Both the position numbers and the translations under genes were made by a program. From the IMG/VR virus record IMGVR_UViG_3300012943_000034, positions 1 to 63,685 of that record: a stretch of DNA of 63,685 bases, one strand, 5' to 3'. The DNA comes from a virus. Taxonomy: Duplodnaviria; Caudoviricetes. The notes beneath the pieces are model-generated. The model saw nothing but the letters and a program-made list of their open reading frames with translations, had not been told where the DNA came from and did no database searches. Positions 1 to 63,685 of the stretch are shown one piece after another (within the stretch, counting starts at the first letter, position 1; every line of letters starts with the position of its first letter).

Positions 1-123
1 CAAGTCCATCTCTGATTCTTCTCTAGTAATTTTTAAGTTCAGCTCCCAATACTTAGGCGGGAGATCTCTTCCAAACATTGCAAGGCAAGGGTAGTTTACA
101 GAGTGGATAAGAAGTTGTTGGAA
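1..123. repeat. Terminal direct repeat copy 1 (assembly circularisation overlap)
   Basis: Identical to 63563-63685; an ORF reads in frame across the join. Confidence 0.95.
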
Positions 124-429
124 AAACTGGCTTTGTATTGATCCATAGTGATCGTGAGATTTGTACACAAGATAATCAGCTAAAGGAATTGGATCAGTTC
201 TTAGATTGTAAATTCTCTTAACACGATCTTTCAAGTGAGCGAATACTTCAGGATGATATGTAGCGACTGACACATCTCCGAATAGATCATCTATTGCGAA
301 GCGGATCGTTGGTTCAGTGCATACAGCGTCACCGAGACCGCCGCCAACTACTATCAAAACATTCTTATGCGAATTCCTCAGATAAGCTTCTTGGAGCCGT
401 ACCGATGGGATCTGGTTTGTTTTTTTCAT
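1..429 (-). CDS. GT9-family glycosyltransferase, 5' part; continues across the origin to 63032 (about 319 aa)
   Basis: Manual translation from ATG 429: MKKTNQ...NVLIVVGGGLGDAVCTEPTIRFA..., in frame with ORF 63032..63640; paralogue of 30254..31270. Confidence 0.85.
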   Translation of the reverse strand, partial: MKKTNQIPSVRLQEAYLRNSHKNVLIVVGGGLGDAVCTEPTIRFAIDDLFGDVSVATYHPEVFAHLKDRVKRIYNLRTDPIPLADYLVYKSHDHYGSIQSQFFQQLLIHSVNYPCLAMFGRDLPPKYWELNLKITREESEMDL

Positions 430-1495
430 ATTTTAAAGCTCTCCTAACTTTTGATAAAACTTCTTCAGGTGAAATTGAGTCCATACACTTTGGAGTTCCG
501 TAGTCTAGTGGACATTTAACATTCCAATGATCTGAGGTCCAAAAGCAGTCAGTACAAAATGAACTTGATATATTATAATTCTCTGGATAACCAAAAAACT
601 TAACTGGTGTTGGCCCAAACATAACCACTGAAGGCACTCCCATTACGTGGGCAGCATGAACAAGTCCTGAATCTCCATCGATGTGTAGTGAGCTTGCCTG
701 CAATATTGCAAGTGATCTGTGTAGTCCAGTTTGATTTACTAAGCACACATCAACATTTGGAATTTTTCTAGAGTTCTTTCCACCAAGCTGAACGATATGG
801 AAGTCTGGAAACTCTTTTTTAATCATTGAAGTAAGTGTTCCCCATTGCTCCATTGACCAAGTTTTGGTAGCACGTCCACCTTCTGGAAGAGGGTTATTAT
901 TATCAATGCCATCGTGGACAGTAATTGTTTTTTTATATGTAACAAAAAATGGTTGGATCTTTTTAGACAAGGTTCCATAGCTAGGAAGTCCCATCATGTA
1001 ATTTGCCACAGTATATCTGTCCAATCCCATTTTAACACAGTGATCGGCCATGTGGTTGTCTGTATGAGGGTGGGTTGTAATGAAGGTCTTCCAGCGATCT
1101 GATGAGATGACCATTCTATTTTTAATGAACATTTCTTCAAGGGCATCGTTTTCAAAGCTCTCAAAGTTTTCAGCTAAAATAAAATTAGCCATAGTACAAA
1201 TCCAAATCAGGTACGTGTAACTCTTCATATCGTTTGAGTGATAGACAGTGTGGTCAGAATAGATTCTAGCCACTTCAGGATGCGAGCAATAAATCTCAAC
1301 GGGTCCACACATCTGAGCTATTTGATTTACAGTCTGAAGGGCTACAATCGTATCTCCAATTCCACCAGTTAGGTAAATTGGAATCTTTTTTGGCTGAACA
1401 CCAGCCTTAATTTTCATTCTCATGCCACGAGTCTCAACTTGGGCCTGTGTATTTGCTGAACTTATTTTTAGAGCTTGGATTCTAGAATGTGACAT
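365..1495 (-). CDS. GT9 (heptosyltransferase-like) glycosyltransferase
   Basis: GGIGD N-terminal motif, TKTW, DGDSGLVHAAH-GVPSVVMFGPT, C-terminal Cys cluster. Confidence 0.85.
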   Translation of the reverse strand: MSHSRIQALKISSANTQAQVETRGMRMKIKAGVQPKKIPIYLTGGIGDTIVALQTVNQIAQMCGPVEIYCSHPEVARIYSDHTVYHSNDMKSYTYLIWICTMANFILAENFESFENDALEEMFIKNRMVISSDRWKTFITTHPHTDNHMADHCVKMGLDRYTVANYMMGLPSYGTLSKKIQPFFVTYKKTITVHDGIDNNNPLPEGGRATKTWSMEQWGTLTSMIKKEFPDFHIVQLGGKNSRKIPNVDVCLVNQTGLHRSLAILQASSLHIDGDSGLVHAAHVMGVPSVVMFGPTPVKFFGYPENYNISSSFCTDCFWTSDHWNVKCPLDYGTPKCMDSISPEEVLSKVRRALKYEKNKPDPIGTAPRSLSEEFA

Positions 1496-1862
1496 AACTC
1501 AAATCCATTCCCTTTTTAAAAAGCTTCTTATAGGAAACGTACGCAAGCTCCTTGTCTCTATCATCTAAGTGTGGGTACTTAATTGAAATATATTTCAAAG
1601 CAAAATCTTTAGATATTTTCTCTTTTTTGTTGAAATCAAATTCGATGTCAGCAAGTTTAAATCCTATTATTTTTAAAGTCCTTCTCCAAATAGTTGAATC
1701 ACGATCTTCTATATAGCGAACTCCCATAAAAAAACCGTGGGCTGCTGAATTGACTGCGATACTCGCCGTAACTAAATTCCCAACCTTGCAGTTATCTTCA
1801 ACGAACTCCGATGCGTATTTTGTGGCAACTGTTTGTAGTCTCTCATCTGAAATATATTTCAT
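1482..1862 (-). CDS. hypothetical protein
   Basis: ORF overlapping neighbours in minus-strand operon. Confidence 0.6.
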   Translation of the reverse strand: MKYISDERLQTVATKYASEFVEDNCKVGNLVTASIAVNSAAHGFFMGVRYIEDRDSTIWRRTLKIIGFKLADIEFDFNKKEKISKDFALKYISIKYPHLDDRDKELAYVSYKKLFKKGMDLSYVTF

Positions 1863-2200
1863 AAGCCCTTCCCCCTTGCTCTTGATTCTTTTTCTCTGGA
1901 TTCTTTTAAACGCTTTGATACTTCTGTTTCAAACATTTCTTTGTAGCTTCTCTCTGTGTCTTCTTTGCCTTTTAGATAACCTTTAAAAAAAGCTGATGAC
2001 TCAAAACGATCTCTCAAGTTTGGGAATGGGTAAGCCAGTGCGAAGTGAATGAATCTGAACAATCTCATTAAGTTATTCAACCCGATTGGGTAACAAACAA
2101 AAGAATTTGTCTCAATGCTTTCGTAACATAGACCATACCACTTTGGTACTTCACAGCCTCTAGGTACGAACTTCTTTAGGCTCTTTGTCTTTTTCTGCAT
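1859..2200 (-). CDS. hypothetical protein
   Basis: ORF coupled to neighbours. Confidence 0.6.
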   Translation of the reverse strand: MQKKTKSLKKFVPRGCEVPKWYGLCYESIETNSFVCYPIGLNNLMRLFRFIHFALAYPFPNLRDRFESSAFFKGYLKGKEDTERSYKEMFETEVSKRLKESREKESRARGKGL

Positions 2201-2885
2201 AATCCCTCTCCATTTGTACTACATCTTTTCCAAATTTAAAGATGTCTAGTTTCGCTCTCATAGCTGAAACAACTTGCCTTCCGCATTCAGCTTGCGCCCT
2301 TACTCTCTCTGGATCAAACAACCTCACTGTATTTGAGTCGTTCTCTGTTACTCTTTTCATCGAGGTAAGTAATTGCTTGCTCAAATCTGTTAATATATTC
2401 AGAGAACTCAATACGTCCAGCTTCAAATTCTCTGATAAGCTTTGTGAGTCCTGTAGTTGGATCGTCCCTTCTTCTTTTTTCTCGCTGTAAGAGGGCGAGG
2501 TGTTCTCGGTTTTCTCTTGCCCAAATTCTTCTACGCTCTCGAATTCGTTCTCTGTTCTGTTTAGTGTATTCAGACTGTCTCTTAAGGACGGCTTCTCTTC
2601 TTTTCCAATAATATTTTCTTGATCTGAGTCGCTCCCGCTCTGGCTGAGATTTGCGATCTTCTCTTTTATCTTGGAGATGTTTCTGTCTCCATTCTGGGTC
2701 TGCATATTTTTTCCTTTTTCGTTCTCGGTCGTAAGCTTTTCGCTTCTCGATCCCTTCTGTTGTTCTTCCCATTCCTCTTCCCAATCAATGCACTCAACTG
2801 AACAGTGCTGCTGGCTGTCTGTATTCCCAACAACGAACTCCCCGCCACATCTGATACAATTTGAGATTCTCCCCTTCTTATACAT
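2160..2885 (-). CDS. hypothetical protein with N-terminal Zn finger
   Basis: CIRC...HCSVEC motif; start abuts upstream stop. Confidence 0.6.
   Translation of the reverse strand: MYKKGRISNCIRCGGEFVVGNTDSQQHCSVECIDWEEEWEEQQKGSRSEKLTTENEKGKNMQTQNGDRNISKIKEKIANLSQSGSDSDQENIIGKEEKPSLRDSLNTLNRTENEFESVEEFGQEKTENTSPSYSEKKEEGTIQLQDSQSLSENLKLDVLSSLNILTDLSKQLLTSMKRVTENDSNTVRLFDPERVRAQAECGRQVVSAMRAKLDIFKFGKDVVQMERDYAEKDKEPKEVRT
2314..2784 (-). CDS. nested Arg/Lys/Glu-rich helical protein (alternative frame)
   Basis: 156-codon open frame inside 2160..2885 with protein-like basic helical composition. Confidence 0.4.
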   Translation of the reverse strand: MGRGMGRTTEGIEKRKAYDRERKRKKYADPEWRQKHLQDKREDRKSQPERERLRSRKYYWKRREAVLKRQSEYTKQNRERIRERRRIWARENREHLALLQREKRRRDDPTTGLTKLIREFEAGRIEFSEYINRFEQAITYLDEKSNRERLKYSEVV

Positions 2886-3205
2886 TACTTGCTTATGATC
2901 CTTACTTTTCTAAGTTGAGTGAATTTATCTTTTACAAGCTTTACAACGATCTCCTCGAACTCTTCATCTGGGCTAAAATACTTGCTAAGGATCGCACACA
3001 TTCCACCAACGAACGTTGATAAATAAGTATTCAGCATATAGATCACTGAATCATCTACCTCTCCTGCGCTTGGATTAGGTTTTTTTGGTAGATCATTTCT
3101 CGTCTTACGAATAATCATATCGAAGCCGTTCTCCAATTCACCAACGAACTGTAGACAATCTCCGTTCACTTTCTTTTGCCATGGTTCATATTTATTTGTT
3201 TCCAT
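2885..3205 (-). CDS. hypothetical protein
   Basis: Coupled ORF. Confidence 0.6.
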   Translation of the reverse strand: METNKYEPWQKKVNGDCLQFVGELENGFDMIIRKTRNDLPKKPNPSAGEVDDSVIYMLNTYLSTFVGGMCAILSKYFSPDEEFEEIVVKLVKDKFTQLRKVRIISK

Positions 3206-3497
3206 TTACCCCTAACCTTTCTTCATAAAAATTTAATCCGCTTACAAAACCAACGGCTGCCATATTAAGCTGTGCCATTTTATCTGGGACATTTATATTT
3301 TTAAATTTCTCTTTATCTAATCTCTCTACGAACTTAGTTGAATGATCTTGCTTTTGATACTGATCCATTGGAGCTGGAACAACCTTGTGCTTGATAAACA
3401 AATAAATGATGTCGTTGAAACAGTTGTCCGAGAACCCATGTTGTTTTTGTAGTTCAAGAACTTCCTGTCTATATGCCTCTTCTTTTGTAATACTCAT
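3192..3497 (-). CDS. hypothetical protein
   Basis: Coupled ORF. Confidence 0.6.
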   Translation of the reverse strand: MSITKEEAYRQEVLELQKQHGFSDNCFNDIIYLFIKHKVVPAPMDQYQKQDHSTKFVERLDKEKFKNINVPDKMAQLNMAAVGFVSGLNFYEERLGVNGNK

Positions 3498-3796
3498 ATT
3501 TTCCTCACTAATTTTTTAACACCGAAACGGTCTTCAAATTCAAATCCTTTTTCTTCGAGAACCAGCACAATGCTAGGACACAGAATGCTAAGTTTATACC
3601 AACCATGGTTGTGCTGATAGTTATGGTGGTTTCTGCACATCTGTAAAATATTTTCCTCAACATCGTCGCCCCCGGTTCCCACCGATTTAATATGACATGG
3701 ATCAGTTAATTGGTGGCACCCCGGTACTAGGCACTTCTGTCGGCGAAACTTCTCTAGCGTTTTCTGGGACTTGATTCTCTTCTTCTTTGGTAGCAT
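3494..3796 (-). CDS. HNH-type Zn-binding nuclease (DUF968-like)
   Basis: CLVPGC...DPCHIKSVGTGG...NILQMCRNHHNYQH; start taken at MLPKKKR, inside ORF 3494..3898. Confidence 0.7.
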   Translation of the reverse strand: MLPKKKRIKSQKTLEKFRRQKCLVPGCHQLTDPCHIKSVGTGGDDVEENILQMCRNHHNYQHNHGWYKLSILCPSIVLVLEEKGFEFEDRFGVKKLVRKI

Positions 3797-4556
3797 TTTC
3801 ATTTCCATAAGTTTGGTTAAATACATCAGCCGCACTTTGAGTCTTCTCTTCTCTGTATGGAGTAATGTCTGGCGCAATATCAAAGTCGTATTCAGCAATC
3901 AATACACCAACCTTTGCTTCAGGAAATACAAAGTTTACACCTAGAGCTTGGGCTTTTCTCATTAGCATTACCTTAAGAGCTTTCATCCAAGGTGAATCCA
4001 TATTTGGAATCTGACCTAAGTTTTGACCATTAACCCAATTTGCTTTCGTTGGCGGGTACTGTCCTGCGACCTTTGCTTCTTCTAAAGTGTATGAGAAAGA
4101 TTCTTCATCACGACCTTCTCTTTTTACGTCACAAATTCCTGCGAAAGGTTCTTTATCTAAGTTTTTATTCTTAACACAAATTTCTTTGTAATCTTTATCA
4201 ACAACATAGACTTTAAATTTCTCAACCTTACCCGTTCTCTCCGCAAGCGTTCTTGGGAACTCTCCGTAGATAGTCATTTGACCTTTGATAATTGCAATGT
4301 GATTTAAAGCAAGCTGCCAAGTATCTCCCATTAGAGATTTTGACAAATTGTATGCGGCTAATTTTTGCTCGTTTGTTTTAAATCTTTCTGGGAATGCTCC
4401 ACCTTTTCCTAAAAAGCCTATCACTGCTGAAAGCTCTTTATGGTCTTTTGGAGCCATAATTTGATTATCACTTAATGCGATTGCATTTGATTTTGGTTCT
4501 TCTACTGGCGGTTTCTCTGCCGCTTGATCTATTGTCTGCCCTTCCGTTTGTTCCAT
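3702..4556 (-). CDS. RecT/Bet-like single-strand annealing protein
   Basis: IAIIKGQMTIYG, FSYTLEEAKVAG, SPW...MLMRKA...FPE pattern; RecE-like partner at 14969. Confidence 0.65.
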   Translation of the reverse strand: MEQTEGQTIDQAAEKPPVEEPKSNAIALSDNQIMAPKDHKELSAVIGFLGKGGAFPERFKTNEQKLAAYNLSKSLMGDTWQLALNHIAIIKGQMTIYGEFPRTLAERTGKVEKFKVYVVDKDYKEICVKNKNLDKEPFAGICDVKREGRDEESFSYTLEEAKVAGQYPPTKANWVNGQNLGQIPNMDSPWMKALKVMLMRKAQALGVNFVFPEAKVGVLIAEYDFDIAPDITPYREEKTQSAADVFNQTYGNENATKEEENQVPENAREVSPTEVPSTGVPPIN

Positions 4557-4568
4557 CCCTTTGCTCCT

Positions 4569-4799
4569 TTAAGCTAAAATATTTTTAATCTTTCCTTCGA
4601 GTCCCTTATCACCTAGTAGTGATAAAAATTGTCTACGTGTCTGCTCCCATTCAGGAGTTTTGCCAAGCTTCATCTCGGCTAAATCCATTATCATTCCTCT
4701 GTAAAATTCTATCGTTGTAATTACTTGTCCTTTTTGAGTGGACAACGGCGCTTGAGGCGTACTTTCCCTTGGGCCTTTTCGTAACTTTGTAACTTCCAT
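4569..4799 (-). CDS. hypothetical protein
   Basis: GGAGG RBS before ATG. Confidence 0.6.
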   Translation of the reverse strand: MEVTKLRKGPRESTPQAPLSTQKGQVITTIEFYRGMIMDLAEMKLGKTPEWEQTRRQFLSLLGDKGLEGKIKNILA

Positions 4800-4861
4800 T
4801 GTTCCTCCGAGTTCTAAAACCTATGATAATTCAATTGAAAAGTTAAGTGTAAAATTGTAAT

Positions 4862-5377
4862 TCATGCAATTAAATCCATTATGGTGTAAGTTCTGTTTAG
4901 CCACCCTTTCAAATATTTAATTTGGCTTGGGTTCGATATTACAATTCCAACGTAACGCATCTGTACAAGCTTCACGAATTTAAGCATAAAGCGGGTTCTG
5001 TGAGCCGTGTTGATAGCTGAAGCAGTCAAAGGACCCATCACACCATCTACTCTTACTCCAGCCGATTCTTGTGCGAATTTTACAGCATATCCAACGCCCA
5101 TGTTCACTCCTATATCGAATATAGTTGTGGCAATATTATTGTCCATAACAAGGTCGAGTTTCATCTTAGCCCAATACAGCTTGTGGTAAACTGTGGCGGC
5201 CTCTAAGCGTGTCATTGCTTTAAGCTCATCAACTGTACCCTGTCTGCCCAAAAACTCGCTGTAAGTTCTTAAAGTGATTCCCATGTGGGTTGCGCCACCA
5301 CGATCAATTGGATCGTCTGTAAACGCCATGCCCTCGTTTTTTAAAACGTGCTCTAGTGATTCTTCAAAATTAGCCAT
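4862..5377 (-). CDS. Endolysin, glycoside hydrolase family 108 with peptidoglycan-binding C-terminus
   Basis: EG...DPIDRGGATHMGIT, FDIGVNMG, VDGVMGPLT, YLKGWLNR. Confidence 0.9.
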   Translation of the reverse strand: MANFEESLEHVLKNEGMAFTDDPIDRGGATHMGITLRTYSEFLGRQGTVDELKAMTRLEAATVYHKLYWAKMKLDLVMDNNIATTIFDIGVNMGVGYAVKFAQESAGVRVDGVMGPLTASAINTAHRTRFMLKFVKLVQMRYVGIVISNPSQIKYLKGWLNRTYTIMDLIA

Positions 5378-5618
5378 GATGCAATACTCCTGTTTTATGA
5401 AAATTATCTACAACTTTCTCTGCTATTGATTTCACTTCATTAACGTGTGTTTCATAATCTACGCCCATATCTTTATCAATTAGGTATTTATAGAATCCTT
5501 GCTGTAATTTCTTTTCAAGAGCGAGGGCTATGTCTATTCCAATTTTTAGATTGATTTTCTTAAACCCTTGTTTTTTAAGATGCTTTCTAAGCCTCTTTCT
5601 TTTCTTCATGTTGTTCAT
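5370..5618 (-). CDS. hypothetical protein
   Basis: Coupled ORF. Confidence 0.55.
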   Translation of the reverse strand: MNNMKKRKRLRKHLKKQGFKKINLKIGIDIALALEKKLQQGFYKYLIDKDMGVDYETHVNEVKSIAEKVVDNFHKTGVLHHG

Positions 5619-5905
5619 TCAGCTACCTTTTTCAAAATACTAAATGCAACCCTTCCATCTTCTAGATCGTACAACCATCCAATATCAAACTGTGCCTCTC
5701 GACCAGTGTATCCATTTGGTTCACGAAACTTTTTTATGTTAAATTCAGGGCACATATACGATTCAATCGTTGGGTCCCACTCTCTCAAAAGAACCTTTTC
5801 ACCAGTGTGATATTGTCTATCGTTTAATCTAATTTCAAAAGTCTTTCTACCTTCGAGAATTTCTTCAAAGTAAACGGGCCATATTTTTAGATCATGTATT
5901 TTCAT
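5615..5905 (-). CDS. ASCH/PUA-like protein (DUF3850)
   Basis: HDLKIWPVYFEEILEGRKTFEIRLNDR...LLREW...YTGR. Confidence 0.85.
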   Translation of the reverse strand: MKIHDLKIWPVYFEEILEGRKTFEIRLNDRQYHTGEKVLLREWDPTIESYMCPEFNIKKFREPNGYTGREAQFDIGWLYDLEDGRVAFSILKKVAE

Positions 5906-6239
5906 ATCTCTCTCCCAATCCTAATCTGTGTAAAATGTCTGGATCTATTTTAGCTAAATGATTTGTTCGGCCAGTTTGAATCTTTGCATATCTAAACCCT
6001 GCTGGCTTCTCGTATGGAAATTCAGCTATACGTTCTTTGCAGTAAGATGCTCTGTAAACAAACTCTTCTATTAAGATTTTTAAGCACTCGTGACACGTAA
6101 CTTTTTGAAACGCAAATGTGCTGCTTTGACTTTTAGGTAATTGAACTCTTCTCTTCTGGCAGTAGATCATTTCCATTTGAACCCTCCTGCCATCATCCCT
6201 AACAGATCCGTACCTGTTCCCCTTGCTCATGTGTACCAT
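5892..6239 (-). CDS. small Zn-finger protein (H...C...VTCxxC)
   Basis: MVH...YC...VTCHEC. Confidence 0.55.
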   Translation of the reverse strand: MVHMSKGNRYGSVRDDGRRVQMEMIYCQKRRVQLPKSQSSTFAFQKVTCHECLKILIEEFVYRASYCKERIAEFPYEKPAGFRYAKIQTGRTNHLAKIDPDILHRLGLGERYENT

Positions 6240-6390
6240 TACATATATTCCTTTTCATATAACTTTACCGCTTCTTCAATTAAGTCTTCGCAAAATAGCT
6301 CTAGGCATTTACTTAAACCATTTTCTCCGTCTTCGTAATCTGCGGCTTTTTCAATTAAGTATTTTAAAACTTCTTTTCTTTTTTCATCCA

Positions 6391-7203
6391 TTAAAGTTGC
6401 CTCAATGCCATTTGTGGTTCTGGCTGTTTATCTACCTGTGGGACATTCAGAGCTTGTTCTATTTTCTTTTGTCTCTCACGTCTTTTGATCTCTTCTTTTT
6501 TACCACGATTCTTTTTCTCATCTTCTACAATAGCAAGTCTCAATCTTCTGTTACATTCACGGGCAACATCAGATGGGGTACTGCAATTCATTACAATTTC
6601 TTTAGCACTAATGTCGAACCTATCTTTAAGTATTCCTTCAGCTATTTTTAACAGAGCAGATTGTGGTGGCAGAGGTACTTCTAAAATAACATCGAAGCGT
6701 CTTTTGATTGCTGGATCAATTCTCTCGAACAGGTTGGTGCAAGCTACGATTAATCCTCTCGGCCTGTTGTTATCAAAAGAAGTTAGAATAGTATTTACAA
6801 TTCTGTTCTCTGTTCTGCCAGCTCCGTCTTCGCTATCACCACGCTTTGTAGCAATTGAATCGAACTCATCTATCAGAAGAACGTGGGTGTTTAAGTAAGC
6901 TGATTTAAGCATTCTATCAATGTTACCCTCCGATGTTCCAAGCGTTGATCCAACTACGTTAGAGCAAGAAACTAAATAAAGCGGTAACTTAAAAAGTGCG
7001 GCAAGCCCGTGAGCTACAGAAGTCTTTCCACATCCAGGTGGGCCATGAATGAGAATTGTTTTTCTAGGCACTAGCCCATTTGCCACAAGAGCTTCTTCGT
7101 ACTCGTGGTCTTCTGCTATCTCAACCAGAGTTCTTTGGACTTCTTCTGGAAGAGTCAGATCATGTAATGTATGTTTAACTTTCAGTAGCTCTGGTGTGCT
7201 CAT
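6391..7203 (-). CDS. AAA+ ATPase
   Basis: Walker A GPPGCGKT, Walker B LLIDEFD, CTN...DPAIKRRFD second region of homology. Confidence 0.92.
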   Translation of the reverse strand: MSTPELLKVKHTLHDLTLPEEVQRTLVEIAEDHEYEEALVANGLVPRKTILIHGPPGCGKTSVAHGLAALFKLPLYLVSCSNVVGSTLGTSEGNIDRMLKSAYLNTHVLLIDEFDSIATKRGDSEDGAGRTENRIVNTILTSFDNNRPRGLIVACTNLFERIDPAIKRRFDVILEVPLPPQSALLKIAEGILKDRFDISAKEIVMNCSTPSDVARECNRRLRLAIVEDEKKNRGKKEEIKRRERQKKIEQALNVPQVDKQPEPQMALRQL

Positions 7204-7537
7204 CGTAAAATTCCTTTAATTCTTTAAATATTTGATTTTGAGTTTCACTGAACTCACCAGCAAACCCGCCCAACATATCAATTGCTCTGTGCAACTTTTT
7301 TAAAACTTTTTCTTTTTTAACTATGGCATTGGCTGTTTCGAGTGTGCATCTGTCTGAGTAATTTTCTAAGTCAGCTATTTTTTTATCTACTTCTTTTGCA
7401 GCATAGAACTTTACACACTCTTCATTGAAATCAGTTGGCTCAATCGGCTCTCCGCAAGTCCAGCGCATAGACATTCTTGTGTCTTTGTCTGGGTCTCCAC
7501 CAAATAAAATATGCCAAGCTTTCATACAACACCGCAC
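7175..7537 (-). CDS. hypothetical protein
   Basis: ORF in operon. Confidence 0.55.
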   Translation of the reverse strand: MRCCMKAWHILFGGDPDKDTRMSMRWTCGEPIEPTDFNEECVKFYAAKEVDKKIADLENYSDRCTLETANAIVKKEKVLKKLHRAIDMLGGFAGEFSETQNQIFKELKEFYDEHTRATES

Positions 7538-7685
7538 AGTTTTAAAATTAAGAAAATTACCAAAGCTAATATAAATGCTTCTTTTTTATAGCTTTTTACT
7601 GGAACCCTAACTGGCATTGATCTTCTCTCACATGAATAACTAACCCCAACAATCGGAGAACTTCTAGATTCTTCTTTACGTTCGC

Positions 7686-7862
7686 TCATTTTTTCATCCT
7701 CAAACATCTCTTGCACGTTACTCTTAACTTCTTTTCTTTTAATCCTGTTTTACAATAATTGGTTGAATTACGATCATCTAAAACCCATCTCTCTGGTTGC
7801 CAAGCTCCGCAATTTGACTTTGTAGTCCTCCAATGCCAATTCAATCTATGGACAACTTTCAT
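7686..7862 (-). CDS. small Zn-finger protein, 58 aa (not in ORF track)
   Basis: Manual translation MKVVH...NCG...RVTCKRCLRMKK; ATGA-coupled to upstream gene. Confidence 0.55.
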   Translation of the reverse strand: MKVVHRLNWHWRTTKSNCGAWQPERWVLDDRNSTNYCKTGLKEKKLRVTCKRCLRMKK

Positions 7863-8308
7863 ATTGGATCATCCATTATTAATTTACTTGGTTTTAAGCC
7901 ATTGAAGTTCTTTGATCTGTATTCTTGAATCCACTTATCAACTTCTTTCATTACAGACATATAGGCTGGCGATGGTGTCATCGTTACTTCTTGTCCAGGC
8001 TTGTACGTTCTCCAAACTTTATTTCTTAGATCGTTTGGCAATTTAAACCAATGCTCTTTGCATCCCCACATGGCCGGAGGTACTTGCTTTCCACACATCG
8101 GCCAGTGACAAGTATGCGGTCTAGTTTGTGGTTGTGACTTTACATATTCTACTTTTGATCCAGACATAACAGCTCTGCACTCCTTACAGTCTACTAATTT
8201 TCTTTTAACATGGGTATTCAGATCACCTAGCTTATATGACTTACAAGAAAGCTTAAGGTGATATGGTCCCCAATGAATTGTTTTATGTTCCAACTTCTTT
8301 CCACTCAA
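7859..8308 (-). CDS. double Zn-finger protein
   Basis: IH...SC...VDCKEC then HTCHWPMC...MWGCKEHW. Confidence 0.65.
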   Translation of the reverse strand: MSGKKLEHKTIHWGPYHLKLSCKSYKLGDLNTHVKRKLVDCKECRAVMSGSKVEYVKSQPQTRPHTCHWPMCGKQVPPAMWGCKEHWFKLPNDLRNKVWRTYKPGQEVTMTPSPAYMSVMKEVDKWIQEYRSKNFNGLKPSKLIMDDPI

Positions 8309-8486
8309 TCTTAACCTTAAGGTTTAAATCAGGAAAAGTATTGTGCTCTTTTACTTCACAAATAGACATCATTGGCGCTGAGAAAGATACCTTGCTCTTC
8401 TGTGATTCAGGAACGTTCTCGGCTGTGTTCAACACTTTGTCGCACACTCCACATTTTGCAGTTGCGTTGTATAATTTCTCACCCAT
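8283..8486 (-). CDS. small Zn-ribbon protein
   Basis: CGVC...C...H. Confidence 0.55.
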   Translation of the reverse strand: MGEKLYNATAKCGVCDKVLNTAENVPESQKSKVSFSAPMMSICEVKEHNTFPDLNLKVKIEWKEVGT

Positions 8487-8641
8487 TTTGAGCCGCCAAT
8501 TTCAGTCTGACTTTATGACTATTTCTCTCCATTTTATCTTTCAAAGAAAGCTTTTGGTATGAAGCGTTCCTAGCTTCTGCTTCAGCTCTTTTCTTTGCTC
8601 TCTGTTCTTTAAGTCCTCTTTTTGGTTTGTCCAAGCTCACG

Positions 8642-8905
8642 CTATTCTCCTTGTTCTATTAGTTTGGTTTTTGCTTCTTTAAAATCACAGTCTAAAATAA
8701 TACCGACGATTGTCGCTGCCCACATTTGATCCATGTAAGGTTTGCAATACTTTAAAATCTTTTTAATTTCTTCATCTCGCTGCCCGAATCCAATTCTAGC
8801 TCCGTCTATAAGGTATGGCCTTGCTTCGTCAGGTCTTCTGAAGTGTCCCATGTCTATGTATTCATCAATTCTTTTTATCAGCTTGTCGTGTTGTTCTTTA
8901 GTCAT
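8642..8905 (-). CDS. hypothetical protein
   Basis: Coupled ORF with GGAG RBS. Confidence 0.55.
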   Translation of the reverse strand: MTKEQHDKLIKRIDEYIDMGHFRRPDEARPYLIDGARIGFGQRDEEIKKILKYCKPYMDQMWAATIVGIILDCDFKEAKTKLIEQGE

Positions 8906-9129
8906 TTGCTCTCCAAGTCTTTAAGGGTTGCAATAAATTCATCGTTATATTTCTCAAACAATCTGTTCTTTACTTTCTCAAGATGGGCCACAACTTTGGT
9001 GTGCTTCTCGATTAGTTTATTTAAACACTCCATACAAGTGACCTCATGGTAGTCGAATGATCTATCAGTGTAGTGAGTCTCTTGACCACAAGCTGATGTG
9101 TAGTTATCAATCCCCCCTGCGTGTATCAA
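8902..9129 (-). CDS. small Zn-finger protein (H...C...VTCxxC)
   Basis: IHAGG...SACG...VTCMEC. Confidence 0.55.
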   Translation of the reverse strand: MIHAGGIDNYTSACGQETHYTDRSFDYHEVTCMECLNKLIEKHTKVVAHLEKVKNRLFEKYNDEFIATLKDLESK

Positions 9130-9323
9130 AAATAACCTCCGTCGAAATCATCAGGCGGTAAATCTTCTTCTGGTGGGATGTCAGCATCTTCTTTATCTGC
9201 CTCTTCCATTCGATCTCTATAGTAATTATCTTTTCCGTGGTCTATATCTCCATAGCACATAGAGCAAGTTCTTTGCCCTTCAGATACTCGGCTACCACAT
9301 TGTGTACAGTAACTAGGTTTCAC
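9126..9323 (-). CDS. small Zn-ribbon protein with acidic tail
   Basis: CTQC...CSMC; D/E-rich C-terminus. Confidence 0.55.
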   Translation of the reverse strand: MKPSYCTQCGSRVSEGQRTCSMCYGDIDHGKDNYYRDRMEEADKEDADIPPEEDLPPDDFDGGYF

Positions 9324-9627
9324 TCATTAGCTCCCTCATGCCATCTGCTTCTTCTAAGCGATCTTTACGTTTGTTGCCTTGGTACTTTCCTTCTTCTTGA
9401 AGCTTCTGTCTTACTCTACGAACTGATTCCATTGTCGGCGTGTCTTCGTGCATGATTACAGCCTTCAAAGCTTTGTACCCTTCTTCACCTAAAGCGGTTT
9501 TTAAATTGTGGTACTGAACAAGGTAGCCAAGCCATAGCAACTTATCTGAATCTCTAGTGATCGGAAACTTGTTTAGAATCTTCTCAACCTTAGATTTTAT
9601 TGTTACTACAGCTTCTGTCATTCTCAT
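9313..9627 (-). CDS. probable winged-helix DNA-binding protein
   Basis: TRDSDKLL...ESVRRVRQKLQEEG pattern common in phage proteins. Confidence 0.55.
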   Translation of the reverse strand: MRMTEAVVTIKSKVEKILNKFPITRDSDKLLWLGYLVQYHNLKTALGEEGYKALKAVIMHEDTPTMESVRRVRQKLQEEGKYQGNKRKDRLEEADGMRELMSET

Positions 9628-9851
9628 TGATGCTCCAATGGTAAATCAAACTGGTTTGGATCAATGTAAGGAGGCTCTATAATATCTTCCTCTGACTTGG
9701 TGTGAACACTGTAGGCTTCGCATTGATATTCTTCCCACAGGTGCTTTTCTAATTTAGATACAGCCTCTTCTTCGTCTTCAGCTTCACACTTAAAGCTTTC
9801 TCGATCAGTAACTTCATAGGTTGCGCTCACATCAAACTTAAACTTTTTCAT
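9624..9851 (-). CDS. acidic hypothetical protein
   Basis: Coupled ORF, EAEDEEEA. Confidence 0.55.
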   Translation of the reverse strand: MKKFKFDVSATYEVTDRESFKCEAEDEEEAVSKLEKHLWEEYQCEAYSVHTKSEEDIIEPPYIDPNQFDLPLEHQ

Positions 9852-10623
9852 TTTTCTTTTTAACCTTTTTTTGTTTAAACTTATCTAATGCTTCAAACTT
9901 CTCTTTCATTACTTTTTTAAAATTGTCTTCAAAGCCTCTAAATGTTTCTCTCATAATTTCTTCTAACAGGTCTTGGTTCGTATTATCAACACTCCAAACC
10001 CTAAGCGTTCTAAATATTTCATCTCGGGCTTTCTTTACGTTATGATCCCTTAAATTCTCTAAGTGATTCATTTCAGTTCTTACTTCATCTAACTTCTTAC
10101 CAAGATTTCCACGGAACACGTTGTACATTTCTTTGATTTCTGTTTTGAGAAGATTCTGTTTTTCTACTTCCATCCTGCTTAAACGACGGAACTCTTTACT
10201 CATTTCCTTTCCGTTCATCAGTAAAGCTAGGTAGTCTTCATAGCCCAAAGGGAAATCTTTGTTGTTAACTCTCGGGGCGTGTTTCTTTTGTCTCCAAACA
10301 GTTTTAAATCTTACAATCCCAACCTGTTCTTGGGCTGCGAACTCTTCTGCTTTTTTACTTACCTTTGGGCCTAGAGCAAAATAAACTCTGTGTGCAATTT
10401 TAAAATACTTTTCAAACTTTACTTTTTTAATATCTTGGTAGAGATCGTTGTCTGATATTTTTATCTCATAAACTCTTATCTCAAAATTTGCATAAGACTT
10501 TCTGATCGCCAGTACATCTGGAATGCCATCGGTTGAGTTAGCCAAATGTGGCTCTGGGTAAACTAACCAAAGGCCAGTGTCTAAGCTTCTTGCAAATGAA
10601 TGTACTGCTTCGTTATGGGTCAT
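9838..10623 (-). CDS. PD-(D/E)XK nuclease-like protein (MmcB-like) with coiled-coil C-terminus
   Basis: IPDVLAI...VYEIKIS..DL..D...K...Y...HRVYFA. Confidence 0.7.
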   Translation of the reverse strand: MTHNEAVHSFARSLDTGLWLVYPEPHLANSTDGIPDVLAIRKSYANFEIRVYEIKISDNDLYQDIKKVKFEKYFKIAHRVYFALGPKVSKKAEEFAAQEQVGIVRFKTVWRQKKHAPRVNNKDFPLGYEDYLALLMNGKEMSKEFRRLSRMEVEKQNLLKTEIKEMYNVFRGNLGKKLDEVRTEMNHLENLRDHNVKKARDEIFRTLRVWSVDNTNQDLLEEIMRETFRGFEDNFKKVMKEKFEALDKFKQKKVKKKNEKV

Positions 10624-11003
10624 CTATGAAGCTCCTTAAATTTCTTACACGAGTTTACAACCCGCTTGCACATCTCAACATCAAACATTCCAATGTGAGT
10701 ATCTCTTCCTGGTATTCCAAGTTCGTTACTTAACCAAGCATAGGCTTCCTGCCTTCTCATCTCTCCATTTCTCCATAGCGGGTCAAATTCTCTGTGAGCG
10801 GCACTCTTCCATCCACGTAATTCTTTGTTGGCTAAACGTCCCAATGCTTTGTTTGTACCGGGATGGCAGCCCACGTAGGCTTCGCATGGTTCGCAAAGGT
10901 AAAAGAACTTTGAATATAAATCAGGTCGGTGAGGGTACATCCGTTTACCCGTCACCATCTGAGGTTCTTTACCGCAATAATCGCAGATAACTTTATTGTT
11001 CAT
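10620..11003 (-). CDS. Zn-finger protein (DUF3268-like)
   Basis: CDYCG...CEPCEAYVGCH...LGRLA...AHREFDPLW...AYAWL...HIGMFD. Confidence 0.85.
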   Translation of the reverse strand: MNNKVICDYCGKEPQMVTGKRMYPHRPDLYSKFFYLCEPCEAYVGCHPGTNKALGRLANKELRGWKSAAHREFDPLWRNGEMRRQEAYAWLSNELGIPGRDTHIGMFDVEMCKRVVNSCKKFKELHR

Positions 11004-11850
11004 ACTTTTTTAAGCTCTCTTTTATTCTAAGATTTTCTTCATTGTTAGATTGAAGCATACGAAGAAGCTGGTTCTTGCTATTGTTCTTTGATTCATTGAA
11101 TTTTTTCTGTACTTCTGAGTTGAATTTTTCCAAACCGCCACATTGATTTGCAAGCTTCTCGTCGATGTGAAAGTGGGCCGATTTCTCATTGTAAGTTTTG
11201 ATAATAAAATCAATAGCTTCTTGTTCTTCTTTAAAGAACTTACACTCTGATCTACTGCCACTGTCATCTGAATATTGACCAATGTACGATTTAAACTCTG
11301 GTCTTCTTCTATCAAATAATTGTTTTCTTGATCTGAACGAAAGCAGACAAAGCTCTCCGTCGTAATCTTTTGCTTCTTCAAATGGTATTAATTGAAGGCT
11401 TGAATAACTAAATTTAACAATCCACTTGAAATCACCTTGAACAAAATCAATTAGCTCTTGTAGTGCATTCCACTTTCCAGCTTCTTTTTTGGCTAAATCC
11501 TTTGCTTGGTTTATACACTGTAATTCTGCTCTATGAAAATCTTGTTCCTTTTGAAGTTTAACTCTGTATTCTCTTCTTTGTTTCTCAAAATCTTCTGCGA
11601 TATTGATTTTAGTTTTAGTCAGAGCCTTTGTTTCTACTGGCAAATAAATCTCTTTTGTTTCATGGTATCCATCGTCTTGATCGTAACCATCTGAAACGTG
11701 TATAGAAACTAATGATTCTGTTTCATCTATTTGGCAAATAAAATTGCAATGCTCGTTATTGTAATAACACTCTTCATACTTTTTAAATTTTACCTGTTCC
11801 ATTACTTCCACTTCGCTTTCAATTCTTGTTCTTCTTTTCTTTTTGCCCAA
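10993..11850 (-). CDS. hypothetical protein
   Basis: 285-aa coupled ORF. Confidence 0.6.
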   Translation of the reverse strand: MGKKKRRTRIESEVEVMEQVKFKKYEECYYNNEHCNFICQIDETESLVSIHVSDGYDQDDGYHETKEIYLPVETKALTKTKINIAEDFEKQRREYRVKLQKEQDFHRAELQCINQAKDLAKKEAGKWNALQELIDFVQGDFKWIVKFSYSSLQLIPFEEAKDYDGELCLLSFRSRKQLFDRRRPEFKSYIGQYSDDSGSRSECKFFKEEQEAIDFIIKTYNEKSAHFHIDEKLANQCGGLEKFNSEVQKKFNESKNNSKNQLLRMLQSNNEENLRIKESLKKYEQ

Positions 11851-12293
11851 AGCTCTTTAGCTTTTTTCTTTCGCTCTGCTTTTTTAATCTCTATCTCTCT
11901 CTCTTCAGTTTCTTTTCTGATGAGTTCTAGCTCGGCCATGATCTTAGGTTGCCATGGGCCTTCTTTTCTCCACGTTCCAGTCCAGTACACATCTATAATT
12001 CTACAATCTATTGGCCTTGGCTTTGGATCACCTTCAGAACAAGAATGATTGCCTGGCCTTGTCCATTGTGCATCTGGATTTTCCGCTATACTAATTTGGC
12101 TGTAATTATGGGTATTATGTTCATCTACAAAAAGAATTCCGTTTCTTAGCAAGCCACTTGGATGGTATCTGTACGAGCTACCAGACCACGTGCCTTTAAC
12201 TCCCGCCCTAACGGCTCTTTGAATAATAGACAACAAAGTATTTGTCTCTAAATTGAATTTATCCATTCCATTCCTTCCCTTTAAAATAGACAC
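11802..12293 (-). CDS. hypothetical protein (start probably MDKFNL at 12266)
   Basis: ORF with AGGAAGG before the internal ATG. Confidence 0.55.
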   Translation of the reverse strand: MSILKGRNGMDKFNLETNTLLSIIQRAVRAGVKGTWSGSSYRYHPSGLLRNGILFVDEHNTHNYSQISIAENPDAQWTRPGNHSCSEGDPKPRPIDCRIIDVYWTGTWRKEGPWQPKIMAELELIRKETEEREIEIKKAERKKKAKELWAKRKEEQELKAKWK

Positions 12294-12433
12294 CGCTCTA
12301 ACTCGGCGGTGAGCCTCAAGTCTTTTCTTCCTGAGTGAAAATGCTAAACTCTCTCTGCAGAATTACTGCCCAACAAGCTCCACAGAAGTTCTTGTCAGGA
12401 GATCCGTATCTGGCATACGGAGGCCATAGGTTC

Positions 12434-12754
12434 TGGTGTAGGTGGAGGGAGTCGAACCCTCGTCCATAAATTTCTCAACAAATCATCTACAATCATGTTC
12501 GGTTTAAGTCCGACAACTTATTCAGGGCTACTGGAGCCTCCACCAAACAGGTTGTTAAAGTCCACTGTCATTGACCTGCATTCCAACTTTCTGTTCCCAA
12601 GGAGTTGGCCCTCGGCAATTTAACTTCCTAAGAAGCTAATTGCATTGGTGCTTCGTGAGAAGTGCCAATTAAAATTTGATCAAGTATTAAGGTGTCTGAT
12701 CATCACCTGATTGCAAATTTGCCTTGTCCTCCATGTCGAAACCATTACACCCAC
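12434..12754 (-). ncRNA. ssrA: tmRNA; predicted tag (A)GTSHEAPMQLAS
   Basis: 5' GTGGGTG-TAATGGTTTCGAC pairs with 3' CACCTAC-ACCA (G3:U70 Ala determinant); T-arm GAGGG-TTCGACT-CCCTC; TAATT-GGC resume context and short tag ORF ending TTA GCT TCT TAG; 321 nt. Confidence 0.9.
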
Positions 12755-12903
12755 TAATTTAGCGGAAACTTTAAATCAAAAAGCTTCCAAATAATTATCA
12801 ATACAATAACGATAGCAATTCCAAACAACCATGCGCCAAGACCGCCTGTCTCATAGGTGCCCATCTTTTTTGCGACTCCTAATAAACCAACTGATCCCAT
12901 CAT
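12754..12903 (-). CDS. small membrane protein, 49 aa (not in ORF track)
   Basis: ...GAWLFGIAIVIVLIIIWKLF...; its TAG overlaps tmRNA nucleotide 1. Confidence 0.55.
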   Translation of the reverse strand: MMGSVGLLGVAKKMGTYETGGLGAWLFGIAIVIVLIIIWKLFDLKFPLN

Positions 12904-13157
12904 AAATCTGCTACCTTTGTGGCGTGTTTCTCAAAAATATCTTTGTTTAAAAACTGATAGTCTTTCATGTCCGGTCCTCTGACCATGTAACCAACACACT
13001 GGAGATTCACCATCTTCATTCCTATTGTGTCTCCAACATCGAGTTCGTATTTATCTGTGGTTACTTTAACTTTATGTTTCAGGTAAACGGGAAGGCACTC
13101 TAGTTCGATGCCCTTGTCTGTTACCCACGCTGAAGCTTCTAATGCTTGATCTATCAT
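12900..13157 (-). CDS. hypothetical protein
   Basis: Coupled ORF. Confidence 0.55.
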   Translation of the reverse strand: MIDQALEASAWVTDKGIELECLPVYLKHKVKVTTDKYELDVGDTIGMKMVNLQCVGYMVRGPDMKDYQFLNKDIFEKHATKVADL

Positions 13158-13768
13158 CTTGCAAGTCCTTGGTCTTTGGCGTTGTTAATTTTAGCCATCA
13201 TATCTGAGCTACCACCAACATCTGGATGGTGTTTACGGGCCATATTCTTCCATGCGGCAAGGATCTCGTCTTTGCTGGCACGTTCGTTGACTTCCAATAT
13301 CTCGTACCAAGCTTGGCTTTGTGGCGCTTGAATTTGGGCAAAACCTTGGAACGATCTCTCCATCATATCAGATGCTCCCCATCGCTCAATACCACGAAGG
13401 GCTTCTATTGTCTTACAGATCGCCCACAGGTTGTCTTCAACCTTGGTGTATGTATCACAAGCCAAAGCCATTGGTTTCTTCTTATAACTGAAATAAACCG
13501 CTATTCCAGGGTCTTTAGGTTGAGCCATTCCTGAATACGGCAGCCCATCTTTCCTTAAAGGAACGTTGGATGAGATCACAACATTGTAACTACCCACACC
13601 CATACGACTCAATTCACGGTACATTTCATCCCTAGCGTGAGCAAAAGAACTAACCTTAAACCGACTGCGATCACGGCTGTTCGTTCTTTTCCAGCCTGTA
13701 GGCCATTGCAATGGATATGATTCAATTATTTTTTCCATGTTCCCCTCTTCATATTGGTTCTCTAACAA
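13154..13768 (-). CDS. DnaJ (J-domain) protein
   Basis: YPLQWPTGW N-domain; WYEILEV...ARKHHPDVGG...INNA (HPD motif). Confidence 0.9.
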   Translation of the reverse strand: MLENQYEEGNMEKIIESYPLQWPTGWKRTNSRDRSRFKVSSFAHARDEMYRELSRMGVGSYNVVISSNVPLRKDGLPYSGMAQPKDPGIAVYFSYKKKPMALACDTYTKVEDNLWAICKTIEALRGIERWGASDMMERSFQGFAQIQAPQSQAWYEILEVNERASKDEILAAWKNMARKHHPDVGGSSDMMAKINNAKDQGLAR

Positions 13769-14972
13769 TTCTTTCCTCGATCAAATTTGTAAGCTGATCG
13801 AATATATAAGTTTGAAATGATCTAGTTAAATCATTGTAGCCTGTTCTCAAATGAAACAATTCTTCAATAATTGTGGACATTAAATATTTAGTGCCTTCCC
13901 TAAAAGAACTCAACGAAATAACCATCGTGTTCTCTTCTACGTTGGCATAAGCCATTGTTCTCTGTCCAAGGTCTTCTACCACTCTAATGGTATATTTTTT
14001 TAAATCAGGATAAACTTCTTCTAAAATAGTTTTACATTTATCCAACTGCTTTACTTGAATCTCACTTAGCTCTACATCAACAAGATGTTTGATGCTTTCT
14101 TTTTGGTGCTTCTGCTTGTACCAAAGCAATAAGGTTTTTGGAGTCTTATCACAATTCTTTCTGTGTAGCTCACCAACAACTTGATCAAACTCTTCTGTTG
14201 GCTCACCGTACATTGTTCTATTGTAGTTCAGCCAATCATAGTCTGCTTCGTTCTCGTAACACCCTTCAGTGGTTAAAGCTTTTTTAATCAATGTCTTATC
14301 AGACAAAAATCCAAGGTATGAGGTCATAAACCTTTTTAGCTCATTGCTGGCCGGAAGCGTTCTGTCTTCAGTTAAAGGAAGTTGCTCTAACACATTGTAA
14401 GTAAAGAAGGTTTTGTTATCTGGTTCAAATATTTTAATCCCACGATAGTAAATTACATCGCTAGAACCTTCGTATATTTCAACGTATTTGTTCTCAAAAA
14501 TTGGGCTTCTTCTGTCTGATAAGATAATCTCGTCTTTCTTCCCGTACGTGTGTGACATCTCATAACCATCTACTTCGATGATCGTCTGTCCTGTTGTATC
14601 ATCAATGTAAGGAATGTCTTGAGTGCTATCACCACCCTCGTCTTTCGCATTACAGTGAAGCTCTCTGAACGCTTGCCACACTTCCCAATTCTTACCAAGC
14701 TCTGTAGTAAACGGCAGTTCTTCGCCATTCATTTTTATGAAAGAGAAATCCTTTCCTCTAAATTGATCTTTGATTTTCTCAAAAACGTATTTCTTATTTC
14801 CTGAATGGATTGTGACCTTGTGGTTCTCTCTTAGCAAAATAGCGATAGCATACTTGAGTCCTGTTCCAAAGTACCCGATTGGGTTCGTACCAACCTTTGC
14901 TGAGATACCAAACATTCTAACCGCACGAATATCTATCTCACCTTCATTGTAAAAATAAACTGGACGACTCAC
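13749..14972 (-). CDS. GHKL-type ATPase, permuted motif order, possible C-terminal metallopeptidase-like region
   Basis: IGYFGTGLKYA precedes RELHCNAKD; IIEELFH near C-terminus. Confidence 0.65.
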   Translation of the reverse strand: MSRPVYFYNEGEIDIRAVRMFGISAKVGTNPIGYFGTGLKYAIAILLRENHKVTIHSGNKKYVFEKIKDQFRGKDFSFIKMNGEELPFTTELGKNWEVWQAFRELHCNAKDEGGDSTQDIPYIDDTTGQTIIEVDGYEMSHTYGKKDEIILSDRRSPIFENKYVEIYEGSSDVIYYRGIKIFEPDNKTFFTYNVLEQLPLTEDRTLPASNELKRFMTSYLGFLSDKTLIKKALTTEGCYENEADYDWLNYNRTMYGEPTEEFDQVVGELHRKNCDKTPKTLLLWYKQKHQKESIKHLVDVELSEIQVKQLDKCKTILEEVYPDLKKYTIRVVEDLGQRTMAYANVEENTMVISLSSFREGTKYLMSTIIEELFHLRTGYNDLTRSFQTYIFDQLTNLIEERIVREPI

Positions 14973-15862
14973 GATGCCTCCTGCTCTTCTTTAGAAGCTG
15001 GCGGGAAGTCAAAGTATTCTGGATCACAGAACATTTCATTTGCTTCATCTGGATAACAAGGCCATTCGTTTTTAGCCACACACTCTGCATACAATCTTGT
15101 TAAGTGACTTCTCCATGCTTCACCGAGATCAATCATTGATTTGTCTAATGAGTGAACCATAATTCCGTAAGGAGCTTTCTTTTCCATTGCAACTAGATGG
15201 AATATATCTGGTCTCTCTAAGCCCATGAGCTTCGCACAATAACAATAATGGGCAACTTGCAATATATAGAATTGATTCATGCGTCCGTCTTTAAAGATTT
15301 GATTTTTAAAATATCTGTAACGAACATCAACTGAGGTTTTAAAGTCGATTAAGAATTGGTGGCGTGAGATAAAGTCTGGTCTAAATTTTAAGATCAATCC
15401 GGTCTCTGGATCTTTTACCCAACCAGAAGTCTCTTTCATTCCACCTTGTAACATATCTTTTAATTTTTTATGTTTACCAATAGAAGTGAGAACGCCAATT
15501 AAGTGATCGTGATCTTTCTGATTTAATATCGTTACATCATTAGGTAAATTCGCATACCAATTTGCTTTAAGTTCTTTTGATTCTTTACAGTTATTACTCT
15601 TCTCACCTTTTTGAGTGTAACCCCAGAACTCTGGTTCAACTAAATACTTCGATCTAAAGTCATCGCCTTCTTCGATAAAACCGTGAACTGCTTTACCAAA
15701 TTCCAATGCTTTATTTTTTTTCTTTGGTTCTTTTAATGATGCTTGATAATGCGCTGGTGTTATCTTCATCAGCTTTAGAGTTGATGATCTCAACCCTTCT
15801 TGAGCGGCGTACTGTTCGTATGTTACGCCTTGATGCAATTTATTTAATTCTAATGCTTCCAT
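14969..15862 (-). CDS. RecE/exonuclease VIII-like PD-(D/E)XK nuclease (DUF3799)
   Basis: SSTLK, FGKAVH, ETS...KFRPDF...IDFKT...QVAHY...EKKAPY. Confidence 0.88.
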   Translation of the reverse strand: MEALELNKLHQGVTYEQYAAQEGLRSSTLKLMKITPAHYQASLKEPKKKNKALEFGKAVHGFIEEGDDFRSKYLVEPEFWGYTQKGEKSNNCKESKELKANWYANLPNDVTILNQKDHDHLIGVLTSIGKHKKLKDMLQGGMKETSGWVKDPETGLILKFRPDFISRHQFLIDFKTSVDVRYRYFKNQIFKDGRMNQFYILQVAHYCYCAKLMGLERPDIFHLVAMEKKAPYGIMVHSLDKSMIDLGEAWRSHLTRLYAECVAKNEWPCYPDEANEMFCDPEYFDFPPASKEEQEAS

Positions 15863-15887
15863 TCCCGTCCCTCTTTTTCCAATCTAT

Positions 15888-16121
15888 CTATTGTTTCGTT
15901 TTTAGTTTATCAACCTTTTTTTCTTGTCTTTCTAAATAAATTTCTGCCAACAAAATAAAGGTTCCTATTCCCGCCCAGATAGACCAATGCCATTCAATCC
16001 AAACTACCTCAAGGGCTTTCATGTACTTCTCTTTACCCAACAAATCTTGAATAAAGCCTTGATAACAGGCACATATCACAAATCCTAAAACAAAATGTTT
16101 ATTGACCATGAGTACACCCAC
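15888..16121 (-). CDS. small membrane protein
   Basis: Two hydrophobic segments. Confidence 0.55.
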   Translation of the reverse strand: MGVLMVNKHFVLGFVICACYQGFIQDLLGKEKYMKALEVVWIEWHWSIWAGIGTFILLAEIYLERQEKKVDKLKTKQ

Positions 16122-16428
16122 CCAAACGATTTAAAATTTTGTCTATGAATAAATCCCTTTCAGAGAGCATTACTTCTTGATCTTCAAGTTGCTTTCCTAA
16201 TTTTTCTAGTAGAACTTCTGAGCCTTGTAAATCTTCTTTAGCTGATCTCAATTCGTAGTTTTGTTTGAGATATTTTTTGTGTAAATCAAAAAGCTCTCTC
16301 TGCAATTCTTCTTTTGTTGCTTCATTGCTGAAATGATAAACTGTTTTTTCTTCACCGGGTTTTGCTAAATCAATTCCTGCGACTCCGGGTTCATTCCCAA
16401 ACTCAAAAGGTTCTTTATTCTCACTCAT
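16099..16428 (-). CDS. coiled-coil hypothetical protein
   Basis: GGAGG RBS, ATGA coupling. Confidence 0.55.
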   Translation of the reverse strand: MSENKEPFEFGNEPGVAGIDLAKPGEEKTVYHFSNEATKEELQRELFDLHKKYLKQNYELRSAKEDLQGSEVLLEKLGKQLEDQEVMLSERDLFIDKILNRLGGCTHGQ

Positions 16429-17018
16429 TTTTCCTCCAGCTTTTTAGCTTGATCTAATAACATTTTTTTTCTTTGATCCAATTCTTCTGTTGTTTTTGGT
16501 GCGTAGTCTATCAACCTCATTCCTTTAGAAAGTTGCTCTAGCATATCGTTGTATCTTGGGTTGTTGTGAGCAAGAATCGCAACCTTTGCAAGCTCTCTTG
16601 ACTGTGCCTCAAAAGTCATTGGGTCAATGGACACGCCTAAATTTTGGCAAATGTAAGACCAACCACCACGCCTTTCAACAACACGCCAACCTATTTCACC
16701 AATGTAATTTTTTGCATCATCAGCATTGGGCCATCCGAATTTTGTAACAGCTTGAGAAATCTTTGAAGCTATCTCACGAGCTAAATTTTCTTCAGAAGGT
16801 TCAGGACACATGATTGCAATGATCTGAGCTGGCATTGGAAATTTAAACAGCTTGTCTGCCTTGCGATATTTTTCATAAGCCTGATTAATTTCATCAAGTG
16901 GGTATTCTTTGAGATCATTTGCCATCATCAAAACCGCAGCTGGTTTGATATCTCGGTCGTAGTATTCTGCAACGTGAATAATTAATTTTTTTAAGTTATC
17001 GAAATCGTTTTGATTCAT
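16425..17018 (-). CDS. replication accessory/helicase loader-like protein (DUF6475-like)
   Basis: FPMPAQI motif, VERRGGW..IC; follows initiator gene. Confidence 0.65.
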   Translation of the reverse strand: MNQNDFDNLKKLIIHVAEYYDRDIKPAAVLMMANDLKEYPLDEINQAYEKYRKADKLFKFPMPAQIIAIMCPEPSEENLAREIASKISQAVTKFGWPNADDAKNYIGEIGWRVVERRGGWSYICQNLGVSIDPMTFEAQSRELAKVAILAHNNPRYNDMLEQLSKGMRLIDYAPKTTEELDQRKKMLLDQAKKLEEK

Positions 17019-17785
17019 AGCTTACCCTCATCAACCATTTGCAATAAGCTTTGGGTTCCTAGCTTTGATTCCATGTTTTTTAAATCTTTACGAGTGATCA
17101 TTTTACCTGTCTCAAGGTACTGGGTTATGGCATTGAGGTTTCCCATTAGTGTTGGTATGTCATGCCTTTTGGTCACAAACCATGTGTCAGGCATTTTGAA
17201 ATAGGCTGAGACAATGTCCTTAGACCTATCCAAACCTATTTGCTTAACCAAGGTTTTTATAAGCTTCGCATGGTGAGGCATCACGACGGGTGATTTTTCT
17301 GATTTGTAGCGATCTTTCCAGTTGTCACAATACAGCGCAACAATTTGGTGAGAATTTTCAGAAACAGGCACCGCCTCTTTTGGCGGTTGCGGAGCATCTT
17401 TTTGGATCCGCTTCTCCTTCGGTATTCTATTCTCTTCTTTTCTATTCTTTTCTATTCTATTATTAAAGAACGGAATTTTTTCGTACGTAACTAGCTGTAA
17501 TTGTTGAATGTGATCTAGCAACTTCGTGACGTGGTAGCCTCTACCTCCACACGACCTCACTAGCAGTTCGTGAGTACATTCGATGGAGTTCGATGTGTGT
17601 TCGCCACAACATAGGAGCAACTTCAGGTATAGAAGCTTACCACCTTCAGACAAGATCGAGACTTTTGAATCATCTAAAAAGCTTGTAGAAAGCAAGATAC
17701 TTCGATGCCCTTTTTTCTTAGTTCCGTTGTACTTTTCCCAATTTTTAACTGTTATTTTATAGATGTCTTTTTTATGCGACGACAC
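17015..17785 (-). CDS. replication initiator (lambda O-like)
   Basis: KNWEKY N-terminus, winged-helix-like region, RIEKNRKEENRI linker, DnaD-like C-domain; GGGAGGGG RBS before GTG. Confidence 0.7.
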   Translation of the reverse strand: MSSHKKDIYKITVKNWEKYNGTKKKGHRSILLSTSFLDDSKVSILSEGGKLLYLKLLLCCGEHTSNSIECTHELLVRSCGGRGYHVTKLLDHIQQLQLVTYEKIPFFNNRIEKNRKEENRIPKEKRIQKDAPQPPKEAVPVSENSHQIVALYCDNWKDRYKSEKSPVVMPHHAKLIKTLVKQIGLDRSKDIVSAYFKMPDTWFVTKRHDIPTLMGNLNAITQYLETGKMITRKDLKNMESKLGTQSLLQMVDEGKL

Positions 17786-17917
17786 AGTTGGACCCCTCCC
17801 ACGCTTTGTTGATTCACTTTAAATATGTAGAATCCACAATATTGTAAAGAACAAGGAGTCCAGCTTGCAATATTAACACATTGCTTTATTTAATTAGGTT
17901 TTCAAATTGCCTGTATT

Positions 17918-18664
17918 TTAGATTAAATCAGAGTCTTTTAATGTTGCGATGCGTTTAACCAAAGCTTCTATTGCTTCTGTAACATTTACATGGCTGACAT
18001 CGGTCTCTCCGGGGGCGATAGCTCTCTTAAATCTCTCTACTTGTAGAGTGAATTCATTAGCAAGTGTCTCTGGTAATTTAAGCTTAACCGTAACGAAGCC
18101 ATCTGACTCTTCCTCCTCTTCTGTTGTAACCGAAGAAGTTGGTTGAGCTGGATGCTCCCAATCAAATTTTGTAAGCTTTGTGAAGTTAACCAATTCGTCT
18201 GGTTTGAAAGGCATTTCACGAGCAAGGTCATCATAGTTTAGATTGTTTTGTAAGTGAGTCATCAACTCTGCGAACTTTACTGGATCAGATTTGAAGCGTG
18301 TTTCATTCGTTACCACAGCGATCTTCTTCGCTCTATCGAGTGAGATTTTACCCAAGTTGTATGCGATCACTTTTGTTTTTTTGAGAGTCATGCAGGCATC
18401 GTATCTATGGTTACCGTTCACAACTTCATATTTTTTAGGGCCAAGCTCTCTTACAATGATGTTCTCAATCTGACCGTTCTCTCCAATGTTGTTCACAAGC
18501 TGTGACATCATAAACTCGTCTTCTTCTTTATAATTCCAGTCTGCTTTAACAAGCTGTTCAATAGGAACTGCAATGAAGTTCTCTAGGTCATCTCTTACTA
18601 CGAACTTTTCTGGTGCTCTTTTTGGTTCAGGTTTTTTTACTTTTGGAGTATTTTTTTTAGCCAT
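17918..18664 (-). CDS. ParB/Srx-domain protein
   Basis: WNYK...GQIENIIVR...YEVVNGNHRY; last gene of the deazaguanine operon. Confidence 0.85.
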   Translation of the reverse strand: MAKKNTPKVKKPEPKRAPEKFVVRDDLENFIAVPIEQLVKADWNYKEEDEFMMSQLVNNIGENGQIENIIVRELGPKKYEVVNGNHRYDACMTLKKTKVIAYNLGKISLDRAKKIAVVTNETRFKSDPVKFAELMTHLQNNLNYDDLAREMPFKPDELVNFTKLTKFDWEHPAQPTSSVTTEEEEESDGFVTVKLKLPETLANEFTLQVERFKRAIAPGETDVSHVNVTEAIEALVKRIATLKDSDLI

Positions 18665-19602
18665 GATATTTCCTTGCCCTGTATTTTGTTGGGTCTTTTG
18701 TAATTAATAATTGCTTGATGAACTAGATCAACTGCTTCATCTAAATCTTCGTACAGTTTAAAGTCACGTAAAACTTCTTTGTAGCTTAAACGGTTTGGCG
18801 CAACAGGAATACAGCCGTTGTTAACTGACTCAACCATTGCAATTCCGTAGGTCTCCTGCAATGCGGTTGATACCGAAACCTTTGCACGAGCAAGAAGCTT
18901 GTAATACTCGTCTTTAGTTTTACAAACATCTTTTGTTCTTACCCAAATAGTTTCGTGGCCGTACTTCTCCCCGTATTTCATCATCATTACATCAAATTGA
19001 TCTGGCTGTTTTTCTGGCGCAAGCCTGTGAGGAAATACTACGATGTTATCTTTTTCATATAAATTAAAATCAGTCTCTACAGGCCACTCTACAATCTCCG
19101 ATTTACCTTGAAGGTCTAAGCCTGCATCACCAATGAGATGTCTGTGAAAGTCAGTTGCCAGTAAAATTTTATCACAAATGTTAATAACAGATTGTTCAAA
19201 GCTTCTTCCCCAATAGCGCATTCCGCTTCTAGTAAGGAAGTCATGTGGATCGTATGTACCAGCATGAAGCATTCCAACTATTCTGATGTCCATTTTAAGC
19301 GCATCACGAACATAGGCGATCATCTCAATTCCAGGAAACCAAACGTCTGTAAAAAATATTGTGTAAGAATCTTTTGGAAACATTTTTAAGGTAGCTAGAA
19401 TTTGCGAGATCTGTTTGTTCTTATATTGATTCGTGTCCACTACATCTAAGAATTCGCCTTGCGTGATATGTCTTTCAGTGTAGTCCCCGACTCTTATAAA
19501 TGGAATGCCATGCTTTTTAAAGGCTGCTTCAAACCAATCGTCCCACTGACTACTGTATCTTTCTTGCAGCCTCTCAATAGGTACGTAGATTATTCTTTCC
19601 AA
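18637..19602 (-). CDS. GT-B (GT4-like) glycosyltransferase
   Basis: HAGTYDP, VVFPHRLAPEKQP, LQETYGIAMVES (E-x7-E), PNRLSY. Confidence 0.8.
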   Translation of the reverse strand: MERIIYVPIERLQERYSSQWDDWFEAAFKKHGIPFIRVGDYTERHITQGEFLDVVDTNQYKNKQISQILATLKMFPKDSYTIFFTDVWFPGIEMIAYVRDALKMDIRIVGMLHAGTYDPHDFLTRSGMRYWGRSFEQSVINICDKILLATDFHRHLIGDAGLDLQGKSEIVEWPVETDFNLYEKDNIVVFPHRLAPEKQPDQFDVMMMKYGEKYGHETIWVRTKDVCKTKDEYYKLLARAKVSVSTALQETYGIAMVESVNNGCIPVAPNRLSYKEVLRDFKLYEDLDEAVDLVHQAIINYKRPNKIQGKEISWLKKILQK

Positions 19603-20450
19603 TTAATACCTCTAGATGTCCAAAGCTTTGTAAAGAAAACTTCAAGATCTCTATATTGCTTCGCTGAATATTCCAACTTCTTTTTATTTGCAATTCTGTC
19701 TCTCTTAGATGAGTGCAAGTCCATATCTAAGTTGTTCTCAAAGAAGTGTGCCTTAGATGATTTAACAGTTTTAATTTTACTGTATTCAAATTTGTTGATA
19801 GCCCCATATCTGATTGCTGTGGTCCAACTGCTGGAGTCCACAGAATAAAAAGGGAAGTGGTAAAGTAATTTAGTTCTTGTGAAAGCGAACCCGTGGATTT
19901 TAATACCTCTATCATAAGCGTATTTGATGTATTTATTGTACAACATCATAGATTGACCTTTACGGATACCCTCAATAGCGATGTACTTTGATTTGGAGTT
20001 CTTGCAGAGCTTAACAAAGTCTTCCCAATTATTAAATGAATGATGTACTGTAATCAGCTTGTGGCCGATGCCAGCTTTGTTGATCTGATCTCTCCACTGA
20101 TCTACGGTGTCTTTTCCAACAAGCTCCTGAAGGTCTAGTTCACAGAAATAATCAAAGTGATCTGCCCACTCCTTCGCCCACTCAAAATAGTTTTTGAAAT
20201 AGGCGTGAGGATCTGGGACTGATGAATCTTTCTTTTTGCTTGAAGTAACTGAGATGCCCATTTTCTCGAAGAAACTATGGGCACCAGAATCAATTGTGAT
20301 GATCCCTTTATGCTGTCTTTCCTTTAGCTTCTTGAGAGAATTTTCTGTGATGTTCTTGTAGTAATAAGTTAAAAAAACATTAGTATCTAGCGGTACTGCT
20401 GGATCGTAGTTTTTACACTGAGTCTCATAAGCCGCTAAATATATTTTCAT
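19590..20450 (-). CDS. dpdA: DpdA-like DNA 7-deazaguanine transglycosylase (TGT fold)
   Basis: IDSGAHSF, ELD, VHH, YIAIEG, IHGFA, SVDSSSW; adjacent to folE/queE/queD. Confidence 0.75.
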   Translation of the reverse strand: MKIYLAAYETQCKNYDPAVPLDTNVFLTYYYKNITENSLKKLKERQHKGIITIDSGAHSFFEKMGISVTSSKKKDSSVPDPHAYFKNYFEWAKEWADHFDYFCELDLQELVGKDTVDQWRDQINKAGIGHKLITVHHSFNNWEDFVKLCKNSKSKYIAIEGIRKGQSMMLYNKYIKYAYDRGIKIHGFAFTRTKLLYHFPFYSVDSSSWTTAIRYGAINKFEYSKIKTVKSSKAHFFENNLDMDLHSSKRDRIANKKKLEYSAKQYRDLEVFFTKLWTSRGINWKE

Positions 20451-20785
20451 TTATAAACCTTTGCTCCGTTTTCGTTGTCTTCAAATACAGATGCAGAACA
20501 CAGACCTAATCCTATGATGAGAGACTTGGCAATTTGTTCACAAGAAGAGGTGCCCAACGTATGCAACCCATCTTTTACTGGATAAAGTTTTTGAATTAAT
20601 TCAAGTGCTCGGTGTTTTAACATAATGAATTCGGTATCACGATCATCGTGGCTTACAAGTTTTTCTGCCTCAACAAAGAAGACGTGCCTGTGTGGGTGCT
20701 TTAGATATTCCACTTCTTCATGGGGGCATAAAGGCCAGTAGTGCAATCCTTCAAACTGAAACTTCGCAATAACTGTTACCTTCAT
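20447..20785 (-). CDS. dpdL: DpdL-like QueD paralogue (putative CDG decarboxylase)
   Basis: T-fold pattern with LKHPHRHVF (LxxxHRHxF), SCEQIA, EDNENGA. Confidence 0.7.
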   Translation of the reverse strand: MKVTVIAKFQFEGLHYWPLCPHEEVEYLKHPHRHVFFVEAEKLVSHDDRDTEFIMLKHRALELIQKLYPVKDGLHTLGTSSCEQIAKSLIIGLGLCSASVFEDNENGAKVYK

Positions 20786-21378
20786 TTGATAAGCCCTAAG
20801 AATTCTGATCTCGCTTCTTGCTGTTCAAACAAACCTTTGATCGATGAAGTAACCATAGATGAATGTTGTTTCTTAGCTCCACGGGCACACATACAAAGAT
20901 GCTTTGCTTCAATCACAACAATGACACCTTTTGGCTTTAGAACTTCATTTAAAGTGTCTGCAATTTGTTGAGTAAGTTGCTCTTGAATCTGTAGTCTTCT
21001 TGAGAATACTTCAGTTAACCTAGCAAGCTTTGATAAGCCGACCACTCTGTCTCCCGGTATATAACCAATGTGAGCCTTGCCGAAGAACGGGATCATGTGA
21101 TGTTCGCAAGTAGAATACATCTCAATGTCTTTGCAAATGACCATTTGATTGTACTCGCCTTTTTCAAATGTAGTCCCAAGAACTTCTTTAGGGTCCATTG
21201 CATAACCACCAAATAATTCTTTAAAAGATTTTATCACACGCTTAGGAGTATCTAAAAGTCCTTCACGTTCTGGGTTTTCTCCAATGTGCTCAAGAAGTTT
21301 TCTAATTAAGTATTGGCCTTGATCGTCTTTTGTTAAGGTACTTTCATCCACTTGTGAGTCTGTAGACTTATTTTCCAT
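20782..21378 (-). CDS. folE: GTP cyclohydrolase I
   Basis: REGLLDTPKRV, STCEHHMIPFFG, GLSKLAR, RLQIQEQLT, HLCMCARG. Confidence 0.97.
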   Translation of the reverse strand: MENKSTDSQVDESTLTKDDQGQYLIRKLLEHIGENPEREGLLDTPKRVIKSFKELFGGYAMDPKEVLGTTFEKGEYNQMVICKDIEMYSTCEHHMIPFFGKAHIGYIPGDRVVGLSKLARLTEVFSRRLQIQEQLTQQIADTLNEVLKPKGVIVVIEAKHLCMCARGAKKQHSSMVTSSIKGLFEQQEARSEFLGLIK

Positions 21379-21938
21379 TGTGGGTTCTCCTTTATGTATT
21401 CAAAAATAGTTTGTAAGTTGTCATCGAATCCGTTGAATTCAGGGCTTAAGCTTAGGTGAGCACCTTGATCGTCTTTATGTTTATCTAAGATGGATAAATC
21501 AAACCCTTTTTCAATCACATACTTGTATTCATCGACTTTAAATCTCATCGCAGGATTGATAAAGAATTCTGGCAATCCTTTTTGCACATACTTCTTAGGT
21601 GAGCACGTAACAAAATCAATCCCCTCAACAGGAGGCATACTGCCGTTTGTTTCGCAGGCAACGTAGAATCCTAAGTTTTTAAATAGCTGTACAAGATGTG
21701 GAGTTTGTTTATTCATAAGCGGTTCACCGCCTGTGATCACAACAAATCTAGCCTTCTCTTTTTGGGCGAAATCAACTAGGTCAGTTGCATCCCATTCTTT
21801 GTAGGTGTTGTATTCTGTATCACACCAAGGGCATGAATAATTACAAAACGGTAGCCTTACAAATAAAGCTCTTTTACCAGCGTGAAATCCTTCGCCTTGA
21901 AATGTCCAAAACACATCGTTAATTCTAAAGGTTTCCAA
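21333..21938 (-). CDS. queE: 7-carboxy-7-deazaguanine synthase (radical SAM)
   Basis: TFQGEG, CNYSCPWCDT, VITGGEP, ETNG, SLQTHK; TTG start after GGAGGAG. Confidence 0.95.
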   Translation of the reverse strand: METFRINDVFWTFQGEGFHAGKRALFVRLPFCNYSCPWCDTEYNTYKEWDATDLVDFAQKEKARFVVITGGEPLMNKQTPHLVQLFKNLGFYVACETNGSMPPVEGIDFVTCSPKKYVQKGLPEFFINPAMRFKVDEYKYVIEKGFDLSILDKHKDDQGAHLSLSPEFNGFDDNLQTIFEYIKENPQWKISLQTHKWMKVP

Positions 21939-22398
21939 AATACTCCTCCGCTTTGAACCATATTGGTTCGCCTTCGTAGAAAGCAGAATTTTTCTCATGC
22001 TCTCTTACTTCAACTTTGTAACAACAAACACGACCTTTTTCTTCTTCTTTGAGCCATGTATTGACCCAATCCCAAAGGAAATCAGAAGTACCTTCCATCC
22101 CAACATTGTCAAGTATTACAAGCTTGCAAGCTCCAAGTAATTCCAAGTCTATAAACTTTGGTAAGAGTGGATCGTCTTTATTTATCAGCAATGTGTGATC
22201 AAATTTATCATCCAAAAAAGCTTTCAATTTTTTTAGCTTTCCAAAATGCATCACAAATTTTGTATCAGTTAATGAGTGAGCTTTGAAAAAGAAATGGAAT
22301 GATCTATCGTACCCGTGGATGAATTTACAATGCGAATCATCTCGCCATTGGCGGTGAGCACAGGAGTAATTAAAATAGCTCTTAGTTGAGGCATACAT
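21925..22398 (-). CDS. queD: 6-carboxytetrahydropterin synthase
   Basis: AHRQW...HCKFIHGY, FDHTLL, EHEKNSA. Confidence 0.92.
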   Translation of the reverse strand: MYASTKSYFNYSCAHRQWRDDSHCKFIHGYDRSFHFFFKAHSLTDTKFVMHFGKLKKLKAFLDDKFDHTLLINKDDPLLPKFIDLELLGACKLVILDNVGMEGTSDFLWDWVNTWLKEEEKGRVCCYKVEVREHEKNSAFYEGEPIWFKAEEYFGNL

Positions 22399-22531
22399 AT
22401 TTTTAAGTCCAATCAGAGGTACCTTATCTGTAACTAAACAGTTCTCAAATACCCTAGAACGAAGGTATCTATCAAAGCTTGCACAGGCAATAATAATTTG
22501 TTTTATCCATTGGTTTATTGCATTTAAAGTG

Positions 22532-22592
22532 TCTCAATTACTAATCTCAATTACTTTTTTTAATTGCTTTTTATAATGAGATGCGTTATTAT
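22532..22592 (+). promoter_or_regulatory. sigma70-type promoter of the plus-strand early region, with upstream direct repeat
   Basis: TTGCTT (22564)-17 bp-TATTAT (22587); TCTCAATTAC at 22532 and 22545; AAGGAG then ATG 22617. Confidence 0.7.
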
Positions 22593-22616
22593 TATGGTAT
22601 AGCTAAGGAGTACACA

Positions 22617-22802
22617 ATGAAGGTTCAAGTTTTTAAATCAGAGTTCGGTGAAGGTGGAATCGCAATAAGAGTAATAGTTGATAAGTATAACAACAGAATT
22701 GTTATACAAGAAGACCTAACGGTAATAACAATGGATGCAGGCGAGTTTTCAGCTTATACCATCGAAGCTCAATTTTCTTTTATCGAAGAAAAGGAGGTTT
22801 AA
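22617..22802 (+). CDS. small early hypothetical protein
   Basis: AAGGAG RBS, first ORF after promoter. Confidence 0.6.
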   Translation: MKVQVFKSEFGEGGIAIRVIVDKYNNRIVIQEDLTVITMDAGEFSAYTIEAQFSFIEEKEV

Positions 22803-22803
22803 A

Positions 22804-23163
22804 ATGAAAACGATTTATCAATGTAAAGAATGTAATAGTCAAGATTGTAATATTTCAGATACAGGCGTTCCATATTGCGTTTCCTGCGGAGCTTATGGTC
22901 CGTGTATTGGCTTTGGCGTAGCCAAGAACAGCCGCTTAGATAACTTTTTAAAGCTAAAAGATCACGCAATGATTGGTAAGGATTTTAAGAAGCTCACAGC
23001 ATTAGAGGTCGGCGAGTGTGTTCACTTTATAAATGAGAACGAAGGATTGGACTCGAACAAATACGCTGAGAAAGCAAATAGATGGAAGTTGGATCAACCT
23101 GAAGCTAGATCAAAAAACTATACGATAATGTGGTCGCTTTTGATACAGAGTAACAACAAATAA
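22804..23163 (+). CDS. Zn-ribbon protein
   Basis: AGGAGG RBS; CKEC...CVSC. Confidence 0.6.
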   Translation: MKTIYQCKECNSQDCNISDTGVPYCVSCGAYGPCIGFGVAKNSRLDNFLKLKDHAMIGKDFKKLTALEVGECVHFINENEGLDSNKYAEKANRWKLDQPEARSKNYTIMWSLLIQSNNK

Positions 23164-23173
23164 GGGAGGCCTT

Positions 23174-23338
23174 ATGACTGTTAAGAAATGTACTTGTGGT
23201 AAAGACTTAAAAACGAGGGACGTAACCAGCTTAGGAATCGTTGACGGTGTACTTTATCTAAACTGTAAAGCCTGCAAAACGACTCTAGTTATTCTCTCAA
23301 AACAAATGAAAAAATTAGTTTACGGGGAGGCCGCATGA
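23174..23338 (+). CDS. small Zn-ribbon protein, 54 aa (not in ORF track)
   Basis: GGGAGG RBS; MTVKKCTCG...LYLNCKACKTTL. Confidence 0.6.
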   Translation: MTVKKCTCGKDLKTRDVTSLGIVDGVLYLNCKACKTTLVILSKQMKKLVYGEAA

Positions 23339-24108
23339 GAACCCAAAATGTTTACCTAATAGTTATATTTTTATTGTTGGTATTTTTAACAAACATGGCG
23401 AGAGCAGAAGAAGATGTGAACAGTATTTTCTACACCCCTCCAGATGGAGAATGGGTTGATCCAATCGAAGGACCAAAGATCTACGAGTATTGGGCAAATG
23501 AAGTTGCCAAAGAAAAAGCTGAGAAATCAGAAAAAGAGAAGAAGGAAAAAGAAGAGGACACCAAGGAACAGGAGCAAAAAATTGTGCCACAAGAAATTGT
23601 AGCACAAGATGTATTACAAAAGATAATACAACCAAAGCGTAAGGCAAAAACGAAGTCTTTAACCTTCTCATTTGCGGCGATCACACACCACGGATTCTCA
23701 ATTGATAAAGAAGCATCTCCGTTACTCAAGAGAAAGCTTACAAGCTCTGGAAGGATCGTTTGGAATCCAGAGCTTGGAGTAATGTATCAGAACAAGAATA
23801 CGGTGATGGCAATGTCAGTGATAGACGATTGCTATGGAAACATGGCGGGCTACATAGGCGCTGGTAAGAAATGGAATCTTACTAAACACTTTTCAGCAGG
23901 ATTTATGATGGGGTTTTATATCAGACATCACGTACCTTACGAGAAGATGCCTGATTGGATGATCCACGGGAATACAAACATTATTCCATTCCCATTCATC
24001 ATCGCACAACAAGACATCCCAATTACTAAAGACTGGTCTGCTTCAATTATTTTAAATACAAACTACGCAATTAACCAACTTACATTTGGTTTAAAGAAGG
24101 AGTTCTAA
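23335..24108 (+). CDS. outer-membrane beta-barrel protein with signal peptide (PagP-like topology)
   Basis: Signal peptide ending ARA, charged linker, alternating beta strands, C-terminal FGLKKEF. Confidence 0.6.
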   Translation: MRTQNVYLIVIFLLLVFLTNMARAEEDVNSIFYTPPDGEWVDPIEGPKIYEYWANEVAKEKAEKSEKEKKEKEEDTKEQEQKIVPQEIVAQDVLQKIIQPKRKAKTKSLTFSFAAITHHGFSIDKEASPLLKRKLTSSGRIVWNPELGVMYQNKNTVMAMSVIDDCYGNMAGYIGAGKKWNLTKHFSAGFMMGFYIRHHVPYEKMPDWMIHGNTNIIPFPFIIAQQDIPITKDWSASIILNTNYAINQLTFGLKKEF

Positions 24109-24339
24109 ATGGGTAAGGTTGTTAATTTAAAACTCCAGGCATGGATAAGAAAAGTCTCAACAGAAGAGCTTAAGGTTGCAACGAATCAGGGATTAGAAGA
24201 TTTAAGGGTTCAACACGAGAAGCATTCAAAAGCTGGAACACTAGGATCAAAAGCATTTTCAAAAGAACTTGATTTAATAGAAGGGACTCTCCGTGCAATA
24301 AAAGAAGAGTTAGAAAGAAGAGGTATTACAAATGAGTGA
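24109..24339 (+). CDS. hypothetical protein
   Basis: AAGGAG RBS. Confidence 0.55.
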   Translation: MGKVVNLKLQAWIRKVSTEELKVATNQGLEDLRVQHEKHSKAGTLGSKAFSKELDLIEGTLRAIKEELERRGITNE

Positions 24340-24610
24340 ATTTAAACACTACGACGGATGCAAAGGTCAAGACCTAGATAACTGTAGTGCCTGTGCATTA
24401 CTAAACGCAGACAAAAGAGGTCCCAATTATGCTGGATGGCCCCTATCGTTTATGAAAGCCGGAAGAAGAATTCCAATAAGATACATGACAGCGTTACTGA
24501 TGGAAGTAGAAAGAAAAGATAACGATGCGTACGTTGAGAATCTAAAATCTGAATTAAAGAAACATGGATACGATATTGAAGTTATTAAAAGGCACTTGGG
24601 TATTTTATGA
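24332..24610 (+). CDS. hypothetical protein
   Basis: GAGG RBS, coupled. Confidence 0.55.
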   Translation: MSEFKHYDGCKGQDLDNCSACALLNADKRGPNYAGWPLSFMKAGRRIPIRYMTALLMEVERKDNDAYVENLKSELKKHGYDIEVIKRHLGIL

Positions 24611-24912
24611 ACAAGAAATTTAGCGACATGGTTGAAGACAATCTCATTATGGTATTTGACGGAATAAAAGAATGGGAAGTTGAGAACACAAGGACTGGTG
24701 ATGTCTATGAATTTAAAGCAGTAAGAAGAAATGAAAGCGATTCAATAGCCAGCAAAACAGAACAATTCAAAGGCTATAGAAATTTTCCGAACGGCTTTTG
24801 GCAAGTATTTCAAGGTGACACTCATGTTGGGCAAGCTGAAACATTCTCTCAAGCAAAAGAAATGGCTAAAGATTATTTGATCAAAACTTTAAGGAGCCAA
24901 AAAAATGGATAG
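24607..24912 (+). CDS. hypothetical protein
   Basis: Coupled ORF. Confidence 0.55.
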   Translation: MNKKFSDMVEDNLIMVFDGIKEWEVENTRTGDVYEFKAVRRNESDSIASKTEQFKGYRNFPNGFWQVFQGDTHVGQAETFSQAKEMAKDYLIKTLRSQKNG

Positions 24913-25105
24913 AACAAATTATTATAGAGATAGAGCTTTAAATTTAATAGAGAGTATCGAAGACAAAACTAAAGAGATGTTCCATGTTACACACCCAGAC
25001 CTTGCGCACAGACATTGTGATTGCATGGATGGCAAATATAAATGGCACCACTTTATTGAGTCACTTAACAAAGAAATAGATAAGCTAAACAGCTTACAAA
25101 ACTAG
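24905..25105 (+). CDS. hypothetical protein
   Basis: AAGGAG RBS. Confidence 0.55.
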   Translation: MDRTNYYRDRALNLIESIEDKTKEMFHVTHPDLAHRHCDCMDGKYKWHHFIESLNKEIDKLNSLQN

Positions 25106-25115
25106 GAGGTAGTAC

Positions 25116-25352
25116 GTGAGTCACATCGGTGATCTAATCAGGAGCACAAGAAAACAAAAGGGCATTTCACAAGTTGAAGTGGCAAAGAAGATCGGAAGAT
25201 CAAGCCAGTTCGTAGCAAATTGGGAGCGGGAGGCATCTAACCCGCCGCTAAATATAATAAGGCCAGTTTGTGAAGTTATCGGCCTTGGGATAAAAGAAGC
25301 GAAGCAAGCTCTTGTTCAAGACTATATCGCTAAACTAAACGAGGAAGTATGA
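25116..25352 (+). CDS. XRE/Cro-CI helix-turn-helix regulator
   Basis: IRSTRKQKGISQVEVAKKIGRSSQFVANWERE..NP. Confidence 0.9.
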   Translation: MSHIGDLIRSTRKQKGISQVEVAKKIGRSSQFVANWEREASNPPLNIIRPVCEVIGLGIKEAKQALVQDYIAKLNEEV

Positions 25353-25681
25353 GAATTGTTAGACCAAACACACGAGGCGAGTGGACTTATTTGTTCACTA
25401 CTGAAAAAACATTTATTGGATCAGTTGCTTTAGGCAATGCAACTCAATACCAAGTCTTTATGATTAAAGATGAAATGGACAGGCTGTATGTAGCAGTAAT
25501 GGGCAGAGGAGCTTATGAATTTTCAGGACACGCTCACCCAAGTTATGTACAGCAGAAGCTGGGATTAAAATTTGAAGGTGATGCATCAAACCTTGCTGAT
25601 TTTATCAACACACAGAACGGATCTTATTCTTACGAGAAGTACGGCCAGTATGATTCAAATTTATGTGTGAAGGAGAAGTGA
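25349..25681 (+). CDS. hypothetical protein
   Basis: ATGA-coupled ORF. Confidence 0.55.
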   Translation: MRIVRPNTRGEWTYLFTTEKTFIGSVALGNATQYQVFMIKDEMDRLYVAVMGRGAYEFSGHAHPSYVQQKLGLKFEGDASNLADFINTQNGSYSYEKYGQYDSNLCVKEK

Positions 25682-25938
25682 TGGCTAAAAGTTTAGAAAT
25701 CAGAACAGAATTAAATCTCGATCTGGAACTGACAGGAACCTATAAGCCAAAAACGGCAGATTACTTTGATCGAGGTTTTGGAAACTGGCTGCCCGGTGAG
25801 CCAGAAGGAGTTGAAGACCTTCAAGTGTTCATAAAAATAAATGGAGTAAACACAGACATAACAGAATTAATTTCTGATAGTGACTATGAAGCTTTACAAA
25901 ACGACTTCTGTTCTCATTTTAGAGATGAACAAAATTAA
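25663..25938 (+). CDS. acidic hypothetical protein (start probably 25681)
   Basis: AAGGAG before ATG 25681. Confidence 0.55.
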   Translation: MCEGEVMAKSLEIRTELNLDLELTGTYKPKTADYFDRGFGNWLPGEPEGVEDLQVFIKINGVNTDITELISDSDYEALQNDFCSHFRDEQN

Positions 25939-25989
25939 TTTGACTATCTAATTGAGTTTTGCAATGGTCACAATCTGGAAAGGGAATTT

Positions 25990-26196
25990 ATGAAATCAAT
26001 TCAACAGGCACTTAGAAAAAAGAAAGAAGAACAGGAGAAGGACGACAAGGTTCATATCCAAGTAACTATGAAACGTTCATTCCATAAATCAGTTGAAGAA
26101 GTTCTCAAAGAGAACGGAGACAAATGGCAGGAAGTCCTTCACACCGCTTTGGAGCTTTATGTCAAGGAAGCTAAAGAAGAAAAAGCCCGCAAGTAA
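25990..26196 (+). CDS. ribbon-helix-helix-like DNA-binding protein
   Basis: KVHIQVTM strand followed by two amphipathic helices. Confidence 0.5.
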   Translation: MKSIQQALRKKKEEQEKDDKVHIQVTMKRSFHKSVEEVLKENGDKWQEVLHTALELYVKEAKEEKARK

Positions 26197-26213
26197 TCTC
26201 AAACTCGCCCGAT

Positions 26214-26248
26214 TTGACAACTTAAGTCAATTAAACTATGATTGTTAA
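26214..26248 (+). promoter_or_regulatory. sigma70 promoter with overlapping inverted repeat; probably leaderless transcript
   Basis: TTGACA (26214)-17 bp-TATGAT (26237), ATG 7 nt later; TTGAC-N7-GTCAA at 26214-26230. Confidence 0.75.
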
Positions 26249-26704
26249 ATGGGTAAACCAATCACGACCCAAAACAAAGAAAACGGAAGTCTCTTTGAGT
26301 CAATGTTCAAAGCCCGTGCCCAAATTAACGGTATGCTTTGTGAAAAGAATCACCTCACCGCTCGCTATCTACCCGGTGGCAGAGTTAAAGTCGTAAAATC
26401 AGAATTAGATTATAGAGTCGTTACCCAAGATGGTAAGGTCGGGTACTTCGATTGCAAGACCCTCTCTGGTCACTCATTCACTTATTCAATGATCGACGAA
26501 GCTCAACTGGAACGTTCAGTCACCCACAATTACTGGCGTGTACCTTCTGGCTTTATTGTATGGTTCAGGTCTTCTAACCAAATAGTGTTCTATAAAGGTG
26601 CTGACATTAAATTAAAGGGGGCTGGATGCTCTTTTGAGGCCACGGATGGCCGTTTACTTGGTCGCATCGAGAACTTCGATTTAAAGCTTATTATGGCTGT
26701 GTAA
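26249..26704 (+). CDS. RecU-like Holliday junction resolvase
   Basis: GSLFE...LDY...FDCKT...Q...GFIVWF. Confidence 0.75.
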   Translation: MGKPITTQNKENGSLFESMFKARAQINGMLCEKNHLTARYLPGGRVKVVKSELDYRVVTQDGKVGYFDCKTLSGHSFTYSMIDEAQLERSVTHNYWRVPSGFIVWFRSSNQIVFYKGADIKLKGAGCSFEATDGRLLGRIENFDLKLIMAV

Positions 26705-27120
26705 ATACACGTCTAAATACACGTACAACTGGACGTATCGATATATTTAAATATATCGACCATATATCTTTAGCCGATGCGTCAAGTCTACAAAATGTAG
26801 GGTTTCGGCATAAAATTCGGCATAAGTTATGCCGTTGATATCAGATGATATGATCAATTTGTTTATATCATATTATATCAATTCGATTTTAGAGATCAAA
26901 AAATTCAGCAGGGGTTCAGGAAAAACAATCAAACAATTCTAGGTACTTAGAAGTTTAAACTGATAAAAACTGGTATAATTATACAGCTTAATATTTAAGC
27001 AGGAAAATACTAATATTAGTATAAAATGATGCCTATTGATGGAGATCATTTTCGGCATAAACGTGTTAACAAAATGCCAAATCGTTAACACATCAGATCG
27101 ATATGTTATCTGAAACGATA
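26702..27120. repeat. Palindrome/direct-repeat array A (non-coding)
   Basis: More than 10 distinct inverted repeats in about 420 bp, e.g. TCGATATATTTAAATATATCGA, ATACTAATATTAGTAT. Confidence 0.8.
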
Positions 27121-27122
27121 TA

Positions 27123-27485
27123 TTATTCTTCAGGCAAAGGGATGGTCTTGCCAGCGAACTCGTGATCACAGTCACTGCAATATTCGATCATGCCATTGCG
27201 AACGTGTAAGTGGCAGCGAGGGATCTTTTTAATCGTGTCATCGGCCATCATGTGCTGGGTAGCGTGATATAGAAGTGATGGAGAGAACGTAGGGTTTACC
27301 ATATCGCCATTGAAGGTCCAAGTCGGGCAATTTGATCCAGCCTTTTTCATTTCCTCAAGTCTTCGCCCACCCCATTGAACAACAAATGAGTGACCAAAGC
27401 CGCAGCCTGGACAGTGGAACAAATACTCTTCGTGACCAGTATCTTTTGAATCAATTTTCCAAAGCTTAGACATGATTGCCCCCAA
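27123..27485 (-). CDS. DUF6527-like Cys/His protein
   Basis: FHCPGCGFGH...WTFNGD...PTFSPSLL...RCH...NGMIEYCSDCDH. Confidence 0.8.
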   Translation of the reverse strand: MGAIMSKLWKIDSKDTGHEEYLFHCPGCGFGHSFVVQWGGRRLEEMKKAGSNCPTWTFNGDMVNPTFSPSLLYHATQHMMADDTIKKIPRCHLHVRNGMIEYCSDCDHEFAGKTIPLPEE

Positions 27486-27507
27486 CTATTTTACTAGTAT
27501 TATTTTA

Positions 27508-27906
27508 CTACCTACCACCGATGGCATAACCAGCAGCGAGAATGCCAAGTAAGAATCCAAATGCTCCTACGTTTAAATAACTACAATCGCATTCTTCGCA
27601 TTCAACTGGATTCTTTTCAAGGTACTGAAGGGCACGAGAATCTAACACATACTGCTCGTACTGGTATGGCGGGACAAGGACTCCATCGTACGGAGCACTC
27701 TGAGTTTTTTTTATTGTCGTGATCTCATTCGTTAATTTTGTTTCTCTTTGAATCTCGTTGTTTGATACGACGGTTTTCGTCTGACACGAGATCATCGATA
27801 GACTTATCATCAATATTGAGAGTTTTCTCATAACCATCTTTCCATATTTTTTTCTTCTGCTGTGCAATTTTTCTCTTAGCCAGACCTTGTTGTGCTGCCA
27901 CAACAC
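27508..27906 (-). CDS. lipoprotein, putative outer-membrane spanin (start probably MVMRKLS)
   Basis: Lipobox-like ILMISLSMISC; overlaps TM-anchored upstream ORF; C-terminal hydrophobic segment. Confidence 0.55.
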   Translation of the reverse strand: MLWQHNKVWLREKLHSRRKKYGKMVMRKLSILMISLSMISCQTKTVVSNNEIQRETKLTNEITTIKKTQSAPYDGVLVPPYQYEQYVLDSRALQYLEKNPVECEECDCSYLNVGAFGFLLGILAAGYAIGGR

Positions 27907-27946
27907 CTATCACCCCAAGCAAAAGGTATATTAATTCGTTATCCAT
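27725..27946 (-). CDS. putative inner-membrane spanin
   Basis: N-terminal TM helix then charged helix, overlapping lipoprotein gene. Confidence 0.5.
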   Translation of the reverse strand: MDNELIYLLLGVIGVVAAQQGLAKRKIAQQKKKIWKDGYEKTLNIDDKSIDDLVSDENRRIKQRDSKRNKINE

Positions 27947-28166
27947 TCTTTACTGACAAATATTTCTTAGACAGAACATTTGCTCCAGAGTAGATTGCAC
28001 CAGCTCCGTTGATTGCGGCAAGCACCAACATCATAACTGACTCACCTACCTCGAACCTCTTGTAAACAAGGGGCACCGCAATGGTAAGTGCGATCTGTGC
28101 AACTGTGATCATAAATTTACGTGACTTCACTTTAGGCTCTTTTTTAATTACTTTATTTTCTTCCAT
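27939..28166 (-). CDS. putative holin
   Basis: KSRKF then two TM segments. Confidence 0.65.
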   Translation of the reverse strand: MEENKVIKKEPKVKSRKFMITVAQIALTIAVPLVYKRFEVGESVMMLVLAAINGAGAIYSGANVLSKKYLSVKNG

Positions 28167-28180
28167 ACAACATTATCGGA

Positions 28181-28531
28181 TTAAAACTGATCGTCTAAAA
28201 TCTTTTTTTTAATATCAGGCCATTTGTCTCCGGCAACTTCTTTCAGTGCGAAAAAGGTACGCCTCAAATCGAGTTCCATCTTCGCCATCTTCGCCAGCTT
28301 TGTTTCAAACTGAATCATCTTCTCTGACATTTTATCTAAAGACTTCGTATTCATATCTAGCGACAAAGACAACTGCCTAACCGTCTTCTCTGATACATCA
28401 GCTTTGGTTTTGAATATATTGTATGTGAACTTTCCCAATTCAATTACTGATTTCAATGCAAGCAATATGAATATGCCAACAAAGATGTTTAAATCAGTCT
28501 TTGTAACCGCATCGAATAGAATTTTTTCCAT
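28181..28531 (-). CDS. membrane-anchored coiled-coil protein (holin/antiholin-like)
   Basis: Single TM plus coiled coil in lysis region. Confidence 0.5.
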   Translation of the reverse strand: MEKILFDAVTKTDLNIFVGIFILLALKSVIELGKFTYNIFKTKADVSEKTVRQLSLSLDMNTKSLDKMSEKMIQFETKLAKMAKMELDLRRTFFALKEVAGDKWPDIKKKILDDQF

Positions 28532-28545
28532 GAACCAATTGTGAT

Positions 28546-28986
28546 TTATTTTTTAAAGAAAGAGAAGAGTCGAGATTTAAAACCCTTCTCTTCATACAAA
28601 GAACTAAACACAGGGCCAGTTCCTTTTGATGGGCTTGGTGCTCGTGGAGCTGGATTAAACAAACGAGACTTAATCTGGTTTATAGATAGTCCGATGATCC
28701 CGATTGTTTGAGTCAAATTTTGACCCTCTTTTTTCAGCCTAGAGTTCTCGTCCATTACTGATCTAATGTCTCTTTGTAGGATGGAAATTTGGCCTGCCAT
28801 TGCACTGATGGTGTGATCGTGAGCTATCTTTATCTGCTCTAAAAGATATAAATCCGTGGGGCGAAGATTATCTTTTACCATTTTGTCGTTTTTCCAGAAG
28901 TCTAAAGCGAGCATTGCTTTCTTTTGATCTTCTGAATCAAATTCAAACTGTACTAACCATTCAGGAATTAGCAGGCCTTTTTCCAT
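28546..28986 (-). CDS. hypothetical coiled-coil protein
   Basis: ORF in operon. Confidence 0.55.
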   Translation of the reverse strand: MEKGLLIPEWLVQFEFDSEDQKKAMLALDFWKNDKMVKDNLRPTDLYLLEQIKIAHDHTISAMAGQISILQRDIRSVMDENSRLKKEGQNLTQTIGIIGLSINQIKSRLFNPAPRAPSPSKGTGPVFSSLYEEKGFKSRLFSFFKK

Positions 28987-29191
28987 TTAAAACCGCCTTA
29001 TGTTTATCTATTTTATCTTTGTGAACCTTATTCATTAAACTGACTAGAGTTTGAGTTCTAGAATTTAAAGCATCAAACGCATTTACCATAGCCAAGATGT
29101 GTTCTTTCTTTGGCTTAATATCAATATTTGATCTCGCAATAGCGAAGGCTTCTTGAACCCAATCACGAGTGTAAGGTTTGTTTTTCTTCAC
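28961..29191 (-). CDS. hypothetical protein
   Basis: ORF in operon. Confidence 0.5.
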   Translation of the reverse strand: MKKNKPYTRDWVQEAFAIARSNIDIKPKKEHILAMVNAFDALNSRTQTLVSLMNKVHKDKIDKHKAVLNGKRPANS

Positions 29192-29562
29192 GGTATATCT
29201 CTTGCCGCAATAGTAAGAGCGTTTTTCACTCTGTAAGTTTGAGTTTTACCACCGTCTACAACGACAATATCTATATCAACTTGTTTTGATTCTTTTAATT
29301 TAGCAGACTGAACGGCTGTTATAGCTATATCCAAAGCGCCAGCAGTACCAGAAGCACGAACGATACCACTATTAACCAACGTGAGTTCGAGCGTGGCCGG
29401 AGTTTCGGTTGGATCATTTTGTAATTTAGTTTTGATCTCTGTCGCATTTGTTAAGTCCACTGGTTGACCGTTCTTTTGAATCATTACCCTTTGTAAGACA
29501 TCATCACCTTTATAAACGGTTACTACAGATCCTGCACCACAATCATTATTTTCACATCCCAT
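29188..29562 (-). CDS. Ig-like/BppU-N-like virion protein
   Basis: YKGDD...GQPVDLTNA...DIVVV beta-sandwich pattern. Confidence 0.6.
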   Translation of the reverse strand: MGCENNDCGAGSVVTVYKGDDVLQRVMIQKNGQPVDLTNATEIKTKLQNDPTETPATLELTLVNSGIVRASGTAGALDIAITAVQSAKLKESKQVDIDIVVVDGGKTQTYRVKNALTIAARDIP

Positions 29563-29675
29563 ATTTTACTCCACAAGTTCTGCTACCACATAAACTGGTT
29601 GTTCATGCGAAGCAATTAAGTTTTTATTAAAATAAAATCCAACTAAAATTTCTGTGATAAAGACTGCTACCATTA

Positions 29676-30257
29676 TCATGGCTTAATCCAAACAGAAACG
29701 TAGGCTTTAAGTGCCTCTGGAATTCCCATTCTATCGAAGAACTTCTTAACTAAAAAGTGTTTACCTGAATCATCTGAATTGCAATCGTCTACAACAATTA
29801 AACAACCTGAAGGAAGTTTATCGTAGCAAGCCGCAAGCTCTCCAGCGTGATGTAGCTCGCTTAAACCGTATGGTGGGTTATGATCGTATGAATCTAAGAA
29901 CAGCATATCGCAATTTGGAAGAGTAAATTTCACACTTGGATCATTTAACAAAGCGTTTATTGAGTCAGCACAGATCACAGTAGTCTTCTCACTTGTTAAA
30001 TCTTTGGCAACTTTACAAGAATGTTCTGAAAGATCAATTGTGATAACTTTACCGCCAGTTTGATTGGCTAAGAAGTCCCACTGAAGAGTGGATTGTCCGT
30101 CGCCATGCCAGTTGTTTGGAGTTCTAGCGCATCCAGTTTCAATGATATTTAATGGCTTATTTTTTTTAAGCAGATGATCTGCAATAAATAAAAAACATTC
30201 CCAGCGTCTTGAATCACCCAAATGTGGGCCGAATTTTTCTACATAATCTTTAATCAT
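29676..30257 (-). CDS. class I SAM methyltransferase (Methyltransf_24-like)
   Basis: IIETGCAR, GQST, ITID, DS, DMLFLDSYD, IVVDD. Confidence 0.8.
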   Translation of the reverse strand: MIKDYVEKFGPHLGDSRRWECFLFIADHLLKKNKPLNIIETGCARTPNNWHGDGQSTLQWDFLANQTGGKVITIDLSEHSCKVAKDLTSEKTTVICADSINALLNDPSVKFTLPNCDMLFLDSYDHNPPYGLSELHHAGELAACYDKLPSGCLIVVDDCNSDDSGKHFLVKKFFDRMGIPEALKAYVSVWIKP

Positions 30258-31270
30258 AATGTGCTCCTAACGTAGTCCATAACCTCAACTGGCGTTGGCA
30301 ACAAAGCCTGCATCAGTTCAGGTTCTATAAACTCTACAGTAACTTCTTTTTCCTGAATTGGGTTGAAATCAGTATGGTTCCACATTCCATCTTTGCCAAG
30401 ATTTTTCATGCGCCATCCCCACTGACCATTTCTCCAATGAGTAATATAATCAGGGTGTTTACAGCTTGCAATAAAACCTATGTGGGCTTCACCAGCCGCA
30501 GCAATGTGAAGAGGAGAAGAATCATTAGTAAGAAGTACATTCGTATTTTTGCAGAGCCAGATAAGCTCTTTAATAGACGTTTTATTTCTGAGATCAACGC
30601 ATCCCTCACTGTTCACATCAACTGTAGATCGGTTGTCGTCAGTGTCTTTACCAATGAGGATTGGAGTTAAGCCGTACTTAATGATCTCTGACAAAACATC
30701 GTCCCACCATTCTTTAGGGAATGTTTTAGAAGGCCAATGCTTTCCAGCGTGGACAACCACGTATTTTTTTTTATTATACAAAAGGGCTTTTGCCCAATGT
30801 GTATCTGGCTCATCGGCTTCTAATTTAATTTCTTTATCGGCAACTGGTAGCTGTAATCTAAACATACACACAGAACAAAAATCTACACAATGGGCTAGGC
30901 AATGTGAGAAGAATTCCCAAAGTAAATTACTTGGATCAACGATTGATCTGAACACCATGTAATTTGATTCAACTGGCTTAACTCTTTTTAAATCAAAGAC
31001 TTCTTTAAACTCTAAGTGTGAAAATAGTTCTGGAGCTTCTGATGCAAGAGAAATCTCAATGCCTTTAAATACTTTTTGAGCATATCTTATCACTGGTTCA
31101 GCGCAGACTTGATCGCCCAATCCTCCCCATGTAACAATTAGAAACTTCTTTCCGTTTCCTTTTTTAATTGCTTTACCTACGTTAAATGATGGGATCTGAT
31201 CAGCAGGCAAAACCATTTTATCGCCAGGAAAGGCGAAAGGGTTCGGGCCTTGATTTTCTTGTTCATTCAT
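30254..31270 (-). CDS. GT9 glycosyltransferase
   Basis: GGLGDQVCAEP, HAGKHWPSKTF, DLRNKTS, TNDSSPLHIAAA. Confidence 0.85.
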   Translation of the reverse strand: MNEQENQGPNPFAFPGDKMVLPADQIPSFNVGKAIKKGNGKKFLIVTWGGLGDQVCAEPVIRYAQKVFKGIEISLASEAPELFSHLEFKEVFDLKRVKPVESNYMVFRSIVDPSNLLWEFFSHCLAHCVDFCSVCMFRLQLPVADKEIKLEADEPDTHWAKALLYNKKKYVVVHAGKHWPSKTFPKEWWDDVLSEIIKYGLTPILIGKDTDDNRSTVDVNSEGCVDLRNKTSIKELIWLCKNTNVLLTNDSSPLHIAAAGEAHIGFIASCKHPDYITHWRNGQWGWRMKNLGKDGMWNHTDFNPIQEKEVTVEFIEPELMQALLPTPVEVMDYVRSTL

Positions 31271-32616
31271 TATGTGTAATACTCCAGTAAGACAGCCGTT
31301 GCTTGTCGGTTTGAAATGTTGATGCCACCGAAGTAAACTCCTGTAGCGTCAAAAGCAATTTTATATGTCTCACCGGGATTGACGTCAATTAATTTAATTT
31401 GTTCATTGATATTGGGCACTCTAAAATTCAATTGAGGAGAAAGCACCGCAACAGGAGATGATTTTGGAACAACTGTTCCATCACCCAACTGCCCAGAGTT
31501 ATTGTTACCCCAAGCCCATAGTTGACCATTTTGATCTAAGCATACGCTATGATCTTCTCCTGCTCCTATATAAGCTGGAACGATATTTCCTAAAACTAGA
31601 GTCGGCGTTGATTTGGCTACAATAGTACCATCGCCAAGTCTTCCGTTAAATCCAGAACCCCAAGCCCAGAGCTGACCTCCGAGACTATTTCTTCTATCTG
31701 TAATTCCTAGAGTATGAACATCTGATGCCGCAATAGATTGGAATTGAAATCCTGTAATTAGAACCGGAGATGATCTTGGAGTTGTATCGCCCAATCCAAG
31801 TTGTCCAGAACCATTGTTACCAAAAGCGTATGTTCCAAACTCAGATATGATAAATGATGTATCATTAACGCCACCAGCAAATACCTTATAAACTTTGCTA
31901 GTAAAAGAAGAAACCAAAGTTGGAGTTGATCGAGCAATCTGATCTCCCAATCCTAATTGTCCAAAACCATTGTTACCCCAAGCCCACAATCTGTTATCAA
32001 CATCAATAGCGAGACAGTGTCCTGCGCTTAAGGCAACGTCTATGAATTTTACTCCAGCAGAAACTAATATTGGAGATGATTTTGGAATTATAGTATTATC
32101 GCCAAGCTGACCAGCGTTGTTTGATCCAAATGTCCAAATGTCATTATTTTCATCGATACCAGCAAATCCAATAGATTGATTCATTATCGCAATCTTTTTA
32201 AATTTAACTCCACCGATAATCAATACTGGAGTAGACCTATTCGTAACCGTCCCATCGCCCAAACGACCAAGTCCGTTGTTACCCCATCCGTAAGCATCGC
32301 CGTTAGAATCTAAAGCGTATCCAGTCTCTAAACCACTTGCTATTTGAACTAGCTTTCTACCACCGAATGCAACCGCTACCGGAGAAGATACAGGTGCTGC
32401 CGAGTTATTACCAATTACTCCTGAGGCGTTTAAACCCCAACAATAAACGTCACCGTCATAGGTATATCCTCCAGCCCAATCTCTTCCCACTGAAATAGAG
32501 GGACAAAGCTGTTCATAGAAAATAACCTTTAACTTTTTAACACCACCTGGACACACCCACGATTCAGGGGTATTTGATGGAGCATTATAAAAGAATTTTT
32601 TAGCTAATGACTTCAT
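31270..32616 (-). CDS. RCC1-repeat beta-propeller protein 3 (putative receptor-binding)
   Basis: Seven WGxNxxGxLGxG...SSP/STP repeats. Confidence 0.9.
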   Translation of the reverse strand: MKSLAKKFFYNAPSNTPESWVCPGGVKKLKVIFYEQLCPSISVGRDWAGGYTYDGDVYCWGLNASGVIGNNSAAPVSSPVAVAFGGRKLVQIASGLETGYALDSNGDAYGWGNNGLGRLGDGTVTNRSTPVLIIGGVKFKKIAIMNQSIGFAGIDENNDIWTFGSNNAGQLGDNTIIPKSSPILVSAGVKFIDVALSAGHCLAIDVDNRLWAWGNNGFGQLGLGDQIARSTPTLVSSFTSKVYKVFAGGVNDTSFIISEFGTYAFGNNGSGQLGLGDTTPRSSPVLITGFQFQSIAASDVHTLGITDRRNSLGGQLWAWGSGFNGRLGDGTIVAKSTPTLVLGNIVPAYIGAGEDHSVCLDQNGQLWAWGNNNSGQLGDGTVVPKSSPVAVLSPQLNFRVPNINEQIKLIDVNPGETYKIAFDATGVYFGGINISNRQATAVLLEYYT

Positions 32617-34142
32617 GCTGAGTATTCCAAAATTACTCTTTTTACTTTATCTGCTGATAGAAATTCGCTCTCTATCGCACAGTAAAAAGGTGAGATTTGT
32701 AGTTCTATATTTGATCCAGGATTCACTACGATTCTTCTTGAAACATCTGTTCTAACTTTTTTATCTATATAAAGACTTCCAGCAACCAGAACCGGAGATG
32801 ATCTTGTAGTCACAGAGTTATCGCCCAAAGCGCCCTGACTATTCGAGCCCCATGCGTAGACGTTTCCGTCAGAAGAAAGAGCAAAACATTTATTTTGATA
32901 AGCAGCGAATTCTAAGAATGAATAGTTTCCGATAACCAAAGTTGGAGTAGATCTAGGAGTTTGATCGTTTGTTCCTAAGTTACCAAGCTGGTTTGAACCC
33001 CACGCCATTAATTTTCCTTCAGTAGTTAAGCTAAAGAAAGCATACTCCTTTGAAGTTCCATCAACAATTTGGCTAAAGATATTTAAAGATTTCATTCCAG
33101 AGATTAAAACTGGAGATGATTTACTTACGTTAGATCCATCTGGTATTCCTCTAAAATGACCCCAAGCCCAGACTTCTCCGTTATACTTAATTCCGAAACA
33201 CGTCCCACCATCGCCAAAGATTCTTGTAAAGATATGGCTTCCAAGAACTGCTACAGGAGAAGACTTGGTTACCGTAGTTCCATCGCCAAGCTGTCCATGT
33301 TCATTGCTACCCCATGACCAAGCCTGACCGTTAGAATCTAAAGCGTGAGTCGCAGAAGTATAGTTACCAGCAGCAGGCCCAAGCCAGTATTGATTTCTAG
33401 ATACTGCAACCACACTTGAAACACCTACGATTAATGTAGGAGAAGAAACTCCAGCACCCGAGAATCCTAAGCTGCCGTTTTTATTCTGACCCCAACTATA
33501 TAATCTACCATCGAAATCTAAGGCAATCACAGAAGGAGTAAGAGTGTGTACATAAAAATCTACAAATTTATTTGAGCCAACGCAGGCAACAGGAGATGAT
33601 TTTACAACTGTAGTTCCATCGCCAACTTGACCATCATCATTCGCACCCCACGCATAACCATTTCCGAAATGATCTAGACAATAAACAACCTGATTTTGGT
33701 ATCCAACTTCAAATTTTACAAATCTATTTGTTCCTGCGATAGCCGTAGGAGTAGATACGGTAGTTGTATTTCCAGTTCCAAGCTCACCGTTAATGTTTGA
33801 ACCCCATGCCCATATTTTTCCACAGGCATCTAAAGCGAAATTAGATCCAGCTCCAAGTCTAGCTTGATAAAACTTAAGACCTTTTGATACAGCCGTTGGC
33901 ACTGATTTGTTGACAACTGTCCCGTCACCGAGTTGGCCTTGGTTATTCGCACCCCACGCATATAAAACTCCGTAATCAGTTTTTAATCCAGCTCCCGCAT
34001 TGATGTTACCAAACAGGTATCTATTCTCTTTATCTATCTCTACTGTCACCAACATTTCAGTAACGGCAGTCGGCACAGTGAATGTTTGAGTTTCGCCATT
34101 TGCGTTCGGATAGAATATCTTTTTAGATAAATTTTTACTCAC
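32613..34142 (-). CDS. RCC1-repeat beta-propeller protein 2
   Basis: Repeated AWGxNxxGQLGDGTxxxKSSPV. Confidence 0.9.
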   Translation of the reverse strand: MSKNLSKKIFYPNANGETQTFTVPTAVTEMLVTVEIDKENRYLFGNINAGAGLKTDYGVLYAWGANNQGQLGDGTVVNKSVPTAVSKGLKFYQARLGAGSNFALDACGKIWAWGSNINGELGTGNTTTVSTPTAIAGTNRFVKFEVGYQNQVVYCLDHFGNGYAWGANDDGQVGDGTTVVKSSPVACVGSNKFVDFYVHTLTPSVIALDFDGRLYSWGQNKNGSLGFSGAGVSSPTLIVGVSSVVAVSRNQYWLGPAAGNYTSATHALDSNGQAWSWGSNEHGQLGDGTTVTKSSPVAVLGSHIFTRIFGDGGTCFGIKYNGEVWAWGHFRGIPDGSNVSKSSPVLISGMKSLNIFSQIVDGTSKEYAFFSLTTEGKLMAWGSNQLGNLGTNDQTPRSTPTLVIGNYSFLEFAAYQNKCFALSSDGNVYAWGSNSQGALGDNSVTTRSSPVLVAGSLYIDKKVRTDVSRRIVVNPGSNIELQISPFYCAIESEFLSADKVKRVILEYSA

Positions 34143-35647
34143 GAGTAATACTCCAAAATAACCTCTTCGCAGTTCTTGTACGAAATAGGAGATTGATTGA
34201 AAGTTACATACCCCTCTGAGAACTCAACTGAATAATCTCTTCCTGGCTTTACTGTAAAATATTTTAAATTTGGAGGAAGCATTGAGAATCTAGTTATTCT
34301 ACCAAGCTGATTTGATACGGCTACGGGAGATGATTTAGATACGATAGTGTTATCGCCCAAGCGACCTGAGTTGGCAGAACCCCATGCCCATAAATAACCA
34401 TCAGCATCAGCAGCGTATGAAGTAGAGTTTCCTAAATCGTATTGAATATATTTACCAACAAGTTCTGGATAAGATTGATTTATGCCGGGGTTACCAGTGC
34501 ATTGACCGAACCCATTCTCTCCTGCCATCCATAGATCATTTTGCTCTACGTGTATTCCTATGAAGTTTGTTCCACCTTTTAAATCTATAACTCTGTAGTC
34601 AAAAGGGTTTTCAAAAGGATCGCCAGTTACCAGAACCGGAGATGATCTGTTTACCTGATCTCCTAATGCAAGTTGTGAAGCATTATTTCTACCCCAAGAA
34701 TAGAGTCTGCCATTTTTACCGATTGCATAGCATGAATTATTGAATGCAAAAATTCTCTCAAACTTTTGAGATGAGAGAACCATTACAGGAGAAGAAGTAT
34801 TACTTGTGGTGTTTCCATTTCCGAATTGACCATATTGGTTATCATCGCCCATCGCCCAAGCTTGTCCTGTTACATCTAAAAATAGAGCGAAGTTTCCACC
34901 GATAGCAACTTGCTTAAATGCTTTCGATGGAACAACTAGAGTAGGTGAAGAAAAAGGTGAGTTAACAAAGTCAATAGAACCCCATCTCCACAACAAACCT
35001 TTTTCGTTTATACCGTAGGTGATCGCACCATTTGTCCAAATATCTTTCCAGCGATTGGGGCCAACAACTTGCGTAGGAGATGATCTGTCGTTTGTATCAC
35101 CAACACCAAGGCATCCAGAGTTATTTGAACCCCATGCGAATGCGGCACCGTTATTGTCTATAGCTATTTTAGAAGAAGGGGAGAGAGCCGCTTTATTGAA
35201 TTTATATAAACCAGCAACCAACACAGGAGATGATCTTCTTATTGTTGTTCCATCACCTAATTGTCCTGAGAAATTATCGCCCCAATTCCAAGTATTTCCA
35301 TTTGTATCAATAGCTAAATTTGATTCAGAAGTTGAAAGAGAATTTGTTTTTGAAAGGAAAAATTTAGAGTAAAAATTAGATCCAGAAACAATAACTGGAG
35401 ATGATTTCATTATAAGAGTGTTATCACCTAATTGTGCTTCAGCATTATATCCCCATGAATACAGATTATATTTGTCTGCTGTACCAGCAGTTGAAACTTT
35501 CGAAAGTGAGAATGCGCCTTGAGCACCGCCAATGACACCTTCTAGTTTATTTGGATTAGGGTAAACAATTACACGCTGAACGCCGCCTGGACATTTCCAC
35601 GTCTTATTTGCTCTGTTTAAAACAACCCTAACCAAATTCTTTTGCAT
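34139..35647 (-). CDS. RCC1-repeat beta-propeller protein 1
   Basis: Repeated WGxNxxxQLGD...SSPV. Confidence 0.9.
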   Translation of the reverse strand: MQKNLVRVVLNRANKTWKCPGGVQRVIVYPNPNKLEGVIGGAQGAFSLSKVSTAGTADKYNLYSWGYNAEAQLGDNTLIMKSSPVIVSGSNFYSKFFLSKTNSLSTSESNLAIDTNGNTWNWGDNFSGQLGDGTTIRRSSPVLVAGLYKFNKAALSPSSKIAIDNNGAAFAWGSNNSGCLGVGDTNDRSSPTQVVGPNRWKDIWTNGAITYGINEKGLLWRWGSIDFVNSPFSSPTLVVPSKAFKQVAIGGNFALFLDVTGQAWAMGDDNQYGQFGNGNTTSNTSSPVMVLSSQKFERIFAFNNSCYAIGKNGRLYSWGRNNASQLALGDQVNRSSPVLVTGDPFENPFDYRVIDLKGGTNFIGIHVEQNDLWMAGENGFGQCTGNPGINQSYPELVGKYIQYDLGNSTSYAADADGYLWAWGSANSGRLGDNTIVSKSSPVAVSNQLGRITRFSMLPPNLKYFTVKPGRDYSVEFSEGYVTFNQSPISYKNCEEVILEYYS

Positions 35648-35648
35648 T

Positions 35649-36752
35649 TTAGTTCACCCAATAATTTGTTCCATCACAATAGAACGTCCAAGATCCGTAA
35701 TTAGAAGATAGATAATAGTTTCCGTTTACTCCTTCAATGTTCTCTGCTCCAAAAGGAATACAACCAAGTTGGTTTACATCAAGATAACCTGTCACATCTT
35801 TGATAGTAAAGGATTTACCAGCCATTTTAGTTGGGTTAGGGAATGTGAAATCAGATGCAAAAGAACTATTGTCGATCAAAATAGTTACGCCAGCAACCCA
35901 AGTATCTAAAATAAAACCAGCAGTTGCGTTCAAGTGACCGTTAATCATTACTCCAGGTCTCATCTTTAACGCCATGTCCAATTCATTTATTTGATCTTGG
36001 ATCATTCCACCGACTGCATAGTTATTTGAGAATTCATATTCAGCATCAGTTTCATTTGATGAAGCTTGCTTAGACATTCTAATTGCAGAACCAGAAACAA
36101 TCTCTAGCACGTTTGTACCAGCAGGAATTGATGGACCTGTGATAAGTGCTCCAACAAGAATCTCTGAAGTATCTGAAAGCCCTGTCATGTTATATGAACC
36201 GCTCGTTACATCGCCTTCTTGAATTGAGATCGTGTCTTCAGCAGGAATAATTGAAGCAACCAAAAGAGAAATTGCGGCATCGAGTTCGTTTAACTGAAGC
36301 TGAACGTTGCCGCCAGTTGCATATCTGTGGCCGATTGTTAAGCTTGTTCCAGTTCCATTTGCCTGAGCAGTTTTAGATAGAGTGATCTCATCACCATTAA
36401 TTTCTGTGATCCATGATCCAGCTTGAATACCAGATCCAGAGACAGCCATCCCTGTAGTGAGTCCGGCAACTGAGGCCATATCAGTAATAACATTAGATCC
36501 AATCGAAGTATTACCTGTTGTGACTAAAATTGTGGAGTCAGCAGAAACCCCGTCTGCAGCGTTTAGCACTGTCGACACTTGTTCGTCTAACCACTTAAGC
36601 CACTGATCTATATTGTAGAAAAGCCAGTTCATATACTGGAATGGAGGAGATTCAACTACCCATCCTTGAGCTTTCTTGGAGCCGCCGGGTTCAACCGCTT
36701 TCGAAGGATCACCGTCTGTCCAATCTGGGAAGTCTGTAGGTTTTATTGCCAT
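35649..36752 (-). CDS. tail fibre/adaptor protein with internal duplication
   Basis: N-terminal KAQGW...PPFQYMNW anchor; two copies of GxxVSGxxIxAG...Q.NELD; C-terminal FTIKD...IEG...DGTNYW module. Confidence 0.7.
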   Translation of the reverse strand: MAIKPTDFPDWTDGDPSKAVEPGGSKKAQGWVVESPPFQYMNWLFYNIDQWLKWLDEQVSTVLNAADGVSADSTILVTTGNTSIGSNVITDMASVAGLTTGMAVSGSGIQAGSWITEINGDEITLSKTAQANGTGTSLTIGHRYATGGNVQLQLNELDAAISLLVASIIPAEDTISIQEGDVTSGSYNMTGLSDTSEILVGALITGPSIPAGTNVLEIVSGSAIRMSKQASSNETDAEYEFSNNYAVGGMIQDQINELDMALKMRPGVMINGHLNATAGFILDTWVAGVTILIDNSSFASDFTFPNPTKMAGKSFTIKDVTGYLDVNQLGCIPFGAENIEGVNGNYYLSSNYGSWTFYCDGTNYWVN

Positions 36753-36766
36753 ATATTTCTCCTAAA

Positions 36767-38782
36767 TTATTTTCTTAAACAACTGCAAATTAAAGATCCT
36801 GAAGAGTTTGTCTGAACACCCGTTGGACCTCTGGTTGAAAATTCATAATAAGTTGTACTATTATCTCTGAAAGCCGGAATCTGACCTTCAAATACTCCGG
36901 CATTAACACCGCCACCAAAGCCACATTTTAAATCATTGTTACACATTCCTACTGGAACATTTACTCTGAATATGCCTGTAGTCTGCCAACTGACTGTAGC
37001 TAAATCAGTATCAGAATCATAAACAGTACAAGGATTTGAAGTACAGTTATTTGAATGCCCGCCAGCCCCTGCGTAAATTAATCCGAAAACCCAAAGCCCC
37101 GGAGTTACCTTTCCTGATGATTGAGGAACGCTTGCTTCATTACCTTTTGCAATATTTGTTCTAAAGCCAAGAAGTGGTTTCACTGTAATATTGAAATCTT
37201 GTGGGCTTCTTGCTGTAAAAATTAAATTGTTGTTTGGGTTAGAAACAGTCTGAAGGTACATCAATCTTAGTGTCTGCTTATCAGTTGAATCCAAATAAAA
37301 TGGTGTACAAATATTATGTGGGAATGCGCCAAATGAGTTGATACCACCCCATCTTGAAATACTCGTAGCATTACTAGATGCTAAAACAGTCTGAGCATTG
37401 TTTGGAGTTTTTATAATTCTAAATTGATTCGTATAATAAGCATTTGCGACGTTGTTAATCTGGGCTTGGTTTGCGAAGTTCATACAAACCTCAACCCATC
37501 CAGCTTGCGGTGGTTGAAGTACAATTCCCAAGCCCTCACTACCAGCAGAGCAAGTTAATCCAGTTGAAGGGTTTGTTGTAGAACAAGGAATTTGTGGGTT
37601 AGCATTTCCTGAATTATTCACTATCATTTCTAGTGTTGATTCAGTCATTTCAGTGTAAGCCGCTACGTTACCAGTTCCTAAATTTACGTTCGCAGCACCA
37701 CCAGTAGAATAAATATTCACATCAACAAACCAGTTTAGATTCTGAGGAGCCACTACAGGGAGTGTTGATGTTGCTACTATAGAAAAATTTGTATCCGTAG
37801 TATTTACTGGAGTTGCACCAGTTTCGCAAAGTAAATATTCTCCGGGCTCCATATTTGTATCTGCTGCCGCTAAATGTTCTGCTGAAGTTCCAGAGCTATA
37901 CATTCTTTTAATTACAGATCCAGCAGCATTATAATGAATAATTCCTATAAAATGTGAAGCAGAAACTTGCCCCATCGCACAAGTAGCAGAAGCTTTTATT
38001 TTTTGCAGAGCTGTGAATCTTGTTGCCCCAGAAACGGTTGTTTGAGAAATAAGCGTACTCGCATCGCTTTGTTGAACTGTTGCAAATAAAATAAAGTTAC
38101 TTGTTTTAGAAGTATAACCAGTCATAGAAACTGACTCTTCAATCGTCGCAGTTTGAGTGTATTCACCAAATCCAAATCCACAGTTATCAAACTTTATATC
38201 AAATGTATCTGAAGCACTTTGTCCAGCGAGCCTGTGCCTGTATGTCTTTCCACCAATGCCAGGAACAGAAAGATAATATGGAGAGTATTGAGAGTTCGCA
38301 TTTAACTGCTGATATGCAACCACGGTGCTGTCTGTGACGTTGTACAATTCATAGCGAACAGGTGTAGTAAGTGTATCAACCTTTAGTTGGCAGTATGCGA
38401 TTAAATTTGTTGGAGCATTAGTTCCCAGAGTTATATCACCCATTGGAAGTACAGGAAGATTAGAGGCCGATGCTTGAAATCGACCAGCTTTCAAACCATC
38501 AAAAATGTCTGAAGCATTTGCAGGAGCAGAAAGAACAGAATACGTTCCAGTATTAGGCGGTCCAAATCCAAGTGTACCAAGCTCTAATCCGGGGTTCTTT
38601 AGTTTGTTTGAGAATTTAAAATATTGTTGTTCAGTAGTATTAGGTGGCGTGGTCATAGCTGAACGAGCATTGTGGCATTGTGATGACCCAATAAAGATCA
38701 AAGCACATACCCAGATCATCCACACAGGAGCATCAACTGTTTGAATCAAATAATCTTTAATTTTAGATAATCTTTTTTTCAT
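36767..38782 (-). CDS. fibre/adhesin-like protein with signal-peptide-like N-terminus
   Basis: T/S/N/G-rich beta protein, NKLKNPGLE carbohydrate-binding-like start, many Cys. Confidence 0.6.
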   Translation of the reverse strand: MKKRLSKIKDYLIQTVDAPVWMIWVCALIFIGSSQCHNARSAMTTPPNTTEQQYFKFSNKLKNPGLELGTLGFGPPNTGTYSVLSAPANASDIFDGLKAGRFQASASNLPVLPMGDITLGTNAPTNLIAYCQLKVDTLTTPVRYELYNVTDSTVVAYQQLNANSQYSPYYLSVPGIGGKTYRHRLAGQSASDTFDIKFDNCGFGFGEYTQTATIEESVSMTGYTSKTSNFILFATVQQSDASTLISQTTVSGATRFTALQKIKASATCAMGQVSASHFIGIIHYNAAGSVIKRMYSSGTSAEHLAAADTNMEPGEYLLCETGATPVNTTDTNFSIVATSTLPVVAPQNLNWFVDVNIYSTGGAANVNLGTGNVAAYTEMTESTLEMIVNNSGNANPQIPCSTTNPSTGLTCSAGSEGLGIVLQPPQAGWVEVCMNFANQAQINNVANAYYTNQFRIIKTPNNAQTVLASSNATSISRWGGINSFGAFPHNICTPFYLDSTDKQTLRLMYLQTVSNPNNNLIFTARSPQDFNITVKPLLGFRTNIAKGNEASVPQSSGKVTPGLWVFGLIYAGAGGHSNNCTSNPCTVYDSDTDLATVSWQTTGIFRVNVPVGMCNNDLKCGFGGGVNAGVFEGQIPAFRDNSTTYYEFSTRGPTGVQTNSSGSLICSCLRK

Positions 38783-38787
38783 ATAAC

Positions 38788-39885
38788 CTACTTCAATGCT
38801 ACATCAAAACCATTTAAAATTGCGTCAACTAATAACAATGCTTCATCCTGTAATGGAACCGATTCATTTGCAATGTCTCTATCGAGCATCATCAACAAAG
38901 CATCTCCCGGTCCCGCAGCCCTTCCGTCGATAACACCTAAAGTGTCCATCGTATTTAGGTTCCCAATATTAATCATAGTATTTGCAGTACCAGATATGGC
39001 AACCTCGGCATTAGCTGAAGTATAGGGTGCATTGGCTAGTGTGGCAATAGAGTCACCTGATTTCAGTAAGAAAGTTCTGAGCCTGTATTTGACTCTCTTT
39101 GAGGTATCAGATGAGTTCGCAGAGAACTTCCCGTTAATTAATTTGATGATGTTTCCGGCCTTATAAGAAGATGGGATGACGTATTTACAGAATATTGTCT
39201 GTTGATCGCCCGGAGTATAGCCGAATGCTAATTGATTTTGAGGGAAAAACGGGTTTCCAGAATAAAGTGAGTTAGAAATTCTAGACTCGGGTCCAGAGAA
39301 TCCAGGTCCAATATACCATGAGAGACCAGCGCCACCGCCACCACCAACGGCATCCCATGTACCATCTGCTTTAAGATATTTGTCTGCCGCAGCGTCCCCA
39401 GCACCCGGAGCAGGAACTAAACCTTTTGTTCCACCAGCGCCAGTGTCTCCTACAACGGGATTTAAAAGAGCTGTTACCTCTGTTCCAGTTAAGTCCTTTG
39501 GATCAGCAGGGCTTACGGTATTGTTACCTTTAATTGTGTTAGCAGGCATATCAGCAAGCTTCACATTTGTGACAGCATTGTTCGCTATCGTATTTACTCC
39601 AGAAACGTTCATAGTAACGTCACCAGAAGGAGTTACCTGAGTGGTTATACCACTGTTACCCATGAATATTTTGCCGCTTGCGAGTGTTTCAAAGTAATTT
39701 ATGCGACCACTTAAGATAGAAATGTCTGTGTAGATCGGCCCGAGGTTTACGAAGTAACGAGTATCGAGCTGGAGAATAGAAACATACTTAGTTTCAGGCC
39801 CAGCAGAAATATCTACTATCGGAATCCTGTCGCCATCCGAGATCGTATTTATTGGAGGTAAAGCTGATATTTTTATTCCAGGCAC
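38788..39885 (-). CDS. tail fibre-like structural protein
   Basis: KISALP N-terminus, IANNAVTNVKLA, KGLVPAPGAG...YLKADGTW. Confidence 0.7.
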   Translation of the reverse strand: MPGIKISALPPINTISDGDRIPIVDISAGPETKYVSILQLDTRYFVNLGPIYTDISILSGRINYFETLASGKIFMGNSGITTQVTPSGDVTMNVSGVNTIANNAVTNVKLADMPANTIKGNNTVSPADPKDLTGTEVTALLNPVVGDTGAGGTKGLVPAPGAGDAAADKYLKADGTWDAVGGGGGAGLSWYIGPGFSGPESRISNSLYSGNPFFPQNQLAFGYTPGDQQTIFCKYVIPSSYKAGNIIKLINGKFSANSSDTSKRVKYRLRTFLLKSGDSIATLANAPYTSANAEVAISGTANTMINIGNLNTMDTLGVIDGRAAGPGDALLMMLDRDIANESVPLQDEALLLVDAILNGFDVALK

Positions 39886-40604
39886 TACTCATTCTCCAAC
39901 ACGAGATAAACTCCGTTTTCAGTCATTAGATTGTATCCATTTTCAGTTAACAGGTTTGTGAATATGAGTGCAATTGATAACCCGTAAATAAGTGTGCTAA
40001 ACAAACCGCCTTGACCTGGATCGACAAGATCATCGAAGCCACTGCCATTAGGAAAGTTTGGAAGGATGTCATACAAATCTATGAATGCAAAAGGATTAGT
40101 TTCATCGTATTGGACAATAAATTCTAAGGAGACACCAGCAGCCAGAGACTTTTGAATGATCTGTGCGCCAAGTAAATATAAAGCTGGGTCCAAGCCTGTG
40201 TCGAAATAGTCGAATCCAATCCCTGCTGGGTATACTTCATAGTAGTGAAGACCTTGGGGTTGGAAGATTAAATTTATAATAAACAGAATTGTTGGGATAG
40301 TTGTATCAGTATTATTCTGCGCAATTGTTCCCAATATTAAAACGAGGTATTGTTCATCGGTTAAACCATTTCTTTTTATACCAACGATCTCGCCTATGTT
40401 ATCTAACTGAACGCCCACTGACGGATATGTAGTTCCGTTAAAGAGCATTCTTCCATCGTCTAACGCATAAATTACATCCTCTAATTCTTGAATTTGTTCT
40501 GTGATAGAAGTAACCATGCCTTCAATCGCTTGCTTGCCTTTATATTGTTGCATCAAACGATTGAGTGCCTGTTGAACGTGATCTGAGATTCTGGTTACAT
40601 TCAT
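39885..40604 (-). CDS. baseplate wedge protein (DUF2612-like)
   Basis: LMQQYK...GVQLDNIGEIVGIKR...DEQY; follows baseplate J. Confidence 0.8.
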   Translation of the reverse strand: MNVTRISDHVQQALNRLMQQYKGKQAIEGMVTSITEQIQELEDVIYALDDGRMLFNGTTYPSVGVQLDNIGEIVGIKRNGLTDEQYLVLILGTIAQNNTDTTIPTILFIINLIFQPQGLHYYEVYPAGIGFDYFDTGLDPALYLLGAQIIQKSLAAGVSLEFIVQYDETNPFAFIDLYDILPNFPNGSGFDDLVDPGQGGLFSTLIYGLSIALIFTNLLTENGYNLMTENGVYLVLENE

Positions 40605-40613
40605 CTTAAAAAC

Positions 40614-42446
40614 CTACACGTAGTTAAGTGTTACAATAATGTTTTGCGAACTAAAATGTGCTCTTTGTTGTGAGCGAATCTCAATGTTGTCTTGAGAAGC
40701 TGGAGCTGGTTCTGCTCCTGCATAAAGTTCGTAATCTACAATTCCAGGCACATCATTAAATGCACCAATCAGACCTTTTGATCCATATAAAATAACCTTT
40801 TGTCCGATTCTTAATGAGTTACCGATTGCAATAAGTTGTTTTTGTATTTGCTGAATACCATCTACAGGGAACTCTTCTTGATCTACGTCTAAAGTAATTG
40901 AAACATAAATCTCTACAGGAGAAGGTCGTGAGAAATAAACTTGGTGTGTTTGTTCAAACTCGTCTGTGAACTCGAACGGTCCAAGTGCTCCATAAGCCTT
41001 GATCCCTGCTGGTTTGTTTTCGTATATAGTATTTGCGATAGTAACATCGTCACCACCTTCAACTACTATCTCAAATGATTTACCGGGACGACCTGAGATC
41101 CCTATATTTACTGAATCAATCAGTTTTTGTAATGTGTTTGTTTCAACAAGAACTCTGTCTTCAGATACTGAATCAAAGAACATAAAGAATCCGCTTGCAA
41201 ATGTTCCTGATACAACCACTGTATCGAACGGCGAACCTAAGTCTCTAATCACTTGCTGAATATCTGCTGCATCATCATTGTAATTTATTGGATCAGTGAT
41301 AACTCCTGTTGGTCCACCAAGTCTTAAAGTGAAATCACCTGAAGTTGGAACGCCAGAGAACGTGATCGCTTGAACCGAATTGTCTGGTGAAGTATCAAGG
41401 TTTTCAAATGGAGTTACTTTTTCTACACCCTCAATTTGAGCTACGTCAGCAGCGATAGCTTGTACAGATGCGCTTGCACCAGCAGACAATACTTCGAGTC
41501 TTCTAATTAAAGCTTCTGTATCTGTTTCAATGTTTCTACCTGTGATCGCATCGAGTGGATTGTTTACAGAATCCCAACCAGAAATAGGCGAGTTGATTAC
41601 TGTGAGTGATCCTGCTGGAGCATATACAGGTCCGTTAATTGTACACCATGCTGACCCAACACCTTTTGCCGGAGTCCCTTCTGTAATCATAATTACAGTT
41701 ACGTTAACAAAGACAACCCCATTGAATAAAGTGTTTGAAGCGACTACAAATAGCGGCTGTGCTTTATTGCCGGAATCACCGTCGAATGCAATTGAGAAAC
41801 CTGAGGCAAAGTTTCCGGTTACAATTACATCGTCGTAAGGAGCATCAAGCCCATCGGCCAAAGCACGAATCGCTATTTGTAGTGCAGAATTAGATATATT
41901 GTAAGCAAGAGCACCCGTTGTGAGTTCGTTTCCTGTATCTGGGTTCACTATAGAAAGTGTCCATGATCCAGTTGTAGGTGTAGAAGTAAACGAAATTAAT
42001 TGGGCGCAATCTACTGCCGCTTGTATTGTTACTTCTTCTCTTGTCGCAAATTGGAATTGTGCTTGACCGAAAATAGAGATGAGTGAATTAGCTGGAATAA
42101 TTGTTCCTGCATCACCGAAAAACTCTAAGCCATATACTCCGTTTGTAATAGGAGCAGTTTTTGTAGGCAATGCTCCGAGCCTTTTTAAGTTGTTGAACGC
42201 AAGTAGGTTATCAACAGAAGTACCCTCTGCACCGCCCGGATAGTATGAAAGATAAACTGCTTCAGCCAATTCCCAAATTAGAGCTTCACGTTCTGATTGA
42301 ACACCGATCCATTGTCCTAAAACTGTTTCAGGGAGTAGGTTAATGTTCTTTCCAAGCAAGTCTCTTAATGTGTCTTCGACCTCTTTCTTGATGATCGCTT
42401 GCCTTTTAATTTTAAATCCCTGTGGGGTTAAGCCGTAAGTTGCCAT
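40614..42446 (-). CDS. baseplate J-like protein with two inserted domains
   Basis: YGLTPQGF, AEGTSVD, GRNIETDTEALIRR, SFEIVVEGG, KPAGI. Confidence 0.88.
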   Translation of the reverse strand: MATYGLTPQGFKIKRQAIIKKEVEDTLRDLLGKNINLLPETVLGQWIGVQSEREALIWELAEAVYLSYYPGGAEGTSVDNLLAFNNLKRLGALPTKTAPITNGVYGLEFFGDAGTIIPANSLISIFGQAQFQFATREEVTIQAAVDCAQLISFTSTPTTGSWTLSIVNPDTGNELTTGALAYNISNSALQIAIRALADGLDAPYDDVIVTGNFASGFSIAFDGDSGNKAQPLFVVASNTLFNGVVFVNVTVIMITEGTPAKGVGSAWCTINGPVYAPAGSLTVINSPISGWDSVNNPLDAITGRNIETDTEALIRRLEVLSAGASASVQAIAADVAQIEGVEKVTPFENLDTSPDNSVQAITFSGVPTSGDFTLRLGGPTGVITDPINYNDDAADIQQVIRDLGSPFDTVVVSGTFASGFFMFFDSVSEDRVLVETNTLQKLIDSVNIGISGRPGKSFEIVVEGGDDVTIANTIYENKPAGIKAYGALGPFEFTDEFEQTHQVYFSRPSPVEIYVSITLDVDQEEFPVDGIQQIQKQLIAIGNSLRIGQKVILYGSKGLIGAFNDVPGIVDYELYAGAEPAPASQDNIEIRSQQRAHFSSQNIIVTLNYV

Positions 42447-42454
42447 GTCGCTCC

Positions 42455-42847
42455 TTAAATCATTAGAGAAAGAGGTTCAGAAACCGGGTACACAATTCGA
42501 CCTGATGTTGTAATAACTTCAAATGCGATTTGTAATGTCCTATTAGTAAAGTTAGCAATTGAACTGAAAGAAACCAATTGAATAACGCCGGGTGTGCTAA
42601 GAATCTGGTTGATTAACAAAGCATCTATCTTCGCTTGGTCTGGGTTTTTAACCAATATTTGTTGGAAGTAAGGTAAGCCAATTGTGTTATCTAAAAACCA
42701 CTCGCCTCTAAACACTCTTAATCTCTGTAAAAGGTTCTGACGTATCGCTTCTAAACCTACTGTGAGAACAACTGTTCCGTTCGCATCAACAAGAATGTCT
42801 CCGTATGTTGGAGAGGCTGTGTCTAGATCCATTTTAATATCGCTCAT
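42455..42847 (-). CDS. baseplate wedge/sheath initiator (gp25-like)
   Basis: IRQNLLQRLRVFRGEWFLD..IGLPY...ILSTPGV. Confidence 0.85.
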   Translation of the reverse strand: MSDIKMDLDTASPTYGDILVDANGTVVLTVGLEAIRQNLLQRLRVFRGEWFLDNTIGLPYFQQILVKNPDQAKIDALLINQILSTPGVIQLVSFSSIANFTNRTLQIAFEVITTSGRIVYPVSEPLSLMI

Positions 42848-43143
42848 GTTAAGCTCCCTTTACCCGTAATAGCTGATGGTGCTACCGTTGTTCCAGTTTG
42901 GTTTGTCGCACTACCAGCCGTTGCCACAGCTTGCCCTATTGGGTTCTGAAAGGGTAGCCCAGATAAAGCCGTTGGTAAAACATCTGCATTGCCTTTTATG
43001 TATGTGAGATCAGCTCCCCAGATGGCTTTGAGTCCATTTAGTAAAGTGGTTTTCTCACCGTCTGACAGCTTATTGAAGTCAGTATTGTATGAAGCGATTG
43101 AATCGTATACTGCCTGTGCTCTTGCATTTGTTGTCATCGCCAT
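42844..43143 (-). CDS. small baseplate/spike-tip protein
   Basis: Position after spike; VATAGSATNQTGTT...GKGSL. Confidence 0.55.
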   Translation of the reverse strand: MAMTTNARAQAVYDSIASYNTDFNKLSDGEKTTLLNGLKAIWGADLTYIKGNADVLPTALSGLPFQNPIGQAVATAGSATNQTGTTVAPSAITGKGSLT

Positions 43144-43144
43144 A

Positions 43145-43813
43145 CTACACCTTCATTGTATCCAGTTTAGTTTTTATTTGTTGAAGCAACTGTACTGTGG
43201 AAGCAATAAACGGTTGCGGTCCAAGCATTGTATTTGTAAACGCCTGTGTCGCTAGAACATTTATCAACTGTGACAGTAGATCTATTAATTCATTCTGAGC
43301 ATTTTTAACCTGAAACTTCCCATCTTTTTTTAAGATAATTTCAGAATTCCCATTGTGCATGACTAAATCAGTGGCAGCACCAGTCAGTTGTTTTGAAAAA
43401 GGAATAGCTCCCGGTACGAAAATGCAGTCACCCAAGTGATGTCTTCGAGTGTCTTGTGGATCTACAAGTCCACCTTCAACTGACCATACATCAAGTGATC
43501 GCTCTGCAAAGAATAACCAGCCCTCATCGCCAACTGCTATTGGACATTTGATCCAGTAATCTTGCCCGGCCGGATGGCTTACAAACACATCTTGTATAAC
43601 AGGGAGTGCGACAACATTGTTATCAGAGAACTTTCTTTTAAGAGATGGCTGAACATCGATGCGCCCAGAGCCTTTTACCTTTACGATTTTACCCGGCATA
43701 CAGGTGTGCAAATCATATAGAAGCTGATTCACAGCTCTCATAACAACAACATCCATCGACTTGGTGTCGTTATCTAATGATTCCTTTTTCGGGTCGTAAA
43801 TATTATCTGCCAT
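43145..43813 (-). CDS. baseplate spike (Gp138-like)
   Basis: HTCMPGKIV, VQP, LPVIQDV, GDEG.L.FAERSLD.W, RRHHLGD. Confidence 0.88.
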   Translation of the reverse strand: MADNIYDPKKESLDNDTKSMDVVVMRAVNQLLYDLHTCMPGKIVKVKGSGRIDVQPSLKRKFSDNNVVALPVIQDVFVSHPAGQDYWIKCPIAVGDEGWLFFAERSLDVWSVEGGLVDPQDTRRHHLGDCIFVPGAIPFSKQLTGAATDLVMHNGNSEIILKKDGKFQVKNAQNELIDLLSQLINVLATQAFTNTMLGPQPFIASTVQLLQQIKTKLDTMKV

Positions 43814-44742
43814 TAAACAATTCCTATGCCCGGTTGAGTGTACGCCTGACCAGCACCTTGATTGATCTGCCCTGCTTCTACTGCCACACCTTCACACACC
43901 GCTTTCCATTCGTTGCCGTGGGTGTCGCCTTTATATTTTACGTTCTTTAATTTAAAATAACCATTGATAGTGTTTGACTTAAGCTCTACCGCACACTCTG
44001 GAATAAGTCTTGGATTGAGAAGTGCTTCAAATATTACTCCAGATTCTTTTAACGAAGGTTCACCAATAAGACCTGTTTCAGATGAAAGGAAGATACTTGG
44101 TTCACCATTGGTGGCTTTAAGTGAATTAATTTGTATGTGATTGTTTTGAATCGACCAAGTGTATTCAAGGTTGTTTGTAAGAAGATCCAATAGAGACTTT
44201 ATTGAGCCGCTAAATGGAAGACCTTTCTGTAATACTTTGTCATCAAGTAAAGATATATTCCCTTTTTCTATTTTAAGTGCTGTGACTAAATCGTTTATGA
44301 TCGCTGTATATTTAGTTCCTGCTTCATAAGACTTCTGGAAATAGTAGTTCGCAATGTTCTGCTCTCCATCTCCTGCTTCAAATGAAGTAACAATATCAGC
44401 TCCCTCTCTTCTAGTTAGAGTTCTAGCTGTGATCCCAAGGAATAATATTTCAGTAAGACCTTTGTACCCGGCCACTAATTTTATCAACTGCCCTTTGTCT
44501 TTGTACTTAATCCGAGATTGTGTATTGAGATTGTATACATCTATTTTAGCTTTATTGGGTGTGCTATCAGAAGTCTTCTCTATATCAAAAGTTACTCTCA
44601 ATGAGTTCGTGTATTGTTGGCCCTCGTTAAACACTTGAGGGTTAGACATATCGGGTTTATCACCTTGTGCTGGTGGTGAAATAGTGATCGCCCATGCTCT
44701 GTCGAATAAGAATTGAGCTGAACTAGACACTTGAATCCTCAT
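43813..44742 (-). CDS. baseplate hub protein
   Basis: FDIEK...PNKAKIDVYNL, LVAGY, WSIQN, ETGLIGEP, LLNPRL, GDTHG..W. Confidence 0.85.
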   Translation of the reverse strand: MRIQVSSSAQFLFDRAWAITISPPAQGDKPDMSNPQVFNEGQQYTNSLRVTFDIEKTSDSTPNKAKIDVYNLNTQSRIKYKDKGQLIKLVAGYKGLTEILFLGITARTLTRREGADIVTSFEAGDGEQNIANYYFQKSYEAGTKYTAIINDLVTALKIEKGNISLLDDKVLQKGLPFSGSIKSLLDLLTNNLEYTWSIQNNHIQINSLKATNGEPSIFLSSETGLIGEPSLKESGVIFEALLNPRLIPECAVELKSNTINGYFKLKNVKYKGDTHGNEWKAVCEGVAVEAGQINQGAGQAYTQPGIGIV

Positions 44743-45043
44743 ACAATAGCGAATGAGTCATACCAAATGAATAACGAGATGGTTGCTCCACTCTAGTTTG
44801 GTTATCACGAGAGAACAGAATGCCCGGCGGTAGTCCTACGATCACATACTGTCCTGCGATGTCTCTCTCAATTAAAATTGGGAGTCCACAGATAATGTCG
44901 TTGTCTCCTGAGTCTGCTATATCTAAAATCCATCTGTTCATACGTGTGTTGAAGATGAATCTTAGCGTGTAAACAGTTCCTTCAAATGTAATTTTAAACT
45001 TATACCAAGGTAAATCGTTACGTGCTGGGATTTCACTTATCAT
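44723..45043 (-). CDS. baseplate plug-like protein
   Basis: YTLRFIFNTRMNRWILDI; synteny. Confidence 0.75.
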   Translation of the reverse strand: MISEIPARNDLPWYKFKITFEGTVYTLRFIFNTRMNRWILDIADSGDNDIICGLPILIERDIAGQYVIVGLPPGILFSRDNQTRVEQPSRYSFGMTHSLLYEDSSV

Positions 45044-45729
45044 GGTGCTAATCCTCCTACAGCGTTTTTAATATTCGCTTGACCATCTTTGAATCCTTTA
45101 AGTAGTGCATTCGCTTTAGATTGTTGTTTACCGAGATCGGCTTGCGATGAAGCAAGCCCGCTATTCGAGAATATTTGAATGTTTGTTACGACAGCTTGTA
45201 CAATGTTCAACTCAATTAGTGATACATCGAACACCAATGCTCTACCTGTGCTCGCATCACGAGGCACTGATATAGATTTAATCCACATATTGTCGTATCT
45301 TTTTAAGCCAGTAACTATTGAGAAAGGTTTTTTAGAATCCTGTAATGATAAAAGTTGCTCGTACATTGTTTTAGATGGAGAGCTTGTTCCATCATTTGCA
45401 TTTGCTAGAGCATAACCGAATCCTGCTGCCACTACTCCAACTGGAGGTAATGCAACTGTCGCAAGAGTGGTGATCACTGACTGTGATATTTTTATTGGAG
45501 TATCTGTTTTGATCCCTTGTAATTCGAGCACATAAGGCTTAATCAAAATGTTGTCAGATATATTATCCCCACCCTCGATAGGAAACTCTGAAGGGATTGC
45601 TTCACGTGAGTGACGTTCTGATACAGAGCAATCTACAACAAGTGTTGAATCCTCTGACCCGTTCTCACCTTTTTTGATGAACGAAACTTTCTGTGGTTTT
45701 CCAAGTAAGTAACCCGTTAAGCCCGGCAT
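45040..45729 (-). CDS. Dit-like tail tube initiator
   Basis: DCSVSERH...FPIEGG.NISD...P...VTGLKRYDNM.I.SI. Confidence 0.8.
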   Translation of the reverse strand: MPGLTGYLLGKPQKVSFIKKGENGSEDSTLVVDCSVSERHSREAIPSEFPIEGGDNISDNILIKPYVLELQGIKTDTPIKISQSVITTLATVALPPVGVVAAGFGYALANANDGTSSPSKTMYEQLLSLQDSKKPFSIVTGLKRYDNMWIKSISVPRDASTGRALVFDVSLIELNIVQAVVTNIQIFSNSGLASSQADLGKQQSKANALLKGFKDGQANIKNAVGGLAP

Positions 45730-47189
45730 TAATACCTCACTGTTTGAGGAGTAGATCGTTCAAATTCACGAGACATCTTTTCCAAATGAGATTGAATTGC
45801 GTCATATGCTTTGTTACCAACATCTTTTGGATCAGTGCCCGGTGGAATAGTAAAGTTCATTGGCGCATCTATCGTGTAGCTATTGCCACCGTTAGATGTT
45901 TTATTTGCGTTGTTTGTAACTGAACTCATCACGCCGTTAGGCCCACTGATAGAACTCATCTTCGCCCCGGCCCCACCAGCTCCGGCGAACATATCAGTAA
46001 CATTACCGATACCTTTCTTAACCCAGTCTACCAGTGAACCCGTCCAAGTTTTACCCCCTGTAAACATTGCCCAGAGATCGTGGATGACCACAACCAAGAC
46101 ACCTACGGCAGCGATGATCGCTAAAATAGGTGCAAGTGCAGCCCACTCTCCTGCGGCAACGGCAAGCCATGCGGCTCTTAATAAGAACAACATTGTTTTA
46201 ACAGTTGAAATAACAGCCTGGAATATACCCCAAACTTTAATTCCCGCTTGTACAAGGAACGTGAGTCCCTGCCACACTTTGATAAATGCGACAACGGCTA
46301 GCACTGTGCCGAGAATCCACTTGGTCACTTCTTTATGCTCCATCATTAGGTTAAAGAATTTCGCTGCCTGGAAGACAACGATTCTGAATACCTCATATAG
46401 TGCGCCTAGAGCGTAACCAACTGAGTAGAAGAAATCTTCTAAGTTTGTTGCAGTAATTTTTTGTATAACTAAAAGGAGTTCAATAAAGTCGTTTGTTATG
46501 AACTCAATAAGCGGTGCGAAGTATGCGGCGGTCTTTGCGGCGAAGGCTGTGAACATATCGAACAACCTTTTTAACGCATCGCCAGCACGTTTTAGAGCAT
46601 TGATCTGATCACCGGATAACACGATGCCCAATCTTTCAGCTTCTGCGGTTTGCTTACGGATAGCATCAGACCCCTGTGATAGCCAGGGAACCATGTTCTT
46701 AGAATTCTTACCCAAGAGCTCTTGAGCTAAGGCAGTCTTTTTTATTGGATCTTGTATTTTGTTTAGCCTATCAGATATAGCGAATAACGCTTGATCTGCT
46801 GTCTTAAATGACTTTACTTGGTCTTGCCCGATGCCAAGCTGCTTAAAGGATTCCAATGCAGAGCCACCGTCTTTACGTGCGGAATACAATGTTTTAGAAA
46901 GCTTAGTGAGAGAGCCGCCCAATTCTTCTTGGGACACACTGTTTTGGCGAGCCGCAAATGAGAGCTTTTGATACTGCTCCACAGCGATGCCCATGTTTTT
47001 AGATGTTGTATCGAGAGCTGAATAGAAGTCATCGAACTTGCGTACGAGACCAACAAGCTTAGTGCCCAATTCAACGGCAACTAATAGGTTAAGTCTGTTC
47101 TTAATTCCACCGATTTTTTTGTCTACGTCATTGAGCTTTTTATCATCAATTTGAAAGCCCCATTTGGTAACCAATTCTTCTACTGTCAT
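45729..47189 (-). CDS. tape measure protein (short, 486 aa)
   Basis: EELVTKWGF start, helical A/L/K-rich, hydrophobic C-half; synteny. Confidence 0.85.
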   Translation of the reverse strand: MTVEELVTKWGFQIDDKKLNDVDKKIGGIKNRLNLLVAVELGTKLVGLVRKFDDFYSALDTTSKNMGIAVEQYQKLSFAARQNSVSQEELGGSLTKLSKTLYSARKDGGSALESFKQLGIGQDQVKSFKTADQALFAISDRLNKIQDPIKKTALAQELLGKNSKNMVPWLSQGSDAIRKQTAEAERLGIVLSGDQINALKRAGDALKRLFDMFTAFAAKTAAYFAPLIEFITNDFIELLLVIQKITATNLEDFFYSVGYALGALYEVFRIVVFQAAKFFNLMMEHKEVTKWILGTVLAVVAFIKVWQGLTFLVQAGIKVWGIFQAVISTVKTMLFLLRAAWLAVAAGEWAALAPILAIIAAVGVLVVVIHDLWAMFTGGKTWTGSLVDWVKKGIGNVTDMFAGAGGAGAKMSSISGPNGVMSSVTNNANKTSNGGNSYTIDAPMNFTIPPGTDPKDVGNKAYDAIQSHLEKMSREFERSTPQTVRY

Positions 47190-47416
47190 TTCTTAGCCCT
47201 CTCATGCGCTTTTCTTTCTTCTTCTTCTACGAAGTCCATTGCTTCGTGTGAGTCAAAGAGATCGTCAATGGTCCAAACGTAGGAAACATTGTAGAGAGTG
47301 TCTAAGCCTTTTAGAACTGGTCGCCAGATCGCCCAATCTACGTTGGTGACTGGTCCTGAAGATTCGTGCTCGATGGTGTTGACGGTAACTGGCTTAAAAC
47401 TTCTGCTAAAAAATTT
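47186..47416 (-). CDS. -1 frameshift extension of tail assembly chaperone
   Basis: Slippery GGA AAT TTT TTA at about 47407-47418; -1 frame open to TGA overlapping tape-measure ATG. Confidence 0.8.
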   Translation of the reverse strand, partial: KFFSRSFKPVTVNTIEHESSGPVTNVDWAIWRPVLKGLDTLYNVSYVWTIDDLFDSHEAMDFVEEEERKAHERAKK

Positions 47417-47790
47417 CCGTACTGCACCTCCAACGCAGCTTTAACCACATTGATGAGGTGCCCAAGTTTTTGCTTATAGTGTTGGTCGAAGTTAATCTTC
47501 TTACCATCACACAGGCATTTGGTAGCAGCCAAGTTCTCAATAATTGCATCTACTTCATCTGAGTCGATGTTCTCTGTGAGAGCCTTTACAGCGAGTCCGA
47601 GCACATCTGGTTTAATCTTCTTTTTTAGAAGATCGCCCTCTCCTTCTGCTGAAGTAAACAACATCGCAAATGGTTGGCCGACTAAGCGAATGAGTTTCCT
47701 CATTAGTTTAACCGATTCCTTTGCTCCGAGTACCTCGAAGGAATATGTGTGTCCGTCAATCTCTTTATCTACCAAGCCCGTTTGTACCAT
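47338..47790 (-). CDS. tail assembly chaperone
   Basis: Between tube and tape measure; FDQHY...LEVQYGNF. Confidence 0.85.
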   Translation of the reverse strand: MVQTGLVDKEIDGHTYSFEVLGAKESVKLMRKLIRLVGQPFAMLFTSAEGEGDLLKKKIKPDVLGLAVKALTENIDSDEVDAIIENLAATKCLCDGKKINFDQHYKQKLGHLINVVKAALEVQYGNFLAEVLSQLPSTPSSTNLQDQSPT

Positions 47791-48212
47791 TAGTTATTAC
47801 CACCTACGAACATATCTAGTTCATCTGTTTCAATTACCCATTGTCTTGTAGTGGCTTCTTTTGCGTTCTCAACATTGGCTTGTTTTTGAACCCATGAAGT
47901 TGCACCAGCACAAACAGTTGTACCAGAATTATCTTTCATAAGACAAGGAGCAACACCTTCCCCGGTTAGCTCATCTGCGTTAGCCAATGCGCTTAAGAAG
48001 TCGTTTGATGAACTTGATTGCATGAGAGTAAGAGTGAACTTACCGGATTTATTGTTAGATTTTACTCTACAACCTTCTCCGTCTGCTCCAACCTTAAGGT
48101 TAAAAGCTTGTTCATTTCTTTCTACTACAATGAATGTACCATCGGCGAAACCACTTACAATGTGGCCGCCTACAATGATTGCGTTCTGTTTTGGATCGTA
48201 TGTTTTAACCAT
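47790..48212 (-). CDS. tail tube protein (DUF3277-like)
   Basis: TYDPK...GFADGTFI...GADG...TLTLMQSSSSN..LS. Confidence 0.88.
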   Translation of the reverse strand: MVKTYDPKQNAIIVGGHIVSGFADGTFIVVERNEQAFNLKVGADGEGCRVKSNNKSGKFTLTLMQSSSSNDFLSALANADELTGEGVAPCLMKDNSGTTVCAGATSWVQKQANVENAKEATTRQWVIETDELDMFVGGNN

Positions 48213-48222
48213 TTTAAATCTC

Positions 48223-49566
48223 CTATTGTGTTACTTTACCAGTTACTTTAATGAAGTGGAATGCACCAGCGAATCTGCATTCAAAGCTCACATTAGGATA
48301 GTATCTGTTCGCTCTATTTGTAGCACTCTCTGATAATACAGGAGGAACGACTACAGAATAAGGGCTGTTACCATCGATCAAGCCGTTTGAGATACCTTGT
48401 TTAATCGCTTGGATGATAGCGTTTTGAATTACCGCAGCACCAAGATCAGTGTAAGGAATCTTTGGGTTTGAAACTAATAGTGTGTAGATATTATTTTGGA
48501 TCTCTGTCTCTAACCAGTCGATACCAACTTGTACATCGATGAAACGGCCTGATGCCATCCAACCTTCTTGAGTAATATTCACGCCACCTACTGCTTCGTA
48601 GATGTTCGCATTTTTACCAACAAGACCTGATGGTACGTTACCGATCAAAATGTTTCTTTGGTTGTCAGTGTAGTTATCTGTTAACCCACCAACGATTGTT
48701 TTGAATTTGTAAGTAGATGATCCCGGCACTTGTGGTAATTGGCTACCCAACCATCCAGCTTCAGGTCCGAGGTCAGCTTTTTGTTGTGTCTTAGAATACA
48801 GAAGACCCGTTCTGTTGTATGAGAATCCTTTTAGCAAGCTCATTACGTCTGTTGTTACGTTGTCGATAACATCTGCATCGTATGATCCTGCGATAAAGAT
48901 TTTCTTAAGTGTTTCAATGTATGAAGCAGCTTGTAGAATATCGTTCTCAAGTTTAGATGTAAGGATTAAAGCATACCAAGCGTTACCGTTTTGATCGTTT
49001 AAGATATTTGAAATATCTGTGATCACACCGTTGTTAGGAGTGCCTGTAACAAATGTAAGGTTAGCTGAACCAGCGATACTAAATCCGAGGCCCGCTGCTT
49101 TCGCAGTAAGGATAAGAGTAGTTGTACCAGAAGCAGTTGCAGGGCAGGCACTATCAGCGTTGATGAGTGCGATTAATCCTGTTACAACTTCTCCAGCCGT
49201 AGGGTCAGCATCTGATGTGAAGTCGTATGCTACACCAGCGATTGTCGCTATATAATGTTGGATTGTTTGTGATGATACGTTCGGTGTACCTGTAGAAATT
49301 TGGGCAACTGGAGTTGTTCGTTTACCGATAGCAACTTGCAGAGGAGAAATATCTTGTCCGAATGCTCTTTGGGCATGGATATATTCTGGATCTGATGTCT
49401 CGAAGTCTTCGCCTACAGCTTCCATTGAAGCGTAGTATCTGATTAAATCAGCATCATCGAAACCAGTGGGTCCTAAAATTAGCGGAATACCGAAACCTTG
49501 TTTTGGTACCGCAGCCGATTGTAGTGATACAACCACGTTTACAATTTGATCTAAAGCGCCCATCAT
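48223..49566 (-). CDS. contractile tail sheath (DUF3383-like)
   Basis: GFGIPLILG, PGSSTYKFK, GRFIDVQVGIDWL, KIPYTD.G, AGAFH. Confidence 0.9.
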   Translation of the reverse strand: MMGALDQIVNVVVSLQSAAVPKQGFGIPLILGPTGFDDADLIRYYASMEAVGEDFETSDPEYIHAQRAFGQDISPLQVAIGKRTTPVAQISTGTPNVSSQTIQHYIATIAGVAYDFTSDADPTAGEVVTGLIALINADSACPATASGTTTLILTAKAAGLGFSIAGSANLTFVTGTPNNGVITDISNILNDQNGNAWYALILTSKLENDILQAASYIETLKKIFIAGSYDADVIDNVTTDVMSLLKGFSYNRTGLLYSKTQQKADLGPEAGWLGSQLPQVPGSSTYKFKTIVGGLTDNYTDNQRNILIGNVPSGLVGKNANIYEAVGGVNITQEGWMASGRFIDVQVGIDWLETEIQNNIYTLLVSNPKIPYTDLGAAVIQNAIIQAIKQGISNGLIDGNSPYSVVVPPVLSESATNRANRYYPNVSFECRFAGAFHFIKVTGKVTQ

Positions 49567-50120
49567 TCCTCCTCGGGTATAACTATTTCTTCTGTAATTG
49601 TTTGATCGCCTGTTTTAATCGTAGCTTCTGCTTCAACTTTTTCAATTGTGGTCATTGACTCACTCAAGTTGAATGCTATTCCAAAGCTAACGTCCATCTG
49701 GCTGCGACCTTCGTAACCAGTATTCATCAACTCGGTTAGGTCTGCAACACTTCCTATTAGCCATACGGCAATTCCAGCCTTTCTGAGGTTCTCTTGAACT
49801 GTCCAAAGTTCTAAGCTCTGCTGCCAGAGTGACATATAGTTGTAAGCTTCTTCTTTTGAGTTCCCATAACAGTTAAAAGAAATGGTCATGCGTCTTTGAC
49901 CACCTACGTTATGAGTATCACCGATCCACTCATGTGAGTCATCGCCACTTTTGTCTGCAGGGTTTAGGGTTTTGTAAGAAAAATATGGCTTACAAGGCCT
50001 TGGTACGTCTTGTGTCTGCTGCTCTGCCATTATGACAGTTGTCTTGGTAACTCGTTCCATTTCTCTCACGAGAGCGATTCTAATTGCGTTAAAATCTATT
50101 GGGAAGTTAGGTGTACTCAT
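49563..50120 (-). CDS. tail terminator/neck protein
   Basis: Synteny; PRP.KPY...YEGRSQMDV.F. Confidence 0.75.
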   Translation of the reverse strand: MSTPNFPIDFNAIRIALVREMERVTKTTVIMAEQQTQDVPRPCKPYFSYKTLNPADKSGDDSHEWIGDTHNVGGQRRMTISFNCYGNSKEEAYNYMSLWQQSLELWTVQENLRKAGIAVWLIGSVADLTELMNTGYEGRSQMDVSFGIAFNLSESMTTIEKVEAEATIKTGDQTITEEIVIPEEE

Positions 50121-50473
50121 GGATTTGAATGGCTCCCTACGTCTATGCGAACGAGCCTACATTTATTGTAAGAACCCCAATCGCCTACGCCCTGTACTTG
50201 GTAGTTAATACCATTTCTAATTATACGATCGTTTAATTTTATTGGCTTACTGTCTTTCATAGACCATAACCACCAGTTTTCCTTAAAGCGATCACCCTCT
50301 GGAACCAGCATTAGATCACGGTCTGACAATGGCTGACAGTTGCATTTGATATCAAAAGTCTCTGGGTTACGGTGGACTGCAAGACCATCTTTGTACGTTG
50401 TTTCACCCAAGCGAACTGCCTGAACTGTTTCATCACACTGGATAATTCTTGAGTGACCTCTAAGTTTAATCAT
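50117..50473 (-). CDS. head closure/adaptor protein
   Basis: CQPLS..DL..VPEG.R; synteny. Confidence 0.75.
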   Translation of the reverse strand: MIKLRGHSRIIQCDETVQAVRLGETTYKDGLAVHRNPETFDIKCNCQPLSDRDLMLVPEGDRFKENWWLWSMKDSKPIKLNDRIIRNGINYQVQGVGDWGSYNKCRLVRIDVGSHSNP

Positions 50474-51096
50474 TTTAAAACCACCTTGAATGTCACGGAT
50501 CGTAACATGAGTTTCGAGTCCATAAGTGTTTTTGAGCCAACACCTTTCGCAGCTTTTGCCGCCAAAGTAGATGGAGCATTCACTGGTTCTACACCTGATT
50601 TAATTTTGTTTTGGATAAGAATTTGGATCCGAGTGCCCATCGCACGTAGACACTTTTCTACTGTCCAATTCTTCTTCATCATATTGCGAATCATCTCTAC
50701 TCGCCATCTGTTTATTTTATCTGAGTTCTCACGAATGGTGGAGCGTATGAAAGAACGCTCTGGCTGACCAGGGTGCATATACCCTTGACCCTTTGGTGGA
50801 TTAACTGTGTGAGGTTCTACGCCGAATTCGTTCCATAAACCAACTTGCACTACAGATACCCCACTGGGGTAATTGCCTGCTCCCTCATGTAGACCTATTG
50901 TCACATAAGAGTGTTGAACGCCCTTGAGGTTGCGGCGAAATTGCACCCACTCTTTAAGCATTTTATGTTCAGTAGTGATCATGGATTTAATCATTGTAAA
51001 ACTATGGCCTCCCAACAATCTCTGTGAAGGATAATTAAAAACTCGTTCGGCGGTATGTACTTGTGTCCCAACCATAATTCTTCTTTTGACTGACAC
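50470..51096 (-). CDS. neck/virion morphogenesis protein (start probably near 50994)
   Basis: WNEFG...PERSFIRST...NAPST...K...K.LMDS..MLRSV. Confidence 0.8.
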   Translation of the reverse strand: MSVKRRIMVGTQVHTAERVFNYPSQRLLGGHSFTMIKSMITTEHKMLKEWVQFRRNLKGVQHSYVTIGLHEGAGNYPSGVSVVQVGLWNEFGVEPHTVNPPKGQGYMHPGQPERSFIRSTIRENSDKINRWRVEMIRNMMKKNWTVEKCLRAMGTRIQILIQNKIKSGVEPVNAPSTLAAKAAKGVGSKTLMDSKLMLRSVTFKVVLK

Positions 51097-51203
51097 TTAT
51101 AAAAGAATTCTCCGTAATCAAACTCCAAACCACAATGATGACAATGATCTTTGTGAGTTAAATTCTTTAAAAGAAAATGTTCAGTCTCCTTCTGGATCGT
51201 CAT
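50991..51203 (-). CDS. small Cys/His protein
   Basis: CHHC...HRDC; fills the gap between neck genes. Confidence 0.45.
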   Translation of the reverse strand: MTIQKETEHFLLKNLTHKDHCHHCGLEFDYGEFFYKCQSKEELWLGHKYIPPNEFLIILHRDCWEAIVLQ

Positions 51204-51642
51204 AAGGGTTAGCGTTCTCCGTAGTCCATGGAGCTAATTGTTCGTTTTCCATCATGTGCTTAGTGAAATCAGGCTTAACTCTGTCAGGGTTTTGGGCTTG
51301 AGTTTTCTTATCTGCTTTAGAAATACCACCAGCGTATGGTGCGATCCCTTGAAGCAATAGCCTTTGTCTTAATTCATCTCTGAGTTTTGTAAAATTAGTT
51401 AAGAGCTGAGAGTTTTTTAAAGATACTGAGCCAACCGTTTCATCTATGTAGCCAGCAAATTTAGCCATGAGAGTTTCACATAAACGTATTGAAGTTTGCA
51501 ATGCACATTGGTTGTATTGTGTGAGCATCCAAGTGATCTCACCGTCTTGTAGATATGGAAAGCATTCATTGGTGTCGCCAATTAGAAAGCGAACTTCGTC
51601 TTTTTTAGATGAACCGGGATCTCCAGAATATGTCCACGCCAT
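51181..51642 (-). CDS. head-tail connector protein
   Basis: WTYSGDP...VRFLIGDT...LQDGEI. Confidence 0.8.
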   Translation of the reverse strand: MAWTYSGDPGSSKKDEVRFLIGDTNECFPYLQDGEITWMLTQYNQCALQTSIRLCETLMAKFAGYIDETVGSVSLKNSQLLTNFTKLRDELRQRLLLQGIAPYAGGISKADKKTQAQNPDRVKPDFTKHMMENEQLAPWTTENANPYDDPEGD

Positions 51643-51653
51643 GAATACCTCGT

Positions 51654-51968
51654 TTATTTGTCACGAGTTTTTGCGTGACCTTTTTTGTTCTTTTTAGATT
51701 TCTTCTCTTCATCTTGAACAAGAGCTTCTTCAGCTACTTCAAGGTTAGAGGCAGAATCTGATTCGGGTACTTGAACCTTTTGAGGGCTTGTATCAGCGAT
51801 TGGTTCAGACTTAGGAGCCGCCGATTTTTTATCAGCGACCCATTTTATCCACCCTAAGTTAAGGTGTGCAATGATTACGGGATAAGACCATGTATCAGCG
51901 TCTTTAATTTCTTCTCCAGACTTTACGTGACCAGATGAAGTTACTAAATCTTTACAAGCTAAATACAT
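51654..51968 (-). CDS. hypothetical protein after capsid gene
   Basis: GGAG RBS; synteny. Confidence 0.6.
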   Translation of the reverse strand: MYLACKDLVTSSGHVKSGEEIKDADTWSYPVIIAHLNLGWIKWVADKKSAAPKSEPIADTSPQKVQVPESDSASNLEVAEEALVQDEEKKSKKNKKGHAKTRDK

Positions 51969-51979
51969 GGCAATACTCC

Positions 51980-52930
51980 TTACAGCAATCCTGTCATGTA
52001 AACACCTAGGTCTGAACCTACGAGTTTCATGTCGAATGCCATTTCACCCTCGATACGATCAGATGCAAGTTGTTCCATACGGAATGACTTGATTCTGTTA
52101 CCTTGTGCGCCAGCACCTAACAATCCTGTCCAGCTAAAGATGTATCCACCTGAAGGCTGAAGGATAGAAGGAGCAGGGTTAGAGTAAACAAGAAGTGCCT
52201 TATTTTTGATAAGGAAGTCATTTGCCGCAGCTTGACCTTCTCTTGCCGTATCTTCAACCACTGATGCAACTAAGAATTTATCTACTCCAAACATTGAAGC
52301 AAGTAATTCTTCAGTTAACATTCCACGTTGAGTGTACTTGATACGATCAATGATCGATGCGTTGTTTTTTAATGCTTTGAAAACATCGTATGTAACAACG
52401 AGTACGTTAGGGGCGAAACCAGTCTTCGCTTTAACAAGGGCTTTTTGATTGTCAACATCTGACAATGGATCTGAGTTTGTAGCGTTCCACTTTGTAGATG
52501 GAGTGAAATCCGCTGCACCTGTCCAAGTGCTTGCCTTGAAGTAAGATGAAACGAATTGCTTTTCTCTACGAAGCATAAGTTGTTGAGTTACAAACAAAGT
52601 CGCATCACGGTCCAAGTTCAATGGATCATCAGCGTTTTGTCTTGTTTGGTCATCAACATCTTTGTGAACTGCCCATACATCAGCCATGTAAGGAGTTGTC
52701 GCAGTCTTATAACCAGCACCTGCAGACTCTGTTCCCGGTCCACGCTTTTGCGCTGACGTTTGGAACCAGTATTGTTTATCGTATGTGAAATATAAATCAG
52801 ACTGTTTTAGAACTGGCACGATAGGGAATACCTTATCTGCGATAAAGTCTGATGCCTTTTGAATGTACGCAATCGAGATGTTCGTTAAAGGCTTATTTAC
52901 GTGAACATCGGATCTAGTTGGTTGTGGCAT
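51980..52930 (-). CDS. major capsid protein
   Basis: HVNKPLTNISIAY...FIADKVFPIVPV...PSGGYIF...D.GVY; strong RBS. Confidence 0.9.
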   Translation of the reverse strand: MPQPTRSDVHVNKPLTNISIAYIQKASDFIADKVFPIVPVLKQSDLYFTYDKQYWFQTSAQKRGPGTESAGAGYKTATTPYMADVWAVHKDVDDQTRQNADDPLNLDRDATLFVTQQLMLRREKQFVSSYFKASTWTGAADFTPSTKWNATNSDPLSDVDNQKALVKAKTGFAPNVLVVTYDVFKALKNNASIIDRIKYTQRGMLTEELLASMFGVDKFLVASVVEDTAREGQAAANDFLIKNKALLVYSNPAPSILQPSGGYIFSWTGLLGAGAQGNRIKSFRMEQLASDRIEGEMAFDMKLVGSDLGVYMTGLL

Positions 52931-52945
52931 TTAATCCTCCCTACC

Positions 52946-53356
52946 TTACTGTTTACCGTGAGTTTTTAATAATATTGTGAAGACATCTCCGTCTACTGCT
53001 GACTCTAATGCCACCGCAACTGCGTATGACGCTGAATCTGCTACAACGAATTTACCAGACACACACTTCAATAATTGACCTACAGCGATTGGGCCACCAG
53101 CTTTCGCCTTAGTTACCCCTTCTACCATCACAACGCCTGGCTCACCAACGATTGGGTTATTTTGCAATACCCCGATGATTGGAGTAGATGCACTCACAGG
53201 AGGAACTAATGCCGCTCCTAGAACTGATCCCGCTCCTTGCGTGTTAGCGGCTGTTCTTACACAGACACCAGTGAATTGATAAAGTGCTTCGTCAGACATA
53301 TCTAAGTCTGCTGGAATCACACCGACATAAAAATTTGGAATTTCATAAGCACTCAT
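52946..53356 (-). CDS. capsid cement/decoration protein (DUF2190-like)
   Basis: IGVLQN.P..G...V...GVTKAKAGGPIAVG...ALESAVDGD. Confidence 0.8.
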   Translation of the reverse strand: MSAYEIPNFYVGVIPADLDMSDEALYQFTGVCVRTAANTQGAGSVLGAALVPPVSASTPIIGVLQNNPIVGEPGVVMVEGVTKAKAGGPIAVGQLLKCVSGKFVVADSASYAVAVALESAVDGDVFTILLKTHGKQ

Positions 53357-54330
53357 TAGATGCCTCCTCTTTGATCTTTATAGTCAGCGTACATTCTCTT
53401 ACCTTCAGTTGTCTCAAGGAACTGCTCTACAGCTTGTTCTTTAGATACTGGTTCAGCTGATTTAGCAACGATAGTCATAGCAGATTTTTCAATTTGCTCC
53501 CATGTTGTTCTTCCAGCGGCAGGAACAGACGAACCTAACTCTTTAAACAAGTTACCTTGTGTAATTTTGTCATTCGCTGATTTTAAAATTGTTTCTAATT
53601 TTGCTGAAGCTTCTGGAGCCTTTTCAGATAACTCTTTTAGAATTGTTGCCAACTCTGCTTTGTCACCTAGGTTGTCCATTTTTGAAACTTTCTCTTGGAA
53701 TTCTTTTGTTACACGTTGATCCTTCTCGACGTTGAGTTTAGCTTCTAGATCAGCAGCTTTTTTCACAGCGTCTTGCTGACCTTTGTAGATCGCTTCAACT
53801 GCTCCTCTTACGTCTTCTGGAACACCGGATAAGTCAAGAGATCCATCAGATTTAATAACTGCTGATTTACTCACTTTATCCTCCTCTTTGGCTTTTGCCT
53901 TTTTTAACTCTTCTTTCTCTTTATCTTCTTTTTCCTTATCTTCCATGGCCTTTTTAGCTTTGGCTTTCTCAACGTCTTCTGCTTCAGCTTTTTCCTTAGC
54001 TTCTTTCGCTGCCTTAGCTTTTTTTACATCCTCGTCTTCATCTTCTTCTTTGCCAAAAGATTTAAGAACAGCTTCAACGTCTGCTTTCTTAACTTCTTCT
54101 GATGCACCGAAGATTCTTGCGATTGCTTTAAGAGATGCTTTTGCCTTGTCAGATAGAGATTCCTTTGATTTCAGAACGGCTTCTACCTTATCAGATTGGT
54201 CTTTGGATAACTGAGTTTGATCCATTATGTTGTCTCCTTGGGATTTAAAGATAAGGAATTTACGTTTATTTGCACCAAGTGGGACAAGGCTAACCTCGGC
54301 CGCTTCTAGGTCATATAATTTTTTAGGCAT
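53356..54330 (-). CDS. capsid scaffold bearing the C-terminal segment of the prohead protease fold
   Basis: AGGGGAG RBS then MPKKLYDLEAAEVSLVPLGANKRKFLIFKS; long K/E/A coiled coil. Confidence 0.8.
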   Translation of the reverse strand: MPKKLYDLEAAEVSLVPLGANKRKFLIFKSQGDNIMDQTQLSKDQSDKVEAVLKSKESLSDKAKASLKAIARIFGASEEVKKADVEAVLKSFGKEEDEDEDVKKAKAAKEAKEKAEAEDVEKAKAKKAMEDKEKEDKEKEELKKAKAKEEDKVSKSAVIKSDGSLDLSGVPEDVRGAVEAIYKGQQDAVKKAADLEAKLNVEKDQRVTKEFQEKVSKMDNLGDKAELATILKELSEKAPEASAKLETILKSANDKITQGNLFKELGSSVPAAGRTTWEQIEKSAMTIVAKSAEPVSKEQAVEQFLETTEGKRMYADYKDQRGGI

Positions 54331-54385
54331 AAACTCCCCTAACGATATAAAGCTGACATAAACGTGGAACCACTGCAAGTCTTAT

Positions 54386-56077
54386 TTAAAAGGTCGGTAC
54401 TCGTTGCCCGAACCCGCCAACACTGAATCCAGTGTAGTCCCCGTCCATTACTTTTTGCCACTCAACTGGGTCATTCACATATACAGCGAGAACCCAAGAT
54501 CCTTTCTTAACAATTTGTTTACCAAACTGTCCATTAAACTCTAAGTCCTGCGGTGCGATATAGCTCTCAACAGGTGTCGAGTCGATCTTCTGTGAGTGTC
54601 TTGATCCAACTACTCGAGACTTCATTAGGTAATAATGTGCAGCTTTTTCAATATCTTCTGCTGTCATCCAATCACCTTGAGCATCGATCTCGTCAGGTGT
54701 TAACACCACACAATACACGATTTGCTTCATTGACTGTGCTTTGCAGATCGGAACCAATTTAGATTCCTTAAGTATTTTTTCAACTAATAAATCCAATGGA
54801 TCATTTTTGTTCTTAAGTCCAGCCGATTTTACGATCTGAGCCTTCTCTTTATAAGACTTAGATGCAGTTATTCTTTCAACGTTCGCTACCTGTTCAATAG
54901 CTTGATAAACAGGAGAACTCTTAAATAGATCATCGACATTGAGAGAGAAAGAATCGCTAAGAGCACTAATAGCAAGGCGTTGATCAAATGGTAATGCAGC
55001 ATACATACTTTCTGGTTCTTTTAGTTCAACATGAATTAATTTAATGAACTCTTGTCTGTGAATTACGGGGCTGCCCGCATCAACTTCCTTCTGGTTGCTC
55101 GTGTGGTAGAACTCAACGACCCCGGAGAAACAATCAGGGTGCAACCTAACATTCCCTTCGTATATAAAAATACCGCCGGGTGCGAGTACACGTTCGATTT
55201 CCCGTAAGGTATTTTCCGTATCGCATAGAGGGAGTACATCAAAGGTATTTCTAAGAAGAACCCTTTCACAACTTTCTTGAGCAAGCGGAATACCGAGCGC
55301 AAGGTCGTGAACAATCGTTCCGTAATCGTGCGGAAAAAGATCAAAACCCAAGTAACCGGGTTCCCGTATTGCGCCCGAGCCGAGGTCAATTCTGAGTAAG
55401 TTTGAATCATATTTTTCACCTAAGTCGCTTGAAATTAACTTCTTATAGTGTAGAGGATCTTTTTTAAGATTATCAATAACTGTTTTTAGTGCATCTGTTT
55501 GATCTACATCTTCGTATGATAACTCGTAGTCCATGCCCTCAATTAAGGTAAGCTTATCGTGCATGATATAATATTCTGAATCGAACTTTTTTACGTTCCT
55601 TAAGATGTTTTTTAATAGTTCGTTGTATTCCATTTTTACGTGTAGGTTTTGTTCGATCTCTTCTGGTAGTCCATTGGTTATATCAACCCACTTCCAGCGA
55701 TACACTTCACCATCAGGATCGTTCTTCATTGTTGTTGAAGCTTTCTCATCTAACTCTACTCTGAATGTTTGAACTGTGAGTCCTTCTTTAACAAGGGTTG
55801 GTTCAGTGACAGATTCGAGCATTGCCTCTTCGATTTGAATGCCCGACTCTTCCATCACTTCTCTTACAGCACCTTCATGGAATGATTCTCCCTCGTCTAC
55901 ATGGCCTCCGGGTACGGTCCACTTCTCGTTATCTCTTCTTTTACCCATAAGCAATTTGCTACCAAACATTAGAGCAACTGAAGCGACTCTTCTATCACCG
56001 GATTCTTTTTTAATTAACTTTTTTAAATTTACAATTACACCATCTAAAAAGGCCAATGCGTGATCTGTGTTTGTCAT
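54386..56077 (-). CDS. multidomain head protein: NUDIX hydrolase, helical domain, SAM methyltransferase-like domain, XkdF-like prohead protease
   Basis: Nudix box GGHVDEGESFHEGAVREVMEESG; IDLGSG...RVLAPGG; VYCVVLTPD..DAQGD...IEKAAH...H...VESYIAP...KGSW...YTGFSVGG. Confidence 0.85.
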   Translation of the reverse strand: MTNTDHALAFLDGVIVNLKKLIKKESGDRRVASVALMFGSKLLMGKRRDNEKWTVPGGHVDEGESFHEGAVREVMEESGIQIEEAMLESVTEPTLVKEGLTVQTFRVELDEKASTTMKNDPDGEVYRWKWVDITNGLPEEIEQNLHVKMEYNELLKNILRNVKKFDSEYYIMHDKLTLIEGMDYELSYEDVDQTDALKTVIDNLKKDPLHYKKLISSDLGEKYDSNLLRIDLGSGAIREPGYLGFDLFPHDYGTIVHDLALGIPLAQESCERVLLRNTFDVLPLCDTENTLREIERVLAPGGIFIYEGNVRLHPDCFSGVVEFYHTSNQKEVDAGSPVIHRQEFIKLIHVELKEPESMYAALPFDQRLAISALSDSFSLNVDDLFKSSPVYQAIEQVANVERITASKSYKEKAQIVKSAGLKNKNDPLDLLVEKILKESKLVPICKAQSMKQIVYCVVLTPDEIDAQGDWMTAEDIEKAAHYYLMKSRVVGSRHSQKIDSTPVESYIAPQDLEFNGQFGKQIVKKGSWVLAVYVNDPVEWQKVMDGDYTGFSVGGFGQRVPTF

Positions 56078-56313
56078 CCGAGTATCCTTTTTTTAATTGC
56101 GGCACACACTTGCTTGAACTCTTTATCGTTCCCGTCCAGTGTACAGCGCATTCGTGTCGCTATTAAGTCAACTATCTCACTATCGGTCAGTTGCTTATAG
56201 ATTTTATCATAAGCCTTTGTGGCTTTAAAAAACAAGTGGTCCTCCCTGGAGCAACCATACTTCTCAAAGACTTCAAAGTGTTCTTGTATCATATATTTAA
56301 ACTCATTAGGCAT
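56074..56313 (-). CDS. hypothetical protein
   Basis: Coupled ORF. Confidence 0.5.
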   Translation of the reverse strand: MPNEFKYMIQEHFEVFEKYGCSREDHLFFKATKAYDKIYKQLTDSEIVDLIATRMRCTLDGNDKEFKQVCAAIKKRILG

Positions 56314-57293
56314 AAGCAGTTTGGGTGTGATTCAGTTGGGATCATAACTGCCCTTCCGTCTGGGAGTATCCATGCTTCATCGAGACCTACTTCTTCTCCA
56401 TCCATATCTTCGCAAATAGGACATGGATCTGTGTCCGTTGTCCAAACTTTTTTAGCAGTTGTTTTATCTATAAGACCTTCTGCTGCGGCATTATCCCACA
56501 CTTGATGCTGTCCCTCGTTTGAGGCATTCGCAATCTCTGTACGACCAATGGTCATTGCACGAGAACTAAGTAAACGATCTTGGTATGAATCAACTAAGCG
56601 ATCGATTCGCTCAGGAGATACGTTCCTTGCTTCAAGACCACTCTGATAATTCATTACAGCTTGTTCATATCTTGGTGTAAGTCCGATAGAACCTTTTATC
56701 ATTCTAGCTACATCACGAGGCGTGAGAGCATTCGAGAACGATCTACGTACCGCATTTTGTATGACTACCTGTACATCTTTTGTGATGTTCGTAACCATAT
56801 TCCCCGTTACTTCACTGATGTATTTAGCTATTTCAGGGTTCTTTAGATCATATCTAGCATTGGGATTCTTTGGCGAAGGCAATGGGTTTCTTAAATCCAT
56901 GTGTATCTCAAAAGGTAAATCAGCTTTCTCAACTTTAGATGGCAAGTAAGTGAGAGCATTTTTACCAGACAATCTCATCGCTTGTTCTATTGTTGGGACA
57001 ATAGCTATGATGTCTTTAGTGAATTGCTCCCACGGAATAATGGACAGGATCGCTGCCTCATCGCCTTTAATGAAAGCATGGTACAGTTTCTCTTCTGAGA
57101 CCATTGCCTTAAGTTTACGAAATGCACGGACCAACTGTATCTCTACAGATCGACCCATCTGCTTATTCATGTTCTCAAGCTTCACGTTGGCAACTGTACG
57201 ACGAGCCTTACGGATTCGCACATTTGCCTTATGGTTCTTGAAAACAAATCTAGGCAGCTTTTTTTGTACTTTCCTAAGCTTATCTAAATCCAT
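56289..57293 (-). CDS. MuF/SPP1 gp7-like minor head protein
   Basis: RAMTIGRTE, KKVW...CPIC..MDG, HPNCLC. Confidence 0.88.
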   Translation of the reverse strand: MDLDKLRKVQKKLPRFVFKNHKANVRIRKARRTVANVKLENMNKQMGRSVEIQLVRAFRKLKAMVSEEKLYHAFIKGDEAAILSIIPWEQFTKDIIAIVPTIEQAMRLSGKNALTYLPSKVEKADLPFEIHMDLRNPLPSPKNPNARYDLKNPEIAKYISEVTGNMVTNITKDVQVVIQNAVRRSFSNALTPRDVARMIKGSIGLTPRYEQAVMNYQSGLEARNVSPERIDRLVDSYQDRLLSSRAMTIGRTEIANASNEGQHQVWDNAAAEGLIDKTTAKKVWTTDTDPCPICEDMDGEEVGLDEAWILPDGRAVMIPTESHPNCLCLMSLNI

Positions 57294-58789
57294 TAAAACG
57301 CCTTCGGTGCTCCATTAGGATACATTCTAGTTCCAAGTTCTTCTGCAACTAATTGTTGAACAGACTTCTCGGGATTCACAGGTGTAGTATCTGGTGCCAC
57401 GTAGTTAGGCCCGGCATCTACTGGTATCTCAACGATGTTATTCTTTCCTGTTCCGTCCATAGGTTGTGGCTTCGTATTCGCATCTTCTGTTGATTCAAGC
57501 GGCTCTGGTAATGAAGCTGCTTTCATTAAATGTTTCTCTAGCTCTGGGTTCGGGAACAATGGGTAACCTGATGATGCCAAGTTTGTTAAGTAAGTGCCTA
57601 GTTCTGCAAGGTCTTGAGACTCTAGGTCACCATGACAAAGCTTTGGGTACTCCGAAACTTTAAGGTTATTGAGATCACATAATTGTGGAATAGCATGGCG
57701 GTTAAATGTGTCGCAAATGATCTGTAGAAATGCGCCAATCGCTTGGGCAAATAATTGTGTCTTAGATGAGGCAAGTGCAAATGATCCAACCTTCTCATGC
57801 CCCAACAAAATGAAGTCAGCTAATGCAGACATCGCAATGCGCTGGTCATATCTCTGTACGATTTTATCTGTATCAAACTGTCTAGAACCACCTGTGCTAA
57901 GAAGCTTTAAGTCGTACATTAGATTTCCATTTGCGTCGTATGCTGAAGGGAATACAACGCCTTCCTGCTCATCTCTTCTAATGTTTGTAACGATTGTTTT
58001 GATCAATTCTAGTGTGTGCTTTTGATCTGCAGATGCACAGTTAGATAATAACTCTGGCGGTACAAGTGCAACTGGTAACCCTGCAAGGTCACGCTCGATA
58101 CCAATACCCTCGATGTTCTCAATGTTCTTTTTCATGTACCATGAGCGATAAGCGTTACGGAAAATAGACTTACCTTCTGGATTGTTCTTAGCTGAAGTTG
58201 TTCTAAATAATAAAGCCTTCTCCATTGGGATTGTAGTCATGTGGAAGTGAGGTGGTGACAACTGTTCAACGCCCATGATGTCTCCGTTGTCTGCAAAGAT
58301 CCATCTGTATAAAGTGTCTTGCGATCTAATAGGTAAACGCTTCCAGCCGATTTTCCCGTCATTAAATTTAGATGAATCATCAGGAGTTAATTGCTTACCC
58401 AATCTCTTTTTAAATACTTTTTCGTGATAAGAGTGGCCGTACCCAATGAACGAGAGGATCTCTGAAATAGTATCCGTCCAAGTGTCTGACATATCGTGCA
58501 TACATGATTCAACAAACTCCGCTGCCTCTATATCAAACTTTTGTTCAGAGCCGGGTTGTATTCTCCAGTCTACTCCACGTGTGAGTGTTTGGATTGCGTA
58601 CATGATCGCACCAACAATAGGATCGTTATTGAGCATCTCTTTATAGACTTCAATACCTTTCCAGCCCGTAAGCTCCTGAAGGAATTCCTCGAAGATGAAT
58701 CCTGAATATCTTTTGAGTCCGGTTTGACCCAGTTGTCTCATATCTAATACGGTTGGCTTTTGACTTTCTTCTGCCATTATTTCCTCCAA
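57293..58789 (-). CDS. portal protein (DUF935-like)
   Basis: Follows terminase; NPEGKSIFR, GIERDLAGLP, GSFALA. Confidence 0.88.
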   Translation of the reverse strand: MEEIMAEESQKPTVLDMRQLGQTGLKRYSGFIFEEFLQELTGWKGIEVYKEMLNNDPIVGAIMYAIQTLTRGVDWRIQPGSEQKFDIEAAEFVESCMHDMSDTWTDTISEILSFIGYGHSYHEKVFKKRLGKQLTPDDSSKFNDGKIGWKRLPIRSQDTLYRWIFADNGDIMGVEQLSPPHFHMTTIPMEKALLFRTTSAKNNPEGKSIFRNAYRSWYMKKNIENIEGIGIERDLAGLPVALVPPELLSNCASADQKHTLELIKTIVTNIRRDEQEGVVFPSAYDANGNLMYDLKLLSTGGSRQFDTDKIVQRYDQRIAMSALADFILLGHEKVGSFALASSKTQLFAQAIGAFLQIICDTFNRHAIPQLCDLNNLKVSEYPKLCHGDLESQDLAELGTYLTNLASSGYPLFPNPELEKHLMKAASLPEPLESTEDANTKPQPMDGTGKNNIVEIPVDAGPNYVAPDTTPVNPEKSVQQLVAEELGTRMYPNGAPKAF

Positions 58790-60273
58790 AGCGACGGTTT
58801 ATCGAAACTGACTGGTGCCCATCCGGTAAGCGGTGTCCTAGTAGTTAGATCATTCACTGCTTGCGATGTTGAGTCAACTTGGTCATCGTTTTTACCATAC
58901 GGGAAAAAACTCCATTCGTTAACATAATCATCGACCCATAGTGCTATTTCTCGACTTGGTAGATATAGGTTCCCTGACTCGGCTTGCGGTGAAATTGCTT
59001 GGGCACGAGCCAGCTTTGTACCATTCGGTTTAACTGCTATGATTCCAGTGATTTTAGATTTAAGTGTATCAATGAGGGCTGCTCCGTTGGCCGCATCCTC
59101 TACTAATTTACGGGTAGCACGAGGCCATTTTGCAGACATTGCCTCAAACGCTCTTAGTTGCTGAGTAAATCCCATTTGGGCACGGACCTGATCTAGTAGG
59201 TATTTGTCTGCACCCTTACGGCCCCAAACTTGGCCCACTGTGTAGTCGTTATTTTTACCATCTTTGTATGTTAAATCCCATGACTGGATAAGCTCATCAA
59301 ACTCTGGGAGTTCAGCATACGATTTATAATACTTCCACCACTCACGATTAATTACTGAGCCGCCTTCTGGTGCCGGGTTCTGCTGGTAAAGTGCTGACCA
59401 TGCACGAGAAGAGGTGGCTTTCACAGCTTTCATATCTTCTGGTGTAAACACTTCAGGCCATAGCATCTCGCCTATTTGACGTGGATCTTCTGGGTTCGAG
59501 TCATCGTATTTTTCTGCAGGCAAAGACAAAACAACCCACTGATCTGCGTCAGGCATCTTCTTCATAAAGTCTAGGAGCATTCCAGATAGATCGCCCTCAT
59601 GCCATCGAGTTTGGGTAATTAGGATCCGGCCGGGGTTCCCATGTGAGTCAGGTCTTACCCTTGATCTCGCAGTAGTTACGAACCAGTTAAAGTTTCTGAG
59701 TCTAATAACTTCTGAGTCGGCTTCTTGCTGGTTCTTTACAGGGTCATCAATAATTAAAGTGTTCGCAGTTTTACCAGTGAGAGAACCGCCCACACCCACC
59801 GCATGGTACTTTCCTCTACGTCCAATTATCTCAAACATACTGGCGTTGTTCTTCCACCCGTCTTGGCCTTTCGCAATTTGAGTTGATGGGAAAAGGCTTT
59901 TGTACTTAGGTGTTTCCATGATTCTGTTTACGTCTGATTTAAACGTCTGCGTGAATTGTGCACCATAAGTTGCGGCAATGATCTGATGGTCAGGATCTTT
60001 CCCCAATATAAATGGAGGCAGCCTACGTGAGACCATCTCTGATTTACCAATTTGAGGCTGAATAAAGATCATCAAACGTGTGATCTCAAAGTTAAGAAAC
60101 TTCTCTAAATATTTATCAATTAATCTGTGATGCCAATTTAATTTGAATTCAGGGAATGTGTATTTAGTAAATGCGAGGTAGTTCTCCGAGGCTACTAAGC
60201 CGACCTTCTCCATCTGTACGTCGTAGGCCTGATCAATAGCTTTGTCGACAACATCACTATTCATCTTGTTCAT
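58777..60273 (-). CDS. terL: terminase large subunit
   Basis: QPQIGKS, LIIDDPVK, TRWHEGDL, LYQQNP, SWD, KNDDQVDS. Confidence 0.95.
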   Translation of the reverse strand: MNKMNSDVVDKAIDQAYDVQMEKVGLVASENYLAFTKYTFPEFKLNWHHRLIDKYLEKFLNFEITRLMIFIQPQIGKSEMVSRRLPPFILGKDPDHQIIAATYGAQFTQTFKSDVNRIMETPKYKSLFPSTQIAKGQDGWKNNASMFEIIGRRGKYHAVGVGGSLTGKTANTLIIDDPVKNQQEADSEVIRLRNFNWFVTTARSRVRPDSHGNPGRILITQTRWHEGDLSGMLLDFMKKMPDADQWVVLSLPAEKYDDSNPEDPRQIGEMLWPEVFTPEDMKAVKATSSRAWSALYQQNPAPEGGSVINREWWKYYKSYAELPEFDELIQSWDLTYKDGKNNDYTVGQVWGRKGADKYLLDQVRAQMGFTQQLRAFEAMSAKWPRATRKLVEDAANGAALIDTLKSKITGIIAVKPNGTKLARAQAISPQAESGNLYLPSREIALWVDDYVNEWSFFPYGKNDDQVDSTSQAVNDLTTRTPLTGWAPVSFDKPSLWRK

Positions 60274-60829
60274 TTTTGTACTCTCTCATCGAATCAATCT
60301 TGGCATCATCATACCCAAGCTCTTCTAACAGTTTTGTTGCCTCACGGATCTCTTTCAACTTCTCACCAGATGCAAGCTCATGCGTATGTCTAATTGGCTT
60401 CTCCGGATCTCCTTCGATAACCCGTCTGTCAGAATAGTCGTGCATATTCTTCATCAGCATTGCCCACATACCTTGCGCTGGTGTCGTCGCCTCATACTCT
60501 CTGTCGTATAAAGCATTGCCTTGCTTGTCGAACACCACGTTGCCCGCTTTGTCTCTCACCACTGTTTCTTTTGTGATACGACGGAGCTGACCCATCGCCC
60601 CCATTTTGCCTATGTCCTCATAGAACTTAAGAGAGTATTCTTTACCCATGTTTTTGGCGTACAAGAATTCTGAGTGTTCTCTAGTCCAATTATATAATGT
60701 AGTGCGGCAAGTATGTACAATAGCTCCAAAAGATTCAAAGGAGTTTCCTTCTTTCATGTGCTTTATGAGCATCTCGCAGTATTCAGGTTTATATAAGGTA
60801 GGTTGTCCCGCCACTATCCCTCCGGCCAT
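60257..60829 (-). CDS. terS: terminase small subunit
   Basis: GQPTLYKPEYC, helix-turn-helix TLYNW..EH.EF; upstream of terL. Confidence 0.85.
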   Translation of the reverse strand: MAGGIVAGQPTLYKPEYCEMLIKHMKEGNSFESFGAIVHTCRTTLYNWTREHSEFLYAKNMGKEYSLKFYEDIGKMGAMGQLRRITKETVVRDKAGNVVFDKQGNALYDREYEATTPAQGMWAMLMKNMHDYSDRRVIEGDPEKPIRHTHELASGEKLKEIREATKLLEELGYDDAKIDSMREYKNEQDE

Positions 60830-61009
60830 GTAATTATTAATTGAATAAATTAATTATGGCAATTGATTGATTAGAGTGGAAGACCGGATTAAGGCGAGGA
60901 CCTCACACCTACCGCCTATGTATGAAGTAGGCAGCAGACAACGATGTGTGGGTCCTCTTAGATAGTAATTGGATTAGAATTAATACTGACTCTCTATCGG
61001 CCTAAGCTT

Positions 61010-62235
61010 CCGTTTCTTAAATATTATTTAATATTATTACGTAATATTCTTACAATTTAGACGTCTTTTAAAATGCTTCTAAATTGCTAAATGATTCCAA
61101 TGGGTTGAATGACTTAATGTAAAGATATGTAAAGTGATTCCTGCTTACATTGTAAATTCAGATAGTTACCCGGGTAAGGTTTCTTGCTTACAGTGTATGC
61201 AAGTGTTTACAAGTGTACACACCTGTTAACACCAAGAAATTATACCCGATGTGATATAAAAATGGGTGATGTGACACAAATTATACTCGATCGGGTATAA
61301 CACTGTTATAGGTCTTCTGAGATTTTTAAGGCTTTTTCCGGGATTTTTTTGTCGATTTCAGGGATAACGGGTCCGATTTCTGGGTTTTAGTGGCGGCCCG
61401 AGGGTTCTCGCCCATGCTCTAGATCACAAAACGAGATGGCCCTCGGTTTAAGCAACACCACAAGTCAATTTAATATATATTATTTAATACGCAATATCTT
61501 TTTGCGCATTTGACGTCAGAATTGACGCCTGAGTATCCAATTAATATTTTGTAATATTAATACAACAAGTTTGTAGATTAATATTAATGATATTTCTTAT
61601 ATCATAAGATTGTTTCTCTAATGATTACAGGTACTTCTCTTCAATAGTTAATGTCAGCAGTAACTTCTAGGAGATTCTTTCTACAATTTCTAGTGATTTT
61701 GTTGCAGAAAAACGGCAACTTTTTTATTGCCGATCAGGAACAAAATTATAGCTTTCACTACTATCGAATATGGCTAGACCTATAAGCGTTTCTTATGGAT
61801 GAATGATGATGTGTAGCGAGCGTGTTACACATGGTTGATAATAATATCAATACTGGTTTATAAAAAGGTTGGTCTTTTAGCCAACTGGAGTTGGGTTTTG
61901 TGATTATTCGCATAAGTACGCATATTATATACAAAGGGGGTCTCATGTATGTATACATCTATACGTGGAGGAATTCCAATAACTTGATGTACCTCGTCAC
62001 AAACTTTTATACATTCGGACACACGCTTCACGCATAAATTATGCAAAAATGTATGAATAAACTCACTCGGCTGATCTTATTTGAACTACTAAAACTAGTA
62101 GATGCCAGTAATTGGCTAGTAGATCGCTAGTAAAGAAAAATGAAGATTTCTTTACTTACGGGTTTTCTTAGTAACGTTCAATTGAGTAAATTTGATCAAA
62201 TTTGATTAAAACCGATCAATTTGCACGGTTTCTGC
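61010..62235. repeat. Palindrome array B (non-coding) flanking a candidate packaging site
   Basis: More than 20 distinct inverted repeats, e.g. TTATACTCGATCGGGTATAA, AAATTTGATCAAATTT, TTACCCGGGTAA. Confidence 0.8.
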
Positions 62236-62241
62236 AATGTG

Positions 62242-62880
62242 TTACAGACGTTTGAACAGCATATAATGACCGCAATCGCCGTTGAATCTGTAGGTGCGCT
62301 CCAAAATTCTCTCTTCAGTGTAGACCAATTTAAAAGACTTTTTACCCAACATGATGTGGTAGTCCTCAACCGATCTGGGCGTACAACAATGATCCATGGG
62401 ATTGTTAAGATCTCCTGACTTTCTAAGCGGGTTGGTCTCTTCAGTTAAAAGAACGTAGCCACCCTTTTTAGTGATGCGAGCTATTTCTGCAGCGGCCTCG
62501 ATTGCTTCAGATGTTCTGAGATGCTGGAGAACTGTGTGCGATAAAACTAGGTTAAAATGTTCTACGGGGAACACTTTTTGAGCCAAACTTTTGACGTGTG
62601 AAACGCTCACCTGAGGATAGAGCTGCTGGGCTTTCTCAAACAAGATGTCTTCCCTCTCCACGGCGCAAACCTTGAGTGCGAGCTCAACTAAAACGCCTAG
62701 GTTCCTTCCAAAGCCACATCCGAAGTCTAAAGCTGATAACATTTTGTATGCGTTATGACTGCTCCACCCGCAATTTTCAGATACGATCCTTCTAATATCA
62801 GACCATTCGCTATGGCAACGGGCTGCAAATTCTGGAAAGTCTGCGTCTACAACATCTTTGATCTGGTACTGGTATCTCAT
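62242..62880 (-). CDS. class I SAM methyltransferase
   Basis: ALDFGCGFGR, VER, FNLVLSHTVLQHL, RITKKGG. Confidence 0.88.
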   Translation of the reverse strand: MRYQYQIKDVVDADFPEFAARCHSEWSDIRRIVSENCGWSSHNAYKMLSALDFGCGFGRNLGVLVELALKVCAVEREDILFEKAQQLYPQVSVSHVKSLAQKVFPVEHFNLVLSHTVLQHLRTSEAIEAAAEIARITKKGGYVLLTEETNPLRKSGDLNNPMDHCCTPRSVEDYHIMLGKKSFKLVYTEERILERTYRFNGDCGHYMLFKRL

Positions 62881-63077
62881 TTTTCCTCGAATTTATATTT
62901 TACGACCTTGCCCACTTGTGAGCGAGGTATCTCCTCGGTTGGCAGGAATACTACGATCTGTTTTTCTTTATAGGTGATCTGAAAGAACAAGCCTACTCCT
63001 TCGAGCGGATAGCTCATACCTTTCATCTTTACTACGTTTTGAACCACTGAATTATCTGACTTGGGTTTGGTAGCCAT
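62877..63077 (-). CDS. hypothetical protein
   Basis: Coupled ORF. Confidence 0.5.
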   Translation of the reverse strand: MATKPKSDNSVVQNVVKMKGMSYPLEGVGLFFQITYKEKQIVVFLPTEEIPRSQVGKVVKYKFEEK

Positions 63078-63685
63078 GATTCGAGAGTAACAGGAAGAAC
63101 ACGAGCTACGTCAACTGCTTCTACGCAATTCGCTGGGGTTTGGTAAACGTCCCAAACGCCCCCTAGTGAGAAGTCTTTCATATTGTAGCCCATTTGACCG
63201 TTCCTCATGTGGGTAAGTAAATGAGGCTGCTTTACGGTTGCCAGATAAGCGATCTTCGCCTCTCCTGCTGCCGCAATATGGAGTGGTGCTGAATCATTTG
63301 TTATGACGTGCTTAGATTTAACGCATAGCCACATTAGGTCTGACAAGGACAGCTTGTTTCTCAAATCATAAACTCGGTCTGTGCAAGGGCTGAAGTCCAA
63401 TACACCACGAGCTGAATCCATTTGATCTCCAACAATTACTGGGTACAAACCGTTTGCTTCACACTCTCGAATACACTTCTGCCACCAGCTTGCAGGGATG
63501 GTCTTAGACTGCCAATGTTTCCCCGGGTGCATTAGGACCATGTGATCACCTACAAACTCTTGCAAGTCCATCTCTGATTCTTCTCTAGTAATTTTTAAGT
63601 TCAGCTCCCAATACTTAGGCGGGAGATCTCTTCCAAACATTGCAAGGCAAGGGTAGTTTACAGAGTGGATAAGAAGTTGTTGGAA
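63032..63685 (-). CDS. GT9 glycosyltransferase, 3' part (gene starts at 429 across the origin)
   Basis: HPGKHWQSKT, DLRNKLS, TNDSAPLHIAAAGEA. Confidence 0.85.
   Translation of the reverse strand, partial: FQQLLIHSVNYPCLAMFGRDLPPKYWELNLKITREESEMDLQEFVGDHMVLMHPGKHWQSKTIPASWWQKCIRECEANGLYPVIVGDQMDSARGVLDFSPCTDRVYDLRNKLSLSDLMWLCVKSKHVITNDSAPLHIAAAGEAKIAYLATVKQPHLLTHMRNGQMGYNMKDFSLGGVWDVYQTPANCVEAVDVARVLPVTLESWLPNPSQIIQWFKT
63563..63685. repeat. Terminal direct repeat copy 2
   Basis: Identical to 1-123. Confidence 0.95.

Follow-up and report, generated by a model that had tools for sequence, protein, structure and literature searches.

The DNA of Cellulophaga phage phiST contains dDG in place of all dG (Cui, Hutinet et al., NAR 2023, PMC10516641). 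In the same work, removal of the carboxyl group of 7-carboxy-7-deazaguanine (CDG) by DpdL, yielding 7-deazaguanine (DG), was proposed and the motif LxxxHRHxF was published as the DpdL signature. The phiST locus encodes FolE, QueD, QueE, DpdL and DpdA3, and has neither a glycosyltransferase (GT) nor a ParB-like gene. DpdA and DpdL of ACP17 and PA5oct are listed in the supplement of PMC10516641; the GT gene between them goes unmentioned, and there are 0 occurrences of “glycosyl” in the main text and one supplement file. PA5oct, a carrier of the module, is described in PMC12191111 as having a restriction-resistant modified G of still undetermined structure.

Two further systems invite comparison. 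The GTs of T-even phages and other 5hmC systems (10.1101/2023.12.21.572611) use the hydroxyl of 5-hydroxymethylcytosine in DNA as their acceptor; the published GT-B enzymes for 5hmC resemble T4 beta-glucosyltransferase, and the terms purine, guanine and deaza have 0 occurrences in that report. In the bacterial Dpd restriction-modification system (Salmonella Montevideo), the gene for the DNA transglycosylase adjoins a ParB-superfamily gene, and the ATPase DpdB is needed for base insertion (PMC10164549). A literature search found no paper describing a GT-coupled DpdL/DpdA deazaguanine operon.

The operon of the window phage

The window, i.e., the whole stretch of DNA analysed, is the complete 63,685 bp genome of an uncultured phage with terminal repeats (repeat of 123 bp). 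In the list of open reading frames, seven overlapping genes run on the minus strand from 22398 to 17918:

21925..22398, minus strand: QueD-type 6-carboxytetrahydropterin synthase, CxxxHGY variant, 157 aa (Pfam PTPS, phrog_2389)
21333..21998, minus strand: QueE-type radical SAM CDG synthase, 221 aa as listed (phrog_2076)
20782..21378, minus strand: FolE, GTP cyclohydrolase I, 198 aa (Pfam, NCBIfam)
20447..20785, minus strand: DpdL-type T-fold protein, proposed CDG decarboxylase, 112 aa (LxxxHRHxF, phrog_17812)
19590..20450, minus strand: DpdA1-like DNA guanine transglycosylase, 286 aa (phrog_887, blastp, fold)
18637..19602, minus strand: GT4-type (GT-B, retaining-type) glycosyltransferase, 321 aa, TTG start (Glycos_transf_1, fold)
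17918..18664, minus strand: ParB-N-domain protein, putative DpdB-like role, 248 aa (ParB_N, phrog_723)

Successive genes, in the order queD to parB, overlap by 74, 46, 4, 4, 13 and 28 nt. All seven gene calls of the earlier note were right, the reading frames lying exactly where it had placed them and the family matches agreeing. Taken jointly with the whole pathway proposed below, we give somewhat better than even chances to the operon being a DpdL-type 7-deazaguanine DNA-modification operon with a GT built in. Like phiST, it has no QueC, a CxxxHGY QueD, an LxxxHRHxF DpdL (37.5 % identity) and a transglycosylase of the DpdA family. Unlike phiST, it has a DpdA1-like rather than a DpdA3 enzyme, together with the GT4 glycosyltransferase and a ParB-like partner.

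Proposed synthesis of the base

The assignment of the first three genes draws on several models. QueD matches Pfam PTPS (2.8e-22) and phrog_2389 (4.8e-37), and its C24-x3-H28-G-Y is common in alignment to the window, phiST and ACP17 proteins. QueE matches Radical_SAM (2.7e-10) and phrog_2076 (2.5e-33); it reaches 7.5e-28 with NCBIfam QueE models, yet stays under their equivalog cut-offs, and its true start may lie further downstream than that of the listed reading frame. FolE matches Pfam GTP_cyclohydroI at 2.9e-74 and the NCBIfam FolE model at 263.7 bits (cut-off 174). By the established chemistry of these families, FolE, QueD and QueE would convert GTP to CDG.

The earlier note had found no queC, queF or archaeosine synthase in this genome, and these absences are borne out. 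Searched in all six frames with PF06508, the record gave no match over its whole length, although the model detected QueC in 13 of 14 known genomes used as control, and Pfam scans of 10 + 92 ORFs (102 in total, each of at least 50 aa) show neither QueC nor a stand-alone QueF nor any archaeosine-synthase family. The sole QueF match is a cross-match inside FolE (2.3e-06). The same scans found neither a DNA polymerase gene nor a sugar-nucleotide (sugar-activating) gene among the 102 ORFs.

The DpdL-like protein has no Pfam match, is recognised by phrog_17812 (2.1e-18) and carries L28-x3-H32-R-H34-x-F36 at residues 28-36. The motif given in the earlier note as a DpdL mark is indeed the published signature (PMC10516641). 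A tblastn comparison with phiST gave an E-value of 1e-10. In eight sequences including phiST CGPG_00067, H15, L28, H32, H34, F36, H46, R49, E52, S81, C82, E83, E102 and D103 are invariant. DpdL would decarboxylate CDG to DG, as proposed in print and backed by the dDG of phiST.

Transglycosylase and ParB-like partner

The DpdA-like protein also lacks a Pfam match and belongs with phrog_887, annotated “queuine tRNA-ribosyltransferase” (8.6e-31). By blastp it is related to 9g DpdA1 (9e-13) and phiFN37 DpdA (2e-21), and not significantly to DpdA2 or DpdA3. tRNA-guanine transglycosylases take the first six places among the PDB fold matches of its predicted structure (pLDDT 92.2); D54, G56, D106, H186 and D205 do not vary among 30 sequences. 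This enzyme would exchange guanine for the modified base in replicated DNA.

The last gene product matches ParB_N (3.6e-07, 30.6 bits; cut-off 26.3) and phrog_723 (1.3e-18), and all 32 sequences compared keep its motif N83-G-N-H-R87. In 66-67 of 80 IMG/VR loci of the ParB family the gene immediately upstream is DpdA1-like, a pairing that holds in loci with and without the GT. By analogy with the ParB-fold ATPase DpdB of bacterial DpdA, we infer that it is a DpdA1 partner that assists the transglycosylase. The nucleotide-binding-type motif reads DGQQR in DpdB (PMC10164549) versus NGNHR here, and the ParB_N protein of the window is short and matches none of the DpdB models. It also goes with the phage DpdA1 lineage and serves phage counter-defence rather than restriction-modification.

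Distribution of the glycosyltransferase gene

The earlier note had held that GT homologues unlinked to dpd genes would speak against its reading; the opposite is seen. Among the best 80 GT relatives in IMG/VR, a DpdL gene adjoins in 76, the GT lying at a contig edge in all four others, and a DpdA of some type is present in 74 (26 DpdA1-like, 47 DpdA3-like and 1 DpdA2-like). Among cultured-phage records, 23 have a GT match and 18 of these also have DpdL within about 4 kb; DpdL adjoins in 18/18 of the full-length, strong matches (ACP17, PA5oct-like phages and others). In ACP17 and PA5oct the GT gene separates DpdA from DpdL, and in Phosso and X1 it is next to both. The linkage holds for three subfamilies of DpdA, in phages of PolA and PolB type and in bacterial islands. 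Since loci were gathered with GT, ParB or DpdL as bait and related phages were included, all these counts are of non-independent events. No dpd gene occurs within 8 kb of one relative, that of Paenibacillus polymyxa. With a GT that almost never occurs without deazaguanine genes, the phage DNA probably holds a sugar-bearing guanine analogue.

The reverse association is looser. With DpdL as bait, the GT is present in 51 of 80 loci (34 of 52 among those whose flanks both reach 3 kb), and GT-bearing and GT-less rows are interleaved in the DpdL tree, which makes the GT an add-on downstream of DpdL. This bears on the idea that the GT is an auxiliary step in the making or delivery of DG, for example through a transient CDG glycosyl ester easing decarboxylation or hand-over to DpdA, the final base still being sugar-free dDG. 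The tie of the GT to DpdL in viruses would suit such a role, but GT-less DpdL operons, phiST-type and others, are numerous (29/80 DpdL loci), and phiST, in which dDG replaces dG completely, shows that DpdL can do without the GT; we consider this idea improbable.

Bacterial genomes add 12 long-flank loci with a GT and a DpdA3-like gene and no detectable DpdL, one of which (L186) has a weak YhhQ/Vut_1-like transporter match instead, so that the GT acceptor need not be DG itself. There is accordingly a slim chance that the sugar-bearing base derives from another acceptor, such as dCDG (a sugar ester on the carboxyl) or an imported deazapurine, and that DpdL does more than simple decarboxylation where a GT is present. 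A carboxylate is a more ordinary glycosyltransferase nucleophile than a ring carbon, and decarboxylation by DpdL is so far a published proposal (PMC10516641). However, the viral GT essentially never occurs without DpdL, and DpdL proteins with and without a GT are up to 89 % identical besides being interleaved in the tree, so a shared reaction is very likely, namely that which yields dDG in phiST.

Closely related phages are informative here. Between contig L149, which has the GT, and contig L115, which does not, identity is 98 % in QueE, 88 % in FolE, 89 % in DpdL and 68 % in ParB, but 23 % in DpdA; L118 shows the same pattern of alike neighbours and different DpdA against L104 and L096. Near-identical phages with and without the GT thus have different DpdA lineages, which indicates that GT and DpdA are exchanged together, as a single cassette. 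This cassette exchange is new here. That the GT depends on the product of DpdL and forms a functional unit with the DpdA lineage accompanying it is, as part of the whole proposal, a view we moderately favour.

The glycosyltransferase and its possible acceptor

The GT matches Glycos_transf_1 (1e-07, 32.1 bits; cut-off 26.4). Its predicted structure has a pLDDT of 95.4. In 43 sequences E250-x7-E258, R193 and K198 never vary, nor do 17 positions of the N-terminal domain, on the acceptor side, so from model and alignment it looks enzymatically active. The best fold matches are GT4 enzymes acting on small molecules or glycans; MshA, BshA, GlgM and sucrose-phosphate synthase (up to Z 24.8) and the tetrahydrobiopterin glucosyltransferase 5zer (Z 21.3) are among the matches, T4 alpha-glucosyltransferase comes at rank 43 (Z 16.9), and the 50 matches listed do not include T4 beta-glucosyltransferase. 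The protein is not basic (pI 6.2; family median 6.2), which together with these matches argues against action directly on DNA and not against action on the base. The phage has three further glycosyltransferase genes, of the GT9 type, unrelated to DNA genes.

Since 7-deazaguanine lacks the kind of acceptor that GT4 enzymes usually use, a hydroxyl, the transfer would have to take an unusual C-, N- or carboxyl-linked form. An attractive functional analogy is QTMAN/GTDC1, a GT4-type enzyme that mannosylates queuosine in tRNA and so glycosylates a 7-deazaguanine derivative within a nucleic acid, but the QTMAN acceptor is a hydroxyl on the cyclopentenediol side chain, which DG lacks. The defining QTMAN_N domain (PF12038) was detected in 0/43 and 0/32 family members and nowhere in the genome. 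With the T-even and 5hmC enzymes (10.1101/2023.12.21.572611) it shares being a phage GT-B enzyme in a DNA-modification cluster with a presumed nucleotide-sugar donor, and some relatives have sugar-activating genes nearby (nucleotide-sugar epimerase genes at 21 loci and cytidylyltransferase genes at 13, in other phages). It differs in its hydroxyl-free acceptor, in its GT4-like fold and in its tie to a purine pathway.

The DNA might instead contain plain dDG as in phiST, the GT acting on a soluble deazapurine or pterin (giving a glycoside by-product, storage or detoxified form), a protein or a host envelope component, and staying next to DpdL for regulatory or metabolic reasons. The closeness to small-molecule GT4 enzymes including 5zer, the acidic pI, the lack of an obvious acceptor group on DG and the GT9-type genes of this phage are all compatible with that. 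We nevertheless regard it as unlikely, because the GT sits beside DpdL/DpdA across such diverse DpdA subfamilies, phages and islands, and because the cassette exchange is difficult to account for if DpdA neither handles the GT product nor cooperates with the GT.

In the reading we prefer, the GT would transfer a sugar onto the deazaguanine from a nucleotide sugar that is probably host-derived, since the phage has no sugar-activating gene, and virion DNA would carry glycosylated 7-deazaguanine in place of plain dDG. Judged from gene content, this pathway as a whole, from the deazaguanine operon to a glycosylated 7-deazaguanine in DNA, is somewhat more probable than not.

Proposed order of glycosylation and insertion

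The earlier note had the GT act on DNA after DpdA. Addition of the sugar before insertion seems at least as likely in view of the cassette exchange, of the presence of the GT in 17 of 18 loci of the window-type DpdA sublineage and of residues of the DpdA pocket. We lean slightly towards a GT acting on the free base, with a co-adapted DpdA inserting the sugar-bearing base, over a GT decorating dDG in DNA. Two GT-accompanying DpdA sublineages have in common an Ala after the catalytic DSG and another after HGF, versus Leu or Gly and Gly, respectively, in GT-less DpdA. These group-specific residues, read from the sequences of few lineages, hint at a difference in the pocket.

A deazaguanine operon with an added glycosyltransferase

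The phage carries a DpdL-type deazaguanine system to which a glycosyltransferase (GT) has been added, a combination that predicts an undescribed sugar-bearing purine in its DNA. What the data show directly are the gene identities, the completeness of the genome, the lack of QueC, the linkage counts, the exchange of GT and DpdA as a cassette and the pairing of ParB with DpdA1; the reaction of DpdL, the sugar transfer, its donor, the acceptor atom, the order of steps and the role of the ParB-like protein are inferred. The genome (63,685 bp) has direct terminal repeats of 123 bp and is rated complete. Its structural genes, among them a Mu-type portal, a T4-type terminase, a sheath-like DUF3383 protein and baseplate J, are those of a contractile-tailed phage, and a family scan of the 102 ORFs of at least 50 aa revealed no DNA polymerase family. 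The operon occupies 22398 to 17918 of the minus strand and consists of seven genes with successive overlaps of 74, 46, 4, 4, 13 and 28 nt. A gap of 132 nt follows the last gene, and a divergent intergenic region lies upstream. Predictions of promoter-like and terminator-like sites between 17500 and 22900 gave nothing usable (9 against 15.3 expected and 3 against 3.2 expected, respectively).

Genes of the operon in order of transcription, with family matches (E-values unless bits are stated)
QueD, 21925-22398, minus strand: PTPS, 2.8e-22; phrog_2389, 4.8e-37
QueE, minus strand: phrog_2076, 2.5e-33
FolE, minus strand: 2.9e-74, exceeding the NCBIfam cut-offs
DpdL-like protein, minus strand, 112 aa: phrog_17812, 2.1e-18; no Pfam match
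DpdA-like protein, minus strand, 286 aa: phrog_887 ("queuine tRNA-ribosyltransferase"), 8.6e-31; no Pfam match
GT, 18637-19602, minus strand, 321 aa: Glycos_transf_1 (PF00534), 32.1 bits against a cut-off of 26.4
ParB_N protein, minus strand, 248 aa: ParB_N, 30.6 bits against a cut-off of 26.3

These matches bear out every item of the gene set that the earlier note had read from the sequence. It had also reported neither queC nor queF nor an archaeosine synthase, and this holds as well: a six-frame HMM search of the genome found no QueC, with a control that was positive in 13 of 14 reference genomes, and neither QueF nor archaeosine-synthase families were seen in Pfam-type scans of the window ORFs. 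Among 50,697 phage records, the 4.5-kb operon has no nucleotide match and the ParB protein no tblastn match at 1e-5; judged by these searches, the window-type cassette appears to be without a cultured representative in that set.

DpdL and DpdA

The 112-aa protein contains L28-K-H-P-H-R-H-V-F36, which is LxxxHRHxF and not CxxxHGH. This motif, named in the earlier note as the mark of DpdL, agrees with the published signature that separates DpdL from QueD (PMC10516641). Residues L28, H32, H34 and F36 are invariant across 8 aligned DpdL sequences, and the window protein has 16 invariant positions in common with seven other DpdL proteins. It is 37.5% identical over 90% of the query (tblastn, 1e-10) to the founding member, CGPG_00067 of Cellulophaga phage phiST. 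The genomic context of DpdL is likewise found in the window, where FolE, QueD, QueE and a DpdA are present and QueC is absent. In phiST, which has FolE, QueD, QueE, DpdL and DpdA3 and no QueC, the deoxynucleoside of 7-deazaguanine (dDG) replaces all dG (PMC10516641). DpdL is proposed to decarboxylate 7-carboxy-7-deazaguanine to 7-deazaguanine. The dpdL and dpdA genes of phiST and of phage ACP17 produced no dDG in E. coli (PMC10516641), and our search of the DpdL literature found no study beyond that paper and its preprint version.

A QueD subgroup with one changed residue in the published signature motif travels here with DpdL. QueD reads CxxxHGY in place of the canonical CxxxHGH in the window phage (21925-22398), ACP17 (L001:3804-4280) and phiST (L086:3442-3936); the HGH is kept in phage 9g and in L014, another of the compared loci.

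The DpdA-like protein matches the DpdA of phage 9g, whose DNA is modified (DpdA1; blastp 9e-13, 23% identity over 168 residues) and that of Fusobacterium phage phiFN37 (2e-21); blastp gave nothing significant against DpdA2 of ACP17 or DpdA3 of phiST and PA5oct, and Pfam TGT did not match at E 0.01 or better. In its structural model (pLDDT 92.2), Foldseek ranks 1-6 are all tRNA-guanine transglycosylases (E 1.6e-4 to 6.1e-4). All 30 aligned relatives share D54 (in D-S-G), D106, H186 and D205, and we take D54, D106 and D205 to be equivalent to the TGT catalytic residues. The sequence matches and the model point to a DpdA1-like enzyme with a TGT-like TIM-barrel fold, predicted to exchange guanine in DNA for a 7-deazaguanine.

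The glycosyltransferase

The model of the GT (pLDDT 95.4) has a GT-B fold of two Rossmann domains and is closest to GT4 members: Foldseek matches MshA, BshA, GlgM and Gtf3 at about E 1e-10, and VIA-align gives Z scores of 24.8 (sucrose-phosphate synthase), 24.2 (BshA) and 24.1 over 279-301 residues, and 21.3 for tetrahydrobiopterin glucosyltransferase. The alpha-glucosyltransferase of T4 (1y6f) follows at rank 43 with a Z of 16.9, below many GT4 enzymes, and the T4 beta-glucosyltransferase is not among the best 50 rows of the comparison. At the sequence level, solved structures yielded marginal matches to GT4 C-domains alone (E 0.55 and 0.012). The best viral structural match is a protein of ACP17 (E 2e-25, TM 0.83).

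The family comprises 327 proteins at E 1e-3 or better. Among 43 members, PF00534 is matched by 42 at E 1 or better, and R193, K198 and E250-x7-E258, the last being the motif that marks GT4 enzymes, are invariant. In the N-terminal domain, on the acceptor side, many aromatic and acidic positions do not vary either. The protein thus has the look of an active enzyme whose acceptor is conserved. A search at 1e-5 for longer, fused forms such as GT-DpdA gave no match, which is weak evidence.

The tRNA-queuosine mannosyltransferase QTMAN (GTDC1) was considered as a family for the GT and rejected, since its N-terminal domain (PF12038) was found in none of the 43 members at E 1 and in none of another 32 relatives at E 0.1, and has no six-frame match in the window genome at E 10 or better; QTMAN is retained as an analogy.

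Linkage of the GT to dpd genes

Linkage of GT homologues to dpd genes, on which the earlier note had staked its proposal, proved to be strong. The GT finds a relative in at least 596 stretches of IMG/VR, the best 80 of which were examined. At 76 of these 80, DpdL is present in the fetched flank, mostly within 1 kb, and at the other 4 the GT lies at a contig end; a DpdA is present at 74 (26 DpdA1-like, 47 DpdA3-like and 1 DpdA2-like). With DpdL as bait, a GT is present at 51 of the best 80 loci from 444 relatives, and, when only the 52 flanked by 3 kb or more on each side are counted, at 34. In a quick DpdL tree (143 columns, many open forks), sequences with and without a GT interleave. Thus, a GT that lacks a DpdL is a rarity, but roughly one DpdL gene in three has no GT, which suggests that the GT performs an optional step downstream of DpdL.

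Cultured phages give the same picture. Tblastn with the GT and with DpdL found 23 and 28 records, respectively, and 18 are in both sets: ACP17 (2 records), eleven PA5oct-like Pseudomonas jumbo phages, Phosso, BCSR5, X1, BUDD and BUCT-ZZ01. In all 18, the two genes are adjacent or at most about 4 kb apart. The genes named DpdA and DpdL in the supplement of PMC10516641 directly enclose the GT in ACP17 and PA5oct, yet that paper is silent on the GT: neither its main text nor one supplement file contains "glycosyl". The five records with a GT only are weak partial matches (68% coverage, 25% identity) in Xanthomonas and Erwinia jumbo phages, which we treat as an outgroup and do not count as exceptions; one that was inspected has GlmS-like and deacetylase-like neighbours and no dpd genes. 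In this one, from the Xanthomonas jumbo phage PhiXhv-12 (L168:4612-7846), the more distant GT4 gene beside annotated GlmS and N-acetylglucosaminyl-malate deacetylase genes looks like part of a different phage sugar pathway.

In prokaryote genome contigs, DpdA is found at 41 and DpdL at 30 of 49 GT loci. At 12 loci with long flanks, mostly from alphaproteobacteria, the GT adjoins a DpdA3-like gene and DpdL was not detected; around one GT relative, from Paenibacillus polymyxa, there is no dpd gene. Viral and prokaryote counts together indicate that DpdA is the constant partner of the GT, joined in viruses by DpdL. Bacterial islands with a GT and a DpdA3-like gene, and without detectable DpdL, FolE or QueE (L186, L187, L189, L190, L193, L196, L198, L199, L208 and L216), may represent a salvage-fed module for a sugar-bearing deazaguanine in cellular DNA. 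The island of Pelagibacterium (L186:3027-9020) also contains a serine recombinase (resolvase), two unknown proteins and a weak match to the YhhQ/Vut_1 family of precursor transporters that is below the cut-off (1.7e-4).

The GT-DpdL module is widespread: it occurs in marine T4-like phages, jumbo phages and some bacterial islands, and in cultured phages of Pseudomonas, Acidovorax, Xanthomonas, Sinorhizobium and Synechococcus, so that cultured phages with the module are at hand. When the ORFs from all 80 GT loci are clustered, two main layouts emerge. The PolA-type layout reads QueD-QueE-FolE-DpdL-[456-aa radical SAM]-GT-DpdA1-clamp-PolA; the marine PolB-type layout contains a 508-aa DpdA3-like protein, DpdL, the GT, a cupin, FolE, a phosphoribosyltransferase, a HIT protein and QueE. 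The 456-aa radical SAM protein is encoded between DpdL and the GT at 17 PolA-type loci (including L006, L008, L009, L011-L015, L017-L022, L025 and L026; e.g., L018:6631-8001) and may elaborate the base or the sugar further. Because the window lacks this gene, the GT step should be independent of it.

Genes for nucleotide-sugar epimerases (21 of the 80 loci) and cytidylyltransferases (13 loci) near the GT of other phages fit a real sugar transfer. The window has neither, which makes a nucleotide sugar of the host the likely donor. Near DpdL and the GT, the marine PolB-type phages (L030-L083) encode a phosphoribosyltransferase (Pfam 5.4e-08), a HIT-family protein, a cupin resembling cysteine dioxygenase, a nucleotide-sugar epimerase and a cytidylyltransferase (e.g., L059:9867-10484, L039:11028-11420 and L038:9344-9859); given the phosphoribosyltransferase, the deazapurine of these phages may take a route at the level of the nucleotide.

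Exchange of a GT-DpdA cassette

The GT and its DpdA move together as one cassette. Between the related phage loci L149, with a GT, and L115, without one, identity is 98% for QueE, 88% for FolE, 89% for DpdL, 68% for ParB and 73-92% for further ORFs, whereas the DpdA proteins are 23% identical over 138 residues only: where L115 has its different DpdA, L149 has GT plus DpdA. Similarly, L118 compared with L104 and L096 shows 71-72% identity for DpdL, 70-73% for FolE, 61% for ParB and 26% for DpdA. The GT-associated DpdA proteins (window, L149, L150, L118) are 37-86% identical to each other, and those from loci without GT (L115, L145, L104) 59-70%, compared with 23-29% between the two groups. The window-type DpdA co-occurs with a GT at 17 of 18 distinct loci, the exception lying at a contig edge. 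Two separate sublineages of GT-associated DpdA have in common an Ala after the catalytic D-S-G and an Ala after H-G-F, positions held by Leu and Gly in GT-less enzymes of DpdL-type systems and by Gly and Gly in QueC-type ones, a pattern in the aligned sequences that comes from few lineages. Such near-identical phage pairs with and without the cassette provide natural comparison material.

A model in which the GT decorates dDG after its insertion does not predict that DpdA changes along with the GT. The joint change suggests instead that the GT-associated DpdA handles a sugar-bearing base or that the two enzymes cooperate physically. We lean towards the handling of a sugar-bearing base because the GT resembles small-molecule GT4 enzymes and has a pI of 6.2 (family median 6.2; DpdA 9.4), a value that, as a proxy for DNA binding, is a weak argument and a hint at most. 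Predictions of a DpdA-GT complex scored 0.00 in both runs, which were made without controls and speak neither for nor against binding.

A possible sugar-bearing 7-deazaguanine

We tentatively propose, as a possibility which we still consider rather doubtful as a whole, that a sugar-bearing 7-deazaguanine is made as a free base and then inserted into finished DNA by a dedicated DpdA lineage. The GT would glycosylate the free 7-deazaguanine, and this DpdA would swap the product into the completed DNA. As to the order of steps, glycosylation of the base first is only slightly favoured over glycosylation on DNA, since all DNA glycosylations known to us act on the polymer. In the absence of any hydroxyl on 7-deazaguanine, the sugar could be joined to the electron-rich C7 by a C-glycosidic bond; we know of no GT4 enzyme that forms such a bond at a carbon of this kind.

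The sugar-bearing DNA bases of which we are aware, glucosyl-hmC of T-even phages, other 5hmC glycans and base J, are all pyrimidines, and a glycosylated 7-deazaguanine would put a purine among them. Should the proposal be true, it would bring to light the first purine of any DNA that carries a sugar, and also the first case in which a sugar modification of DNA arises by base exchange and not by decoration of the polymer. By title or abstract, no paper that we found describes a glycosylated deazaguanine in phage DNA; subscription-only papers and further supplements could hold more. A preprint on 5hmC glycans (10.1101/2023.12.21.572611) does not mention purine, guanine or deaza in its accessible parts, and the corresponding parts of a preprint on DNA glycosylases use "glycosylated" for cytosines only. 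For PA5oct, the accessible text of the END-nuclease preprint PMC12191111 describes a restriction-resistant modified G and names QueE and PTPS genes, with no structure given and the GT unmentioned, and a review of jumbo phages speaks only of "predicted capabilities". The module could explain the modified G of PA5oct-like phages and the sensing of these phages by nucleases specific for hypermodified DNA (PMC12191111). It could also explain the missing dDG with dpdL and dpdA of ACP17 in E. coli, and why such genomes may resist cutting or sequencing. It offers a direct handle on two questions of the field, the real role of DpdL and the determinants of substrate choice by DpdA.

The ParB-like protein as a partner of DpdA1

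The ParB-like family comprises 224 proteins, in which N83-G-N-H-R87 is invariant, and 197 IMG/VR loci. Of the best 80 loci, 66 (searched with the window DpdA) or 67 (searched with that of phiFN37) carry a DpdA1-like gene immediately upstream, which usually ends a few bases from the ParB start; at least 6 of the loci without DpdA1 have the ParB gene within 1 kb of the contig start. A GT is present at only 20 and DpdL at 32 of the 80, and these counts make the ParB-like protein a partner of DpdA1 and not of the GT. In the cultured phage phiFN37 (L084:5519-7828), genes for a ParB-like protein, DpdA and a "queuosine precursor transporter" stand in a row, with no biosynthesis genes within the 12.8-kb stretch examined; this locus is a minimal salvage-type DpdA1-ParB module.

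According to PMC10164549, the DpdA of bacteria depends on DpdB, an ATPase of the ParB superfamily that has a DGQQR motif, and the requirement of the DpdB NTPase for base insertion is shown there for Salmonella DpdB only. The window protein resembles DpdB in its ParB/Srx-type N-terminal domain, a nucleotide-binding-type motif and a gene adjoining dpdA. It matched no DpdB model: NCBIfam gave only ParB, Noc, RepB and PRTRC models, all below their cut-offs, and no Dpd model of PADLOC was matched by window proteins. By these profile searches it appears to fall outside the DpdB family, and by analogy it probably works like DpdB. It could give the so far unexplained need of DpdA for an NTPase a small model system in phages.

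Other features of the genome

Three further ORFs on the minus strand belong to the GT9 (heptosyltransferase) family: 365-1495, 30254-31270 and 63032-63640 (Pfam 2.8e-07, 2.5e-14 and 4.9e-11, respectively). One lies just downstream of RCC1-repeat genes and two near the genome ends; their targets could conceivably be virion proteins, the host envelope or a longer glycan on DNA. The RCC1-repeat genes (31270-35647, minus strand; Pfam down to 1.3e-66) encode three consecutive proteins of 448, 509 and 502 aa in the tail-fibre region and are spanned by a 68-nt repeat family of 8 copies. The products probably serve as receptor-binding proteins, with a beta-propeller of an unusual kind. Within the head-morphogenesis block, a gene at 54386-56077 (minus strand) encodes a 563-aa protein in which a NUDIX domain and a methyltransferase-like stretch are fused to a prohead protease of the XkdF/S78 type.

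Follow-up and report, generated by a model that had tools for sequence, protein, structure and literature searches.

The window analysed here, a stretch of 63,685 nucleotides, is a contig that represents a complete phage genome of 63.7 kb, 93% of it coding. Its ends overlap by 123 bp, giving a circular-type assembly, and the end of the window is spanned by an independent assembly. Two wastewater runs contain only small pieces, mostly diverged. The largest ORF-free gap of the contig (the runners-up are 736 and 606 bp long, the latter housing the tmRNA gene) lies between terS and a gene for a SAM-methyltransferase, and its features are given below from the methyltransferase towards terS.

62242 to 62880, minus strand: SAM-methyltransferase gene
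60830 to 62241, no strand: ORF-free tract of 1,412 bp, GC 0.34, enclosing the segment 61010-62235 picked out by an earlier sequence-only reading
62170 to 62221, no strand: about four 10-bp-periodic TTGATCAAAT-like units, directly past the methyltransferase stop codon
62086 to 62156, no strand: CTACTA-N4-TAGTAG, CTAGTAGAT at spacings of 21 and 11, and an inverted repeat (repeat scans, TRF)
61868 to 61894, both strands: two back-to-back terminator-like hairpins with T-runs on either strand (minus 61885-61868, plus 61881-61894)
61713 to 61732, minus strand: terminator-like hairpin CGGCAA-N8-TTGCCG, then TTTTT (7 pairs, 4 GC)
61463 to 61619, no strand: AT-rich, easily melted block (duplex-stability ranks, palindrome scan)
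61396 to 61447, minus strand: GC-rich hairpin CCGAGGG ... CCCTCGG, its arms read directly off the sequence
61320 to 61390, no strand: phased T-tracts (starts at 61323, 61333, 61344 and 61356) and CGATTTC(A/T)GGG at a spacing of 21
61130 to 61310, no strand: core of repeats and palindromes (repeat families, promoter scan, fold z-scores)
61010 to 61095, no strand: AT-rich block with the overlapping loopless palindromes TTAAATAtTATTTAA and TATTACGTAATA, and CAATTTAGA-N16-TCTAAATTG (duplex stability, palindrome scan, TRF)
60896 to 60957, minus strand: long GC-rich hairpin, presumed terS leader, ~70-130 nt upstream of the terS ATG
60257 to 60829, minus strand: terS, 190 aa, whose homologues adjoin terL in relatives

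The TTGATCAAAT-like array comprises one direct-repeat family and one inverted pair, contains the 16-bp perfect palindrome AAATTTGATCAAATTT (62188-62203), and shows a TRF period of 10 at 62188-62210 with an exact repeat at spacing 10. In the neighboring element the inverted repeat has 10-bp arms (AGTAAAGAAA-N8-TTTCTTTACT), and a TRF period of 11 covers 62095-62132. The melting block at 61463-61619 holds loopless palindromes and related elements (TAATATATATTA, ATTAATATT-N4-AATATTAAT, ATTAATATTAAT and ATGATAT-N5-ATATCAT) as well as a TTGACG(T/C)C direct repeat with TGACGTCA, while the GC-rich hairpin at 61396-61447 encloses a terminator-like stem (61445-61432) followed on the minus strand by TTTTGTG. 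The T-tracts are spaced by 10, 11 and 12 bp, and this A/T-tract phasing predicts that 61320-61390 is intrinsically bent. Within the core, TTCyTGCTTACAkTGTA occurs twice, 43 bp apart, and AAATTATACyCGAT twice, 41 bp apart, the minus strand of the latter reading CGrGTATAATTT with a -10-like TATAAT; three to four 10-bp-periodic AGTGTnnnCA units occupy 61192-61231, and the palindromes and repeats of the core include TTACCCGGGTAA, GTGTACAC, TGTTAACA and TATAACAcTGTTATA. The tract abuts the terS ATG, which lacks an SD-like motif and lies in AT-rich DNA, and its repeat arrays are found 360-1,390 bp upstream. A recent duplication of a ~460-bp unit (AT-rich block plus GC hairpin) was considered and rejected, the alignment being patchy with a ~28-nt motif in common.

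The sequence-only reading had called the tract non-coding, and as far as tested this is borne out. Its ORFs of at least 20 aa all lack a positive codon-usage score, whichever strand they lie on; values of -0.04 to -0.07 were obtained for the four that have an SD-like motif, compared with 0.055-0.26 in a set of 14 small genes of this phage, and a PHROG search with six tract ORFs returned no match below E 0.017. Hidden genes were rejected on the codon-usage scores and the PHROG search. No tRNA genes were found in the tract, and nothing points to an alternative genetic code, as table 11 gives dense coding everywhere else in the genome.

A blastn search of the tract against phages and plasmids gave no match, comparison with 41 fetched loci and the remaining window revealed no similarity at E<0.1, and none of its exact 21-mers was present in metagenome contigs. 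Searches via terL or the methyltransferase found no close relatives, those for terS relatives in bacterial genomes found two distant matches only, and no exact match was obtained for the 3' end of its tmRNA. Only the structural module is common to this phage and its closest complete relative, which carries a 419-bp gap with 0 palindromes; as that relative shares the module without the tract, the extra DNA travels with the non-structural modules, and none of the relatives with the same structural module carries the tract. Relatives whose terS is 35-53% identical have 0-496 bp upstream of the gene. The gap 5' of terS does not exceed 496 bp in the 9 closer relatives where a terS ORF was called and the upstream sequence extends for ~790 nt or more (L023, L024, L025, L027, L034, L036, L039, L040 and L041; left out of this count were L020, L021, L022, L026, L035, L037, L038 and L042, in which the contig end is too near or the terS frame was not cleanly called), nor 705 bp in 18 distant relatives. 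Since the terS relatives manage with so little DNA, a late promoter plus pac cannot need 1.4 kb. None of 8 comparator gaps has a palindrome excess, the lowest value being 12/200 shuffles (L019).

Palindromes were counted in 61010-62235 as perfect inverted repeats with arms of at least 6 nt and spacers of at most 10 nt. There are 22, as opposed to 4.54 +/- 2.18 in dinucleotide shuffles, none of 300 of which reached that number. AT-rich patches do not account for this excess, since shuffles confined to blocks of 30, 50, 100 or 200 nt still predict only 5.0-6.4 palindromes and reached 22 in 0/200 cases each; 16 of the 22 have G/C-containing arms, where 3.7 +/- 2.1 would be expected (0/200 shuffles). 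Across the contig, sliding windows of 1,226 nt average 3.4 palindromes (sd 3.0), with the maximum of 22 at 61001, and the tract has 15-18 palindromes per kb compared to 5.8 in other intergenic DNA (18 in 3,085 nt) and 2.3 in coding DNA (139 in 59,386 nt). The loopless class, with spacers of 0-2 nt, makes up the main part of the excess (12 vs 1.60 +/- 1.21), and palindromes with spacers of 3-10 nt are also enriched (10 vs 3.44 +/- 1.78; 0/300 shuffles for both classes). Loopless palindromes fit symmetric double-stranded DNA sites better than RNA hairpins. The only 6-nt arms shared within the tract belong to one AT-only family of six elements (ATTAAT/AATATT/TAATAT arms). Our counts thus agree with the sequence-only reading, which had described closely packed, mostly non-identical palindromes, many of them loopless and better suited to DNA operators than to RNA; all 24 of the strings that it listed lie exactly where it had placed them. 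A CRISPR-like or long tandem array was rejected, as TRF shows merely six tiny arrays of period 10-13.

One further region of the genome shares these characteristics.

26705 to 27122, no strand: shorter tract of like character at a convergent gene junction (palindromes, duplex stability)

It contains perfect palindromes of 22 bp (26738-26759) and 16 bp (27007-27022) as well as CGGCATAAgTTATGCCG, together with the second least stable 80-bp duplex of the genome, and has 5 loopless palindromes vs 0.81 expected (0/300 shuffles). The intergenic region at 21999-22734 has no such excess (1 vs 0.99 expected).

Outside the tract palindromic hexamers are avoided (615 vs 908-1,074 expected), whereas inside it they are not (40 vs 29-36). 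CGCG is missing from the genome altogether (0 vs 55 expected), as are 15 palindromic hexamers, and the tract lacks these sites as well. That restriction-type 6-bp cores are collected in the tract, another proposal of the earlier reading, was upheld when palindromic hexamers seen at most 3 times elsewhere were compared with equally rare non-palindromic ones: the former are 7.8x denser in the tract and the latter 2.3x. It holds 2 of the 3 genome copies of GACGTC, 1 of 2 of CCCGGG and 1 of 2 of ACTAGT. From its hexamer content, the genome would appear to be under visible pressure from restriction systems; that palindromic hexamers are kept in the tract and purged elsewhere argues for their retention for a function.

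Exact direct repeats of at least 7 nt, 8-64 bp apart, number 23 in the tract vs 7.3 +/- 2.8 in local shuffles (0/200), and for 15 of these 23 the spacing lies no more than 1.5 bp from a multiple of 10.5 (binomial 2.8e-4), the same measure giving 140/388, or 36%, in the genome outside the tract. The six small TRF arrays have periods of 10-13, and the iteron-like repeats are short, degenerate and only 75-92% alike (75-80% for the units at 61192-61231). Among the least stable duplex windows of the whole genome, those in the tract rank 1, 2 and 8 at 40 bp and 1 and 3 at 80 bp. The least stable 40-bp duplex of all is 61018-61057 (AT 0.90) and the least stable 80-bp duplex 61540-61619, with ranks 2 and 8 at 40 bp also falling in the block at 61463-61619; the tract therefore possesses the AT-rich unwinding element that characterizes iteron-type origins. 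DnaA boxes (TTWTNCACA) occur 4 times in the window and 0 times in 60830-62241.

A terminator scan found 4 hairpins in the tract vs 1.0 +/- 1.1 in shuffles, each with the GC-containing stem, 3-8-nt loop and T-run of a rho-independent terminator and 3 of the 4 on the transcribed strand. Terminators nevertheless cover only 3-4 of the tract palindromes. Sigma-70-like promoter matches are not enriched in the tract (5 vs 7.1 +/- 2.5), the best promoter-like site being at 61309-61280 on the minus strand (10/12). CGrGTATAATTT is present in exactly two copies, 41 bp apart and both pointing at terS, and the only exact matches to CGRGTATAATTT in the window are the two core sites. A phage-wide promoter or operator motif was rejected, given that CGRGTATAATTT, TTAC-N4-GTAA and AAATTTGATCAAATTT are not above chance elsewhere; SGCATAA is not enriched either (17 vs 13.5). 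A single copy resembling AAATTTGATCA is located within the tmRNA gene.

On the minus strand, 60830-61000 folds at -41.7 kcal/mol (z -3.9), a stability equalled in 0/200 shuffles, and the mean fold z of the transcribed strand is -1.58 in the tract vs -0.46 in 60 background windows. The strongest fold z-scores of the tract fall in 61130-61310, where the signal is about equal on both strands. A search with Rfam 15 covariance models over 60500-62600 gave 0 matches at E<=1, and over the whole window it identified only the tmRNA (12434-12754). A single structured RNA was rejected on these grounds, as there is no Rfam match and the folds fragment into local hairpins of modest z that are strand-equal in the strongest segment.

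The phage encodes a RecT-like protein, a RecE/ExoVIII-like exonuclease and a Holliday-junction resolvase. Among ~50 proteins scanned we saw no polymerase or initiator, and therefore the phage should need an origin served by host enzymes. No initiator, helicase or primase family, no recognizable transcription regulator and no protein that binds the tract was identified among the proteins scanned, many of which are ORFans. The genome is ORFan-rich and carries a 7-deazaguanine gene set (modified DNA). The sequence-only reading would place the tract near a virion DNA end; the head module, with the families Terminase_6, Portal_Mu and Mu F, suggests headful packaging with scattered ends.

Several well-studied phage sites share parts of this layout. 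At lambda cos and ori and at P1 pac, phased short repeats are bound by terS or an initiator in bent and AT-rich DNA, and the array at 62170-62221 resembles the phased GATC-containing (TGATCA-type) hexamers of P1 pac. Lactococcal phage origin fragments ('Per') act as decoys when cloned, the cis site titrating proteins when amplified, although the proteins titrated are those of the phage and not of the host, and this takes a multicopy plasmid. All of these sites are 100-400 bp long and built from one or two repeat families.

Judged by its make-up, the closest analogue of the tract is the untranslated Repeat Region 3 of T5, with which it has no sequence similarity. As described by Davison (10.1101/866236), that region is about 1.2 kb long, packed with palindromes and direct repeats, and a candidate injection stop signal. 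Like the tract, it is a stretch of a gene-dense genome with different palindromes (palC-palJ) and inverted and direct repeat families; its helical-turn spacing and bending have parallels here in the phasing and the predicted bend, and it is proposed to act as DNA to which protein is bound. There are also differences: the T5 region is part of a long terminal repeat, at a defined end of its genome, whereas the head module of this phage suggests headful packaging, it has paired DnaA boxes within inverted repeats compared to 0 here, and its order is conserved across 25 relatives whereas the tract has no counterpart in any relative found.

SPP1 offers a second comparison. In that phage (PMC6316719), pac extends over late promoters, the RBS and the beginning of terS (gene 1), and the origins oriR and oriL combine direct repeats with an AT-rich unwinding element, one of the two being situated between late genes in a long intergenic segment. 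SPP1 also depends on a RecT-type annealase, a 5'-3' exonuclease and a Holliday-junction resolvase, and this phage encodes all three kinds. The SPP1 elements measure a few hundred bp and have repeated boxes for one known protein each (gp1, gp38), whereas the tract extends over 1.4 kb, has symmetric sites mostly unlike one another, and has no initiator that we found among the scanned proteins.

Our preferred interpretation, to which we give a probability of roughly 0.5, is that the tract is a composite double-stranded DNA control region in which an operon boundary and a late leader are joined to a nucleoprotein site of origin- or pac-like type. It would serve DNA transactions of the phage itself, in double-stranded form, being neither a single RNA nor a coding remnant. 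In this model the terminator hairpins in 62241-61700, where phased repeat arrays also lie, would close the upstream operon of DNA-modification genes. The interval 61620-61130 would form a core resembling an origin or a packaging-recognition site, its ingredients being melting AT-rich blocks, a T-tract bend, iteron-like 10-bp repeats, symmetric dimer sites and two tandem -10-like boxes towards terS. From 61100 to 60830, a second melting block, a stable GC-rich hairpin and the terS start would make up the late-operon leader. The proteins that bind the tract are most likely phage-encoded; the helix-turn-helix N-terminus of terS and ORFan regulators or initiators would be candidates, and host bending proteins could assist. 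The number of different palindromes exceeds what known origins or pac sites usually show, which counts against this reading.

We think it unlikely that the tract is instead made up of clustered genes for small non-coding RNAs along with RNA leader structures, comprising sRNAs, terminators or antiterminators and elements for the processing or stability of late mRNA. The four terminator-like hairpins, the two long GC-rich hairpins (z -3.9 for the leader), and the shift in mean fold z on the transcribed strand all speak for such a cluster, as would an AT-rich promoter-like block ~100 nt upstream of the 61445-61432 stem, from which, on our reading rather than by tool prediction, a ~100-nt transcript might arise. 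However, 12 of the 22 palindromes, with spacers of 0-2 nt and AT-rich arms of 6-8 bp, would make poor RNA hairpins, the helical phasing of direct repeats is meaningless in RNA, and both the strand-equal structure signal in the strongest segment and the lack of Rfam matches at E<=1 point the same way. Equally, we doubt that the tract lacks a dedicated function and consists of decayed genes or moron cassettes in which palindromes accrued by template-switch (quasi-palindrome) mutation, leaving only a short promoter or pac part functional. Its absence from all available relatives and its similarity to nothing are consistent with decay, and leftover terminators and promoter-like boxes would suit decayed cassettes. 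A genome-wide mutational bias also predicts that the only other sizeable truly non-coding tract, at 26705-27122, should have the same loopless excess, which it does, but the intergenic region at 21999-22734 does not. Moreover, a 93%-coding genome in a size-limited capsid rarely retains 1.4 kb of useless DNA, no residue of coding potential or protein similarity is present, palindromic hexamers persist here though purged elsewhere, and mutation alone is not expected to produce helical phasing of repeats and T-tracts.

The explanation favored by the sequence-only reading, in which varied symmetric sites titrate host regulators, nucleoid proteins or defence nucleases off their normal targets or off phage DNA, is in our view very unlikely. 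It would account for loopless palindromes of many sequences, of which only 6 of 23 share arms, and for the gathering of otherwise rare palindromic hexamers in a genome under apparent restriction pressure; the tract is confined to its lineage, a common trait of accessory counter-defence functions, and binding of the T5 repeat region by host DnaA has been proposed (10.1101/866236). A single copy of each site per genome is nevertheless a weak titrant, and a cut in a single-copy decoy still breaks the genome. The sites avoided most strongly (CGCG and the 15 absent hexamers) are missing from the tract, although with about 2 expected there by rough estimate this is a weak point. Phased repeats, a bend, melting blocks, terminators and tandem -10-like boxes would all be superfluous in a decoy; such elements typify ordinary cis-acting control regions. 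A limited literature search brought up no phage DNA decoy of this kind. Decoy arrays of transcription-factor sites, a concept taken from PMC3322331, and ParB/parS centromere arrays carry many copies of one site, whereas the arms in the tract are mostly unique, the AT-only family of 6 being the only one shared. We give similarly little credence to a version in which both 60830-62241 and 26705-27122 form a DNA-level device for counter-defence or host takeover, with varied loopless palindromes including the rarest restriction-type hexamers. Sacrificial or sequestering sites would then occupy host dimeric DNA-binding proteins, such as regulators, nucleoid proteins and restriction or other defence nucleases, at entry or as replication raises copy number, and such a device, if true, would do with nucleic acid what protein DNA mimics do.

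Tailed phages seldom carry long stretches of non-coding DNA, and the studied examples (the T5 iss region, the SPP1 origins and pac, lambda cos and ori) hold switches for injection, replication and packaging. The present tract is unusual in its length, in the variety of its symmetric sites and in its contrast with a strongly palindrome-avoiding genome. If it is an origin and packaging hub, as in the composite control region that we favor, it marks the replication start of an ORFan-rich phage with modified DNA and gives a handle on its initiator and regulators; if host factors bind, it would manipulate the host at the DNA level in a way that is new. Avoidance set against retention is itself a simple and transferable way to spot functional symmetric sites in the genomes of uncultured phages. 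By analogy with the two origins of SPP1, 26705-27122 may be a partner site of the main tract. Both tracts have GCATAA-N-TTATGC in common, and its exact copies occur only at 26820 and 62032.

The largest ORF-free gap of the contig (60830-62241, 1,412 bp) contains a palindrome tract whose density is the maximum among contig-wide sliding windows (mean 3.4, sd 3.0). All 24 palindromic strings that a sequence-only reading had listed here lie where it placed them. Counting perfect inverted repeats with arms of at least 6 nt and spacers of up to 10 nt, we found 22 within 61010-62235, compared with 4.54 ± 2.18 in dinucleotide-shuffled controls (0 of 300 shuffles reached 22), and the density is about three times that of other intergenic DNA and seven times that of coding DNA. 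Shuffling confined to blocks of 30-200 nt, which preserves AT-rich patches, gave an expectation of 5.0-6.4 (0 of 200 for each block size), and 16 of the 22 palindromes have G or C in their arms where 3.7 would be expected. Loopless palindromes are the core of the signal: 12 have spacers of 0-2 nt against 1.60 expected, bearing out the earlier remark that many lack a loop, while 10 have spacers of 3-10 nt against 3.44. They are also mostly non-identical, as had been proposed, with arms common only to an AT-only family of six elements and all others in the gap differing.

This abundance is noteworthy for its contrast with palindrome avoidance across the genome. Outside the gap there are 615 palindromic hexamers against 908 expected under a Markov model or 1,074 from base composition, whereas inside it they are not depleted (40 against 36 or 29); other intergenic DNA holds 45 against 53 expected. 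CGCG, expected 55 times, does not occur in the window, and of the 64 palindromic hexamers 15 are absent and 38 occur no more than three times; GATC shows no such avoidance (352 against 309 expected over the whole window). The depletion points to strong pressure from restriction, including a CGCG-specific system of the host. Hexamers with at most three copies elsewhere are 7.8 times as dense in the gap if palindromic, and 2.3 times if equally rare but non-palindromic. The gap palindromes have thus survived a pressure felt by the remainder of the genome, which argues for function without showing which; the gap likewise has no CGCG and none of the 15 absent hexamers, although this is weak evidence because, by rough estimate, only about 2 would be expected there.

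The tract also has a twin. A shorter non-coding tract of the same character lies at a convergent junction (26705-27122), with 5 loopless palindromes against 0.81 expected (0 of 300 shuffles) and the second least stable 80-bp duplex of the genome. Its palindromes include the perfect 22-bp TCGATATATTTAAATATATCGA and 16-bp ATACTAATATTAGTAT, together with CGGCATAAgTTATGCCG, which is accompanied by extra GGCATAA copies, and the exact palindrome GCATAA-N-TTATGC has two copies in the genome, one in each tract. No excess of loopless palindromes was seen in the divergent region 21999-22734. The second tract comes after the Holliday-junction resolvase gene.

Nearly all genes are carried on the minus strand, a small plus-strand module occupying 22735-26704, and the main tract would be transcribed towards terS.

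Genes around the gap
56289-57293: Mu F-like protein
57293-58789: portal (Portal_Mu)
58777-60273: terL (Terminase_6N/6C)
60257-60829, minus strand: terS
62242-62880: class-I SAM methyltransferase, upstream of the gap
upstream of the gap, with the methyltransferase: family-9 glycosyltransferases

Elements within the gap
61192-61231 and 62170-62221: 10-bp-periodic repeat arrays
spaced 21, 41 and 43 bp: direct-repeat pairs
61323, 61333, 61344 and 61356: in-phase T-tracts
61885-61868, 61732-61713 and 61445-61432, transcribed strand: terminator-like hairpins
strand opposite to transcription: fourth terminator-like hairpin
61396-61447: second GC-rich hairpin

Short exact direct repeats number 23 against 7.3 ± 2.8 expected (0 of 200 shuffles), and 15 of the 23 spacings fall within 1.5 bp of a helical-repeat multiple (binomial 2.8e-4), compared with 36% of spacings elsewhere in the genome; the phased T-tracts predict a bend in the DNA. 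The least stable duplexes of the genome lie in the tract (61018-61057 and 61574-61613 for 40 bp, 61540-61619 for 80 bp). The four terminator-like hairpins compare with 1.0 ± 1.1 expected, and the terS leader forms a 62-nt GC-rich hairpin (z -3.9). The motif CGrGTATAATTT occurs twice, at a distance of 41 bp, and provides -10-like boxes directed at terS; it has no other exact copy in the genome, and sigma-70-like matches taken together show no enrichment (5 against 7.1 expected). The terS ATG (60829) lacks an SD-like motif, which 40 of the 55 genes checked possess, and lies within AT-rich DNA that forms a 7-5-7 inverted repeat (60836-60854).

Because the tract combines symmetric sites and phased repeats with a bend, easily melted blocks and terminators, and adds promoter-like boxes and a structured leader, we propose, with a probability of roughly 0.5, that it is a composite control region working through protein–DNA assemblies on double-stranded DNA. 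The right part would be an operon boundary whose terminators close the upstream operon, the middle an origin-like or packaging-recognition core, with the promoter-like boxes directed at terS, and the left part the structured late leader before that gene. The anatomy and its statistics are established here, whereas each binding partner and activity is an inference. Among about 50 phage proteins scanned we recognised a RecT-like annealase, a RecE/ExoVIII-like exonuclease and a Holliday-junction resolvase and no polymerase or initiator; replication should thus rely on a host-served origin and on concatemers formed by recombination.

The sequence-only reading had proposed a decoy array for host DNA-binding proteins. 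Its double-stranded-DNA-type sites, non-coding character and enrichment of restriction-type cores hold, but the decoy mechanism itself found no support: retention of rare restriction-type sites in the gap would fit it, but it does not account for what else the tract contains, and we consider it very improbable. A keyword search of open-access text turned up no phage DNA tract described as a decoy for host regulators. A protein-coding tract was rejected, since no gap ORF of at least 20 aa has a positive codon-usage score and a PHROG search with six gap ORFs gave no match below E 0.017; gap ORFs with SD-like motifs occur on the plus strand only and score negatively. One large RNA was likewise rejected, as folds break up into local hairpins, and no tRNA genes or known RNA families were found in the tract. 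Smaller RNA elements would account for the terminators and both GC-rich hairpins, and folding on the transcribed strand is stronger than background (mean z -1.58 against -0.46), with similar scores on both strands in the strongest segment (61150-61300); however, such an account, which we regard as unlikely, does not explain the loopless palindromes or the phasing.

A neutral tract would explain the absence of relatives and the existence of the second tract. Nothing similar to the tract was found in phages, plasmids, 41 fetched loci or the rest of the genome, nor by a 21-mer probe of metagenome contigs. No close relatives were found in the collections searched: the top terS match other than the phage itself has 53% identity, and terL and methyltransferase searches returned no close locus. 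The closest complete relative (63,266 bp, GC 56%) has the structural module entirely in common, in the same order and at 32-70% protein identity (terL 60%), and little beyond it; the gap before its terS measures 419 bp and contains no palindrome. In nine closer relatives with enough upstream sequence this gap is at most 496 bp, and none of eight comparator gaps has a palindrome excess. The extra DNA is therefore lineage-specific and goes with the non-structural part of the genome. A late promoter and pac site alone cannot need 1.4 kb. Neutrality leaves unexplained the phasing, the persistence of the palindromes and the retention of 1.4 kb in a genome that is 93% coding, and seems unlikely to us. 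In one small metagenome contig (L036, terS 45% identical), the 496-bp region upstream of terS begins, by eye, with a tRNA-like stretch (297-380).

The composite control region we favour belongs with the known multi-element non-coding control regions of tailed phages. The nearest object described is the untranslated Repeat Region 3 of T5, which packs many palindromes, inverted repeats and families of direct repeats into 1.2 kb, with helical spacing and bending, and for which host DnaA is the proposed binder (10.1101/866236). The tract would work like a region of this kind without being a member: it has no DnaA boxes, is not conserved among relatives and has no shown terminal position. IMG/VR lists the record (63,685 bp) as 100% complete and with direct terminal repeats, but the repeat is a 123-bp end overlap and a single contig of an independent assembly (probable source run) spans the window's end, so the ends are assembly breakpoints rather than shown virion ends. 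The nearest functional models are the pac site and origins of SPP1, with its host-served origin and recombination-driven concatemers (PMC6316719). Gordonia phage genomes are described as carrying 1-18 palindromes of unknown role (PMC4524720).

Several further observations concern other parts of the genome. An inverted repeat with 9-bp arms (GTATAACAA-N5-TTGTTATAC, 22685-22707), some 30 bp before the first gene of the plus-strand module (22735), looks like an operator, and its half-site is similar to TATAACAcTGTTATA at 61296 and GTATAATTATAC at 26973. Read by eye, the plus strand from 22618 has an ATG after AAGGAG (ctaaggagtacacaATG) inside the "intergenic" 21999-22734, and could mark a short gene missing from the list. 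One wastewater metagenome run yielded a 212-nt contig identical to 49908-50119, while most other pieces from that run are less than 90% alike, which points to mosaic relatives in a different habitat. The 606-bp "gap" at 12294-12899 is explained by a full-length tmRNA gene (12434-12754, minus strand; Rfam RF00023, 100.3 bits, E 5.5e-38, model positions 1-374), the only Rfam match in the window and not reported by ARAGORN; no tRNA genes occur on the contig. Genes for 7-deazaguanine DNA modification form a set (17918-21998, minus strand, together with 62242-63640 and 365-1495) that comprises a QueE-like radical SAM protein, GTP cyclohydrolase I, a DpdA/TGT-like transglycosylase, a glycosyltransferase-like protein and a ParB-like protein; the SAM methyltransferase and two family-9 glycosyltransferases adjoin the tract, and the phage DNA is probably hypermodified.
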